Shown here: piece after piece, positions 1 through 64,000 of the stretch | How the letters are laid out: each line of letters opens with the position of its first letter | Position numbering within the stretch: position 1 is the first letter of the stretch | Source of the DNA: Phoronis australis | Taxonomy: Eukaryota > Animalia > Phoronida | Assembly (NCBI GenBank): GCA_002633005.1 | Contig: NMRA01000006.1 | Coordinates: 1,322,442-1,386,441, forward strand | Length of the DNA stretch: 64,000 nucleotides | Reading direction: 5' to 3' | Notes under the pieces: model-generated | Told to the model about the DNA's origin: nothing | Databases searched by the model: none | Seen by the model: the letters and a program-made list of their open reading frames with translations, nothing else | Made by a program: the position numbers and the translations under genes

Positions 1-78
1 ATCTGATTTAGCCAGCCAGCTGGCTGTGTGTATGAAGACTGTACCAAGGCTACATTACGTCATCAACACAACTCTTAC

Positions 79-405
79 TTTCAAAACATTCTTGAAGGTG
101 ACTTGTTCAGGTTTCAAACCTCCAACAGAGTCGTAAACTGTTTTCGATTCTTTGATGAGTTCGTCCGTTGCCTTGGCGATGTCATCCACAGTGAGATTCC
201 ATTTCATTCGGTTACCAGGACACGACATGTCGAAGAAAGTGTTTAAGCAAAGCGGTGCACAATTGCTAAGACGTTTCGAGCAAGGGAACTGGTTACAGTG
301 AGAAGGCAGAAAGTACGGTTTGTCGAGTATCGGCTTGCGACAGGAACTAGTGAGAGTGGAACGGAATGCACTTCGCAAACAGAGAACTACACCGGACAAT
401 GCCAT
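79..405 (-). CDS. First coding exon of a thimet oligopeptidase/neurolysin (THOP1/NLN-like, peptidase M3) gene; rest of gene lies left of the window
   Basis: Translation ...NRMKWNLTVDDIAKATDELIKESKTVYDSVGGLKPEQVTFKNVLK resembles the THOP1/NLN N-terminus (LRWDLS...TxELI...K.VYD.VG.....V.Y.N.L). It ends at a GTAAGA donor (78-77). ATG at 405 precedes an Arg/Ser/Leu-rich leader; a second in-frame ATG is at 228. Confidence 0.82.
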
Positions 406-2819
406 GCGGCATGCGCACAGCGAAGACAATTTGCTGTGCTTGAACTTGGAATTCCGCTTGATCTCAAGATCGTATATGCGTGGACTTATAACCGAGCGAA
501 ACTAGGCCAAGTCTTGGGACAAGATCACTTACGTTGATAAAGCTTTGCACATCACCAAACCAAATTACATGTTAATAAAATGATAAAAAATTTTAACCAA
601 CTTATTGGCTTTTCAGTTTTCAACTATTGGCGATCTCAAGTTATTTACCAAACAATAATTAATAATTCGCATTGATTTCTCCGATTTTGCGACACAAGTT
701 CCGGTAGGCCTAAATGAAATAATGGTTGATCGTGCCAATAATTAAAAAAAATATTTGCACTGAACATTTTTTCTTGCTTTAATGAATATTTAATTCCAAG
801 TCGCACATACGCGATCTCGAGATTAAGCAAAATTCCAAGTTCACGCGTAGCAAGTTTACTTGTCACAGTGACATCTAGCGGTAGTAGTAAAAACTCGGAA
901 CTTCCTCGCACAACTCCACTGGTTAGTGGAGTGCGAGGCAAAATACGTCCTCCTGTTAGCGGACGCCGAACTTTGGCGTACAGCCAATTTCCCTGTAATG
1001 GGAATGCTCCACCTTTTGATAAAAAACAGTATGCATAGAAACCGTTACTTGTGAATATTACTCTGGAAGGAGTATATCACTGAGTAAGCCCGAATTTCCG
1101 GCGCCGCGGGAGGAGTGATTCAGATCACTGAGAATGGCGATAGGCCTACCTACTACAGTAAAGGGACGGTTTAAACAACCTATAGGCTAGTTTACAAAGA
1201 GTCGACTGACCACTGACAATCAAAAAACAGTACATAGTGTGCACCGGCCATAGCAATAGAGGGATATCTACTCAGGCAAGACGAAGTCTGGCAAGTTCAC
1301 TCAGTGAGGTGGACTGAAGACACTACTCACTGAGACCATGGAACGCCAATTTCGATCTCGCTCCCGCTGAGGTTGCGCCGCGCATCCATTCGTTTGGTCC
1401 GGTGTGTGTACTTACTGAGGAAATTACTGTCATTAAAACTTTTTGCAACTCCGCCAGGCTGACTGAACTGAATTGCATGAGACCCATATCATTAGAAAGC
1501 TCTTTGCAGTTCCTGGTGATTATATCAGAAGCAAAAGATAAATTGATAAGTAATTATCATTTCGCATGCCTTCAATGATTTAAAAATAGTTTTTAATTAT
1601 AAAAACCAAAAGTGTTACTAAAATGCAAAAAATAACCGCGTAACAGTAAAATAAAAAAGGAAATGAACCAGACTGAGAGCTTATAAATGACTCAGTTAAA
1701 AGCCACTTGGTAAATAATTTCAATGATTCAAAAGATTTATACTCTATAAAGGTTTGTAGAATATAGATTCCTCCCACATGGTTTATCCACTATACACTTG
1801 TTTTATCCAAAATTATACATCTTGATATCATAATTATTTGAACCTTTGATACCATTTAATACAATTACATTTTTTCAGAACAAATTCAGATTGCAGTGAC
1901 ATTTACGAAAAATGCAACAAACCACTCCAAGTATCTATCCGAAAATATGCAGATAAAGGTTTTCTGACAGATAAAAATTGGGCAAACATCTGTCACGTCG
2001 CTTTGAAGTGTACTGTGGATAACTCATCTCGTTGGTTACAGTGTAGGAATTTCCATAAAAGTTTAGAAATATTAACTCTTTTCTTCAGAACGTAAAAGTT
2101 ATTGATCTTGACACATGTTGTACATCACCGTAGCCTGAACAAGAGACACGGCACATTTAACGACTGTTATGTTACTAAAGAACGAAGTGCACTTTGGAAA
2201 ATAACATTCATCAAAAAAGATAATGTTATTTAGAACACCTGTGGCATAGTTGTCACGCCAACTTTCAAGAACGGAACAACTGGATTGAAAAGGAGGACTT
2301 CAGGATAAAATGTGAGATCTAGGTATTTTGTCGAACGGGAGATGTAACATCCAAAAGTGACCGACAGCGTTTTTGTTCTTGTTTTTGCAGTTAAATGGGA
2401 AATTGCGGGTGCAGTAAAAACTCATGAAATGTCCCGGCCTTGTTTTCTTTTCAGTCGATCGCGAAAATATGTACAATATCATAATTTGGTCTTGTGTCAA
2501 AAAGCGGGACACTTAAATGGTTTGGGGGATGGCGGAAAACATTAAAAAAGTGGGATAGTCCGCACTCAGCAACACGAACTGTTGAACTGGGTTCTTTTAC
2601 AAGGTAAACTTTTCTTTTTGAAAAATTTATTCCATCGGGTATAGGTAAATACTACAGATAACAATAGGCTTCTTAAAAATACAATTATCAAAAAACTGCA
2701 TCTGAACAACAAATACAAACATTGCAACAATGAATTGTTATAAAAATAATTGAAAAACAGTAATAATACACGCACTCACGCACACTCACACACGCGCGCG
2801 CCCGCACACATTTAACTAA

Positions 2820-3245
2820 ACAATTGTATTTTCGGAAAGTTGATCGGACCCGCTAAGAACAAAGACTTTGCTTGTGTTGTGATTCTGGTTCTGTGGAGGA
2901 TGAGCTACATTTTGTGTTTGATTGCTCTCTTTATAACTCACGGAGGTCTAATCTGTTTAATAATGTTTCCCTTCAAATCCCGAACCTTGCAGATTTCAGT
3001 AGATTAGATACGTTAAAATTGCTATTTCAGTATTTCCCTAGGCAATTTGCCAAATATATCAAATCTGTTTTTGAACTTAGAAACCGACGCATTTATGGTA
3101 GGCCTACATCTGAGTTGTGCGGTTAAAGGGATTAATAAGCACAACTGGGCTGGGTACTTATCTTTCTTACGAATGTTATACCTATAACTGTTTAATATAA
3201 AATTGTACTTGTCACAATAATAAATAAACACTAAATACAAATACT
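2820..3245 (+). mobile_element. 3' fragment of a non-LTR retrotransposon (LINE) ORF2
   Basis: ORF 2872-3126 CCDSGSVEDELHFVFDCSLYNSRR matches the CxxC..EDExHFxxxCxxYxxxR zinc-knuckle tail of LINE ORF2 proteins; followed by AATAAA and a short A-rich tail. Confidence 0.7.
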
Positions 3246-3576
3246 AACAACGTCGAGTCGACATTGACCTACATTTTGAACTTTCCATGTCAGAGGTCAC
3301 TGTTGTGAAGTTAAGCGGGACCGGTGATTATTACATGGCCGTATTGAACTCGACTAATTCAACGCGTATGGGATAAATAACATTACTATTTTTGATATAA
3401 ATGTTCAAGATGAGAGTCTCACCCTATTTCGTTTATGCGACCTTTGAGAAATGACTGAAGGTCCCAATATTGGCTAGCTCCGCATGCCAAAGTACTAGAA
3501 CACTGCAAAGACATTCCTTATAAGCTTGTTGCGGAAGGTTGCATCAATAGAGAATCCTACAGGAGTTTCAGGTTTA

Positions 3577-3669
3577 TGACATGGGCAAAACTTCTTGGAA
3601 ATTTCGTCAAAATCCTGAGGCTTGCCAAGGGATTTAATGAAATTTCCAAGAGGTTTTGCCCATGTCATA
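3577..3669. repeat. Near-perfect hairpin (foldback/MITE-like)
   Basis: tgacatgggcaaaacttcttggaaatttc ... gaaatttccaagaggttttgcccatgtca are inverted arms around a short loop. Confidence 0.7.
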
Positions 3670-4289
3670 TATCTTAGACGAGTGTCGGATTTGTTTTCTC
3701 ACATGAACCGGAAAAACGCCAGTGTGTCTAAAACTTTCAACCACACGACGAAACTTTTATGAAAACATGCTTGGGCAATGTAAAGTAATTCAGGTACTTT
3801 TTGTTAATAGGTTTAGTTTAAGCTTAACAATTGTAAATTGCATTCATCTTTCGTAGCAAATATTCAAGTTAGAATCTAATAAATAGTCACTGAAGTTGTA
3901 ATATTAAAACTTAAAAAAATATATATATAAATAACAGTCAGCAAGGCTTCCCCGCGCGTGAGCACTGAATTGACCTTGAGACAGCACACTAGCTAGACAG
4001 CCTCACCGGGTTTCTTGAGTTGGGACTCGTCTCCGTTCGAATGAACGTGGATATGGCCGAATTCTCTGCCGAAGATGGGTCCGTTTAAGAAGTTGTTTGC
4101 ATGTCCTTCCGGCTTGGAGTACGTACAGTTGCGACACCTGATTTGTCAATCATAATCTTCTCTCCTCGGAATTTCGTCATTGTTTGGTTGGCGCGTGAAT
4201 GTAAGATGTATGAATTTCTAGTGTGCACTACTTCGTGATTTGCCCATATAGTATCAAAAATACGTAGGTCTACATATATATAGATTGTT

Positions 4290-5210
4290 TCATGGCGAAG
4301 TCGTTATCCCCCGCTATCTAGAGCCCGAATGGATTTTGGAGAATTGTCGCCCGAGGGGCGTTAGCCCCGAGGGTGATAATTCTCCAAAATCCACGAGGGC
4401 TCTTGATAAGGGGGATAACGACTGAGAACATGTAATAATTTATTTATACCAAACACTAAACGAGAAACATTGCAATGAATCGATCTACCTTTCTCGACTC
4501 GCCTCGGCTTTGTAACTACTTTCTATGTCAGAGGCCCGGGGTCGGAGGTTGTGACCTTTTAAGAAAAGCCGAGCTATTTTTGTCAAATAATGCTTATACT
4601 CAAAACCAATTGGAAATTTAAACAAAATAGAAATGAAGTTAATCTATAAATTAAGGTTTAGCAACTGTTATAGCTTACTACACATTTTATCACGCCAAGC
4701 TTCGACTGGGAAATATTGTCTGCTAAAGTAGGTTACCACTTGTACTGACTATAATGCTCAAGTCAAAGGATCCCGACACGATACCCGCATTCAAATTGTA
4801 GATCGGTGACTTACAAGTGAGAGATCACGAGAGAAAAATTTCACTGAATATCGTTTTTTATGGAAATTATGCGTCTTATTTTTCATATCGTATAAATGTC
4901 GGTGCAATGCCCTTTGCTGAACATGCGATTGTTGCGCGTGCTCATTTAGTATCCTATTTTCACGTTCGACGACCGTCAGCCCCTAAGTGGTGTAGTGGTA
5001 AAGTCGGCGACTCGAAACTCTTGACGCCCGGGTTCGAATCCGGTCTCGGTTTCCCGCCAAAATGTTATCTCACTAGTGAGATAACTTTATGGGTTATTAC
5101 ACGGTTGTATCTGCCACTCGAGGTTAATATTGTGGTATAAAGATTATTACATGGCGAAGACGTTATTCCCCGTATTCTAGAGCCCGGGTGGGTTTTGGAG
5201 AATTATCGCC
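4290..5210. mobile_element. Non-autonomous element with a palindromic end, a direct end repeat and an internal tRNA-like segment
   Basis: Hairpin at 4291-4432; its left arm (catggcgaag..cgttat..tagagccc..ttttggagaatt.tcgccc) recurs at 5150-5211. A-box/B-box-like sequence (tggtgtagtggta; ggttcgaatcc) at 4988-5041. Family not assigned. Confidence 0.5.
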
Positions 5211-5936
5211 CATCAGCTATCGTCATTAGACATTGCCGCTTCTCATGCTCTCCTCAAATAAACGAGTATTCGGCATATCGGTATAGGGTACTGTAAACTC
5301 GCGTTCCATCAAATAATAAAAGATTTTTTATTTGTACCATTTACCTGAGTCTATAAAGCATGATTCAGCTTGTCCCACGAGAGGTGGTTTTCGAGCATGG
5401 AAAGAAATGACTGCTTAAAAAAGACCCCCTGTAAAAGTTTCGGGAGCTGGTCTGAAGCAACACGGAACAGTGTTCTCTAGAAGCCTTAAAGTTATCTTTA
5501 ATTTGAGATAAAAAGAAGCCCACACCACTTTCATAGGTATAAGTGTGAAAAGTTACGACGGTCGAACTTATAGCAGCTCGAATTTTTATGCTATGTCCAG
5601 AAACGTCTAAGATCCTAATTATTCATAATTATCGACATTTTCAAAAACATTTTAAACGACAGAACCTTCTTCAAACTGTTAATTTCCTCTCTCTGAGGAC
5701 GATTTCTATTAAAAATTTGAAAGCTTTCAAAGGGAAAGCGTGCCCCGACTCTTCAGAAAGCGAACGATTTTTATGCTTTTGAAGTAAGAAATTTTTGGAC
5801 GATCCCGAGTAATCGTGAGTTGATTAGGAGTCAGATTGTGAAAAGTGGCCACAAACACCGAGAAATCAGCGCAAAAGATTGTTCTTTTGAAAATTTTCCA
5901 ATTTCAGTACTTGCACAATCTACACAATAAGACAAG

Positions 5937-6134
5937 CTAAATATCCTGGGAAGAGGCACTTGTTGACGTCCCCTTGCGATCTGAGTAATCGCTACTCGAT
6001 GACCTCACCAGTCCTGGTTTCAAGCAAACGGAGTTCCCTGGAAAACTACAATACGTCTTGATCACCATTTGGGCAAACGTTGGATTATATCCCTCTTTAC
6101 CGACAAGAAAATATGTCTTCAGTTCTACCAAACC
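5937..6134 (-). CDS. PstS-domain receptor guanylyl cyclase-like gene, coding exon 5 (last)
   Basis: Acceptor ttttgttacag (AG at 6136-6135), phase 0. GLVELKTYFLVGKE matches the cyclase C-terminal KGKG.M.TYWL.G motif. TAG stop at 5939-5937. Confidence 0.8.
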   Translation of the reverse strand, partial: GLVELKTYFLVGKEGYNPTFAQMVIKTYCSFPGNSVCLKPGLVRSSSSDYSDRKGTSTSASSQDI

Positions 6135-6279
6135 CTGTAACAAAAACCAACACACATGTATTTGAATAGCACAATAAACGGAAAATAATAATTATGGCAA
6201 TTCATCTCATACATTTGCATAAAGCACGAGTTCACCTTAAAAAAATAATCAATCTTAACTGAAGAGAAATCTTTTCGAT

Positions 6280-7165
6280 TTATTGTCTCTAAACCATTCT
6301 CAACACAACTGTTCAAAATATTCCAGTCAGGTAACACAGGTCGCGAACAGTCTGCACAGGTACACGTCAAAATGCATTGTGCGAGAACAGACCATAAATC
6401 AATACAGTTGGTGCTAAAATGAACCAATGCTCAGCGTGATTCAACCGAATATGCTTAGCCTCCTTTATAAGGAGCCTAAGGGTGGCACCACCCCTGTCCA
6501 AGATCTGAACACTAGAGTAATCTATAATGTGAGCAGTGGTCAATGAATGATTAAGAACAGCACTGTGTGTGTCTTTGGAGTGTTCTTTGACTCTGACACT
6601 GAGAATGCTGTTGAAATGACAGGTTCTTACGCAACCACTCTGACAATGACGTGCGGATTTTTGTTATGGGCCTGAATTAAAGAAAGTATTTCTAAATATT
6701 TCCTTTTTGGCTAACTGTAATGTGTGGTCGACAGACAGGTTAAGAGAATGCTTGCAGCTATTGTTTCATGTTTGAAACTTGTAACAATTTTTAAACCTAT
6801 TAACAGACTCCTGTCATTGTCTAAGACTAAAACACCATAAAGCAATTCTCAAAGAAGTCATGTTGTGCACCAACTCAACTGTAATGAATGTGAACATTTT
6901 TACATTGGAACGACTAACAAGATTCTCAGCCTCAGAGTCAAAGAACACTCTAAAGACACACACACAGTGGTTTTCTTAATCACTTATTGATAACTGGTCA
7001 CACGTTGATTACTCTGGTGTTCAGATCTTGAGCACGGATGATGCCACCCTCAGGCTCCATATAAAGGAGGCTATGCCTATACGGTTGAATCACGCTGAGC
7101 GCTATCTCAACAGAAACATTGGTTCAGTTGAGCTTCAACTGTATTGATTTATGGTCTCTCCCCTC
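6280..7165 (+). mobile_element. Penelope-like retroelement remnant (GIY-YIG endonuclease 3' end), interrupted by a hAT insertion
   Basis: About 6846-7148 reads SQRSHVVHQLNCNECEHFYIGTTNKILSLRVKEH...HIKEAM...LNRNIGSVELQLY, a Penelope GIY-YIG signature. 6280-6375 is an inverted copy of ~10318-10400, which resumes after the hAT. Confidence 0.7.
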
Positions 7166-10100
7166 CAGTGCTGTAGTGGTAAAATTAGAGGTAAGTAGGC
7201 GCCCAGAGCCCAACGCATCACTTTGAGCACTGTACGTAGGCGCTACGCTCAAATGTCAAAAGGTGGTTGGCTGCGTCTATATGCACCTACGCCCCGCTAC
7301 AGCATTGCCCGACTCACAAAAATGTAGGCCTATTTTTGACTCAGGAGTGAGTGTTTAGAGTATGTACGGTAGCTGATCTAGGATATCGGGGAAAAGGGAT
7401 CCAACCACACATATTCGAAGGCAAAAGTAACGCCTAGAAATTATATTTGGTGGCGATTTTTAGTCGCCCGAGGGGGCGTGTCCTCGGGGCACTTCGATCT
7501 CCCTTTATCCACCTATGGTGTGACGCAATAAATGTTACTTTATCTTGAAATGTTAATAAAAAAATTCATTACTAGATGAGATTATTAATTAAATCAGTTT
7601 TGGCCACAATAAGATAAAAAACAGGACGATCGCCGCACAAATAAAAAAGTTCATGTTCAATTCAACGTTTCGTCTTTTCATTAGACATCAGGATCATATT
7701 TACAACAATTTAGGAAACAAGTGCCAACATACAGGTGAGGTTATGTTACTACGCACTCTTCAAATACTAATTACACGAACACGATGTTACACAAGCAACT
7801 GGTATTTAGTGAGCTTAACAAATAGTATGTACAATACGCACACGTGCATGCGTTAATGTATAATGCACCAACTTGGAGTGTGGGTTTCTTGCAAGCAACT
7901 GTTCTTATTTTTTAAGTTTGCAAAATACTAGGTACTAGTGACCAGTCCAAAGATAGAGTACTTAGTTACGGAATCCTCCACAAACTTATTTTATTGTCAG
8001 TTTTGTTCTTTTCCAAGTCACATGATCTCGATTGAGAACTATCAGCTGTTCCGTGTTGTCGAATCCACGTTTTGGCATAAGGTTGTGGGTCAAACATGGA
8101 AAGCGGGGGACCATTGACCTTGCCAAAAAGCAAGCTGGAGGTGGTTTCTAATAGCAAACAAGAACGAGAGTCTGTTACTGTCCGCGATTCATTTTGTTGA
8201 ATCCTCGTTCACATTCAGCTGTTCTGCAAGGAAGAGTCTTAATACAGAGGTCCATTTGTCGCAGAGCACTTGGTAGGTTATTCCCTCTAACCGTTTCCTC
8301 CATTTCTATGAACTCGCGCATTCCCCTGATTGCCGATGTGGCAACCAACCCAAACCGTTCGCAAAGCCGCCTGACTTCGTGCTGGCCATGTCTTATCCCG
8401 GATCCCAACTGCCGCGTTTTGGGTTCCAAAATGCTGAAACAAGAGCAAAATGACTGCTCATCATTGTCAAGTAAACGCTGTTCCAGCTTCACAACAACAC
8501 TTTGAATAAACTGACCAGGGTGTATGGCCACGGTAGTTCCTTTAAGGGTTTCCTTCAGTTCCAGTGACACAAACCTCTTCTCTTTAATGCATGTCAGTGC
8601 AGTGGCTAATGCCTGCTCGGGATTATCAACCATAGACTTGAGGACGCGAACCGTCCAACAAATAAGCTTGTTTGCTTGCGGTATTGTTGTGGTTCTGCAC
8701 TGTAGATCCACAGAAAGGCTTGACAGCTCTTCTAGCACATCATGCATCAGCGCAAGATTCTGAATGAGCCGGGTGGGACTTTCCAAGTATAGCAGTAATC
8801 CCCCCAAAAAATACTCCGATCACTTGAACGACGGTTTCCGTTTTCACTGGCTAACTCTAAAGCAGTGCCATGTCAAAAGTCTAGGGAAGCGTTCGCGTAA
8901 TGTTGCAACTCCAGAATGTTTTCCTGTCAAAACACTGGCGCCGTCACTTGCAAATGCTCCTGTAAATATTCCATCGTAAAACCACAGTGTTGTAGACTGT
9001 TAAGGAGGGACGCTTCAATGGATTCGGTAGTTTGTTGTTCAAGCTGGACAAGGTCAAGCATTATAAAAAGTGGATCGCTATCACCAATAGATGCTCTTAC
9101 GTAAATGGTCAGTGCTTACCGTTGTCGCTTCACCGACTAACACAACTTTCTTGCTGTTTTCTGCCATAACTGTACTGACGATTTTTTCGCGCATTTGCTT
9201 GGTTATGTGCTTGATTATGGACGTTGCACTGAAACTTGAATGGAGCGTAACACCCAAATTCAAACCATTCAGTTTCTGAAGATTTATGAGATGCTCGTGA
9301 TCGGTGAACGGACGATTTATTTGAATAAGTGAATATGCTGTTCTGAAGACGTTTTCCGTTGTGGTCTGCTCATGAGCTGCAACTTTAACCAATGTATTTT
9401 CAATTGCTCTTTACTTTTCGTTTCGTCAATACTTTGAGCAATGTTGTGGGCTTTAGAGCTCATATGACGACTGATTTCACTCCTGAACGACTTTTAAGTT
9501 TAGAAAGTCGGGAATCTCCAGCTGCTTCTATCAGAAAATGTGCCCACTTCGAAGATATTGATACGACACTTTCTTTCATCAAACCTAGGTCTAGTACAGT
9601 ATAGCAAGAAAAGCAACCCAGCTTTCCATCCTTGTGTCCCAACCAGGTATACTTTTTCTTGAATTCCATCCACTGATCGTAATTCCACACGCGTGGTCAC
9701 TGTGACGAGTCATCATCTGGATCACCTGCAGATATTTCCGTTTCAGACGTGGAGGGACCCGTTTCAGGAATACTAGTTTCAGCAAATGAGTCACTTTCAA
9801 CAGGAGGATTTGGTCCCGTGCTTTCTGATATCGGCATCTTCTTAAAATATTTCAGTACCGATTGGCAACAAGCTGATTGTCGTTTCATAGCGGCACAAAA
9901 TTTAAAAGCCCTCAATTAAACTTATAATTCGGTAGCAATAGTTCGTCTCGTTTGGACGAGTCCATTACAATGACCAGCTGCAGAAACCGCGTGCACTTAA
10001 AAGAGCAAAGTAAGACTGGTGCTGTTTTTGATGTTTGCCAATACCTCATCGAAGCATGCCTGGTGGTCGCGCGCGCCGAAATGTTCGGCAACAATGCTGT

Positions 10101-10305
10101 CGTCAGCGTAGCAGCGTATTGATGCCGTAAGCTAATCGTTTCAATACTACGCCCCACTTAACCGTCACGTACGGCGCGTTTAGGCGCTATCTTAAAAGTT
10201 AGAAAGGTGGTTGGCTGCGCCTACGTGCGCGTACGCCCCACTATGCCGAAACTTACGGTGGGTAGGCGTTACGCCTACGTGCGTCTACCCCCCACTACAG
10301 CACTG
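7166..10305 (-). mobile_element. hAT-superfamily DNA transposon with a decayed KIAA1586/ZNF862-like transposase
   Basis: TIRs cagtgctgtagtgg / ccactacagcactg; exact 8-bp TSD ctcccctc (7158-7165 and 10306-10313). Frameshifted minus-strand pieces: QWMEFKKKYTWL..LGCFSC, FRTAY...RPFTDHE.LI.LQKLNG, and the hAT dimerisation motif TAECERGFNKMN. Confidence 0.9.
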
Positions 10306-10941
10306 CTCCCCTCAGAGTACATTTTGACGTGTTCGCCACCTGTGTTACCTGACTGGAATATTTTGAACATGTGTGTTGAGAATAATTTAGTGACAATGAA
10401 CTAAAACGTCAATTAACATGTCGTTACTTACATATGCGCTGATTTTAAAGCTCGTACTCATATTTTGTCAAAAAACAAATGTGATCAAGAATCCTTTCCG
10501 TTCCTTATTTTATAATATTCATGAAATTACGCTTTGAGGGAAGACAGAGATACATCATTAAGCGCAACTATCCGCTGGTTCCAAGCCTTATGTAGGAGGG
10601 TACAACGCCTAGCTAAGGTTTGTAAACGATATATTCTGCGCCTCATCGTCAGTACAGGAAGGTTGGACAAGAAGCAGCTGCTCTTGGGGCTAAAATGCTT
10701 TTTGCTATAACATTGAAGCAAAATGTCACGCTCACCACGTGATTTTGTGGCTTTTTTCTTATTTAAGCTTAGGTGTAGGCCTAGTTATGGCTATGTCCAC
10801 TTAAAGATGCCCGTGTGGGGGTGTCTGTAGTGTTCGTAGGCGGTGGGTTTCTTGCTCCACCTTACCCTACACCCTTATCTTATCATTTCAGAAATGTAAT
10901 CGAAATAGGAGCAAGATAAGTTTTGAATTTAATTAATATAC

Positions 10942-11604
10942 CTGTTCTTGAATAGACAGTAGGTTGTTTTCCACGCAGACTTTTTCCTTGTACAAAATCT
11001 TCCAACCTGACATCTTATTCTTTAGCAGTTCGCATGTACTTTCCGACACCAATATCTTCCCTGTTGCAGATTTACTTTCTAAAAGACACGCTAACGTGAA
11101 AGTATCCCCAAAAACGGCGAAATGGGGAACTTTGAGCCCAACGACGGCTGCCACTACCGACCCGGTGTGTATAGCGATACGCATCTCCAGCTGTGTCCGC
11201 TTCCGTCCACGCATGTGAAACTTGTTAAACGCTGACTGGAAGTCGAGTGCCATGTTGCAACACTCTTCCGCGTGTGTCTGAATGCTCTCGTTGGGCACAC
11301 CAGAGATGTAAATGACGGTGTCAGCGATGCTCTCAATCTTTTTTATGTCGTGTCGCTCCGCGATCACATCCATAACGAGGTACATGTCGTTGACTAGCTC
11401 CATTATAGCGGACGGATGGTAAGTGGCCACTATTTCATTGAAGTTGACAGCACGGGCCACGAGGAGACTAGCCTGCGTGTATGACTTAGCTTGTACCGTT
11501 TGCCCCTCAGTGATCTGATCAGCGATAGTAGGTGGCAGTATGTCATGGAGGATGTTCTGTACACTCGTTATCGCTTCGGCTAACTCATCCACTTGCGAGT
11601 CTAC
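10942..11604 (-). CDS. PstS-domain receptor guanylyl cyclase-like gene, coding exon 4: signalling helix and class III cyclase domain (catalytically degenerate)
   Basis: Acceptor ccacag (11606-11605), donor GTATAT (10941-10940). LHDILPPTIADQI..GQTVQAKSY...KIESIAD...SGVP...HAEE...MALD...LEMRIAIHTGSVVAAVVGLKVP...FGDT aligns with receptor GC catalytic domains. Confidence 0.9.
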
Positions 11605-11884
11605 CTGTGGATGACAATCAACATAGCCTGCAACATTATATGCACGATTAGTTGTGAGTTTCAGTGTACGTGTTGAGACCGAGATCTTTCGTATGTGTTG
11701 CATATGCTCCAAAAATTAATTGATTCGCTGAAAGGCAGGTTTTCTGTTATTTGCTGAGTGTCGAGCCACTTCTAGCCTAAAATGATCATGTTCTCTCTGG
11801 ATCTTTTTGTTTGGGTACCTCAGTAATTCTAACGCTGTCACGAACAGCGAGGTATTTGTGACGATGCCGACAGTGGAAGTCGGG

Positions 11885-12268
11885 TGATGGTGGAGCCAGC
11901 AGGAATGGTGGTAGTGGTAGTAGTGATGGTGGAGGCAGCAGGAATGGTGGTAGTGGTAGTACTGATGGTGGAGGCAGCAGGAATGGTGGTAGTGGTAGTA
12001 CTGATGGTGGAGGCAGCAGGAAAGGTGGTAGTGGTAGTAGTGATGATGAAGACAGCGGTGGTGGTGATGGTAGTGGCAGGATGGTGTTGGTAGTGCTGGT
12101 GGTGGTAGAGATGATATGGTGATGATGATGATGATTATGACAGTAGTGACGGTGATGTGTTGACAATAGGGATGCTGGTAGTGGTAATGGTTGTATTGGT
12201 GGCGATGACGGTGATTATGATGATGGTGATGACGGTGATTATGATGATGATGATGACGGTGATTATGA

Positions 12269-12302
<34 letters not shown>

Positions 12303-12345
12303 GATGGCGACTTTAACAACGGTGCTGATGGCATTGACCAAAATG
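11885..12345. repeat. 39-bp minisatellite (~4 copies) grading into (GAT/GGT)n trinucleotide microsatellite, intronic
   Basis: Unit gatggtggaggcagcaggaatggtggtagtggtagta(c/g)t repeated, then long gat/ggt runs. Confidence 0.9.
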
Positions 12346-12417
12346 ATAATTACGATGTAGCGTAATGTATAACAAAATATTGCTAATTTTTTTCAATGGA
12401 GAAGCAAAGATAAGCAC

Positions 12418-12699
12418 TTTCTGCTCCAACTGAAGAACGTAACTCTCCAGCGCTTCCATCATAGTGTCGAGAACTGTTTTCTTTGAAGGATGTGCGTTAC
12501 TGAGGATTTTAAGCAGCTGGGAGAAGGACGGCCTTTTCAGGGGCTCTTCATCCCAAAGTCTAGTCAGTATGCTTCTGACTAAGCTGGGAGTCTCCGGCCG
12601 GATCATTGGCCTTAAGCTGGCCTTCTTGATCTCTTCGACAATGTCCTGGGGTTGGAGCTCATCGGCCATTTCTGAGTAAGGATCCTCTCTGGTGAAAAC
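12418..12699 (-). CDS. PstS-domain receptor guanylyl cyclase-like gene, coding exon 3: C-lobe of kinase-homology domain and start of coiled coil
   Basis: Acceptor tttcgcag (12701-12700), donor GTGCTT (12417-12416). VFTREDPY...RP...LWDEEPLKRPSF...VLDTMMEALESYVLQLEQK matches rGC CW.E.P..RP.F and ILD.....ME.Y...LE. Confidence 0.88.
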
Positions 12700-15543
12700 C
12701 TGCGAAAGAAAAAGTATTTGAATTCTTAACAGTTACGGTCCTCCCCCTAGTGACGACCAGTATCCAAGTACTCAGGACGCCGCAATTTTACCCCTCTTCC
12801 CCTGTCGACCATTCTCCCGGTTGCCGCCATTTCCTTCTCCTTCTACAAATTCTGCCGCACCGCTATCAGCAAATAAACAATTTGTAAGGAGTTACAGCAA
12901 ACTTTAGAACCCCTGCATTTTTTGCTATTTATTGGGATGTATTATTACTACTATTATATTATTTCTTAATAGGAGAACTCTACGTAGACCTACCAACCTT
13001 AAAATCCGAAACGTACTACAGACGACAAAAACAATACTTGAGGAAATGCGATATCATTCCGTCTTTTTATACCATTAATAGTCATGTGTTCTGATTTTGC
13101 TCCATTTTGTATCAAGCATGTGGACGATACGTTATTTCGCAGTGTGGACGCCGCTGCACATGCTCAAGTTATTCTTCACATGTAACAGTGATCATTGGGT
13201 CTTAAACATATCCACCGAAAAGGAAAATGGCATCTTTCTAAACATAACGCTAAATTGTCGTAAGAGACCGTCCGGAGTTGGTATATGGTGCAACTCCGGA
13301 CGGTATGGGGTCAACAGAAAACCACAGTTCAACTGTGAGTCTACACCAATGTGATAAACGATAGTAGTTCTACTTACTGCGTCAGCTGCAGGTGTGCTTA
13401 TCTCTTTTATGACACACAAAGTGTGACTGGGCAAAGCGTTTTCAAAATAATGTGGATAAATCAATGGAGTGTGAGACCCCTGAGGTCCCTGTCAAGTCCT
13501 CACGACATTTCTACGTTATGCAACCTTTTCTATTGCACCAGAGTGGTGTTAGTGGACTGATTTAAATACATTAATGAATTCCACTCAAACTTAAAGCAGT
13601 TGTGCATCCTTTGGCAGGTAAACGCCGATCAATTCGACACCTACATCTAAATAAATTGATTTGTACACTCCACTATTGCCCGATTCACTGCATCTTCCCG
13701 CGCTTATTCTAGCAATTCATCGTTCGCCATCCCGCTTCCTTTTATTTCATTTCATAGCCGAAAGAAACGTTGCTGAGTTTGAAGTTTATTTTTGAACATC
13801 CTCGATTTCCCCGAAATTAACTAATGAAACAGTCACGGTGAGACCTAGCACAGTAGTGTTTGCAATAAGCCAATGCGAGGTTGCGTTTGTCTTGCCATTG
13901 ATAAAGCCTATGGCGGAAGCAAGGGATTATGGAAAACGTATATGAATGAGTATTCAAATCGCCAGGTCGCATTTTGCGACCTAGCCAAAATCCCAGGTCG
14001 CATTTTCAAAATCCAGCTCGCATTTATAAATCCAGGTCGCAAACATTTCCCGCCATTTTTACGCTCCAAAATTGATTTTTTAGATCACTGAGAAAATGTT
14101 TATATTATGCTCTTACTTACAGCGTTAAATACTGACAAGTCTCAGATCGTAAAATTGAGTTCTTTCATGTAGGTACGGTATTACTGTTCTTCACGACCGC
14201 CATTGAAAGGCTCTAAAGCACAAGGCAAGTTGCCGACGTGAAAGTTGAATCAGTGCTCTCTTTCTGACACGTGCATTCGAGTAGCTAAGTTTGCGATGTG
14301 AAAAGGGAGAAAATGCCCGTTGAAAAAGTATCCGCGATTTTGCTATGTCTGACCTGCTACTGCCTGTCATCAAAGTCGTTAAAGATCCAAACTAACTCGG
14401 AGTGCAAATTCGCTCCACTTTTTTTCGCAACCCAAATTTTGCAACTTAACTCGACGTTTGAAAAACATCTGTCAAAAAAAAAGCGTGAAACCATGCTCTA
14501 ACCGAATGACGTATTTGGATGCGCGAGAACAATTCAGTGCAAATTTCACAACAAAAGTGTGGTACTTAGGCTGTTTACGTATTCAATAATTAGTTTTTTA
14601 TGAAATTAATAGCTTCGAAATACTTCCCGACTCCGTGCGGGATTCCATCGCGTAATTCGAGTTTGCTCCTCAATACCTTCCAACTACGGGAAAAATAGGT
14701 CAGTCACGAAACGACACGCAAGTCACTAGTGTTAAGTTTCTTTCGGAGGTATGAATCAAAGCCGGGTTTGGTTTTTACATATTGAGAAAAGACGTTTTTG
14801 AAGACTGAATTTGTTTTGTAAAATGAGAGTGACACACTATACAGGCTGCTGTGTCAATTTTAAACCACGCGCGGTCGTTTGTAGTGCGCTATGATTTGCG
14901 CTAGCCTGAACTGTGGGCGCTAAATTGGAAATTCTCAAAGGTTGAGGGGGGAACGCATAGAAAATCAGTGAGCGCTTATTACAAAACACTTCAAAGGTAG
15001 GGAGTAGGTTTGTGCGTGAGCATTGTCGCTAACCTGAGTGTTTGCGGTAATAAGATATTAAAAGACTGCAATGGTAAGAAATGGTGTAATAATACGATTT
15101 TGAGAGACAAACTCCATCGAGTATAGGGGTGACTTTCTGGATATCGTTACCACCTACACTGTACCCTTTTTAGCCACCCGGTATAACTTTCTTTTTAATT
15201 ACCCGCTTCAGCCGGAACAAGATTGTTTCTATTAGAGTCTGGAAATTTTACGGTGACGGTGGTCCGGGGAGCGAAAACTTGCCAGGGGGGTGTATGAAGA
15301 AAAGAATAAAATGTTCGCTGACCACAATTTCACGTCTCGTACCCGTTTAGTGGCAATAGCTGGCTACGGGCATAGAATATAGGGTTTAGGAAACATCGAC
15401 CGCGGGAAACATCGTCACACGAAATATCAGTTCTGTGTTATATCGGTCCCGGGTAATATCGCAAAGCATCGGGTCTTATATAACCGCCGGGAATCTATGA
15501 GTTCATTTTCAAATAAACCACTGGCACGTAACCGGGTGCTGAA

Positions 15544-16685
15544 AGGCGAAGGCAACCTTATTTCATGTCTTTTTTAACAAAAATAAGGTTCGTTGATTAT
15601 CCCAGACATATTTTTTACTTATTTACTGCTCTTCGTAATTTAATTAGTTACTTGTTGTCTAATCCGGAAGTGACGTTTTGGGAGGCAAGAATTTCGCGCC
15701 AATTTCTTTTCATATAATCTGACTATGAGAGCAGTCGAGTCAGTCATTGTTCTACCTCGGTTGTGATAAGTTCGGTCGTCATTTGCTTTTGCTTACGAGT
15801 CAGTCAACATACTACGCTGTTGCTGCGTACTGGGGTGTACTCATTATCGTCTCACGTACAGAGGAAGAACTGTCCCACTTGCCCGAGTGTCCCGCGACTC
15901 ACTCCCACTGGAGGGTGATCTGAGCACCCAAACTGCTTACATCCCACCGCGTGACCCCCTCGCCAAACACCTGGCACTTTCTAAATATACAAGTCCACAA
16001 TAAACTTATCAAACTTAGGCTCACCGATCTGTTCATTGGATGACGAACTGTACCTTTTCACTGGGTGTCGAACTGGGCCTGTATTCACTCCCACTACTCA
16101 ACATCGATGCAGGGCTGCTTACAGGCTCTGGGCTAGAGACAACAGCACAGTGCGAATCACTGCTAGTTCCCGGAGGGACCTTCATCAATTCAGCGTACAC
16201 ATCTCTGTCGTAATCTGACGGCAGAAAATGCTTGCCACACTCGGTAACCCTCCACTGCTTTCTACGTTGTGTGGACGGGTAGCGCTGCGTTCTTCACATG
16301 AACGAGCTAGCCAAGTACGGCGAAGTGTGTCATCCTTCGGAAAGCGACGCAAGGTACCCAGGCAAAACGCGTGTGAGACGATAATGAGTACATCCCGGCA
16401 CGCAGCAACAGCGTGGCATGTTGACTGACTTGTAAACAAAAGCAAACGACGATCGAACTTATCACAACTGAGGTAGACCAATGACTGACTCGACAGCTCT
16501 CACAGTCAGACTATAATGAAAAGAAATCTGCGCGAAACTCTTGCCTCCCAAAACGTCACTTCCGGAGTAGAGGACGAGAAATTAATCAAATTACGAAAAG
16601 CTGTAATTAAGTGAAAAATGTGTCTGGGATAATCAACGAACCTTATTTTTGCTAGAAGTGACATGAAAAAAGGTTGCCTTCGCCT
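15544..16685 (-). mobile_element. Kolobok-type non-autonomous transposon with a THAP remnant and ~310-bp TIRs (copy 1)
   Basis: Termini aggcgaaggcaacctt ... aaggttgccttcgcct with degenerate TTAA flanks. Minus strand MPRCCCVPGC...RRFPKDDTLRRTW...CGKHF is a THAP C2CH domain. Closely similar to 32277-33593. Confidence 0.8.
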
Positions 16686-17573
16686 TAAACAGAGCCAAGT
16701 CGGTATACTCTTTCATTTAGGGCTGTCGCTGTTCTCTATTGATGTGCAGCTTTGAAGTGGTGAGCACGCTTGAGTTCACGCACTTGAATCGCTGCAGTAG
16801 GCCTACACTTTACGTTGGCACCAACGTGTGAAAGTCAAATCATATTTCGCGCACGTAGCCCCAGAAAAGGGTTTAGAGAATTTCTTGGTAGCTGAAAGTA
16901 GACGTGGCCGTCGTTTGGCGATTAATAGGGTTGTCATTTTCACTTTGGCTGTCTTATGATATAAAAAAACGAGACACATCTCTAAGTCACGATTGTCTGG
17001 CTGGACCGCTTGCGCGTTAACAACGGGACCGAGCATTGCCGCAGTGCCGGCAATATCATGGATGTTGTCGTGGATATGTGGATATTTGGTACATGTAATA
17101 AGAAGATCTTACGCGGAAAATAAAAATTTTTGTCCACCACAAAGTTTGGTAAGTTGATCGCTTAAGATTTAGTAGAAACACCGCCGGCCCGAATCCGGAA
17201 ATTTGCAAAAGTGGCCGAAAATGTTAGCCAACAAAACGAGTCAAAGATCGATTCTGCATATCCCATGTTTACGCGACTTGCTTACAAGTCATCGGGAGGG
17301 CTGTTCTCGGTTAGTGTTCTTTTGAACTTGGATTTGGTAACAACCAAATAACGGTCGGATTAACAAGAGTTGCTTTATATTTACCAGGTATCTGCCGAGA
17401 AGTGTAAAAACTCAGTTCGCATACGTTGGGAATTCCAGGTCGCATTTAGCGACTTGATACGAGATGACAAAAATCTCAGCCCGCATTTCCAAATTTCAGG
17501 TCGCAAATGCGACCTGCAGCTCGTTATGTCAAGCCCTGGTAATTGTGTTTCTTCCAACTTTTGCTTTCCTTAC

Positions 17574-19233
17574 CTCCTGTATTAAAACACCAAAACTGTA
17601 TAAGTCTGACTGCTTGGTTGTCATTACTCTGTCACACAGGAGGAATTCTGGCGCAGTCCAGAACAACTCTTTGGCAAAGAGGTTAGGATGCTCATTTTGG
17701 TCGTACAGAGCCACGCAGGGCGGCGTCAATGGTGGCTGTAAGTTTTGGACTTCGAGCAGTTTCGTGAACTCCCAATCCTTGATCTTTACAGTCCACTTTT
17801 GGTCGACGGCGCAGGCAGCTGCTCGGAGGTACCCGTGTACAATGTCCCTCGAATGTAAATACAACATGCCGCACGCAACGTCTTGTATGAGCGAAAACTT
17901 GAAGTTGTTATCGAACGAAAACTTTTCGTTTGTTAAAATGTCTTTAAGTATTCCCTTAGATGAGTATTCACGTACCAAATATATCTGGTCGCTATACGTT
18001 GTCAGGCCGTAGAATAATTGTACGTTTGTGTGCTTTACGTTATTTCTCATCCACAAAACAGTAGCCATGGTGTCCCTATATAAAGTACCGATGTCTCCCA
18101 AGTCTATCTCTTTCAGCACTACCAGCGTCTCCTTCCACCTGCCAACGACGTCGTCGTTCTCGTCAATGGAACTTCCACCAATGCTCGCCTTCTCCAAGGC
18201 ATCACCGGTATGAGCAAGGTCAGTTTTGTCGGCAAAGGCTTGATGAGTGGCCGCCTCGGAGGTCCATAGCGTGTGCTTCTGAACCTTTACAAAACGTATA
18301 TCTGACGCAGGGATAAGCCACTCTTGACTTTGTATTGCTCTGGCAAGTTTCATTTGCTTTTGTATCAGATAGCAAAGTATAAGTGCCATAGCGACACCGA
18401 TGACGGAGGAAATTGCTGCAACTGGGACACGCCATGCTTGCGTCGACGCATATTCTTTGCTTTTTTGTGTGAGAACGAGTTGATAGACACTTTGTCCTTG
18501 GCAGGCATAGTTTCTAAACATGTAGTCACGGACTCGATTATTGAAAGATTTGCTGAACTCGGTATAGTTGAACATTTTGATAATGTCGTTGGCTTCTGAT
18601 GTTGTCATAAACCATTCGACGAATCTCGCCAGTTCCGTTGCGCGGTCGCAATCACATGACGATTTAGCGCGAATGACCATGAACAGTACGCTCACTAAGG
18701 GATAGGAATCGTTACCGGAAGCATCTATAGTTTTGTTCAATGTTGGTCTTTGGTCGGGCTGTATTTGGACTACGCTTTCGACCGTATGTCTCAAGATGTC
18801 GTTATGTGGCCACACTCTATGGCCATTCCTGTTTATTAGCATGGCAATCGAAATTCCAGAAGTATGAGCCACGGCACATGGTAGATACCCAATGGTGTAT
18901 TCGACAGAACTCAGAATACCTACAACACCCACGCTACCTTTGGCGTAGTACGCTGCCACGCCTTCCTTCCAACTGTTTGCATCCGAGAACGTTCCCTGTG
19001 TCCAATTTTTACTGAATTTGTCCAACGCGTAAGTGAAGCCGCGCGTAGTACCCGAAGAATGTTTTCTCACCACAGTTCTTATTCTCTTCTTAGGTAACGG
19101 TGTTATTGTGTTATGTTTCGATATCGCGTAGGTGTTCCACCACTGGATGTGGCCGTTGAAAATGCCCGCGATGGCCTCGCGCGAAAGAGTTAAAGAGGAG
19201 CGATTCGGTAAATTATACCCGACAACTGTCGCC
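17574..19233 (-). CDS. PstS-domain receptor guanylyl cyclase-like gene, coding exon 2: rest of PstS-like domain, TM helix and most of the kinase-homology domain
   Basis: Acceptor tttgcag (19235-19234, phase 2), donor GTAAGG (17573-17572). PstS motifs VVGYNLP, LSREAIAGIFNGHIQWW, VVRKHSSGTT, KGSVGV, IGY, SYPLVS. TM VPVAAISSVIGVAMALILCYLI (~18364-18429). rGC-type pseudokinase motifs GMLYLHS..VHGYL, KIKDWEF, WTAPEFL, SDLYSFGVLIQE. Confidence 0.92.
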
Positions 19234-20226
19234 CTGCAAAACATAACGGATGTCATTCATGGAATGGCGTGCATCTACAAATCCTAACTTTTCTAGTTCG
19301 TGTTTAGTTCACATAGCTTATTAACCAGTATTTTTTGAAACAGTTGGTCAAAAACAGTGGGGTCATTTTCAGTAAGTAGGTGAAACAAGTGAAAATCCTG
19401 GATCCGCCCCTGTGTCAAACCTGACGTCAGAAATCGTTGGTCATGGTAGCATCGGTTTACTGTGGTAAAAATTATAAGGACCGGCCAGTCCAGAATACCT
19501 AAGCATCGCAATGGATGTTCTGGAGGGCCCTGGAGTTTTCCTAGCAACGGAAGTAAACTCCTTTCATGGCCAGGAACTTTCTGAGACTAACTTTGTGGGG
19601 GTAGTACCTAATTTAAGTGGTCTATTTTTATTTAGAGTTAAGTTGGGCAGGACCTTATCAAGAAATCTGTAAATTCAACCAAATATCTACAAAAAGATTG
19701 GTTTTGACTCAAGAAAAGTACGTACTTTCTAAATTTAGAAATTATGTAGAAATTGATTCTTGATTTTAGACAAGTCTGCCATACACGTATCATTTTGATA
19801 CATTCAGTATCAGCAACGTTAATTTACATAATTGTAAACATTCAACCTAAAATCTTAAAAATTCTATCACATTTTTCTAGATCATCGTTTCGTTTTCATT
19901 TAATGCAAATTTAAAGTTTTCCATAAAAATTCATTTTTGATAGCCCGTGATGCAAAAGAGGAAATTTTTAAGATAATTCCTAACAACGTTTTGGTGAACA
20001 TTGAAAAACATACATAAAGTATGTGAAAGTTCATATGAATCCAAGCAGCCATTTCTGAGATGTGATGATCAAAGGTTAGCCAAACTTGAACATTTTTTTC
20101 TAGGGTCCTGCATAACCTTAAGCTGGAGGAAATGCAGTTAAAATCTCGTTCGCTTGCTGAAAATTATCAGCGACTCACTTTTTGGAGCAACTTCCACTGA
20201 AAATTTTTTAACATTTGATTACCTAC

Positions 20227-20579
20227 CCGATGAAAATTGGAATGTAGAGGAACTTGTCGCTGTAATCATGAGTCACTACCATGGGATCATTTGATAAAGA
20301 AAAGTCAATATTGCAGTCCGAAAATGTGTCCTCGTTTAGCATTTTAAAACCAGCCGTGCTTCCAACTGATTTGTATCGAAGCATTACTTTTCTGTATTGT
20401 CTTCTAAACGCCATGAACGCCGCCGCCATACTACTGAAGGCGGTCGCGCCAAATGTGGCGCCCGCCCCAGAGATGTCCGTGTAATCCGTAGGTTCCCTAC
20501 CATGGTGCCCAAAATTATTACCACTTGCTATACTGCCTTTTGTTAACACGCCCATGAGACATAAAAGCTTCAGGTTCAT
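20227..20579 (-). CDS. PstS-domain receptor guanylyl cyclase-like gene, coding exon 1: putative signal peptide and PstS N-terminal lobe
   Basis: MNLKLLCLMGVL... then ISGAGATF, YKSVGSTAG, IDFSLSNDP, IPIFIG, matching PstS TGAGATFP, YQ.IGS.GG, VDFGASDAP, FP.VIG. Donor GG|GTAGGT (phase 2) matches the exon 2 acceptor phase. Confidence 0.88.
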
Positions 20580-21260
20580 TTGATACCTGCAACAAATACA
20601 AAGGTACTGTAGATGATTCGCTTTTGGGTTCGAAGTCTAATCTGCCGTCTCTTCTATGTATCTTTGTCTTTGATGACGACCTCGTTCTTTGAATTATTAT
20701 ACTAGAAACAAATACTGGAACTTCTCAGATGCTACCATTCTCATGACCACAGTCATAAACCAATCTTGCGAGTGAACCATTCTGCTATCTAACGAACAAC
20801 TGTCATTGTTGCTGAGAGGTTGCGAGCAATGTTACATCGGCTGTCAATGACGATATCGTCATAATTACCTCGAAATGACTAAGTTAGTTTGCCAGTTATT
20901 CATACCTGTCGACTTTCCGTCGTTTGGGTACCTTTGAATAATATGGGATTGTCTCGAATGTGACTTTCCCACTGCTCTCGTTGAGAATCTCGGTTCACGC
21001 CTTTTTTGTAATGAATAGCTTCGTATGTTGAATCCTGAGATATCTATTACATTCTGTAATGTATCTGACTACTTCAGGGCGTTGATAACAATGCAGTCAT
21101 TGAAATGCGAGCAGATAGTGTGCTAACAAATGGTATTTTGCATTTTTTTCATCTGCAAACTTCACAAAATAGAAACGTGCGTTTAAAGCAATGAGTAATT
21201 TTGTTACGCAGTTAATCAGATTGTTGTCAAGTAAAGCTTGATCATAGATTATAGACAGCA

Positions 21261-22740
21261 GGGCCCGGTTGCGTAAAAGTCTGTATAGTTATCCGGCGTA
21301 TAAATTTAGGTTGCATAAAACTTGGATAAGGTTCGGATAACTATCCGGTGGATATCGATGTTATACGGCGGATAGCAAGAAAGGATACCATATAAGGCAA
21401 TACCCATAACTCTTGTAACCTTGGTACAGACAAAATGGCTGACGTAAGAAGAAGCTCAACTAACTGGACAAAAATGAGATCAAGCTTCTGATTGAACTTG
21501 CTGAGTTAAATTTACAAGGAATTAATTGCAAGTTCAGTCAGAAGGTGACAAATGTGGAGAACTCCGTTTGAGAGGGAATTGCTAAAAGAAGAGCTACGAT
21601 GCCAAAGAGTAGTGGAGACATATGGTGTCTGGGGCGAGAGCTTCGCAGAACCACCTGCGAAAAGAAGTGAGAAAAACGGGAGGAGGATCTCGCCCCAAAC
21701 CCCTGGAAAAAGCAAAAGAAAAAATAATACCCCTCTTTGCTGTTACGCCAGCTGATTCAGTGGTCTGAACAAATCCATAAAGTCAGGTATGAATTAACAT
21801 GTGAGACATTATTATGGGTTTTGATACATTATCAACAATCTTCACCAGAAAGCTCTCTACTTTTCACTTTTCTTCAAAATTAAAACATTAAACTCTCTTA
21901 AGTGTTCAATAATTATTTGCTACGTGGCGTTCATTGTTTTGAAAAAAGGTCAACCAAGTTTGTAATTTAGGTCAAAGGGTCACATGACATCTTAGGCACA
22001 CCAACATTTAAATTCAAGCGGTAACACCTGAAAATTTGGTTCCTACAGTATGTTAAGAGCATCCCTCTGAGCCCACTAGTGCTATAAATTGTCAAATGTA
22101 ACGAACTGGTAGGCGTATTGGCTTGCTTTTGTCTACGTCACCGCGAGAACCACCTTTTCATTCAAACAGCTGCGAATAACACCCGCACGCAATGGTGTTC
22201 TATTCAGTCCCTTATTCAATACAACCTTATGTTGTTTGTGCTGGGATCTCGCGGTGACGCAACATGGCGCGAAAAGGCAGCTTCATTTATCATTTGACGG
22301 GCTTACATTTGTGTGATTGAACTCGCGTTTCCTTATTTTACTAAGGCTTTGCTAGGACTATCTATTTAGCCCAATACATCTAAAATAACAAAATCCCGTT
22401 GAAGTTAGGCTTTAAGGTTGGCACAGAGAAATTTCTCTTCGTGGCAGGTTTGATATTTTCATCCACTATACCTCAAATAAAACGAGTACGTTCTCATCCA
22501 AAACAAAACTTCTTTCCGAGCTCTTCATCGGTGTATTTGTTCAGAGGATCAGCACGTTCTCTCCCATGCATTCATTATGATTTGTATAAAAGTAATCCGA
22601 TGTCTGATGGTCTGTAACTTTATACGGCGGATAGTGTTAGTTAATTGTACGGTGGATAACTCTATGTGGCGTATAAAAAGTTGTACGCCGGATAAGGACT
22701 TTACCTGGCGTATAAGGCCTTATATGCCGGATAATTCGTG
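21261..22740. mobile_element. Internally deleted PIF/Harbinger element
   Basis: Left end gggcccggttgc with subterminal tat.cggcg/ggata repeats at both ends. Myb/SANT-like start MADVRRSSTNWT...IKLLIELAE on + (~21436); HARBI1-like N-terminus RERADPLNKYTDEELGKKF...KPATKRNFSVP on - (~22420-22565). Confidence 0.65.
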
Positions 22741-24263
22741 AGAGAGTAGATGAGGGCGAAGCCCTCAGACAGCTTCGCGAGATTATTTTACTTTAGACAG
22801 CTAAATGGGAAAATCCTTGTTCATATCTGTTCATAGGACAAAGACGGATTTGATATTCTTTTAACTTAGTATTGATCAGCGCGATATCTTTAGGAGGAAT
22901 AACGCTGAAGGTTTTTAGCAACAGTATGCAACTCTCGTGCTCGACTTATTTTTGTCAAGCAGGAGTTATCTGTACATCGACGAGAATCATACTAAGTTGT
23001 GTCATCGAGGATGGTGTTAGATGATTTCAGTCGAACTGCGCCACACCAACCATGGAACTGCACCCATTTTACTAAACTACGCTAATGGGGAATCCGACTC
23101 TTGTACGAATATGAGCATTTTGATCAAAAGATGACGTCTCTTCCGAATCGCACGTGCGCAGATGTATTTTTTAGTATTTTCTTGGAAATGTTTAATGCTC
23201 CTGGACTGAATTTGGCGATTGAAACTTAAAGTCTGCCGATTTTTTGTATGTGATCCATGGAAATGAATCACGATCATCGATCCATGTGCAGAAATGTCCC
23301 CAAAGCCACGAGTCCTAGCTTTCTCTAACATTTTTTTGGGAAAAAGTTAATCTATGTTCTCCGAAAATTAGTGATCGTAAGACCTCCTACTTTTGTCAAA
23401 ATTTACATAGTGTAGACGTGTGAAAACTTGTAAATATTGTCCATTTTCAAATCCAAAACGGTAAAAATGGTAAAAAGACGATCCTACAACTTTTACACTG
23501 TTAATCAGGTTTTAACCCTATTGTTTTTTATGTTCAAAGTATGTCCCGAAAACAACAGGTGCGTCGCAAGCTCCGTTTCCAGAGACAAAAAGGAGACCGT
23601 GTATAGGCGATATAAGGTCACTTATTATGACTGATAAGCTACAGAAATATGAGTGTAAAGATAACATAAAGATGCAATAATAATCTCTGGAAAGATGGGC
23701 AATAAAAAGCGCCAGCACTCAGGTAAGAGGAACCACCGAAAGGAGAGGCTGGTAGAGAGTGGGAAAAATTGAGGAGAGATTAAACTCGAACCTAAGTGCT
23801 GCTAAAGCGAAGTACTGATGGCAGGAAATATTACTTTACTGAGAACAAAGGAGACCTATGATACGTGACAATCATCAGCCTATCGGAGCCAGGAGCTGAC
23901 CAAACTCGTGGCACATGACACAAACGAACCAATAGTGAGGAGGCCGTGTTACTGCATCGTGTTCTTGGGCTTTCTGACAGTCATTTGGACATGGTTACCG
24001 AATCGCCATGAATTGTCGTTTGAATGCATGCTTCCCACGGTAAGAAGCTAGATCATCTGCCCTATGAATTCGGACGATGAGAAAGGAGATCACACGTCTG
24101 AAGTGTTACGTGTGAATTTTCCAGATGGCAAACCAGATGACGGGCCGATCTGGCTTCTGACCCGACGTCATGTGATCACTGTTGAAGACCCACGCGAACC
24201 ATAACCGTGTTTTCCGAAAAGTACGCACACGGCGATTAATTTCAACGAAAAACGGACGTGCAT

Positions 24264-24401
24264 CTACTTTGAAGCCTCTCTGAAATGGCTTAGTACCACC
24301 AGAGTAACACTGTCTTGATCTTGCAGTATGAGGCGAGCTACTTCCTTGTGATTCAAGCGTAAAACATTCTGACCGTTCACAGACATTATGAATTGGCGGA
24401 C
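24264..24401 (-). CDS. DEPTOR: DEPTOR-like gene, exon 9 (last): PDZ C-terminal half
   Basis: Acceptor cattttcag; VRQFIMSVNGQNVLRLNHKEVARLILQDQDSVTLVVLSHFREASK* parallels vertebrate DEPTOR VCQFVVSVNGLNVL. Not in the supplied ORF track. Confidence 0.88.
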   Translation of the reverse strand, partial: VRQFIMSVNGQNVLRLNHKEVARLILQDQDSVTLVVLSHFREASK

Positions 24402-24888
24402 CTGAAAATGAGACATTGAAATTGAATGCAACTGTTGTGGCACTTATTAAGTAGGAATTTCTAATAGAACCTATGAAATCAACAAGAGTTCTACATGACT
24501 CGCCACAGCATTGGCTGAAACACCAGCACGGATTCATATCCACCTCATACGACAACATCCACCAACAACTCATGGGTACGAGTGTATTGTAACTGTGCCT
24601 CTTTAAAACATCTGTTCACACCAGAAAGCAACAGTCTTGTACACAAATAATTAAACTATAATGCTCTACATTGAAAAGTGACTGGAAATCAGAAACACAG
24701 AGGTGAACCAATTCCTTTCATATCAGAGCCAGGCACTTGAATAAGTGTCTCAGCTACGACCATAGCAAACTCATGTGGCTACATCATAGCGGATAGCTCA
24801 GTTTTGCTGTCATTACTAGCCATCGAACAAGGAGCAGACATCAAGGGACAATCTTGGCCCAAATTGCCAACAACTTCGCGCAGTTTAC

Positions 24889-24993
24889 CTTTACTCCTGC
24901 AGCCGCTGCCGGTCCCTGAGGATCCACCGTCTGTACGTACGTTGGACTGTCGCCGCGGACAACAAAACCATAACCAACGGAGTCACTAAAAAT
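24889..24993 (-). CDS. DEPTOR: DEPTOR-like gene, exon 8: PDZ N-terminal half
   Basis: Acceptor cattgcag, donor GTAAAC; IFSDSVGYGFVVRGDSPTYVQTVDPQGPAAAAGVK vs DEPTOR IVGDAVGWGFVVRGSKPCHIQAVDPSGPAAAAGMK. Confidence 0.92.
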
Positions 24994-27256
24994 CTGCAAT
25001 GACAGATTACCGAGGTAAAACGACACATTTTGAAAAGAGCAAAACATGGGTGTTTGACCAATATTGATTCTTCTGAAGTGGATTTCTGGTACAAATCGGG
25101 CGCGTACGTGGTGATATCTTGCGTCTACTGAACGCAACCCATTGCAGTGTATTACACTTGTTTACAGCACTTTATTGTTTATTTATTTATGTTTTGGAAG
25201 GCAATTGCCAATTGCTCCTTTTCTTCATTTCTGAATCCCAAGGACGGTCACTTTTTAAAATTTAAAAAATGTCTGTCAGTCACGAAATTGCCCGCGAGCA
25301 ACAAGTGAAATTTCGATGCTTTTGTTTTTCATTGGTGTTCACGCCGTCCATTTACTAGATGTACGTAAGCCAGCACTAATGTGTACAAGTCTCCTACCGA
25401 TTAAAGCGTCGTATTTCGTGAAAATGCACGCCGTTCCGTCGATTCTAAGCCGGATGTTATGCCACATCACATTGCATGCGTAGTATTACCTTAGGCCAAA
25501 AGAACTGGTACCTCACCCTGGCATAGACCCATTAACTCACGCGGCGGACATTAAAATCCAAAGCGAGGCTCACTGCGATAAACAAAGCGGAAGTTGACAT
25601 TGCCCGATTTAAATGGCCGGTCTTTCGAGTCCAACCTGGATATTAAATCGTAAAAATGTGCCAATAATTAACTACAGAGACGTAGATAAATACATTACAG
25701 AACAAGTCAATGCACCAAAGAGTTGTCTGACGAAATGATACAATGTTTTTCGGATAATTAGGTTCAAATCATAAAAAGTAAATGTGACCAAATTGCGGCG
25801 ATAGTAGTGTTACGGATTAGGAATTATGGTGAATGCAAGGTTACGTTTCTTCTGGAAATTGTTGATAATGCTTTCTACACGAACCAGGTCATCTGCTCGT
25901 ATTGTTGACGAGTAGAAGATATATTCGACAGTGGTGGCTCATCACATTTTGCTGTGATGTGCAATTAGTCACATCTGGTTTAATTTGTTGATCAAGCATA
26001 GCCTATGTCCAGGTGAGGTAGGGACTACCGGGACTAATAGTTGATTTGTCATTGATCTGACAGAATAACTGATCTTATTAAATACATTTTTATTAAACTA
26101 AATAACCAGGCTGGTAATTGAAAATAAAAATTATATGAAAATCAATTCTGCTTTCTTGGTTTTAATAATTCTTACGTCTATTTGGTGTGTTAGGTTTCAA
26201 ATATCAATCTGGACCAAGTTGAATTTTAAAATTAAAACACCTAATTCGTTCGTCTACAGCATAATCTCGTTTTAGATCTCAATTTCAGTTAACTGGACAG
26301 AGCAAACATAGTTATCATGTTTCTTCAGGGGCATCGTTATCCGAGGGGAAAGGTGCCTATGTCTTCTGAGAGGGGTATTTTTTCGCCGAGTGAGGGGACA
26401 AATCTACCTCCCGGTCACCATCAATAGCACACCCGCCCTGTTGCAAGTTCTCATAGGCACTGTCTCAAGTAGCATTTTGTGATCTTTCAAATTGTCACCT
26501 GTGGGGTTACGTGAACTTCGAAGAGAAATTTTCAATCACTAGTAGAATTTTCAGGGGGGGGGGAGGAATTTCGCTTGATTTTTGAATATTTTGAGTGGGG
26601 TATAGGGACGATAATCGGACCCTAAATCGAGGAATTGAGAGCCCTGTTCGTTGTGGAATAAATGCATCATGTTTCAACCCGTAGTCATGAAAACACAGCC
26701 TGGCTGGCCGAAGATTCCCCGGTTGTTGCTTTGAGGCTCGGCAACCGAGATGCAACAAAGTATGATCTAACTTTTCAAAAACATTTATAAATTTTACACG
26801 GACATATTTTCCTTCGTGGCAACGACCCAACGCTTCCGAATCTCAACGTCCTTAGGGATTGTAAAACAGGCAGTTGAATGTCCGTGTTCTAGCCGTTCGT
26901 GCAACGCGGAATACAACTATGCGGATAAGCAAACGGAATTACCGTAGCGAGCTTCGTTTTGGAACGCGGCCTCCTATCGGCGTGAATTAGGTCTACTGTG
27001 GATTACGCAACACGTGCAATTTGTGAGGTCGTGTTTTTATAAACACATCTAAACTCTGATAGTTTACGTTTCATAAGTTCTATAGAGTAATATTTCGTGA
27101 CAACATAAGACGATCGAAGTAGGAAAACGTAAAATGGGAAAAATAGGAGACGATTGAAGCAACCACAAACAACCTCATCAGCGAGAAAACATGGCGCATG
27201 CCCACTTGAAAACATTTTTATGAAAGTTGTTGTAAGTACTATATCTGCATCTGTAT

Positions 27257-27945
27257 TAGCCAGCCAGCTAGCTGTATGAAGACTATAGTCAATATACAGC
27301 TAGGCACCACTGTGTGTTAATTTTCCATAGACTCCGAAATTGCACACAGTCGGGGTAGTTCTGCTCGTCACCTCGCCGTGAAACTTGTATCAACACGTAA
27401 GGCTCAGTGAAGACCGGACGGGATGCCTCCAAAATCTGTGAATCAACCGACAATCACCTTGTCCGTTACAGCCGTTTAAGTGAAAAGCAATCTAATAAAC
27501 GTCATTTTCTTGCGTAATGCTCCGCCTTTTCTAATAAAGACAAGTTATGTCGCCATTTCGAAAACAGTAAGCCCTTGACATGCGCACGCGCCATTTCCTA
27601 TTTTTTGCGACATCTCTCGGGAGATGATGATAGTCTGGCAGAAACAAAATTTCTTCTGAAATTCGGTTTGCTTGTATTAATATTCTAAAAACCTATAACG
27701 AAGTGAAACCAGATCCGATGATTTGTAGTAACGTGTACGCCAAACCTCGTGAAAGAGCAACAGTTGATTGAAGAATCGGCGAAAAAAGAAACTGGCCTAT
27801 TGAATAGGTGACGCAATATTTCATGGCGCCGAAAGCCATCGCTAAAGATCCCTCCACAACTTTAGCAGCAGAATAACGGTGGAAAGCCATTTTCCCAACA
27901 CCGATAAATAATTCAGTTTACTCAAGGAAGACTGTAGATTTTAAT
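27257..27945. repeat. Dispersed ~680-bp repeat, copy 1 (copy 2 at 39976-40628; head also at ~9-45)
   Basis: Both copies start tagccagccagctagctgtatgaagact and stay collinear (gaaattgcacacag, gtcacctcgccgtg, aatctaataaacgtcattttcttgcgtaat, ctgaaattcggtttg, gtttactcaa). Confidence 0.8.
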
Positions 27946-28375
27946 GACACTAATTTAATGTCAGATTTTATCTGGCCAGTTTTTACCACGTCGGTGCAAA
28001 GCTGTATATTTAGTATACAGCTTTGCGCCAAGGCTACATCTGTATATACATATAAATATGTACTCAAACACACACGCACACAAACGAACGCACGCATGTA
28101 TGGGTCAGGGCTGTCAGACTTCCTTCCGCACGGTCCGCACGAGCAGTTGGTAAGGCCACCCTGGTTCTTAAGTCACTGACTCACGGACTGGAGAAATCTA
28201 ATGGATACAACAAAAGTAACACAATTCCATCTTTAACCCAGACTGGAACTGTGACTTCATTTCAGAATTTGTTGCCTAACTCGGAGAAACACGTCAATTC
28301 TACATGTACCTAGCGGATCTACGTTGTTAGGAACTTCTATAGCGATTTATTGGCTCTGGTTTTGCCAACACTTGA

Positions 28376-28700
28376 GGGGTCTGTTTCATGAAACTAACTT
28401 AAGACTTAAGACAGAAATTGAGAGGCATGGTAGCCTGATAAGGTAACCATCCAGTTCCTTTACATCAGCAACACTGACTGCATAACATTGGATAGTTCTT
28501 TGACAAGTCAACCGTAAATAGACCGCCAACTTATCTAACCGCGTTACAAATATAAGTTCACTAAGTTATTTGGTGATTATTATGTAACTTCATACTCAAA
28601 TTACTCAAAAAATGTGCAACTTTATGTGTGGAAACTTTTTAGGTTTTTAAAACACTAGTAAATGAGTCCCTATTTGGAACTGTTTCATGCGACCGGGCAC
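28376..28700. mobile_element. Harbinger-type MITE
   Basis: Ends ggggtctgtttcatgaaac / gtttcatgcgaccgggcac with 3-bp TGA flanks; the right end is the reverse complement of the terminus at 55536. Confidence 0.6.
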
Positions 28701-29127
28701 TGAGTCCTGTTTATAGTTCCTGGGCTCAGTTTTAACTATATGTTGACGATCTGTGCAATTGGCCCACCTGAGCGTCTGGTACAACGTGTGTCAGACCTCC
28801 TGCAATTATTTTCTTATAAGAGAAGCTTAGTCTTACGCTCCACACAACTATTTCAGAAAATAAAAATAAATCGCACAACAGCAGAAATGCAGCGTGTGAG
28901 AATATACACAAAACTGCTAGTTATTCAGACAATTTCTATACGTTATTTCTAAGCAGTGATTCCTTGTTTTGATTTAGTCAAACCCTTTTTCAGCAATTGT
29001 GAAGTGGGAACGTGACAAATTTCTGTCTAAGTTTTTGATCACTTTCCATGAAACAGAGTCCAGCAAAACGCTTTTAGGGACGGGTGTTATGTCCCGCCGC
29101 AGTAAGCTGAAGTGTGTTCGCACATAC

Positions 29128-29198
29128 ATTTACGTTGGTTTTGACGAAATACGAGTGCGGATCCTCAAGCTCTTCAGGCGTCACATTTCGAAACTGAA
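29128..29198 (-). CDS. DEPTOR: DEPTOR-like gene, exon 7
   Basis: Acceptor tttttgtag (phase 1), donor GTATGT; (V)QFRNVTPEELEDPHSYFVKTNVN parallels DEPTOR KRPVTSEELLTPGAPYARKTFT. Confidence 0.8.
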
Positions 29199-29990
29199 CT
29201 ACAAAAACAATTAAATAGTAACAGTGGTAGACGTAAATATAGTACGTTTTTATTTCATATTCACTACTTGCACACTTAGGTGGCCCTGCAAAAATGATTG
29301 TTGTGTATTTTTGTTCAGGACACAATGTTTCGTGGTAGAATCGTGAAAGCGCTTGTGTTCCAAACATGCGGAACCATTGTAATTTGGATACAACTCCTTC
29401 TTTTCAGGTATGATGGCGAATTTGTGCAAGTATTGAGGGCATAAAATTTACTAATACTTAAGAACGCTCTATATGGCAGCTAATTTAATAGAAAATAGAT
29501 GCAATGACATGGATCCACTTCGCATAGGAACATTCATGAAATACTAAAATTCTAACTTTGATTCTCGATGTAAATGACCTTGATTTACATGCCTCATCCA
29601 TATTAAACTATTCAAGGTGACGTTCTCGGCAGTAAATTGCGTTACAGAAAACAAATTTAAAACTATTGAACAAACAAATGATTGGTAATGAACGAATGTG
29701 GCTTTATTTTTAGGAATTATAAAGTTTATCGGATGTAGGCCAAACAGTACAACTGATTTTAGAAAAAAATTACCTCACACTAACTGGCTACTTAAGTGAA
29801 AATGCAACACAGCACATAAGTTACGAACAGTTTGTACATGTATATCGAAACGTAGAGTGAAATAAATTTGACCCGACAATCTGGCGTTTAGAAACCGAGA
29901 TACCCGACTGTGCTAGTTATAAAACATATCGCAAAGACCAAGTCAAATGCAACAACACGTAACGTCCATGAGTCTTATAAACGAAATTAC

Positions 29991-30104
29991 CTGATTTTAT
30001 TTTCTGCCCCTGCATTGCATGCTCGCTTTTTGAATGTGTTCTAGCCGACGGTCCATTTGGTTGACTTGATTTGTGTTCGCAGAGGGGACACGCGTGACCC
30101 ATAC
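29991..30104 (-). CDS. DEPTOR: DEPTOR-like gene, exon 6 (linker; least certain exon)
   Basis: Acceptor tctattacag and donor G|GTAATT give an open phase 1-1 exon GMGHACPLCEHKSSQPNGPSARTHSKSEHAMQGQKIKS. No recognisable homology, and skipping it keeps the frame. Confidence 0.55.
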
Positions 30105-30312
30105 CTGTAATAGACAGATATGTCGAAATCAAATAATACAATGTTTCTACAAGTCTGGGAGATATGCTTGAGAATTTGCTTTGTTCCAGCCGGGGTGAAT
30201 GGTATCAAAATCTACCAAAAAGTCGAAAAACAACACGGAAATGACTTTTCAAATCTTTTCTCAATAACAAGGAACAAGTTATGATAGTACTCAGGTGTTC
30301 TTTATGGCTCAC

Positions 30313-30477
30313 CTGGATTTATACTTTGCTCTGCACCTGCTTGGCAGTTGTCAAAATAGTTTCGAGTGCGCGAACGCACGTGCTTTTTCAAATCCGAGAG
30401 AGACCTTGTTTTCGTTAGTCGAAGCGGAAAGATATAGTACGCGCTGTCATCGTCTTCAAATTGCACGAGTTCTGAAC
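30313..30477 (-). CDS. DEPTOR: DEPTOR-like gene, exon 5: end of DEP2 and start of linker
   Basis: Acceptor gttacag (phase 1), donor G|GTGAGC; GSELVQFEDDDSAYYIF matches the DEP C-terminal F.D....Y.F motif. Confidence 0.8.
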
Positions 30478-31411
30478 CTGTAACGTTCAAAATAACCCCA
30501 GGTGAAGGGCCACTCAGCGTAAGCACATAGACGAATAGAAAAAGCTTTTGTCAGCAAATGGTTCATATACCTCGTTACCAGGAATGGGATCACTGCTACA
30601 GAAAATGATTTTGATGAGCTGGTTCACCAAACTAATGCTACTGTTTTATTTTCGTTCTTCTTATAAGCTTTCAACCCTATCATTCCATCGCATTTTAGCT
30701 CAAAATCAGTAATCTAGTGAGCTCGTTTTAGGTACCGGTAGACTCAGAAGCAACTGAAAGTTTAAGACTACAGTACAATTTTATCGAAACTTGTAAAGAG
30801 GAAATATTGAAATTGATTCTTTATTAAGAAATTACAAAAAATGCGAAACGTTATACTTTGACCATGCGACATAGACTAGGCGTAGAGATAGCAGGTGATT
30901 AGGCCATTGTTTTTGTTGTAGTACATTATTTTACCCGCACTGGTAGAATATAGTCTACCGCTGGTTCCAAAATATCGTAGTACAAAGTCAGATGTGTGAG
31001 TGACAGATGTAACAAGTATATGTCATAAGGAATGATAACTCTGCATTCGCTGACACCTTTCTTAGAAACGACCATGTTACATAATAGAATTGTGTTTGTA
31101 AGCTGTATAGTGTCTATTATTACTTATAGATGTCTTTTCAGTACATGTAGGTGTGTGACCTTGACCAGTAATAAATGATGGAACTGCACGTTCTAGGATC
31201 GACGTGCTTTAATTAAATTATCCGTTAGCATACAACAGACCCGTTGCTCTGAGGTAATGTGCTAACAGGATCTTTCATTCATTTATTTCTTTTTCTCCTC
31301 CCACCGTTTCATTTTGCCAGTCCACGTCCCTTTTTCGCTCCCCACTGCCCCTTCTCATACACACTGTTTCTGACCTCTAGGCGGGTCCGTTCAGTTCTTT
31401 TGTTACGTTAC

Positions 31412-31593
31412 CTGACTGAATGACGCGGAAGTTTACCAATTCTTGACATTCTTTGACGACATAAGTCCGCGACAGCTCTCGTGCCTTGCCTTCGACCTTG
31501 AGTATCCAATCGACGATATCCTTGCCAGTGATACAATAATCCCAGTCTACGCCACCTATGCTTCGTTTGGTGAGACGACCCTCTTTGCCTAAC
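31412..31593 (-). CDS. DEPTOR: DEPTOR-like gene, exon 4: second DEP domain
   Basis: Acceptor tttttcttgagtag (phase 2), donor G|GTAACG; CITGKDIVDWIL...SRTYVVKECQELVNFRVIQ is a DEP signature. Confidence 0.85.
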
Positions 31594-31827
31594 CTACTCA
31601 AGAAAAATCGTGGGGTCACCATGCTTGTCTTAACAATCATAGGCTACACGTGACCTCTTCCACACGAGTACGTTTTTCTGCCAAAATTGGAAACTTCAAA
31701 AAGTTTTCCGTTTAGGTCGCACCTAGGAACCAATATCATATTGGTTACTATGTCACACGCAGCATTTTTTCAGTAATCCACACGAAAAACGCAAATACGA
31801 CGTACGACCAAAAACTCTGCTTCTGCA

Positions 31828-33653
31828 GTGCCGGGTTGCATGAAAAAAGTCTCTAGGGACTTAACCAAGTTCCCAAACTAGTTAGGGAAGTCCCTATAAC
31901 GATTTTGTCAAGTTTTACAGGCCTACTGCTGTTGAGAGAGCAGACGATCGATTTTGGCCGCCCATGCTAATGTGAAAAAAAAAACAGCAAGTCGTGACAA
32001 ACTGGTGAGAATACCAGAATCTCCGGCAGGAGACGCTGTAGGCCTACTTCCCAACGCGCTGTTAAAGTGGTCTGCTCGGGGAATTGAGTGAGACGTGGGT
32101 TAAGGCGTGGCACTAAAAGAATCGATAAACTCAGTTTACGATGAAACTACTACTTCAGTGGGTGAGATCACACCTTTCCTGTTCGGCAACTCCAGTTTCT
32201 CTTCAAGTTCTCTGACTATCATGAATATCCCATCTCTTAAAAATCTAAATCTTTCGTTTAGCTCACTGTCGCTTAAAGGCGAAGGCAACCTTTTTTCATG
32301 TCATTTTTAGCAAAAAAAGGTTCGTTGATTATCCCACACATATTTTTCACCTATTTACTGCTTTTCGTAATTTAATTAATTACTCGTCGTCTACTCCGGA
32401 AGTGACGTTTTGGGAGGCAAGAATTTCGCGCCAATTTCTTTTCATATAGTCTGACTGTGAGAGCAGTCGAGTCAGTCATTTTTCTACTTCGGTTGTGATA
32501 AGTTCGGTCGTCGTTTGCTTTTGCTTACGAGTCAGTCAACATGCCACGCTGTTGCTGCGTACTGGGGTGTACTCATTATTGTCTCACGTACAGAGGAAGA
32601 ACAATCCCACTTGCCCGAGTGTCCCACGACACACTCCCACTGGAGGGGGATCTGAGCACCCAAACTGCTTATTTCCCGCCGTGTGACTCCCGCGCCACAC
32701 ACCTGGCACCTTCCAAATAGCTCCAATACAAGTCCACAATAAACTTATCAAACTTAGGCTCACCGATCTGTTCATTGGATGACGAACTGTCCTCTTCAAT
32801 GGGTGTCGAACTGGACTTGTATTCACTCCCACTACTCAACATCGCTGCAGGGCTCCTTACAGGCTCTTGGCTAGAGACAACAGCACAGGGCGAATCACTA
32901 CTAGTTCCCGCAATGGGGTACGTTCGGAGGCACAAGTAACAGTAGATGAAGTGCCTCCAGTCACTGTATATAGTGGCCACAGCTCGCGAGGCTTCTCGCT
33001 TCAAAAACGCACTTCTCGGGGTTGGCGACGGGGCACTGCCGGGAATCAACAGCGACGGTATGGTACCCTTCTCCAGGCGTTGTTTCGCAGGGACCTTCAT
33101 CAATTCCGCGTACATATCTGTCATAATCTGACGGCAGAAAATGCTTGCCACACACACGGTAACCCTCCATTGCTTTGTACGTTGCGTGGACGGGTAGCGC
33201 TGCGTTCTTCACATGAACGAGCTAACCAAGTACGCGAAGTGTGTCATCCTTCGGAAAGCGACGCAAGGCACCCAAAGTGCGTGTGAGACGATAATGAGTA
33301 CATCCCGGCACGAAGCAACAGCGTGGCATGTTGACTGACTTGTAAACAAAAGCAAACGAAGACCGAACTTATCACAACCGAGGTAGAACAATGACTGACT
33401 ACAGCTCTCACAGTCAGACTATAATGAAATGAAATTGGCGCGAAACTCTTGCCTCCCAAAACGTCACTTCCGGAGTAGAGGACGAGAAATAAATCAAATT
33501 ACGAAAAGCTGTAATTAAGTGGAAAATGTGTCTGGGATAATCAACGAACCTTATTTTTACTAAAAGTGACATGAAAAATGGTTGCTTGTGCCTTTAACGT
33601 CTTGAGCGGGTTAGTTGTTTCTAATGAAAGTGCGTTTGTGAAGACAGGACCTA
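31828..33653. mobile_element. Harbinger-family non-autonomous element hosting a Kolobok insertion
   Basis: Starts gtgccgggttgcatgaaa...aaccaagttcccaaactagtta.ggaagtccctat, as at 55536; ends ~gtttgtgaagacaggacc after the nested element. Confidence 0.5.
32277..33593 (-). mobile_element. Kolobok-type non-autonomous transposon with a THAP remnant and ~310-bp TIRs (copy 2)
   Basis: TTAA on both sides (32273-76, 33594-97), AGG...CCT termini. THAP remnant (..RVCGKHFLPSDY..RLEKGTIPSL) and a KFIV...LELFGRCQVCG...C..GH...W motif recalled from THAP-Kolobok transposases. Confidence 0.85.
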
Positions 33654-33689
33654 TATCTCACAGGTGTTGAATTATGACAAGAAGTTACT

Positions 33690-34322
33690 GCATCAGCGGA
33701 TTTAGGGGGGAGGCAGGGGGCAGCCCCTGGCTGCCGCAAAAAAATAAAACAGCAAGAGCATAGCAAAATGTTGAATTTATGAAGTAACTCCGGTAATTAA
33801 CATTATACTGCAGAAACAAGATTTAAATGTGTGCAGTTTTAGCGTGTTTGGGGGGCGGCTCAATCCTAACGACACGATATCCCAGGCGACCGGCAGTGGC
33901 GCTGCGCATTACGACTCCGTTTCCGTCGTCTGCTTCACTGTGCAATGAAGAAAATTACTTCATTTTTTAAAGAAAATGAAATCTGATTGACGATGAAAAA
34001 ACAGAAGCTGCTGGTAAGATGTGAATTTTAATAGAAGCCTTAGTGAATCACTCAGAAACTCATAATTCTCTCTTTGTCAATCTTAACTAAAGACGATTTC
34101 CAAAGCAATCGCGTCATTAATGCCAACACAAAAAAGGATTTGGTGTTTTGGGCAATTGAAGATTAGTTTGAATACAACAAAATTGTTGTGAACTGATTGC
34201 ACAAAATATAAAAAGTGTAATAAGCATTACAAAAAGAAGTAGGTTACGCACGCAAACGCTGTGGACCATAAACAAGTAGGTCTCTTATTATTAAATTATG
34301 AGTGAAATCGTGGTGGTGCAGT
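33690..34322. repeat. Dispersed ~630-bp repeat, copy 1 (copy 2 split across 44757-44827 and 45835-46430)
   Basis: Shared collinear blocks ggctgccgcaaaaaa, aaacaagatttaaatgtgtgca, gaccggcagtggcgctgc, ctggtaagatgtgaattttaatagaagccttagtgaatcactcagaaactcataat. Confidence 0.8.
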
Positions 34323-34859
34323 CGGCTAAATCACAATCAAGGTCCATATTCGAGAGTTGACAGTGTTACGGTCTAAAATAAATTTTTTTGGTCACTTACC
34401 AAATGCCAACTGAATCTCATATGCAAAGAGTTATTTGGTTGTGCAAATAAAAAAGAATCATCAAAATCAGACAATGTTTGAGAAATTTATGCATGTTTTT
34501 GTCTATGAATTTCATGCATTTTAGCGTTACAAGTGGCCATTTTAAAAATAACAATTTCAACTGTCACCAGTAGATAAGAAATTTATTTTACATGTATCAA
34601 GCAAACAATTGTTTAGATATGACTGGGAATAACTTGAGTCACTTTCAGAGTCAATTAGATGAAGTTGTGCTGAATCATTGAGAAATGGTAGGGTTCATCA
34701 TAAAACAGGCACTTGTTACAAAATTTGTAAATTCTGTGTTTCTAACCCTCACCTACTGTAAACAAGGTTAAAAACTAAAGTTCACACTCTGTAACAAAAA
34801 GAAATGCAAAATATGTAAGCCTAGGCAACACAGCAAATTATTCAATACATGTATCTAAA

Positions 34860-35925
34860 CAAACCAAAAGTTTGTAGTGTACGTACCCCCATGTTTTCAA
34901 ATGCCATTAAATTAAAGTATCACTTGGTAAGTGAGCAACATTGGTCATAGACAGTTTCCTTCCTGAAAAATGTTAGAGTAAAAGAGTGTTTATTGCCAAT
35001 ACATTTGTTTTGAGTGAAACATTAGCATTTGTGTAGTGTACGTACCCCCATATTTTAATTTGTGCCTATTTTCAAAGTATGGCAGATATCCACATGAATG
35101 CTGTGCTTTTTGTTTTTTCTCTTTGAATTGATTTAGTAAATCAACTAACTCTCAGTAGGTTCTTAGTATTTAGGTACAAACCTGACATGTCATTGAAATG
35201 TAGTGTACGTACCCCTGTGTAGTGTACGTACCCCCAGTGTGAATAAATACCACGAAACAAAAATATTACACGGTAAGTAAGCAACACTTGTTGAGACAGT
35301 TTCCTCAATTAAAAATGCTAGGTTAATAGGGTGTTAATTACAAATACATTTGTTTTGAGTGAAATATTAGCATTTGTGTAGTGTACGTACCCCTATATTT
35401 TAACATGTGCCTGTTTTCAAAGAATGACAGACAGATATGCACATGACTGCATGCTGTACTTTTTATTTGTTCTCTTTTAATATTGGTAAATGAACTAACT
35501 CTCAGTAGATTTTAATTATTTTTTATAAACCTGAAAAGTCATTGAAATGTAGTGTATGTATCCCTGTGTAGTGTACGTACCTTCAACCTCTGTGCTATAA
35601 AGTATTACCCACAAGGATTTTACATACTGGTGTTCTCATGAACAATACTGATATTTCAATACAGTCTGACAAAAAATAATAATGGACATTATGAAATTTG
35701 TGGACAATAAAATGCCACACAGGACTTGGCTAGTACTGAAAATCCTAGAAGACACGTCATGTGACAACTGATGTTGCAGAGGCAGGTTCTCTATCTCTCA
35801 AGACAATTTCAACTTGCAACAAACCAACAAGTAGAAGCAGCACAAAACTAGAGACCACCCCATACATTTGTACCTTAGTCAAAATTTGACGTTGATTGAC
35901 TGTGCGTAGTGTACGTACCCCCCAA
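34860..35925. repeat. Internally repetitive AT-rich region: ~350-bp tandem duplication and 8 copies of gtagtgtacgtaccc
   Basis: Motif near 34874, 35033, 35200, 35219, 35378, 35549 (variant), 35568, 35906; ~34925-35260 is duplicated at ~35270-35590. Confidence 0.75.
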
Positions 35926-36419
35926 CCAGTACCATTTTTACTGTTTACAAGTTGAACACTGGTCCTAGCATTGCTTTAACTATTTTAAACAACTGGTGAA
36001 TTTATTGAAAACTAGGCAAATAGTACCAATACATTTTTTGAAAAAAGTAGTTACTTGTCATTTACTTTTTGTAATAATCATATTGCAAGAGAAGAAGTTC
36101 TCATTATACTGTGTTAAGATATGCAATGTAATGGTCATCTAGAACAACTTGATCAGCACGGCAACAACTTTCCTTACTTAAGTATGTGATAATTCTTCAA
36201 TTTAATCAAAAACTTGTTAAATTAACAAATACCTTATGAATTTTTGCATGATAGAAGTGGGCTGTGACCACAAGTTGTATTTTTATGTAATAAATCATAA
36301 TGTATATGGAATTTGAATCTCGACACCAGATTGGAGGAAGAAATGAGAACACAACTTTTAGGGTGATATACCCCTACTGTTCTGAAAGCTTGAAACCGAA
36401 CCGAATGGCATATTCTTAC

Positions 36420-36540
36420 CTTTCGAACAGTTGTCGTCCCCTGTAAAACAGTCTGGCTTCGTTGTATTTTGGAAAAGTGCCATCGTCTCTTCGAAATCGG
36501 TAGAACAATGCTTCGTCCTTGAACGCATGATCATTGCAAA
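36420..36540 (-). CDS. DEPTOR: DEPTOR-like gene, exon 3
   Basis: Acceptor ttttatttcacag, donor AG|GTAAGA; (V)CNDHAFKDEALFYRFRRDDGTFP...RGRQLFER vs DEPTOR VCDEHKEFKDVKLFYRFRKDDGTFP...RGQRLYEK. Confidence 0.93.
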
Positions 36541-36804
36541 CTGTGAAATAAAAATGAAAATATCTGAAAGTTTTAACAACTAGCAGTACACTCAACACTC
36601 TTATTTCTAAACCAAGTCACTTTAAGAAACCGCGGTACCACTGAAAACCCATTTTGAATCAAAAAGGAATTAAAACAAATTTGCACTTTTTGAATGAAGG
36701 CCTAGCGCAAATTTCCTTTACAATATCGGGATTAGTGACGTTATAAATACTATGAGTACGTCGACCAAATGTTATTTCAGTCACGTGACTGCCACCATAG
36801 TTAC

Positions 36805-36989
36805 CATGGTGAAGGACGTTGTGTTCTTGGAGGACTCTCATTAGGCACACTGCTGTCTTGCGGTCGTCAACTTCCCTCTGTTCCAACAACCAATCTACCG
36901 CTTCGTTGCCAACAAAGCATGTCGTGTACGTCCGAAAATGATAGCGACGATCTTTGATCAGCTCTCTGACAGATTGGTGCATTCGTAAC
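36805..36989 (-). CDS. DEPTOR: DEPTOR-like gene, exon 2: first DEP domain
   Basis: Acceptor atatttag (phase 2), donor G|GTAACT; LRMHQSVRELIKDRRYHFRTYTTCFVGNEAVDWLLEQREVDDRKTAVCLMRVLQEHNVLHH vs DEPTOR LRLHEEKVIKDRRHHLKTYPNCFVAKELIDWL. Confidence 0.93.
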
Positions 36990-37443
36990 CTAAATATGCG
37001 AACTGCTCGTGAATGCATTTGGCTGCGAGCGCGAAGGTTCGGGTTAGAATACGCGCTAGGGCTGCTTTCAAAAGAAAATCGCCTTTCTTGACAAAAATGT
37101 CAATTTATTAGAGATTCACTTTCTACAGTAGTTGAAGGAGAAACCCCTTATCAGATGATATTTTATTATGTCCTCCACAGAAATATCCATTTAGTTCATT
37201 TAATTGTTCCTTAGACACTTACTCATTCCTAAATAAATTGAATTGTAAAAGTGGGACATTGGCTCAGATGTGGCGATTTCTCAAAAACCTGACGGAACAA
37301 AGTTGCATTCCGTTTTCTCTCGTAATGTGATAAGAAAAGCTCAATAATATCAGTTACCTATTAGCGAGTGTGAAATATTTTCCCTAGATTTTGACCAGAG
37401 AATGCGCATATACGACTAACTGAAAAATCTTGCTTTGGTTTAC

Positions 37444-37535
37444 CTTAACTGCTCTCCCGTTATAATGACTTCTGTCGTCTCTTCGAATGCATCACTTTCC
37501 TTCGGGCCATGTCTTTCCTCGTTATCAACAGGCAT
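37444..37535 (-). CDS. DEPTOR: DEPTOR-like gene, first coding exon
   Basis: MPVDNEERHGPKESDAFEETTEVIITGEQL(R) with donor AG|GTAAAC; matches DEPTOR AEVLVTGEQLR. Not in the supplied ORF track. Confidence 0.88.
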
Positions 37536-39975
37536 TTTCACACTACAGAATCTCTGTCTGTCCAAAGAGTCGAGACATCCCTAAAGGGCCTTGATCTGAT
37601 CATAAAAAACGACGAAACTTATCGACAGTGTCACATATTTGAAACTAAGACTTTTGACAAGGAAAGACAAATGTCTTATTTTTGTGATGAAGACTGGAAC
37701 TAAAATTTGCATGGAGTCGTAATACAAATCAACTCAGCTTTCGGATCAGGCATAACTTCTGTACACATTCTACGACTGTAGCAATCGACAAAGATATTGT
37801 TTATAGGTTATCAGTTTAGAGCATGTAAAGAGAGTCATCAATCGAGGGGTTTCACTAAAATAGGAGCGTTTGTGAAGTCACATCTCTGCTTGTAGTTGCT
37901 TATTTCGTGGCACCATAGATTATAGTGTACTATGACTTAGACCACTAGGTGTTATATGGTTGGTCTCCACTTTTTCCTTACTGGAATGAAAAGTGGTTTC
38001 TTGGTTTCAAAGAACTGACAGTTCGTTATTACTTGAAATCATACTCTGCCCATAAAACGACAAGTCGTAGTGTAGAGCCTGGTCCCACGCAATAACGATT
38101 TCACTGCCAGTGTTTGTTGAAGCTCTGAAAAACACATCCAATGTGAGGCTAATTTCACAACAATAAATGTTCTAAAGCAATAGTTAATTTTTGTGAAGGA
38201 ACGCTGGTAAATAACTGCTGTCCGCAAGGGAGGAAGATTGTCCATCTTGAAGTAATCGAATGCAAAGTGTCCCAGGTGTTCAATACAACACTTATCGTAT
38301 CATTTCGGGTCTCAAGATGCTTTTCTGTGTTTCGTTGATAAATCTGTGAGCCAAGCACGTTCTCCAAATTAACTATTACCTTAACTCGCCACCCACACAC
38401 TTCACCTGTATGCAACTGCAACCTTCTGCACCAACAAAAACACGAGTTCCATGAAAATTAGACTGTCTATATTGAGATTTTGTTGTCGTGAACGTCTTGT
38501 TAATTAAACACTACATTATCGTTGGACGTTGATGTTTGTTATCATACCGATGTTTGTTCAGTGGCATTTGCGGTGATAACTCGTGTTCCCAAGATTTACT
38601 CCGATATTTGTGTCCACAGACGGGCTGTTTGGATAGGATCGAGCTTGCTCAGTCCTGGCGTTTTAAGTGGCAAGGTTAAGCTCCTTACGCAATTGAATTG
38701 TTTCTCTGAGGAACAAATTGTCTGTATCATTCATGCTTTTAAAATGACCAGAAAAAATAAGTACATGTTTACGACTACACTTTTCTCATGAATGATTGTG
38801 TGTGACAGAACAACCAAAACTTTATCCCACGCGCGTTGAATCTGTCGAGGGAAATACGGCCACGAAATAAAGTTTTCCGTATTCACCCCCCGCTCTACTT
38901 CAACAGCGACCTCTCATGGAAAGTTCAAAAGGAAGGTCAATGTCGACTCGACATCTTCGATCATCAAACTTTCCGAATACAGTTGCAACAGTGTAACTAA
39001 TACTCGACATGCAACCAGGCCCTAAACGAAAAATCTGGAACAAAACTGTTAATTATAAGACACTTATGTCTCATTATTTTTAAAATTGCTGAATACTATA
39101 TCGTCTGCAACTCAGGCGCCGATTCTTAGGAATTTAAAATATCAAATATTGTTGTTTTTTAACAATTTCCAGTAGATGTTACAAGTTCACTGCTCAATTG
39201 CCATTGTTTTCATCTTTGCTACCTCTTTTCAAGAAATAAATCGTTACTTTTAAAACTGTTTCTTTTACAAGAGAGAACTTGCAACTTAACGCGCAAGTAC
39301 ATACATATAGGATGTGATCCGCCATGTGAACAGTATGGGTGAAGTATTTGAAAAATCTGCCGTAAAATGTAAGAAACTTAAGAATTCGAAACGCACGGGA
39401 TAAATGCGGTCTCGGTCAATACGCGGAATAAGGTCGAGTGGGATATTACTTCATGTACGCCACTCTCGGTACGTTTTGTGTATGTATATCATGTCCTTTG
39501 ATTCACACTGAATTTTTGATGATGCTTGATTAAGTATCGTAGGTGCGGTAATAAATATCGTCGATGCGAACACGTGAATTGTGATTTAACACTCGCGCTA
39601 TGCGTGTATTTTTCGTTGCATTTTCTGCCTTGTATGCCACCATCGGTGCAAGTTTTTACCTTATTTTTGTATAATATGTTTACATGCTTATTTCCTGCGC
39701 ATAGATTTGTTGTAAACCTTTCAGTGTTTTACATTACTGTAAAACGTTGTATTTTTCTTTTATAGAAAACCGTTTTTGAACGAAAAAGGTTTCCCCTAGC
39801 TATGGCGTGTTTAAGTTGGCCGCTACATTAGTTTGACCGATGTGCGACTCATCAAAGATGGTTTCAGAAACCTTGGCGACGACCACGAAAAATACGGAAA
39901 GTGAGATGGACGAGTGGAAAGACGCATCCATTTAATTTTCGGTGATGACTTCCGCCTCCAGCGCATCGGCCAGGT

Positions 39976-40628
39976 TAGCCAGCCAGCTAGCTGTATGAAG
40001 ACTGTCGCCAAAATACAGGTGCCACAGTATGTTGAGCTCCAACAGACCTCGAAATTGCACACAGCACACAGGTAGTTCTGGTCGTCACCTCGCCGTGTAA
40101 CTTGCATCAACGTGTAGAGCTAAAGACCAGCGGGCGTGCATGCAAAATCTGGCGGTCAACCGACGCTCACCTTGCCCGTAACAGCCGTTTAAGTTAAAAA
40201 CAATCTAATAAACGTCATTTTCTTGCGTAATTCTCCGCCTTTTGTAACAAGAAAGTATGACGTTGTTTTATACGTTCGTGACACGCGCTTGCGTCATTTC
40301 CTAAAATTTTTGTGACATCTCTAGGGACATGATGACAACTTCGCAACAGCAAAATATGTTCTGAAATTCGGTTTGATGGTATTAACATACTATAAACTTG
40401 TAACTAAATGAAACCAGTTCCCAAATGAAATGCACACAACCTCGTAGAAGAAGAACAGTTGAATCGGCGAAAAAAGAAACTGGCCAATAGGTGAAGCAAT
40501 ATTTCATGACGCCGAAAGCTGACGCAAAACATTGCTCCAAACTTTTAGCAGTAGAATATCGTCAGAACGGCAATTTTCCAAAACCGGTAAATAATTTAGT
40601 TTACTCAATGAAGAGCGTAGTTTTCAAT
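39976..40628. repeat. Dispersed repeat, copy 2 of the family at 27257-27945
   Basis: Collinear similarity to 27257-27945 over its whole length. Confidence 0.8.
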
Positions 40629-41009
40629 GCAGGCCCGTAGCCAGAACTGTGGGCGATGGTTCGAATTTCTAGAACGGCGGACCTTTGATATTTTGCAAAC
40701 GTCGACACTGTAGAGTTTTCGGTATGGCCCTTGACGCAACTTAATCAAGGGAAATCTGCATACGCAAAGTCATATGCAATGTGGCTTAGCCAGGGTGCTC
40801 TCGCGTTACCTCATGTCGGACTTTCAAATCAGACGTGCTTTAATGGGCGGAAATATTTAGACGGATAATGACTTGTCGCAATTTTTTATCTCGTTTTATT
40901 CATGCGTGTTAATCGGAAGTTGCTTATTTTGCAACCCTGGAATGGGAACAGCCTACTCATAGACATCTTAATACTCGATGTCTATGAGCCTACATTTCGA
41001 AAGTTCGCT

Positions 41010-42992
41010 CAAGGAGTGTAGTAGTATAGGAGAGTTCACTTGTGAGTTCGCTGTTACCGCTACTACTAGCGCCGCCAAGTGATGAACAAGCAACAGTCAA
41101 ACAGGAAGCGCCAAAACAATGGGGAAGGACGCATTATGCAGTGCGATAAATTGCACTAATTCTTCCACGACAACCCCAGACCTCTCGTTTTTTAGGTTTT
41201 CTAAGGATCCGGAAAGGTAAGTATTATATGTTATTCAATAATACAATACATTGTCTTTCATTTTGTGTGTTCTGTTCACAGTTGTTAGACAAGTCGATCG
41301 CACGTCCCGGTGCCACTGTCTGTTGTTTGCAGTGTAGGCTAGGCCTACTGGTCAGCCGGCGGAAGGACTACTGATTAACGTACGATGTGATCGTCAGCTT
41401 TTTGGATACTTGCAGTCCATGTATTCCAAATCAAAATGTCACTCTAACGATCGCAGGGATAATTTTAGGAAAACATAGCCATGGCCATGGGTGAATATGA
41501 ATCATTGTGGTGACACGGCCATGGCACGACAGCCACAGGGACTCAAGTTTTCATTAGTCAAGTTAGAGACATAACCTAGAATTGTCGTGAGGACTTGACA
41601 GGTCGCCTCATGGGTCTCACGCTCCACTGATTTATATACACTAGCTTGAAAAGACTTTGCCCAGTTACACATTTTGTGTCATAAAACTGAGAGATAATCA
41701 TACCTGCAGCTAATGCAGCTAGTAGAACTTGTCTCGTTTATCACATTGGTGTAGGCTCACAGAAGAACTGTGATTTTCTGTTGAGCCCAGACCGTCCGGA
41801 GTTGCACCATATACCAACTCCGGACGGTCTCTCACGACGATTTAGCGTTATGGAATGTGTGGGTCTCGGTGAAAAGTTGTGCGGCCCCTTAAAATATCCG
41901 TGGATCGACATTTGAGTCCTAGTTTTTTAGTTGACGCCAAGACGCTTTTGTCTCTATCACAATCACAGTACGACAGGACTTCTGTAGTGTAGTGCAGTTT
42001 AGTGTAGGCTACCAGTCTTCTGTGAACCTGGTGAGTATGAGGTTTGTTCCTGAGTCTCTCATTGGTTTCTGTTCAGGTGCAAGCACTGGGAGCCGACCTT
42101 ATGAATAGAGTGCATCCTACTTGTCCAAGAACTGCAACTTATGCTCTCATCACTTCGAGGAGTCCATGTTGATGAATGAAGAACAAGCTGGTATTGAATG
42201 CAGTGCCCGAGCAGTATTTGATGTCCCCAGTCCACCAAAAATGAAGACGTCAAAAAGTTCTACGGAAATTATGTTACAGCTGTGGAATAGGCTTTTTGCA
42301 TTTCTGATTATCGTCTCACAAAGCAAGTACTGGAACATCACGTGTAGAAAGGACAATTAGTCAAAATCTGGTTTTCGTATTTTACTAAGGTTGATCAGAT
42401 TGAAACATTTTATGAATGGTTAGCCTGTGATTTGAAGAGNGCTCAACACCCATGTGGCATACCCCATTGGTTTTTACCTGTTTAGCACTCCTCCCATGTA
42501 ACCCCCCTGGGAGATGGTCAACACCCATTTGGCGCCCACATGGTTTTTGCCTTGTACCCCCTTAGCTGTCACCTGTGGAGCATTACCCTCTGAGCCCCCA
42601 GGAGCAATCATTCAAATTTTATTGTCCATGGAGGTATGAACTGTTATAAGGAAAGATAATTTGCCTTGTTAAGAACTCAAACATGAAACAAAACCGTGAT
42701 TGATTTTGAAGGGAGCTTCAAAAGAATAAAAATAAATACACTTTAACATGATTAAAATACACATTTTCATTCTCATTCGATTATAAGTGGATGTTAGTTT
42801 ACGTATTCTAACCATTTTCAATCACACAGTAATTTTATTGCACGTTGAACGTCATTAAAGTATGAATTCATCAGTGTGCTCCTAAGTAAGTATTGATTAT
42901 TCACCGCTTGGAGCGCTAGTGTTTCGACCGGTAACCATTGCGGCGAATGGTAAAATGGCGGAGTGAACTCTCCTATACTCGTACACTCCTTG
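41010..42992 (+). mobile_element. P-superfamily-like non-autonomous transposon with a spliced, decayed THAP gene
   Basis: TIRs caaggagtgta..agtataggagagttcact / agtgaactctcctatactcgtacactccttg; exact 7-bp TSD gttcgct (41003-41009, 42993-42999). Exon MGKDALCSAINCTNSSTTTPDLSFFRFSKDPE|gtaagt (from 41119); second exon from ~42077 CKHW...LCSHHFEESM...FDVPSPP (THAP12/PRKRIR-like, frameshifted). Confidence 0.8.
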
Positions 42993-44827
42993 GTTCGCTT
43001 TTCCGAAAGTTCACTACTCCGAAGGTTTATTACTCCGAAAATATCTAAAACTTTGGACTCGGGTGTAATTTTTACTCTTACCTGCAACAATAAACGACAC
43101 TTCGGTTATTAAATGCACTGAGTCAGTTGTACATGTTCCTATATACCGAAAACAACGCCCGGGAACTAAAGCATTTTGCTTGGATTTCATGAGCATGCGA
43201 CATTGCCTGCACGTTTTATCGAATACGGGAAATGAGTACGTACCTGCATTAAAAATAATAAATAAATTAGGAACATTAATGAATTATCAACCACGATACA
43301 CTCGTCAAATCCATGTCAAGATCGCATCATTTCACAGCAGGACTGAAAAGTTTAGGGACGCTGCACCTCAACCTCACCCACCGGAACCACGCATTCGGCC
43401 AGATCGAAGCTAATGTAGTTAGCAGGCTACCTTGTCCCTGCCAGTCTTCACAAAGTCGGAGTCCCACCCAGTCTTGTTAAACTTAAAACCACCGTTGGTC
43501 TTTGCAGCCCCTACCCGTGCCCCAGATGTTGTCCCTGCTTGAGAATGAGTCGTCAGTTACTCGGACTCAAGAATCACGATAAGCAGTGATCAGAACTGAG
43601 CTCATTTGTTAACAATGTAATGAACGTTTTAAGAACTATAATATCTTGCACACCCTTTAAATGGTTACTAAATGGACACAAATTCAGAACTTTATTCCTG
43701 TCAGTTCTGACTCATCAGCAGACAATCAGAGTAATGAATTGCCGGTGTTCTGGTTTCGGAATTTTGGACTTTCGAAGTAGTGAAGTTTCGAAGGTGGCGA
43801 ACCTTCGGAGTAATGAACGTTCGCAATAGTGGCATGTAACATTGGCAATCTTTTCCATCACGTTCGTTGCTCGTATGAAGTCTGCGTGGCTGTGCACTGT
43901 TGACATTGACAAGAGAAAACAATCTTCATTGAGCACACTTTTTGTTAGGTCTAGACCTCCTTTTCCCTAACGATGTCCACATGCTCTTCGGGGTTTTCTT
44001 AGTGCAAGAAAACACGGTAGTTATAGGCCTATGCCTGGTCTTTGAGCAACGACTGAGGACTGCCTATAGTGAATTTACCGTCAGCATGTACTGAATTAAA
44101 AGAACGGAAACGCACACACGTGTACACGCATGCACGCCAACCCACCAATCCGCAGTTAAAGTGGACACTGGATGAACAACATTTGACGATCACGTTCTAT
44201 TCGAAATTCGAAAATGCCCGCACTTTACCGTACCGTGCTAGCACTGAGTACACCAACGTAGCAGATAACAAACCTATTTTCTGCTGTTTTGTATCTTGGT
44301 AGATTTTAAGGCATTCACACCGAACTAATTTTTGGGAGCTTTCTCGCTGCTATATAGCTTAGCTACGCATAGACATTTACTTCTAGACTCCCTTGTCACC
44401 CTGTGGTGTGCCGCCACCACGCACTTTCAATGCCGATGAATGACATAAATCCTCCATGTGGGTCCCCATGTCAGCCCAATATATGGTAGAACCCAACAAG
44501 CTCAAGTTGCTGTCAAATCAGGATGGGCACAAATAAGAAAATTTACTGTATCAACAGATTGGCCAAATAAGAATAAGATACAGTGTTGCTACAGTGCGCA
44601 CGTGCACGATAGTTGGTCTATCATTTTCGTAAGTGCATGAATCAATCAGATCACCAACGGCGCAAAATTTTCGAAAACAGTTGATTCTTTGGGAGTTCTA
44701 TTACTGTTCTATTTATTTTCAAAACTTTATTAATTTATTTTCTGTTCAACTCAATGAGGCCCTTGGCTGCCGCAAAAAATAAAAGAGCAAGAGCGTAGGG
44801 AAATATGGAGTTTATTAGTTAACCCCA

Positions 44828-46636
44828 CAGTGGCGGATCTAGGATATCACAAGGGGGGGGNNNNNNNNNNNNNNNNNNNNNNNNNNNNNNNNNNNNNNNN
44901 NNNNNNNNNNNNNNNNNNNNNNNNNNNNNNNNNNNNNNNNNNNNNNNNNNNNNNNNNNNNNNNNNNNNNNNNNNNNNNNNNNNNNNNNNNNNNNNNNNNN
45001 NNNNNNNNNNNNNNNNNNNNNNNNNNNNNNNNNNNNNNNNNNNNNNNNNNNNNNNNNNNNNNNNNNNNNNNNNNNNNNNNNNNNNNNNNNNNNNNNNNNN
45101 NNNNNNNNNNNNNNNNNNNNNNNNNNNNNNNNNNNNNNNNNNNNNNNNNNNNNNNNNNNNNNNNNNNNNNNNNNNNNNNNNNNNNNNNNNNNNNNNNNNN
45201 NNNNNNNNNNNNNNNNNNNNNNNNNNNNNNNNNNNNNNNNNNNNNNNNNNNNNNNNNNNNNNNNNNNNNNNNNNNNNNNNNNNNNNNNNNNNNNNNNNNN
45301 NNNNNNNNNNNNNNNNNNNNNNNNNNNNNNNNNNNNNNNNNNNNNNNNNNNNNNNNNNNNNNNNNNNNNNNNNNNNNNNNNNNNNNNNNNNNNNNNNNNN
45401 NNNNNNNNNNNNNNNNNNNNNNNNNNNNNNNNNNNNNNNNNNNNNNNNNNNNNNNNNNNNNNNNNNNNNNNNNNNNNNNNNNNNNNNNNNNNNNNNNNNN
45501 NNNNNNNNNNNNNNNNNNNNNNNNNNNNNNNNNNNNNNNNNNNNNNNNNNNNNNNNNNNNNNNNNNNNNNNNNNNNNNNNNNNNNNNNNNNNNNNNNNNN
45601 NNNNNNNNNNNNNNNNNNNNNNNNNNNNNNNNNNNNNNNNNNNNNNNNNNNNNNNNNNNNNNNNNNNNNNNNNNNNNNNNNNNNNNNNNNNNNNNNNNNN
45701 NNNNNNNNNNNNNNNNNNNNNNNNNNNNNNNNNNNNNNNNNNNNNNNNNNNNNNNNNNNNNNNNNNNNNNNNNNNNNNNNGGGGGGGGGGGGGGGCCCGG
45801 GCCCCCTGGGCCCCCCCTAAATCCGCCTATGACCCCAGTAGGCTAATTAATATTATACGGCTTAAACAAGATTTAAATGTGTGCAATTTTAGTGTGTTTG
45901 GGTGGGGGCTCACATTCAATTGCAAGTGTCAAATTCGGAACACGGCGCAATCGTGACGGAACTATGGCTAAGTATAGGCTCTCCCGCGATATCACAGACG
46001 ACCGGCAGTGGCGCTGCACACTACGACTCCGTTTCCGTCGTCTTCTTCACTATGCAATGAAGAAAATTACTTCATTTTTTAAAGAAAAATGGAATCTGAG
46101 TAACGATGCAAAAACAGAATCTGCTGGTAAGATGTGAATTTTAATAGAAGCCTTAGTGAATCACTCAGAAACTCATAATCTTCTCTTTTTCAAACCTTAA
46201 CTTAAGACGATTTCCAGAGCATTCGCGTCATTAACACAAAAACGGATTTGGTCTTTTGGGCAGGTGAAGACTATTTTAAATACAACAAATTTGTTACGAA
46301 CTGATTGCACAAAATATAGAAAGTGTAATAAACATTACAAAAAGAATTAGGTTTTGCGCGCAAACGCTGTGGATCATAAACAAGTAAGTCTCTTAGAATC
46401 AAATTACGAGTGAAAGCGTGGTGGTGCTGTAGTAAAGCACGCGCCCTCTATCCGCCAGGTCGTGAGTTCGAATTTGTGGTCATTGCATTTTTTCAAGTTT
46501 GACACGTTCTCCGTGTTTTTTTTCTTGGATAATACTTCAGGAATCAAGAAAAATGCGCATCTACAATCGTGCTTTGCGCAAATGTTTACAGACAAAATGT
46601 TGGGCCCCCCTTGTGATATCCTAGATCCGCCACTGG
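44828..46636. mobile_element. hAT-like MITE termini spanning the assembly gap
   Basis: cagtggcggatctaggatatcacaagggggg at 44828 and its inverse cccccttgtgatatcctagatccgcccactg ending ~46636. No TSD confirmed and the interior is partly Ns. Confidence 0.45.
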
Positions 46637-48354
46637 CACAATACAACCAACGGCCCTTTTAAGGCCACTTAACACTTCCCAGAAGAACTGCTCACTTGAG
46701 AATTTTGAATTATAAACGCACAAAGGTTAGACCAGTGAAATCGTTGCAGAGGTGCATTTTTTAATCCGTACAGTTTTTTTCTAAAACAAAAATGTTATAT
46801 AAGTATCTTTTGCATTCACAGGTACTCCTTAGAATTTGTGCACAAATATGTTTTCATAGTTTTCTCAGTATGTGAACCATGAATCACAATCTGTCCGGTA
46901 ACTATGCTGCTATTGTGCAAGCAAACGATATATCGGCACCGAAGTTTAAATTTTGTAATTAATTACCGGTAGCATTGCCAAAAGTACTCATGATACCAAA
47001 AGTTCTACCATTGGAAGACTTTGAACAGCGTTTCAATGCCGAATTTATTTTTTTTTCGTTGTACTGGACTGCAAAGTAGATGAGAGAATTTCCCGTCAGA
47101 ATACACTAACCGGAAACTGCACCAGATAATTCAAGAGAGTGGCGGCGCCTCTTGGCTAGCACGGAAGAAAATGTCGGAGTTGCGAATCTGTTGTCTATAA
47201 TCTATGCTGTTACTAAACGGCACAAGGTTTTTGCTGTGAAGATTTGCCATACAGTGAAACCTAGTGGACTTGTCTCACACAACTCGCGGATATTGTGCAC
47301 ATAAGGTTGGACGGTTACTTTAAAGCTCTACACACTGCAATTTCGGAGGTCAGATCCAAAATAAAATAAAATAAGCCGACTTTGCGTGGGAGAAATGGAC
47401 CCCAGAAATTATCCACTTTCACTGATCTTTATAAAAGCTATACGAAGTTTCAACGTCAAATGTGTTTTTTTTTTCGTTTACCATTGGTTGCATGTTATGT
47501 GAAGATTTTTTAGTTTTTGTGTAGTGTTCCTCGGCGAAAGTTCTTAAATTCATGTTTCCATTCTCGTTTTTTGGGAAAGGTGTTATAGATAGCCTGCGCT
47601 ATTGCGTGTATCTAAAAATAAACAAAACATCTATCTCCAGAATGAACTCTGGCTAATTTGGTAGGCCCCTTTCCCTGCTGTCACGACTAAAAACACGTCG
47701 CTTTTTCATGGCCTTTAGACCAATCTTCTACTCCACATTGTAATTCAACCATTACGGCTTGTATGCGGGGTGTTACGGTATTTTGCGCAATACGGCCAAT
47801 GGTTTACTTTTGGATACTTCTTATGTGAAGCACGTGCAACTAAACGCTCAACGGGCATCAGTTCAGTTATATAGTCTGACGGGTGAGCTAACGGGTCGTT
47901 TTATTTTCAACTGTTCCTGTCTGCCCTGGATATTTGGAATATTGCGTTGTGTTTTTGCTTGGTTGTCTCGACACTACAGTATTTTCACAAGTCGCATGAT
48001 ACAACTCGGCTGACAACATGTAAGTTTGTCTTAGGCGAATTGATGAACGCAGAGTTCATTTGCAAAGCGAATTATCTACTTAAAATTAAACTAGAACAAC
48101 GAACATCTATTCAAAATGTGTCGATGGTCATTTTAGTTGTTAACTGGCAGAAGACTGGACTGTCTGTTACCGTACACCGTTTTGTTACTTTACTGTGCAC
48201 GCAGACACTCAGTGCCACCATAGATGCCCCCGTACATGGACCGCCAACTTTCAATGGACGAAATCTTACGCACAAGCCCTTACGTCATTTTTCACTGGCG
48301 ACAGCTGGCTAAATTTTCTGGTGCAATTTCCGGCAAGTACGTTGTCTGCTCATC

Positions 48355-48555
48355 ATGGTCGACTGCTTTGTGGCCGGTTGTTCGGCCACACACGCGAAAT
48401 GCAAAGGCGTTAGCTTCCATACCATCCGAAGACCCCATAATCGGCTGTGGGAAGAAAAGCTTATTTCTTGTGTCAACGTGAATGGCAGTTGTTTCAGCAA
48501 TAAGACTTTATACATTTGTTCAAGGCACTTTGGTTTTGAAGATGAACGTTTTTAA
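48355..48555 (+). pseudogene. Isolated THAP-domain fragment (transposon derived)
   Basis: MVDCFVAGCS....GVSFH.....W......LYICSRHF is a THAP C2CH signature; a stop follows directly. Confidence 0.7.
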
Positions 48556-49972
48556 GAGGCTCTGGTAGGCCTACTAGGCTACTTGATCCTGTCTTCACAA
48601 ATCCATTTTTGTTTTCTCCGTTTTGATGAAAACTATCTGGTAAACTTTTTGACGAAAATTGTCCGCTAAATTTCTTCCAAAGGTAGTGACTCGTAAACTC
48701 TTGTCCTTACGAAGAAGTTCAGTCATAGTCTAGTGAGCGAATTAACCAAATTACTCTTCGCTGGCCCTGATCAGACGGTTGGTCTCACTGAGCAGAATGC
48801 GCACATTTGGCCAGGATTTGGATCAGCGATTTCAACAAGTTCACATTCGTGTACAAATAAATAGAACGCTGGTAAAACCTTTAACATGAATAAAGATTAC
48901 ATTAATACTTCAGAAATAACTACCTGGACCAGTCAAAATCTATCTCGCAATTCGACAGCAAGTTACACACTCATTTCATGTCGAATATATATGCCGCACA
49001 AAATCTCTCGACTGCAGTCTATGAAAATGCAACCAACTTCTTTGAAAACATGGAACAGGAACACCGGAGGGGTGTGAAGGTTGTTTTTATTCTTCAATGT
49101 TAAATTTTTGTAAGCGGACATATGGTTTTTAAATTTCCGCCTTAACTCCTAACATTTCCAAACTTAAGCCTTTCAAACGAACGTTTATGACGAAAAAAAA
49201 TTCTTCAACCAGTTTTGTAAAGTAATATGCCACCTGTAGGGTACATAATGAGCCAATCCCACTCCTAATGTAACAAAAGGGTCCCGTGCATAAAGGATAC
49301 TAAGTATTGCCCTGCTGAAATATTACCGTATTCGCCCTAATAAGCGGCCAGGGCGCTTAGAAAAATCCGCTTCAGGAAGAGGGGCGCTTATTATAGCCCA
49401 AAAGTGGTTGAAACCCGTCTCCGAAACAGGTGAAATCGTAAGCTAGAATTCATCAAATTTACTCTCTGTGACGCATTTGTAACCTATGACAGAGTTTCTA
49501 CAAAACTGCAGTGCATTGCTGTCAAACGTTGTTAACTTACGAGCATTTTTCAGAAAATCCCACTGCCAAAAATTGCCGTGAATCAGGTTTCAAGCTCCTC
49601 AGCTTGGTTTAACTATATATTAATAAACCATAAAATGGTTCCAAGTGATCAGTGTAATGGGCCCACATGCGCTGCCTGCGCACGTCTGGTAAAACGTGTA
49701 TCATGCAGCTCCTGATTTTAACAAAGGTCTCGTTTTTTAATTTTGGTCCGGTATAAATAACGCCACAGACATGGAAATCCAACGAAACACTTCTACCTTT
49801 CAAACCTGACAATCCCTAGTCTCAGAAAATTTAAGCACCCGGCAAAAGATACTAATGATGAAATTACGGTGGTGATAATCACCCACTTTGTTTTTTTTTT
49901 ACTTCACATACACAATTTGAAATGGTTGATAAAATGAAGCCCATTCGAGTAAGCATCATGTGGGTCCCAATG

Positions 49973-50771
49973 GCAGAATGGTGAATGTTGGCCAAATCCC
50001 CTTTTGTCCACTGACGTCACACGCATGCTGGCGCCCCCCAATGGAGGTTAGGAGACTGCACTGGTAGCCTGCCCTTGTAGAATCTGCAGTTCGTTTACAC
50101 AACTGGTAACTCGACTCAGGGTGATGACTGACATCATTTGTATCAAACAACGATACTCTATACCGATACATTTTCTTGTATGCCAGGCCACGGACAGTGC
50201 TGTTCTTGAATGGAATTATTTACGGATTTTTAGGCAAACCTTTCGCAAATGCGACTCGCCGACTTAGAATGAACAAAACGTACCATTTTGGTCGACATAA
50301 CTTTCAATATTTTAATATGAAAAACAAAATAACCGAATGCTCGGCCGCATTCAACTCACAGGCAGCAGACGTCTTATCACTGCCGTAAATCATGAGAAGC
50401 TCAAACGTAAGTTTTACACAACCTCTGCATACTTAAGTATCGTGTCCATTCGCAGTAGGCCCCAGTACCCGCGGACGCAGGACTCAGTTCATACACTCAT
50501 CTGAGCAAAATTATTTATCATGCCGCAACCTCAGAATTCACTATGTAACATACCACAAAAATATTCTTAATTCTTAGATTTTGAGGATTGACGAAAGTCA
50601 CGATACATAGAATTATCCGCAAATCTGTGACTTGTCTGATGCTACTTGGTCCGTATTGATAGACTAAATCAGTGGTTAACTCGGTTTTCGAGTTCTCATG
50701 GCCTCCACTGGGGGCGCCAGCATGCGTGTGACGTCAGTGGACAAAAGGGGATTTGGCCAACATTTACCATT
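49973..50771. mobile_element. MULE/Mutator-like MITE (~800 bp), copy A
   Basis: Long TIRs gcagaatggtgaatgttggccaaatccccttttgtccactgacgtcacacgcatgctggcgcccc; 9-bp TSD gtcccaatg (49964-49972, 50772-50780). Near-identical to 58599-59386. Confidence 0.85.
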
Positions 50772-51559
50772 GTCCCAATGCCAACGCAATATATGATAGA
50801 ACCCAACAAGCTCAAGTTGCAATCAAATCAGGATGGGCATAAATAAGGAAATTTACTGTATCAATAAATACCGAAATGCCGAAATAAATATTTTTTTCGG
50901 TGTACTGGACAGTAAAGTAGATGCAAATAATTCTCGTCAAAATACACTAATCGGAAAGTGCACCAGAAAATTTAGGAGAGTGGCGGCGCCTCTTGGCTAG
51001 CACGTAAGTAAATGTCGGAGTTGCGAATCTGTTGTCTATAATCTACGGTGCCACGTGAAAAACGGGGCTTGGCTATATCTTCATGTTGAACATGCTGATC
51101 AAATTTTTACAAAAAACAACCCGAAAAAAGTCTAATTAGGTTGTTTCTAACGCGTACCAATGCATACAATTGTTTTCGGTGACTGCCGACGATAAACTTC
51201 CGATGCTGTGACTGAAAATTCGAAAGAAAAATCGAAGCGAGAATTTTCAGCAGTCTGACCGCCATTTTTCAGTCCGCTCTGGATGGTTACAACGCTACAG
51301 CCGTAGGCCTACAAAAGTCGTGTTTGAATTTTGTGACAAACTGCGACAAAAAGGTCGATGCATTGCTTTGAGATAGGCCCACTGTCACAAGGCATGCTGT
51401 ATTTTCACCACCCCAATAACAATGTCAAGAAAGTAAGGTAAAGCAATGTCAATTTGTTACTTAACGAGTTGTTTATTCACTACTGCGCCACAAGTTACTT
51501 TAACGTTTTTGGATCCCAATATCTTTCTCATCAAAATGCCAATATTGCCGGCTTCCTTG

Positions 51560-52815
51560 ACTTTAAAGAAGAGCTTATCTGGATTTAATTTATTCTCACG
51601 TGCTTTGTTCAGGAAGCTGCTCATCCTCTGATCATGGGTCGCTTCGTCCTTGGCATGTACAGGATAGTGTATCGACTATTCCACAGACTTCGTCCAATTC
51701 CCCGGAGACAAAATCCACGCGTTCTTGAAACACGTTACCACTAGTACTGAGTCCAAAAGGGAGACGTTTCCAAGTGTACTTTCCTAAATTGTATTGAAAG
51801 TGCAAATCTTGCCCCCCTGCGAGTTCAAAGGGATCTGCCAGTATCCGCTTCTAGCGTCCAGTATGCTAAAAACTGAGATCCATTGATACAGGGAATCACG
51901 TCATCATGTACTGTTGGTTGCGGCAGATAGTACGGTTCAGATCACAGGGGTCCAGACAAATATGAAAAGCGCCATTGCTTTTCTCTGTGGTGACAACCGA
52001 GTTGACCCACGGGGTGTGCTCATTCTCAACTTTCTATGATTCTTCTCTCTTCAAGCTTGGCAAGCTCGGCCTTGTATTTAGCTTGAACATGAACGGGTGC
52101 TTGTTGTAGAGGATGCTGCACTAGACTGACACTTTTGTCAACCCTAATGTAGTGCTCTGGACCCGGAAAACACCCAATTCCGCTAAAGACATCACTTTAT
52201 TCCTTGAGAGGGTATACTCTGTAGTCCATGCCTAAGGATAATTTTGTTTTTAAGTGTTGGTCACCTTGAGGGAAAATGTCATCTTCAGCAGCCCTAGTTC
52301 CTGACTTGAAATATTGCCAATGATTACAGGGGCGTTACCGATTCCTGCGATTTCGGCATCAGTGGCAAGTAGTTGGGCACTATTGGCTGTACGTACACAA
52401 ATTTGAGTACTGCCCAAACTGGAGATCTCAGTACCAGCGTATATGTATGTAGAATAATAAGAATAAACTAGGTTTATTGGGAACACTGAAACTACGTCGA
52501 TCTGCAATCGTAAGATGGTCGTCCGTGTGTGCCCGTAATAACAAAGTCACTTATACTACAATGTAGGCCTTAAGTATAAAGTTTGGTTAAGGCGTGAACG
52601 TCTGGCTGTAACTGTAACCACACGTCCTTAGGTATAACATTAGCTTCTGCACCTGAATCTATCTTCGACACAAAACGGTGAGATGGGCCTTCGAACTCAG
52701 CTCTAGCTGGAGTGGGGACTTTCTCTGTGTTTGTGACAATATGCAAGACACGAGTTGGACGGGAGGTCACTTTTATGGGCCCCAAAAATGTAGTTGGCGG
52801 CTGCACAATGTTCAT
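51560..52815 (-). mobile_element. Decayed Ty3/Gypsy LTR-retrotransposon pol fragment (protease and RT)
   Basis: Aspartic protease FVSKIDSGAEANVIP; RT pieces FSILDARSGYWQIPL..TFNT and KDEATHDQR..FLNKAREN.LNPDK, with stops and frameshifts. Confidence 0.8.
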
Positions 52816-53249
52816 GTTCTCGGTGGGCGTATAAAGTAGATGTACTAGTTTCTTTCCAACATATGCTCTATCATTGTGTTTACCGACTACGGAAAATTAC
52901 TTTAGACACAATGCATCTTCCATTGTAACGGACAAGGTGAGTGTCGGATGAATTAATTTTCCCCGTTGGTCGTCAGCTTTTTATGTTTAAGTGCAATGAC
53001 GAGGTTACGAGAACTCCTTGGACGGTGTGAAATTTCGAGATCTATATGAACTTTACAAATATAGTTCCTAGCTGGATATTGACACCAGCTCTTTATACAC
53101 CTAAACAAGTAATAAACAGTTTCATCAGTATTTTATGATGAGATTACAGTTGAAATTTCTAATGATCCAGGAAATTTATCTTAAACGGCGGACGGAAGTC
53201 GATGTTGACTGATTCCTTCCTTTTTGTGACCCTGTGAATCATTGGTGCA

Positions 53250-53725
53250 TCCGAAGGATTCTCGTGCAGTGGTGTTGTTTATAACATTCCTTGTGCTTCG
53301 TGCAAGAGTGTTTATGTTGATAAAACTGGTATAAATTTTTGTTATAGAATGACTAGCCATAGTAAGGACGTTGAGGGCATGAACAGATAGATCTTTCACC
53401 AGTTCGGACAGGAAAGCCTCTCTTAGTGAATTTGGCATGTTAGCTATCACCGATCTCGCAAGAAAAAACAATCATATGATTGACTGGGATAATGCAAAAT
53501 AATTGATAGTGAAAGTGACACTAGAAAAACAAGAATGAGGAATCCATGTAAATTAACACAGTATCCAAGAGACGATGGTGGATGCAAACTTTCCAGTGTT
53601 TATTACGTCATCTTGACCCCACTATTTCACAGGGTCACACCGAGGAAGGAAGCATTCAACGTCAACTTCCGAAAACTTCTGCCGGTTAAGATAAATAACC
53701 CGGATTATTTGAAGAAATTTCTACT
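53250..53725 (+). mobile_element. Penelope-like retroelement remnant (GIY-YIG region)
   Basis: LVHPKD...SGVVYNIPCASCKSVYVDKTG ... NHMIDWDNAK ... RDDGG..LS, decayed. Confidence 0.7.
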
Positions 53726-55535
53726 GTAATATTTATGCAGCTAGCCTAGCTACCACGGGATAGACTTCTTGGAGTTATTAGCTAAAAAGCAATAAAATTC
53801 ATTGTGTTCCTGTGATTTCATTGCAAGTCGCCAATTTGCACCAGTTATACTGTCAGACATTTGATGTCGAGCCCATCCACAAAATAAATCGTTCGGGTAA
53901 CATACTTTTCTATTTTACACTTATGGGTTTCGGCCGCAACTGTTGACCTAGTGGGTTCAACTCCGCGTTTCTTTCAATTTTAATAATAATAATTTCTCGC
54001 CCTTTATTCATAGAGTTTCGAAGACCTGGAGTGAAATCTAAGGCAGTAGCAATCACAACCAGGGACACGATAGGCATGCTGACGTCATCGAGTGACTACA
54101 GTGGCAGTGTCGACTCAATCCCACACGCATGATTTCCACGAAACGTTGTACAGACATTGACTATCCTATCAAACAGGATATAAGCTACATAGTAAAGAGC
54201 AGCTTACACCGACTCTTGTCATGCCACTCAGACTGCCTAGAGCAACCCATCATCAAAAAAGTGATAGATCATGCAAAGGATTGAAAGCAGACTGGGTGAG
54301 GTAAATCCACAGGAATCAGTGCCACATGTGATGATAAGGGGAGCAGTGTCTGCGTACCAGTTTGATGGAAGTCTCAGGGCCATGATCAAGTTTTATTGCA
54401 GTTCCATCCGAATGAGATTCGCAGTCTACGATTTCGACTGGGAGGCAGAGGCTAGGGAAAAGAATTCTACTGAACAAGATATAACATGTTAATCATCCTT
54501 TTCATTTCGCCAATAAGCCTTCAAAGCGTTGCAGGAGTGCAGAGATCCAACTCTTGGAAGCAGTCATGTTGTCATTTCTGAATGCAGTCATCTCGCAGTC
54601 TTTTGTGAGGTCCTCCCACTGTAATGAGGGGTTGTGCATTACAACAACTTATGTTATCCCGCAAATTTCACAATTACTGAAGAACACAAGATGACCAAGG
54701 TTAATCTACGTTAGACGAGTATAAACTAGCGATTTCTGCTGTTAACGAGCAGTGAAAAGCACAGGCACATTGCAACAACGTTTGCAGGGGTTAGAGTATT
54801 CTTGGAGCACTACAGCCAAGACGGTGAGATCCATGAAAGACGCCGCGCACTACAGGAAGCGAATGTTTCTCAAGCGCAGGTACGCGATAACAGTCAGTAT
54901 TGGGCTACACTGCAGTTGGACAAAATGGGCAGACGTCCCAGTCAAGGAATTCAAGTGAAGAGATACGGAAGTGTGAGTCAAAAGCTTGGAAATGTTGGGT
55001 CCTCTCAATCAACGTCATTGATTTAAATGGCACCGAAAATGGGATTGAATACGACGAAAAAGGGGTTCTTGACAGTTGAGGTAGCGTGCTAAGCAGAGAA
55101 GGCTTGCGCAGAGATATTCCTGTTGTATCATTAGTATGTGTATGAATGAAGCTACCGCTAGGCAGATACTGATTCCATCTGTCTGTTAGGGAGCCTCTTG
55201 AGAAGTACTCTTAACCCCTAAAGACGATAATGACCCAGCTGATGAGAGCGTGGGAACCCATCGGGACCTGTGTTTAAAGGTAAAGGTATGTGCATGGCAT
55301 GTTACGTATTTTAAAGCAAAATTAAGTGTCAAAACTAGCCAATACTTCAGCTCAGAGCTGGTGCCAACCAAATCTAATCCTGTTAGGTACTTATGGCATC
55401 ACACACGGCCTTCCTTAGTTTTATTTCGGTTCTTTTCACCTCTTTGTTACCGATACAAGGATAAAACGTGTCCTCTGACTTCTAATCCTCATAGTGTTTG
55501 ACCTAATGACGTCATGTTATAGTTAGTAGTGACCT

Positions 55536-57990
55536 GTGCCCGGTTGCATGAAACAGTCCCTAATAAGGGGCATAACCAAGTTTCCAAACTAGTTAAGGGA
55601 AGTCCCTATGAGGATTTTGTTTAAAGACTGTTGCATGAAGTGGTCCTATACTCGATCCTTATTGGGGCTCCCTAAACCAGAAGTTCTCAAAACCGAACAA
55701 TCCCGGTGATCGCCGTGGCTAAGGTCGCGTAATATGGCGAAAATTATTATAAACGAGAGAATACCTGTCGCATTTACGTCCTCTGTCCCACCTTTTTAAT
55801 GGTTGTTCGAGTAGAGTGCACAGTCAATGTGCATTATCTGAGAGTTAGAGTTTTCTACTGCTGTTAAGAGAACAGACGATCGACTGCGGCCGCCCATGCT
55901 GATGTAAAGAAACAGTATGGCGGATAAGAGAAAAGCGCGGTTCAGTGACGCCGAAGTGAAGGCCATTATAGAGGGATAGCGAAAACAAAGGTACATGTAT
56001 ATTGATCTCCAACCTGAAGACTACCGCGACGAATAAGCGAAAGCTGGCGGTGTGGCAAAATGTCACCGACAACGTGTTTTTATTTTATTATTAATTTGTC
56101 ATTCTGTGATGGTTGTCTTTCATGTGGCAGACGACCGTGACACCCCATCATGACTTACGCAGTTGTGAATTAGGCCTAACGGTGTCACTGTAACAACTGA
56201 ACGAATCGCAGTTTAGCTTGAAATGGCATATATCACATCTCTTATCTGATTTTCAAAATTCAAAAAGGACATATAACCTGCAAACTTCAGAAAGGTGCAG
56301 CTATGCAATTTAAGAATTTTCAAAATGAACATTTCCAAAATATACTTGTTGTCCCGGGCCCTGTGTTTACAACCGTGAGGGGTAGTTTTGCACAAGTCGA
56401 TATCCAGAGTTGAAGCTCGGGATGATTTCTTTGAAGACGGGTTGGTTTTAAGGTTAGGGACTGTTAACCTATTATGTCATCCAAGATTATCCAACCCTTA
56501 CCACCCTTCCCAATTTGCGATCATCTGTCGTTATGACCTACCAGCTGTTCAGCCTCTACATGATTACGTTTTTCACAGTCAAATCCCCTGTTTTTGGAAA
56601 ACCCGATAATTCCTTGGAGATCCCGTTTTCACGATTCTAATTACACACAAATGCCTTTTTATAAGCGCGGGTTGCAATTGCCGCTGTTAAAACAACAACA
56701 ATGAAATAAAGTACAACATTTCAACTATGAAATCGTATTGTGATGGAGATAAACCACAGGATAACATCACCAGGAGTCGTCCCCCTCCCACTGTCAACTC
56801 ATCGTCATTCTTTCCACCCATCCACCCCCATCTCTAGTAATGCCGTGACATGTGAACGCTCCCATAGCGAGTGGTACGAGTATTGGAATGGGAATGGTTT
56901 TATGAAGTCCAGTTTTCGGTGGCGTATTAGCTTTCATCATGCGAAGTGTTGTGTGTACTAATGTACATGTATCTCTCTTTAGCTTTACCGCAACAGATGT
57001 ATCCATGTTATGACCATGGGGTGCCTCTGCTGCGGCGCCTGGTGGAATATCTGGGCCGCCCATTTCTGGCCATGTTATGTAATACGCAGCAGGCAATGGC
57101 AATTGACTATCACAAGCTCCTCCCCCTTGCGTAGTGTCGAGTAACAAACGATAAAATTTACTCGGCGACGTGTTGTTTGTTGGGTAAAATGACGGCTTAG
57201 AAACGAAGGTGTGTCAATAATGATGCGTTCTGAATGGTCAGTTACGCCGTCACTCAAAATCCTGGCGATAGGTCAATTTTACAGGCTCTGCAAGGCTGGT
57301 ATCTCAGCTCGTGGAGGCAACTGAAAAGCCGCTTCAAAATACCGTTACATCGTTCGATGATAGACCTCGATCGATGGAGCAAAGTTGTAGGCATCTTGAC
57401 TAGGGGTGGTCACATTCACGAATGGGGAAAGCAGCCTGAGTCGCCTAGGATGATGCCGTCGAAAGGCAACGGGCGCCTCTCGAATTGTTCCCAGACAGCT
57501 GACTCTCAAACTTTTCGCGTCGTGAACGCTCCCGGGAAACTTTGCTACTACATTCATAACTCGCAAAGAAGCGTCACAAATTAATTGTACATTCATGCTG
57601 TGATAATTTTTACGATTCAGATACTCGTGCTCATTTACGTGAGGAACTTGTATCCGGACGTGTGTGCCATAAATTCACCCAATAACACAGGGGAAGTGCG
57701 CCATTTGAAAAAACACTTGCTTGTCATGTTGAATCAAAGCAAGGTCACCAAATTTGTTCCAAGAGGAGCTTATCTCTACCAATGCATCCCTCACCCGATG
57801 AATTATTCTGCACACCTTAAACTTGTGTACATTCACGGTGTCGCAAACAACGATTTGGTGGCTGCCAGTTGCGTAAATCTTAGAGCGAGCAATACCTACA
57901 AAATTTTTACAAAATATCTGCTGATGCGATTGGTGTGTGACATAATGTTAAGTAAGAACCCGGCCAAACTATTCTAAGGCAAATTGAAGA
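55536..57990. mobile_element. Decayed PIF/Harbinger transposon: Myb/SANT gene (+) and HARBI1-like transposase (-)
   Basis: Terminus gtgcccggttgcatgaaacag; + strand MADKRKARFSDAEVKAIIEG* from 55917; - strand VLLALRF.ATGS..., FPCVIG*IYGTHVRI...YLNRKNYHSMNVQLICD...AKFPGSVHDA, TIERCNGILKR.F.CLH. Confidence 0.85.
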
Positions 57991-58598
57991 TTTGTACTAT
58001 GTTAATTTGTAATCGGCCGATTTCGGCACTGCCTGTCACGAATCATTATGAGAACTCTTTCAGTGAAGTGGCATGGCCTATTTTGTAATTTTTCCTTAAA
58101 AATTTGAAGACTATCAAGGCATTGTATCATGAGCCATAAAGACCATGCATGCATTTTTTGAGAAAACTGGAGACGCCAATCGTTGAAGCCTCTATTCTAA
58201 CTATTATTCAAAATGCGTAAAACAATTATAAAAATAATTAGTGTCCGCATACAACTATCTTTGGTCTAATCAAAATTTCGCCAAGATGAGGTAAATACAC
58301 GGGTTGCCATTTAGTTCAAAATCCAGCGACACCACCATAACCAATTATAAGGTCTACTCACCGCTATTGCAGGATTCACCTTCTTCATCGGGGCACTATA
58401 TGCTTGGTGTAACCAGTATAACAACAACAGTTGCCAATCTCGACCTGTTAGGCTGTCAAGTTAGGATTCTTTTCATTGAATGGAAACAAAGTGGGTCTGT
58501 TAAGCCTTGTGTAGTGACTGGTACCGCAGAATATTACGTGCCAATATTTGCGCCCCCTATGGCTGGGAGCATCCTTGAAGTAGGTATACGGCCAGTCG

Positions 58599-60110
58599 GC
58601 AGAATGGTGAATGTTGGCCAAATCCCCTTTTTGTCCACTGACGTCACACGCATGCTGGCGCCCCCCAATGGAGGTTAGGAGACTTTGCACTGGTAGCCTG
58701 CCCTTGTAGAATCTGCAGTTCGTTTACACAACTGGTAACTCGACTCAGGGTGATGACTGACATCATTTGTATCAAACAAAGATACTCTATACCGATACAT
58801 TTGCTTGTATGCCAGGTCACGGACAGTGCTGTTCTTGAATTGAATTATTTACGGATTTTTAGGCAAACCTTTGGCAAATGCGACTCACCGACTTAGAATG
58901 AACAAAACATACCATTTTGGTCGACATAACTTTCAATATTTTAAAATGAAAAACAAAATAACCGAATGCTCGGCCGCATTCAACTCACAGGTAGCAGACG
59001 TCTTATCACTGCCGTAAATCATGAGAAGCTCAAACGTAAGTTTTACACAACCTCTGCATACTTAAGTATCGTGGCCATTCGCAGTAGGCCCCAGTACCCG
59101 CGGCGGACACAGGACTCAGTTCATACACTCAACTAAGCAAAATTATTTATCACGCCGCAACCTCAGAATTCACTATGTAACATACCATAAAAACATTCTT
59201 AATTCTTAGATTTTGAGGATTGACGAAAGTCACGATACATAGAATTATCCAAATTTGTGACTTGTCTGATGCTACTTGGTCCGTACTGATAGACTAAATC
59301 AGTGGTTAACTCGGTTTACGAGTTCTCATGGCCTCCACTGGGAGCGCCAGCATGCGTGTGACGTCAGTGGACAAAAGGGGATTTGGGCAGAATGGTGAAT
59401 GTTGGCCAATTCCCCTTTTGTCCACTGACGTCACAAGCATACTGGCGCCCCCAGTGGAGGCCCTGAGAACTCGTAAACAAGCATGCTGGCGACTGTGGTT
59501 AAAGTATTTTTTATGATTTTTCCAGAGTCGCTATGTTTTAGTGTGTTTTTTTAAATAACGTTGCATGTCATACCTCTCAGAAAATTAATATTGTTCCATT
59601 AAATTAAGAAAATTGGAATATTCATTCTAGCGATCCTGCAACACTACGATCCAACTGTTCTTCTGTGTTACACACGCCGGCAAAGCCAAAGTTTTATCCC
59701 CACGCGAAATAGCCTCGTTTCTGACGCTCGACTAAAAAGGAATCTTTCAATCATAATTAATGGATACTATATACCATTCATTAGTATATACCATGCATTA
59801 TGTTTTTAGAAAAAAAGCGATACTCAACGTCCCACAATAAAGACAAGTCTGTTCGCCAGCTTGGCTCGGCTGGATACTACCGGGTTCATGAACTCGGTTT
59901 ATTTACGAGTTCTCAGGGCCTCCACTGGAGGCGCCAGTATGCTTGTGACGTCAGTGGGCAAAAGGGGAATTGGCCAACATTCACCATTCTGCGGGATTTG
60001 GACAACATTCACCATTCTGCGGGCAGAATGGTGAATGTTGGCCATATCCCCTTTTGTCCACTGACGTCACAAGCATACTGGCGCCCCCAGTGGAGGCCCT
60101 GAGAACTTGT
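58599..60110. mobile_element. Cluster of MULE-like MITEs: copy B (58599-60020), related copy C (59387-59992) nested in B's right TIR, and a partial copy D from ~60023
   Basis: Same TIR family as 49973-50771; copy C is flanked by a 9-bp duplication gggatttgg (59378-59386, 59993-60001). Confidence 0.85.
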
Positions 60111-60649
60111 ANAAAGCATCATTGCATCCAGCGCCATCTGTTTGCCGTAAAGGTTTTGGATGAGCGGGTACCTCCGACCCACCACTGCATCACCAAGAAA
60201 GAAAATTTAAATATGCCGTCAATACTTGGTGTAACCATGCCAATTTTAGGAGTAAATGTTTCCAGTTTATAGTAGAGGAACACGAACCCTTTTGCCCCCT
60301 ATCTAAATCAACCACTGAGATTGTGGCTGCTCCGCTCCGGCCGTGACTTTGATATGATGAACTATTACAAATTTCTTAAGATATTTTCGGGAGATAAGGA
60401 ACGCAAGAAATACAGCTTAATAATTGGGAATTGTATCAAGGAGTCTATAATTTTTGGAATAAGAGTTTTGCATTGTAACTGGAAAAAATGAATAAGAGTT
60501 ACAGAACACTCACCTTTCTGATGCTGTAGCTTTGGGTTTTACAGGGATGTAGCCTAGCAATTAGTTGACATTTGACGTGTGAGTTAAAAACACTACATGT
60601 ACAGACATTCGGAGTTCATCAGTGAACGGGTCGAGACGTCTGCTTAGAA

Positions 60650-61398
60650 TTCGGCAAACAAAATCTGGAATACCATTCGGGGATTGAGGAATTATCGATG
60701 ACCAAAACTATGATGTAAAATGCACCTGGCAAGGAAGCAAACTGTTAACTTTCCTCCCCTCCTCGTCTTCGGGAAACCGTGCAAACCGTTGCACACCCAC
60801 AGTAATCAGGGCAGAACAAACTTCCCACACGGCTTTCCGCACAGTTGCTTTTGACACTTGTAATGACTCGCCGACAAGTGATCAGAAAGCGAATCGTAGA
60901 GTAAGAAGGAGTTTATGAATTAGCGGGCAATGAAGTGCGGAGATATGGCGGGTTAAGATGAAGATTTGAAATGAAAACTATTGTCTCTGGACTGAAACTG
61001 AAGCGCTGACATATGGTATGAGGACTTAATTTTTCCAAAGGCTTGCTGTGTCTCTCAGTGGTCTTTCGATATTTTCTTCGCTCGCTCGTTGAATAATTTG
61101 TCTGTGTTTCACATCCGCCGCATTTATTTTCGAGTAAGGTTTCAAACACACTGCCAAACGAAACTTGAAATTTGGAGTAGGTACTCGGAATTTTTACTCA
61201 AAATCATACTCGAAATATAGATAAGATACACTTACTTCGAGTTTACTCGAAAAGTGATTACGTGCTCGAAATTTCGCGTACAAATTTTTCGAGTATGACA
61301 TTAAATTCACCAAAGATGAGTTTGTGTGCTCGTGTTGAGTATTTAGTGTGAATTTGAGTCTTGAGTCGAGTCTGAGTGCGGAGATTAGAAACCGGGCC
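60650..61398 (-). mobile_element. Second Harbinger family remnant (HARBI1-like N-terminus and HTH region)
   Basis: Terminus ggcccggtttc at ~61398; RRKYRK...KPLEKLS...ICQRFSFSPETI and VGESLQVSKATVRKAVWEVCSAL...FARFP. Confidence 0.65.
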
Positions 61399-61499
61399 TA
61401 GAGTTTACTTTTATGGTGGAGAAACATTGCACGGGTGTTGTAAGCTACGAATTTGCATATAATTGGTCTTGACTGATTAGGTTTCTTGAGTTTCAGTGT

Positions 61500-61900
61500 G
61501 TGGAATCTACAAATGTCTTTGTAACCAACCTCTATATTTCACTTCTTACCCAGAACAATAACGGCTTTATCGTCCCCTTTGCGTTCATTTTCTGGCTCGT
61601 TGACTCCGTGAATTACTGTTATTATTTCTACGAAAATATTGATCGAGACTGCCAACACTGTTTTGAAGGTCACTACTTTCACCTTGAGGTCACGAATCTG
61701 GTCGTTCTTTTCCTTCAGTTGGATTCGTGGACGCTTTTAATTTTGTTTAGGGCAGGTTCAAACAGTTGCTCACGCAGTTTTAATCACTTTGGGCGATGTT
61801 AGTGCCTTTCAAAACCTCAGAATTTCGGGATCGTTTTCGCATGTACTGCGATCTGCCTCATGGACGGGGATAATACTTTTAAAATCCAGTGTAGTTTGTG
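61500..61900 (-). mobile_element. LINE ORF1-like remnant
   Basis: QLKEKNDQIRDLKVKV...LDQYFRRNN..IHGVNEPENE resembles the coiled coil plus LEQYSRRNNLRI.G.PE motif of LINE ORF1 proteins; decayed. Confidence 0.55.
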
Positions 61901-62987
61901 TCATCTTACTAATCGCTGTAGCGGCGGTTGGTAAGAAAACCTCCAAGATCTGACTTCGTACTCATTTGTTGACCACAATGAAAACGCAAACACGCAGCAA
62001 ACCTCTACACGCAATAAGCCAAAAAAGATGAACTGGAAGGAAAATAACAACTCAGTGCACTAAACAATCATGGCTAGTTAGAATACAAATACAAAGCAGA
62101 ATAAGGCCACGCCCAAACTTGTATTCAGAGTTATATTGGAAAACATAGCCCCATACAGCATTCAATACACGCAGGATAGTTCTTAAACAAAATGTTTCCA
62201 CTACAATTCGATCAAGATAAAAAGTTTACTTACATCATTTTACTCTCATGACACAACCGCAGCGTGCGATACATACCTGTGACCTGTTCATTCAACACAG
62301 GTTTTTCGTGACTGATCAATAGCCATTCCAAAATCTTTAGCAGAAATATGTCGTTTTCAACATAGCGAATGATGGTATTGTCTACTCTTTCTTGCCTAGT
62401 TATTTTTGTGCCATGTTGGTATACAAAGTGATCTTGAATGGACCCCCATGCACTTAAGTGCATGAACAACCGTCGCGAGAGAGAACACACCGTGTGTCCA
62501 TTGTAACGCTGTTCACGAGAATGGGGTCGAAGACATTCGTCCATATGACGGGATGTTGTTTACCAATTCGCCTTTCTCGAATTCAGCGACCCCCGACAGA
62601 ATAAGTATTTTGGAAAAAGTGCTTTCTTGCAACTAAAGTTTAAGAACATTTATAGACAAAGGAATCGTGTTAATTTTGAACTGAAGCAAAGAAGAAAGAT
62701 TGAGAACCTTATGAAAATAAATTTTTTTTGATGTCTTAGCAAATAAGAATTAAAAGGAGGCCACAGGTTTCGTGTTAAAAGCAACGCGAATCTCTACGTA
62801 AAATACTCGAACACTATCTGGATTACATCGCAAACAACAACGGCATGTATGATGCGGTATACCGTATTATAAATACGTGATAATTCACGTTCAAGTCGCT
62901 TTGCGAAACCCCTCTAATGACGCAACGCTCTATAACGCATTTTAAGTGCATGTCAGATAAGTAAATTCTTGGGAAAGAGTCGAATAT

Positions 62988-63900
62988 GTTTGAATAAAAG
63001 GTGGCGGACATTGCCGTGGAGATAGCGTTTATCTTAAGTAGATTCTGGTGTCAAACAGCTTTTCCCCGATAAGAGATCGTAAATTGTTGGTGAGATTCTT
63101 TTTTGCAAGCTTCAAGAATGAAGGTCTTCTTGAACTGCCCTCTTCCTCAATACTCACGTCTACGTCCCCGACCCTTTTTCTTCGTCGGAAACGGCATTTT
63201 CAATTCACTGGTGTATTAGTAACTTCATGCAATTATATGACGCACCACTGTACATGTAGACGCACTTTTAATGATGCCATGTGTGTGAATTCGTAGCTAA
63301 CACCTGACCATCTTTGAATAAAAGGTGGCGGAAAATGCCGTGGAGAAAGCGTTGAGTTCTCAGCTTAAGTAGATTGTTCTGTCAAAGACACCTTTTTCGC
63401 ACCAAGAACTCACAATTTTTTGATGATATTCTTCTTGCACGCTTCAAGAATGGCGGTCTTCTTGAATTACTCTCCTCCTCAACATCACCGTTCACGTTCC
63501 CGATCCTCTTTCTACGTAGGAAGCAGAGCATTTGGAATTAAGTATTACTGACATCACACAATTTTATGATGCAACTCTGTAGATGTATGTCGTAATTTAA
63601 ATTATTCCAGAAGAGTAAATTCGCAGCTAACACTCGGGCATCTTTGAATAAATTTGGCGGTCGTTGCCGTGGAGGAAGTGTTGAATTTTTAGCTTTAAGT
63701 ACTTGGTGCTGTCAAACACCATTTTTCCCGCAAAGAGGTCACAATTTGTTGGTGTTATATCTCTTTAAACGCTTCAAGAATGATATTATTCTTGAATTAC
63801 TCTTCTCGTCACCGTTGACGTCCACGTCCACTACCCTCTTTCGCTTTGGAAAGCACGGCATTTTGAATTAAAAGATGTACTGCTGACAGCATGCAAGTTG
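62988..63900 (-). repeat. Diverged tandem array, ~330-bp unit x3, each with a homologous small minus-strand ORF
   Basis: Unit anchor tttgaataaa.g.tggcgg...tgccgtggag at ~62988, ~63312, ~63643; homologous ATGs at 63197, 63531 and 63861. Confidence 0.75.
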
Positions 63901-64000
63901 ATGACACCACCTTGTGTGACACAATTGAAATTGACCTATCGCAAGCTCCGCCCCTATGCGAACAGTCACGTGATACCCGACAATCGAACGAGACGTGCGT

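Follow-up and report, generated by a model that had tools for sequence, protein, structure and literature searches.

A divergent receptor guanylyl cyclase-like protein with a PstS-type ectodomain in Phoronis australis and its protostome-wide family

Introduction

Animal receptor guanylyl cyclases (GCs), such as NPR1/GC-A and retinal GC2 (P0001), have a single transmembrane (TM) helix, a kinase-homology domain lacking the HRD aspartate, a coiled coil, and a class III cyclase; the ectodomain of P0001 is of the ANF_receptor type (PF01094). The kinase-cyclase-kinase receptors of Acanthamoeba are likewise single chains in which an ectodomain and one TM helix are combined with kinase and cyclase, according to passages of Clarke et al. 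2013 (PMC4053784), and these passages do not use the name PstS for the ectodomain. The giant-virus counterparts include a Mollivirus (P0113) and a Pandoravirus (P0114) protein, with PBP_like_2 detected on the former. Other eukaryotic sensors with a PstS fold are fungal fusions of PstS with a 7tm_3 GPCR (P0141 and P0146), a jakobid PstS-TM-cyclase (P0139), ancyromonad PstS-kinase-cyclases (P0094 and P0136), and a euglenid PstS-cyclase (P0105); a functional study of these proteins was not found in the literature searched. Phosphate sensing by animal cells through a surface receptor was called an open question in a passage of a 2012 paper (PMC3280997).

The window (the whole 64-kb stretch of DNA analyzed) encodes a protein laid out like a receptor GC in a single chain, from the ectodomain through one TM helix, the kinase-homology domain, and the coiled coil to the cyclase, but its ectodomain is PBP_like_2/PstS. 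Only one pseudokinase is present and no kinase follows the cyclase, unlike in the kinase-cyclase-kinase receptors of Acanthamoeba and giant viruses, which have the cyclase between two kinases and a tandem ectodomain and fall outside the animal clade. A PstS-like ectodomain on a signaling protein is shared with the other eukaryotic sensors, which differ in their intracellular modules.

Gene Model and Expression

The gene lies on the minus strand and has five coding exons (20579-20227, 19233-17574, 12699-12418, 11604-10942, and 6134-5937), all borders of which carry a GT donor and an AG acceptor. Joined, they give 3156 nt, that is, 1051 codons plus a stop with no internal stops, so the original prediction of five GT-AG exons forming one uninterrupted frame was borne out. 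The exons and main protein regions are as follows.

20906..21425, minus strand: upstream non-coding exon, joined to 20586 and 19233, with stranded depth in bin 20775-21425
20227..20586, minus strand: first coding exon, with ATG at 20579, putative signal peptide (20579-20520), and the N-terminal part of PstS (T42, F43, S74, and N97)
17574..19233, minus strand: second coding exon, with the remaining PstS domain (R174, H176, S178, G179, and T180; Cys313 and Cys362), the TM helix, and most of the kinase-homology domain
12418..12699, minus strand: third coding exon, with the end of the kinase-homology domain and the start of the coiled coil
10942..11604, minus strand: fourth coding exon, with the coiled coil and the class III cyclase-homology domain (about 11499-10990)
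5937..6134, minus strand: last coding exon, with the C-terminal tail and a TAG stop
18519..20477, minus strand: PstS-like ectodomain (type II periplasmic-binding fold), residues about 35-356, with a phase-2 intron inside
18363..18428, minus strand: single TM helix, residues about 387-408, with a hydropathy peak of 2.4 and a helix in the model
12487..18149, minus strand: kinase-homology (pseudokinase) domain, residues about 480-742, where HGY stands at the HRD motif, as it does in receptor GCs

All four joints between coding exons were covered by RNA-seq reads in runs X1 and X2, with 24-41 reads each: 27 and 24 for 20227/19233, 35 and 35 for 17574/12699, 35 and 31 for 12418/11604, and 41 and 33 for 10942/6134, respectively. 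These reads were all stranded, consistent with minus-strand RNA. None of the four junctions was seen in run X3 or contig set X4, which leaves two of four read sets, and two of three raw-read runs, positive. Since the junction reads link their exons, the ectodomain and the cyclase belong to a single transcript, as had been proposed. The upstream exon was overlooked in the original prediction; its donor at 20906 is spliced to an acceptor at 20586 (12 and 10 reads in X1 and X2) and also to 19233 (7 and 0 reads), and its 5′ limit of 21425 is the edge of a covered bin only. It places an in-frame stop 33 codons 5′ of the ATG at 20579, which is therefore the start. A second gene copy was not found in the window by tblastn with seven proteins.

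Domain Architecture and Ectodomain Fold

From its signal-like N-terminus, the protein runs through the PstS domain, the TM helix, the pseudokinase, and the coiled coil to the class III cyclase. This order had been read from the sequence motifs, those of which that were checked are all present, and it was recovered with Pfam, TIGR00975, hydropathy, and the structural model; the signal peptide is plausible by hydropathy only. The three expected Pfam domains were all matched, with PBP_like_2 on both ectodomain exons (E 3.6e-7 and 1e-12), PK_Tyr_Ser-Thr (E 3.2e-24), and Guanylate_cyc (E 8.3e-37; 127 bits, cyclase fold kept). Even with E values as high as 10 admitted, PBP_like_2 was the sole domain on the ectodomain besides one row at chance level, and an ANF_receptor (type I) ectodomain was not found there. 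The PstS model TIGR00975 matched exon 2 with E 3.4e-38 (131.5 bits) and the other exon with 22 bits, below the equivalog cut-off of 205; unlike bacterial PstS, the domain is fused to a receptor and does not belong to an ABC transporter. It further differs from the bacterial proteins in carrying sequons for glycosylation and a Cys pair specific to the family. In the kinase-homology domain, HGY in place of HRD removes the catalytic Asp, and the corresponding family columns hold H in 89/90 and G in 85/90 rows.

A model of the exon-2 ectodomain (residues 119-429 only; pLDDT 83.8) had E. coli PstS as its best fold match (E 2.3e-16). For the full-ectodomain model of homolog P0077 (pLDDT 89), E. coli PstS was matched with E 5e-29 and a target TM-score of 0.85, compared with E 1.4e-8 for the molybdate binder ModA. 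The modeled ectodomain is thus closest to PstS, of the type II periplasmic-binding fold, as the original prediction had anticipated.

A Protostome-Wide Family and the Origin of the Ectodomain

A full HMMER search and a profile search recovered 120 further proteins with a PstS ectodomain and a kinase, and the P. australis gene is no one-off; word-index searches for longer relatives gave 0 and 1 matches. The named members come from molluscs, annelids, nemerteans, a priapulid, and a tardigrade, and the Atlas contains one cluster of 57 with PBP_like_2 and kinase, mostly Mollusca where known. The P. australis protein is 29-35% identical to its best 15 relatives over 800-1000 columns and is collinear with them from ectodomain to cyclase. 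This invertebrate, protostome-wide family of PstS-ectodomain receptor GCs is apparently undescribed: no description of it was found in the literature searched, and the original prediction had known of no characterized animal receptor with such an architecture.

Trees were quick LG+G4 reconstructions with SH-aLRT support only. The animal ectodomains formed a clade of 44 rows (SH-aLRT 97) that includes P. australis on a long branch (1.06). The P. australis domain grouped with the PstS-like domains of eukaryotes and apart from those of prokaryotes; among the closest neighbors of the animal clade were a fungal domain and that of the jakobid (SH-aLRT 89-90), and all 24 prokaryote-type domains fell in a separate clade of their own (SH-aLRT 100). 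This grouping argues against a recent bacterial transfer. The earlier label "bacterial-type" therefore holds for the fold and not for a recent donor, since the nearest non-animal relatives are eukaryotic sensor domains. That the PstS part derives from bacterial contamination, a mis-join, or recent horizontal transfer is accordingly very improbable: the top named structural matches are bacterial PstS, but the C-terminal part of PstS, the TM helix, and the kinase share one exon, prokaryote-type domains stand apart in the tree, the whole family has an intron at the same place within the PstS domain, and the junction reads, tree, and intron already contradict such an origin. This phase-2 intron is present in the P. 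australis gene; its site encodes R or S in 19/21 unspliced ORFs and G in 26/27 spliced ones.

The best PDB sequence match of the cyclase exon was NPR1/GC-A (9bcv; E 5.5e-35). Intact family cyclases share about 60% identity with a mammalian retinal GC and 23-39% with the cyclases of protist PstS sensors, which supports the earlier proposal of an ectodomain swap on an animal receptor GC chassis.

Putative Phosphate-Binding Pocket

We take the PstS contact residues to be T10, F11, S38, R135, S139, G140, and T141, with the numbering checked against the E. coli sequence. Their P. australis equivalents are T42, F43, S74, R174, S178, G179, and T180. As in bacterial PstS (E. coli, PDB 2abh/1ixh), the fold and 7/8 phosphate-contact positions are kept, and 8/8 in the family as a whole. 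Two aspartates differ, with Asn97 (codon at 20291) in place of the selectivity Asp (E. coli D56) and His176 (codon at 19061) in place of the salt-bridge Asp (D137), giving the states T, F, S, N, R, H, S, G, and T in E. coli order. The PstS claim of the original prediction thus stands in identity and fold, but the two changed aspartates had been missed. Across the family, the pocket hardly varies: the N-lobe positions are T10 (as S, 23/23), F11 (21/23), S38 (28/29), and D56 (28/29), followed by R135 (95/97), D137 (86/97), S139 (84/97), G140 (87/96), and T141 (as T/S, 89/97). P. australis is the sole row with Asn at D56 among 30 N-lobe rows, departs also at near-invariant profile sites such as P15, Y19, W22, and G63, and is an outlier of the family. 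Each of the two changes needs a single base, and both were absent among the 40 read variants listed (386 others lay outside this set). A one-residue shift of the D56 alignment is possible, as Asp98 is adjacent to Asn97.

The Asp at position 56 of E. coli PstS has been credited with excluding sulfate and arsenate in passages of two papers (PMC5381212 and PMC13614923), and its replacement by Asn, together with D137 to His, could mean that the P. australis pocket now takes a different ligand (sulfate, some other oxyanion, a phosphorylated metabolite, or a peptide), with phosphate still read by the rest of the family. One S-type PstS is reported to have been stabilized by beta-glycerophosphate, which favors such a switch. 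However, 7/8 contact positions are retained, S-type PstS without the selectivity Asp are described in the passages concerned as still preferring phosphate, with SphX giving no response to sulfate, and E. coli D56N as well as D137N/G/T PstS were each crystallized with phosphate (PDB titles). Against phosphate binding by the P. australis copy, the double change D56N and D137H had no precedent among the structure matches listed. A ligand switch is unlikely, and it is the strongest of the competing explanations.

Cyclase Domain

The catalytic roles in the cyclase (two metal Asp, Asn, and Arg) are those we presume for the class, and their columns were located on NPR1 and retinal GC2. Unlike in receptor GCs, the P. 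australis domain has R816 for the first metal Asp, T935 for the catalytic Asn, and L939 for the catalytic Arg, and of the guanine-specifying pair E856 is kept and the Cys is A928; the second metal Asp is retained (D860). The class III cyclase of the original prediction is thus present as a domain (Guanylate_cyc), but its catalytic set is incomplete, which had been overlooked. Because three of four catalytic residues are missing, the protein is predicted to be unable to produce cGMP. Given presumed class III chemistry, a heterodimer would be dead too, since both half-sites are incomplete.

Among 62 complete cyclase rows in the family, 10 are intact (Owenia and Priapulus), with seven of seven diagnostic residues kept, and 52 are degenerate, including all of the 24 named mollusc proteins; Priapulus has one intact model and one degenerate or incomplete model. 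The intact Owenia receptor is CAH1793096.1, and the Priapulus model XP_014672517.1 is missing the N-lobe. With the pocket conserved, 52/62 degenerate cyclases argue that ligand sensing was kept without cGMP output. The idea that the dead cyclases arose only once was considered and rejected, since their grouping had SH-aLRT 99 with the cyclase columns (46 rows), was lost without them, and is likely a long-branch effect. The tree without cyclase columns (47 rows) required at least 5 changes to a dead cyclase and left the P. australis protein unplaced. A more recent loss of catalysis in the P. australis copy was also unsupported (33/69 invariant columns versus 32 in the best member of the large dead clade).

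The retained coiled coil and cyclase fold (127 bits), together with the existence of intact members and the pair of Priapulus models, would suit an inhibitory or decoy subunit, which damps cGMP when joined through its coiled coil to an intact paralog or a different receptor GC, or binds and clears ligand; the incomplete half-sites would render such a pair silent. This explanation is also unlikely, and slightly more so than a ligand switch, as the lack of intact forms among the 24 mollusc proteins leaves many dead forms with no known intact family partner, and the window holds no paralog. Still less probable is that this copy is a paralog in decay, with drift in pocket and cyclase alike and no role in ligand sensing. 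The long branches, the low identity to the best 15 relatives, the two pocket changes, and the dead cyclase would fit decay, but the 1051-codon frame is open and cleanly spliced, the gene is expressed in 2/3 raw-read runs, and nearly all invariant ectodomain columns, the Cys pair included, are retained.

Proposed Function

The best explanation, with a probability of about 0.5, is that the P. australis protein is a divergent member of the protostome family that likely binds extracellular phosphate, in a pocket whose retuning likely lowered its affinity or selectivity, and likely signals by a route other than cGMP. In this predicted single-pass cell-surface receptor, an anion would close the two-lobed PstS cleft, and in a dimer the closed form would move the TM helices in the way that ligand moves those of receptor GCs. 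The intracellular part, with its pseudokinase, coiled coil, and pseudo-cyclase, may then serve as a scaffold that relays the movement. The family would have started from a phosphate-gated cGMP producer, a form that may persist in Owenia and Priapulus.

More broadly, there is about an even chance that a dedicated protostome surface receptor for extracellular inorganic phosphate, with a PstS-fold ectodomain on a guanylyl cyclase, predates the split of Spiralia and Ecdysozoa, that the intact Owenia and Priapulus proteins convert phosphate binding into cGMP, that most lineages lost the cyclase, several times over, and signal otherwise, and that P. australis was retuned to a higher phosphate range or another oxyanion. 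The family offers a concrete candidate for an animal extracellular phosphate receptor with a ready assay, and a genetically encoded phosphate-to-cGMP sensor. If confirmed, such a receptor may be relevant to shell and tube mineralization, feeding, and chemosensation in invertebrates. That cyclase activity was lost repeatedly and the pocket conserved points to an output of the receptor GC chassis that does not depend on cGMP. In public records, family members carry names such as "atrial natriuretic peptide receptor-like".

Gene Structure and Expression

The gene for a receptor guanylyl cyclase (GC)-like protein with a PstS ectodomain is real and expressed. The five exons of the original prediction were confirmed, with GT-AG ends and a joined reading frame of 1051 codons followed by TAG:

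20579-20227, minus, coding exon 1
19233-17574, minus, coding exon 2
12699-12418, minus, coding exon 3
11604-10942, minus, coding exon 4
6134-5937, minus, coding exon 5
donor end 20906, acceptor 20586, minus, extra upstream exon (12/10 reads in X1/X2)

All four predicted junctions were recovered in the stranded RNA-seq runs X1/X2, labelled as the same species (20227/19233, 27/24 reads; 17574/12699, 35/35; 12418/11604, 35/31; 10942/6134, 41/33), at an exon depth of about 12-50. No junction of the gene was found in the RNA-seq run X3 or the contig set X4; therefore, its expression varies between samples. The acceptor at 20586 lies 7 bases ahead of the ATG, and the upstream exon carries an in-frame stop 33 codons before it, so the annotated start is correct. 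A minor splice form joining 20906 to 19233 skips the first coding exon (seven reads in X1, none in X2); it would lose the putative signal peptide and half of the pocket, with the N-lobe contacts.

Domain Architecture and Fold

Pfam annotation returned the expected PBP_like_2 (in both ectodomain exons), PK_Tyr_Ser-Thr, and Guanylate_cyc domains, and the NCBIfam PstS model TIGR00975 matched with E 3.4e-38, under its own cut-off. All 19 matches of the exon-2 ectodomain to PDB sequences were phosphate-binding proteins. Residues 119-429, modelled by AlphaFold (pLDDT 83.8), had E. coli PstS as their top fold match, in line with the proposed PstS fold. The full ectodomain model of the homolog P0077 (pLDDT 89) matched PstS with E 5e-29 and a target TM-score of 0.85, and ModA more weakly (E 1.4e-8). 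The ectodomain of the window's copy has five glycosylation sequons, and a single TM peak lies at about residues 387-408. Cys313 and Cys362 fall in two columns where 115 of 117 family rows carry Cys and E. coli PstS does not; a disulfide between them is inferred. Like that of receptor GCs, the kinase domain is devoid of the HRD Asp.

Family Members

With a limit of E 1e-30, the HMMER search with exon 2 yielded 113 proteins; the profile search yielded 53 matches, 34 of them family members. In total, 202 proteins were collected, and 10 protist, viral, or unassigned ones were set aside. The order of ectodomain then kinase was found in 120 of the 202 besides the window's copy, a count that includes close orthologs and fragments, most without an organism name; 71 of these also carry a cyclase domain scoring 100 bits or more. 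Named members belong to molluscs (gastropods, bivalves, and a chiton), annelids (Owenia, Helobdella, and Paralvinella), nemerteans (Tubulanus and Lineus), Priapulus, and the tardigrade Paramacrobiotus. No deuterostome, arthropod, nematode, or cnidarian occurs among the named members, which does not amount to absence since most rows are unnamed.

Phosphate Pocket

Aligned to the E. coli PstS positions that we take to be phosphate contacts, the window's copy has T42, F43, S74, N97, R174, S178, G179, and T180, with H176 at the salt-bridge position. The family pocket is near invariant (E. coli numbering: D56 in 28/29 rows, R135 in 95/97, D137 in 86/97), which makes the window's copy an outlier. 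N97 and H176 each correspond to a one-base change and were absent among the 40 variants listed, 386 more being unlisted. Published work describes a PstS cleft of eight residues in which one key Asp discriminates sulfate and arsenate; Asp-type proteins bind with nanomolar affinity, and one Ser-type protein with micromolar affinity (PMC5381212, PMC13614923). By their titles, phosphate-bound PDB entries exist for D56N and D137N/G/T.

Cyclase Domain and Catalytic State

Compared with NPR1 and retinal GC2, the window's copy has R816 for the first metal Asp, T935 for the catalytic Asn, L939 for the catalytic Arg, and A928 for the guanine Cys; E856 and D860 are retained. A class III half-site takes two Asp from one chain and Asn and Arg from the partner chain. 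The window's copy completes neither half-site and is therefore predicted to be dead as a homodimer and a heterodimer.

All four catalytic residues were present in 10 of 62 cyclase rows with all seven columns filled (window's copy counted), the named ones being Owenia P0010 and Priapulus P0028; each of the 24 mollusc proteins with a name lacks at least one of the four. In quick LG+G4 trees, most dead forms clustered when the cyclase columns were included; without them (47 rows, after near-duplicates and incomplete rows were dropped from 72), the dead forms needed at least five changes and the window's copy was unplaced. Family members P0002, P0159, P0075, and P0062 keep both metal Asp and have lost Asn and/or Arg; unlike the window's copy, each could serve as an alpha-like subunit when paired with an intact chain.

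Origin of the Ectodomain

An intron within the PstS domain is common to the family: Gly stands at the junction in 26 of 27 spliced proteins, and Arg or Ser in 19 of 21 unspliced ORFs, matching read-through of the AG acceptor. The tree of 103 ectodomains placed 24 prokaryote-type domains, including E. coli, in one clade (SH-aLRT 100); as this prokaryote sample is small (four named) and the tree unrooted, no donor is claimed. The animal clade comprised 44 rows (SH-aLRT 97), with two divergent family rows outside it, and its nearest neighbors were jakobid, fungal, and unnamed domains (SH-aLRT 89-90). Intact family cyclases share about 60% identity with a mammalian retinal GC and 23-39% with protist PstS-cyclases. 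The simplest history we infer is that a eukaryotic PstS-fold sensor domain was put onto an animal receptor-GC chassis no later than in the ancestor of protostomes.

Jakobid, ancyromonad, and euglenid proteins (P0139, P0094, P0136, and P0105) combine PstS domains with cyclases, with or without a kinase. In the early-branching fungi Calcarisporiella and Gorgonomyces, P0141 and P0146 are class C-type GPCRs (7tm_3) whose PstS ectodomain keeps the pocket, making them candidate fungal phosphate GPCRs.

Proposed Mechanism and Standing

Most likely, anion binding shuts the ectodomain cleft, the TM helices of the dimer then shift, and the pseudokinase and coiled coil relay the signal inward. The output would be cGMP in members with an intact cyclase; the window's copy is predicted to make none. 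For this copy, a scaffold output seems likelier than braking of a partner, given that dead-cyclase forms with a conserved pocket dominate molluscs, where no intact member is named. Body fluid would saturate a nanomolar pocket, which fits sensing of outside water, and the Asn/His pocket of the window's copy may move the sensing range upward. Phosphate is the candidate ligand, for which this copy is a poorer test case than its intact relatives; those of Owenia and Priapulus make a cGMP assay possible.

This variant of receptor guanylyl cyclase is apparently undescribed so far: full-text searches of mainly open literature, judged by titles and abstract openings, gave no description, though a genome-paper supplement may mention it, and none is given in passages of PMC10445921, PMC4053784, PMC1435932, PMC5381212, PMC13614923, PMC11528361, PMC3280997, and PMC8050422. 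The closest layout described is the kinase-cyclase-kinase receptor of Acanthamoeba and giant viruses (PMC4053784).

Other Features of the Window

55-501, minus, exon from a gene resembling neurolysin/thimet oligopeptidase (PDB matches, E 3e-5)
8175-8819, minus, 214-codon open stretch in the gene's last intron (no Pfam matches)
11884-12306, tandem repeats in the intron that separates coding exons 3 and 4 (39-base unit x5, 24-base unit x3.5)
36659-37099, minus, DEP-domain exon (top match DEPTOR, E 2e-23)
about 44860-45780, assembly gap (922 N in the window), distant from the gene

The end of the open stretch at 8175-8819 resembles a hAT-transposase motif, and the repeats at 11884-12306 yield a His-rich false ORF.

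What the first reader, a model, noticed from the sequence alone, without database searches (positions are those of the whole stretch)
10942..11604. Cyclase domain is predicted dead, giving a pseudokinase plus pseudocyclase receptor
Seen, by eye against the rGC consensus: first metal-binding Asp (FSDIVGF) is Arg (VARAVNF); the guanine-specifying Cys (RYCLFG) is Ala (HFAVFG); the transition-state Asn and Arg (VNTASRMES) are Thr and Leu (FTLACLLES). Only the Glu and second Asp (ETIGD -> ESIAD) remain. Established: each class III site needs two Asp from one subunit and E/C/N/R from the other. Inference: this subunit can supply neither half, so even a heterodimer with an active rGC should be impaired. 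Yet the long ORF is intact, which suggests a decoy, dominant-negative or scaffold role, e.g. ligand-dependent damping of a partner cyclase. The kinase-like domain also lacks the catalytic Asp (HGY) and DFG (DWE), as usual for rGCs.
Basis: partly seen in the sequence, partly recalled or inferred. Interest (0 to 1): 0.75.

Follow-up and report, generated by a model that had tools for sequence, protein, structure and literature searches.

The report
Phosphate-binding-type receptor with dead cyclase
This expressed animal gene encodes a receptor with an outer part like the bacterial phosphate-catching protein and an inner cGMP-making domain that has lost most of its catalytic residues, as have most of its relatives in molluscs and worms, so it likely senses phosphate or a similar ion and passes the signal on without making cGMP itself.

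Summary
Observation confirmed. 10942-11604 is exon 4 of a five-exon, 1,051-aa animal gene: signal peptide, PstS-type ectodomain, one membrane helix, pseudokinase, coiled coil, class III cyclase. Against NPR1, metal Asp1 is Arg, Cys is Ala, Asn is Thr and Arg is Leu; Glu, Asp2 and the triphosphate Arg remain. RNA reads carry these codons and splice all four introns in two runs; a third has none. It is not decaying: substitutions are more conservative than all 400 neutral simulations, and the fold and dimer are predicted intact. It is not unique: 35 of 45 scorable relatives with this architecture lack a complete site, including all 11 named mollusc proteins, while pseudokinase and phosphate-site residues stay conserved. 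Ten paper searches found no description. The scan noted this family before in an octopus gene (e1-8670190). New variant of a known kind.

The parts
20227..20579 (-). Coding exon 1: signal-peptide-like start and first part of the PstS-type domain (GAGATF, SVGS, DFSLSN); a 5' UTR runs on upstream to about 21150
   Evidence: (PF12849 E 5.4e-07); intron 19234-20226 spliced in 27 and 24 reads, upstream depth 15-20
20289..20291 (-). Asn97 at the place of PstS Asp56
17574..19233 (-). Coding exon 2: rest of the PstS-type ectodomain, membrane helix, most of the pseudokinase
   Evidence: (E. coli PstS, E 4.3e-16)
19047..19067 (-). RKHSSGT, the phosphate-binding loop (PstS Arg135, Asp137 -> His176, Ser139, Gly140, Thr141)
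18363..18428 (-). Single transmembrane helix, about aa 387-408
   Evidence: only stretch with 19-residue hydropathy above 1.6
17574..18149 (-). Kinase homology (pseudokinase) domain, exon 2 part; HGY for HRD, DWE for DFG
   Evidence: (PF07714 E 5.5e-25)
12418..12699 (-). Coding exon 3: end of the pseudokinase and first half of the coiled coil
   Evidence: both flanking introns spliced in 31-35 reads per run
10942..11604 (-). Coding exon 4: second half of the coiled coil and the degenerate class III cyclase domain (the finding)
11452..11454 (-). Arg816 in place of the first metal-binding Asp
11320..11334 (-). Glu856 and Asp860, kept (ESIAD)
11179..11181 (-). Arg907, triphosphate-positioning Arg, kept
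11083..11124 (-). His926, Ala928, Thr935, Leu939 in place of Arg, Cys, Asn, Arg
5937..6134 (-). Coding exon 5: last strand of the cyclase fold (GLVELKTYFL), Ser-rich tail, stop

Best explanation
This is an expressed single-pass receptor whose cyclase domain is predicted to be catalytically dead, and which likely binds phosphate or a related oxyanion outside the cell and likely signals without making cGMP, through its conserved pseudokinase and dimer scaffold. Shown: gene structure, splicing, run-restricted expression, loss of Asp1/Cys/Asn/Arg, cyclase-specific divergence with fold-keeping substitutions, and conservation of the pseudokinase, coiled coil and 7 of 8 PstS phosphate contacts. Predicted: the cyclase fold and its head-to-tail homodimer. 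Inferred: ligand closes the two-lobed PstS domain, the change passes through the helix to the pseudokinase dimer as in receptor guanylyl cyclases, and the output is a change in partner binding on the pseudokinase or dead cyclase dimer. The partner is unknown.
For: Sites. Expression. Of positions at least 90% fixed among 10 intact relatives, this protein keeps 28 of 30 in the pseudokinase, 13 of 15 in the coiled coil, 37 of 77 non-catalytic ones in the cyclase; degenerate relatives keep a median 83%, 60%, 32%. Identity to intact relatives: pseudokinase 35% (33% among them), coiled coil 46% (47%), cyclase 34% (62%). Neutral-drift simulation to the same identity: stop-free in 2% of 400; mean BLOSUM of changes -0.54 (max -0.17) against -0.05 seen; hydrophobic kept 0.60 (max 0.76) against 0.83. 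AlphaFold2 pLDDT 88.8, TM 0.86 to the GC-A cyclase. Homodimer model score 0.68, best of 3 controls 0.00, runs agree in 97% of contacts, pLDDT 75-76; the mark was reached by 7 of 16 animal pairs and 0 of 30 eukaryotic single chains, and a pass may be memory of solved cyclase dimers. Family: 35 of 45 lack a complete site; one all-degenerate group of 22 (SH-aLRT 100) holds mollusc, nemertean and leech proteins, another of 13 (96) holds molluscs; degenerate cyclases share only 18% identity with each other while their pseudokinases share 36%; none of 11 named mollusc proteins is intact.
Against: No activity, ligand or partner was measured. This protein's coiled coil and cyclase are closer to intact relatives than most degenerate members are, which suits pairing with an active paralogue. 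Both acidic residues of the PstS site are changed here (Asp56 -> Asn, Asp137 -> His; no relative scored has either), so the ligand may differ from phosphate or binding may be weak. Loss at catalytic positions (3 of 8 kept) is no greater than at other fixed cyclase positions (37 of 77, p 0.72): it is relaxation, not targeted switching off. The simulation starts from modern sequences and ignores indels.
Confidence: 0.45

Rival explanations
1. Regulatory subunit: it pairs through the coiled coil with an intact PstS-type (or other) receptor cyclase and lowers or retunes the partner's cGMP output, possibly depending on ligand.
For: Coiled coil as close to intact relatives as they are to each other (46% against 47%, 13 of 15 fixed positions); dimer fold predicted; both cross-subunit sites would be incomplete (roles in PMC2576301); intact family members exist (10 of 45; Owenia, Priapulus named). 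Dominant-negative catalytic-Asp mutants of GC-A are recalled, not found.
Against: No paralogue in the window; genome not held; interface positions not better kept than others (p 0.46); most degenerate relatives have drifted to about 23% cyclase and 31% coiled-coil identity with intact members.
Confidence: 0.3
2. Weak or unusual catalysis: Arg816 replaces one metal, and with Asp860 and Arg907 a site completed by an intact partner (or by substitute residues) still turns over some nucleotide.
For: Glu856, Asp860, Arg907 kept; no indels in the core and fold intact. Active mycobacterial cyclases with non-canonical residues such as Rv1900c are recalled (paper not held).
Against: Both halves are hit, with the P-loop-like Gly (Asn819) and ETIG Gly (Ala859) also changed; no substitute pattern is shared by the degenerate relatives, 20 of 35 of which keep 0 or 1 of 8 positions.
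Confidence: 0.1
3. Pure decoy or clearance protein, like NPR-C: it binds ligand at the surface and the inner domains only serve folding and trafficking.
For: Ectodomain binding loop conserved in degenerate members (Arg 27 of 27, Gly 26 of 27 with data); intron 3 appears retained in a minority of reads, which would drop the cyclase.
Against: Pseudokinase kept at 28 of 30 fixed positions, more than a sink needs; an inorganic ion is a poor target for clearance by a receptor (inference).
Confidence: 0.08
4. Decaying duplicate or a cyclase domain drifting without constraint.
For: Long branch (0.96-1.55); no relative above 36% identity, so dN/dS could not be computed; of two common alleles in the exon one is silent and one changes Asp794 to Asn.
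Against: 1,051 open codons, four spliced introns, depth about 40; simulation rejects neutral drift; close pairs of degenerate relatives keep 64-92% cyclase identity in 5 of 5 pairs with pseudokinase identity of 82% or more.
Confidence: 0.05

Closest known systems
Receptor guanylyl cyclases (human NPR1/GC-A; PDB 9bcv, 9bcs)
   Same: Single-pass layout with pseudokinase, coiled coil and class III cyclase fold; best sequence and fold match.
   Different: Ectodomain is PstS-type (PF12849), not ANF_receptor; Asp1, Cys, Asn and Arg of the active site are lost.
Half-site subunits: C. elegans ODR-1/DAF-11, soluble guanylyl cyclase alpha/beta, adenylyl cyclase C1/C2
   Same: Cyclase domains that lack catalytic residues and work as dimers (PMC5225109 and PMC8815786, passages).
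   Different: Each of those supplies one complete half so that the pair is active; this protein supplies neither. Two relatives (P0086, tardigrade P0099) do look like metal-half subunits.
Bacterial PstS phosphate-binding protein (PDB 1ixh, 1quk)
   Same: Fold family and 7 of the 8 phosphate contacts listed in PMC6549937 (passage): Thr10, Phe11, Ser38, Arg135, Ser139, Gly140, Thr141.
   Different: Fused to an animal receptor; Asp56 is Asn and Asp137 is His.
Protist receptor kinase-cyclases (Acanthamoeba and giant-virus type; Nutomonas P0142)
   Same: Extracellular domain, one helix, kinase and cyclase domains (PMC4053784, passage); PF12849 plus kinase plus cyclase in P0105 and P0142.
   Different: The Acanthamoeba proteins have two kinase domains around the cyclase; the passage does not name the ectodomain and I did not read its supplement.
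NPR-C clearance receptor (recalled)
   Same: Natriuretic-receptor relative that makes no cGMP.
   Different: NPR-C lacks the kinase-like and cyclase domains altogether; here both are kept as folds.

Membership tests
Receptor guanylyl cyclase | Ectodomain, one membrane helix, kinase homology domain, coiled coil, class III domain in this order | tested here: met
Receptor guanylyl cyclase | Kinase homology domain without the catalytic Asp | tested here: met
   HGY in this protein; HG followed by a non-Asp-bearing motif across the family
Receptor guanylyl cyclase | Complete catalytic set: two metal Asp, Glu/Cys, Asn, Arg | tested here: not met
   3 of 8 scored positions kept
Receptor guanylyl cyclase | Makes cGMP | not testable with these tools
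   needs an assay
Complementary half-site subunit (sGC alpha or beta, AC C1 or C2, ODR-1/DAF-11 type) | Keeps one whole half: both Asp, or Glu/Cys/Asn/Arg | tested here: not met
   Asp1 lost in one half; Cys, Asn, Arg lost in the other
PstS-type phosphate-binding domain | PBP_like_2 domain, closest solved relatives PstS | tested here: met
   exon 1 alone scores only E 0.07-1.6 but all 14 hits are phosphate-binding proteins
PstS-type phosphate-binding domain | Phosphate-contact residues including Asp56 | tested here: inconclusive
   7 of 8 kept; Asp56 is Asn, and second-shell Asp137 (role recalled) is His
PstS-type phosphate-binding domain | Binds phosphate | not testable with these tools
   needs binding assay
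PstS-ectodomain receptor cyclase family of protostome animals (unnamed) | PF12849 + helix + pseudokinase + PF00211 in one chain, related over the whole length | tested here: met
   31-36% identity over the ectodomain and kinase part
Pseudogene | Stops, frameshifts, no spliced RNA, or neutral substitution pattern | tested here: not met

The most novel reading that the evidence does not exclude
Molluscs, worms and their relatives have a dedicated family of cell-surface phosphate receptors built from a PstS domain on the receptor guanylyl cyclase chassis; the ancestral members make cGMP, but most have become doubly dead (pseudokinase plus pseudocyclase) receptors with a cGMP-independent output, and this copy, having lost both acidic residues of the binding site, has been retuned to another oxyanion such as sulfate or a phosphate ester.
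Probability: 0.2. Interest if true: 0.85.

Novelty: new variant of a known kind. Interest (0 to 1): 0.58.

Why it matters
How animals sense extracellular phosphate is an open question (own knowledge). This family offers a direct test: intact members (Owenia P0021, Priapulus P0040) should give phosphate-dependent cGMP in cells, and the degenerate majority, including this gene, would show what a receptor guanylyl cyclase chassis does without its enzyme. Databases label these proteins 'atrial natriuretic peptide receptor-like' or 'guanylate cyclase', which hides both the ectodomain and the dead site.

Tried and rejected
Whole-genome search for an intact paralogue: no genome held; none in the window. 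Word-indexed searches with the cyclase exon (9 hits, all distant) and exon 2 (1 hit) found no close orthologue; the full HMMER search topped out at 36%, so no dN/dS. Polymorphism: one silent and one missense allele near 45%, three changes at 2-10% that may be errors; too few for pN/pS. Run X8 (contigs) gave nothing, which proves nothing; no indexed RNA holder was listed. Independent loss in this gene: two LG trees place it among intact members without a starred branch, the mixture-model quick tree places it beside the large degenerate group with support 56 (the careful search did not finish). One origin for all 38 degenerate rows is rejected (p-AU 0.004), but one origin for this gene plus the two large degenerate groups is not (p-AU 0.57, likelihood 3.45 higher); I therefore do not claim an independent loss. 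Targeted loss of catalytic residues and special conservation of the dimer interface were both tested and not supported. Papers on Rv1900c, cyclase mutagenesis and PstS mutants were not held; PMC2447327 gave no passage for my terms; PMC12155690 gave one passage on a different kind of dominant allele. Look-ups of earlier findings by sequence and place were blank.

Full report
Gene. The window is animal DNA with introns and repeats; no whole genome is held. The finding, 11604-10942 on the minus strand, is one exon of a gene with five coding exons: 20579-20227, 19233-17574, 12699-12418, 11604-10942 and 6134-5937, together 1,051 codons without an internal stop. Pfam gives PBP_like_2, a kinase-like domain and Guanylate_cyc; one hydrophobic helix lies at about aa 387-408. 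Stranded RNA reads from runs X5 and X6 cover the exons about 40 deep and skip introns 1-3 in 24-35 reads each; 48 and 33 reads run from 10942 into the exon at 6134. Run X7, same species label and study, has no read on the exons although it covers the window's repeats, so expression is likely restricted by tissue or condition. About 18-19% of each run was read.

Observation. The alignment to human NPR1 confirms each change: Asp1 to Arg816, Cys to Ala928, Asn to Thr935, Arg to Leu939, and also Arg to His926; Glu856, Asp860 and Arg907 remain. PMC2576301 (passages) assigns the two Asp and the triphosphate Arg to one monomer and Glu, Cys, Asn, Arg and the loop Lys to the other, so neither half is whole. 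The loop Lys is ambiguous by alignment and probably lost when the alignment is anchored on the intron (my reading). The reads carry the same codons; Arg816 even has a silent allele at 46%.

Selection. Of positions at least 90% fixed among 10 intact relatives, the protein keeps 28 of 30 in the pseudokinase, 13 of 15 in the coiled coil and 37 of 77 non-catalytic ones in the cyclase. Its cyclase is 34% identical to intact relatives, which are 62% identical to each other, while its pseudokinase and coiled coil show no such drop. The cyclase has thus been released from catalysis. It is not drifting freely: in 400 simulations of neutral drift to the same identity, 2% stayed free of stops and none reached the observed conservative pattern (BLOSUM -0.05 against a maximum of -0.17; hydrophobic kept 0.83 against 0.76). 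AlphaFold2 gives a confident cyclase fold (pLDDT 88.8; TM 0.86 to GC-A). A homodimer model passes (0.68 against 0.00 for the best of 3 controls; 7 of 16 animal pairs and 0 of 30 eukaryotic single chains reached the mark), which may reflect memory of solved cyclase dimers. Two results go against a neat story: catalytic positions are not lost more than other fixed positions (p 0.72) and interface positions are not kept more (p 0.46).

Family. HMMER over 1.84 billion representatives gave 117 proteins at E up to 1e-30, best 36% identical; I examined the 150 listed. 45 had ectodomain, kinase part and at least 150 residues beyond; I dropped 6 with incomplete cyclases and the protist P0142, added 11 from an alignment search, and dropped 4 more incomplete ones. 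Of the 45 left, 10 keep all 8 positions, 5 keep both Asp only, 30 keep neither half; alignments of the most diverged domains are uncertain at single positions. I looked up 30 proteins for names and took 7 more names. Named intact: Owenia, Priapulus. Named degenerate: 11 mollusc proteins (Haliotis three, Gigantopelta three, Argopecten, Mercenaria, Bulinus, Liolophura, Patella), Tubulanus, Helobdella, and the tardigrade Paramacrobiotus (both Asp kept). Trees on the non-cyclase part show an all-degenerate group of 22 rows (SH-aLRT 100) and one of 13 (96). The place of this gene is unresolved, so its loss may be its own or shared with those groups. The ESM Atlas holds a 57-member PBP-plus-kinase cluster, commonest Mollusca among 14 with a phylum (score 0.95).

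Ectodomain. It matches E. coli PstS (E 4.3e-16). Of the eight contacts listed in PMC6549937 (passage) seven are kept; Asp56 is Asn, and Asp137 is His. Relatives keep the loop whether intact or degenerate (Arg135 in 9 of 9 and 27 of 27 with data); Asp56 is Asp in 11 and Glu in 1 of the 12 complete members that cover it, and position 137 is Asp in 38 of 46 and never His. Phosphate is therefore the likely family ligand, and this copy may be retuned. That Asp56 discriminates against sulfate, and that the Asp56Asn and Asp137 mutants in the PDB still bind phosphate, is recalled; the papers were not held.

Mechanism. I favour a non-catalytic receptor whose output runs through the pseudokinase and dimer scaffold (0.45), because across the family constraint stays on ectodomain and pseudokinase while the dead cyclases diverge from each other to 18%, and no named mollusc protein is intact. 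Damping of an active partner (0.3) remains open, since this protein's coiled coil is still like that of intact members. Residual catalysis (0.1), pure decoy (0.08) and decay (0.05) follow. I put about 0.9 on the homodimer making no meaningful cGMP.

What is known. ODR-1/DAF-11 form an obligate pair in which each gives essential residues to one site (PMC5225109, passages); adenylyl cyclases keep a degenerate regulatory site (PMC8815786, passages); the usual receptor layout is in PMC1435932 (passages); Acanthamoeba has 67 receptor kinase-cyclases (PMC4053784, passages; its supplement, unread, may name PBP ectodomains). Searches for PstS or PBP with guanylyl or guanylate cyclase, for phosphate sensing with cGMP and for inactive or pseudo-cyclase receptors listed no paper on this family by title or abstract start; the library lacks most subscription journals. 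The scan's own unchecked note e1-8670190 describes the same family from an octopus gene with a disabled enzyme; I had reached the family, site and dead-cyclase counts before reading it, and it is not independent evidence.

Verdict. Real, expressed, selected and very likely enzymatically dead; typical of an apparently undescribed receptor family rather than a lone oddity. New variant of a known kind; interest 0.58.

Noticed in passing
window 11605-12417 (intron 3): Stranded RNA depth of 2-10 inside this intron, against about 0 at the sampled parts of introns 1 and 4, suggests 10-15% retention; read-through would stop at 12313 and give a receptor without the cyclase. The intron holds His/Thr-rich triplet repeats.
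   Followed up: partly
window 20289-20291 and 19059-19061: Both acidic residues of the PstS site are changed (Asn97, His176), unlike every relative scored; possible ligand shift.
   Followed up: partly
P0086 and P0099 (tardigrade): Relatives that keep both metal Asp but lack Asn and Arg, like soluble cyclase alpha subunits; candidates for complementing heterodimers. P0086 is sister to intact P0073.
   Followed up: no
   Followed up: no
P0105, P0142, P0120, P0058: PstS-type domains fused to kinase, cyclase or TRP-like domains in other eukaryotes (P0142 is Nutomonas), so the ectodomain may predate animals or have been gained more than once.
   Followed up: no
window 36662-37099 and 24844-25161 (-): DEP-domain exon (PF00610) and a PDZ-like exon by eye, likely a DEPTOR-like gene upstream on the same strand.
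   Followed up: partly
window 58-290 (-): Exon that looks by eye like the start of a thimet oligopeptidase or neurolysin gene (recalled; no Pfam hit for this piece).
   Followed up: no
window 8175-9410 (-) and 57348-57947 (-): Broken transposase-like pieces: one inside intron 4 (no Pfam hit), one Harbinger-like with DDE_Tnp_4. Intron 2 is full of high-copy repeats.
   Followed up: no
window about 44860-45780: Assembly gap; the window holds 922 N.
   Followed up: no
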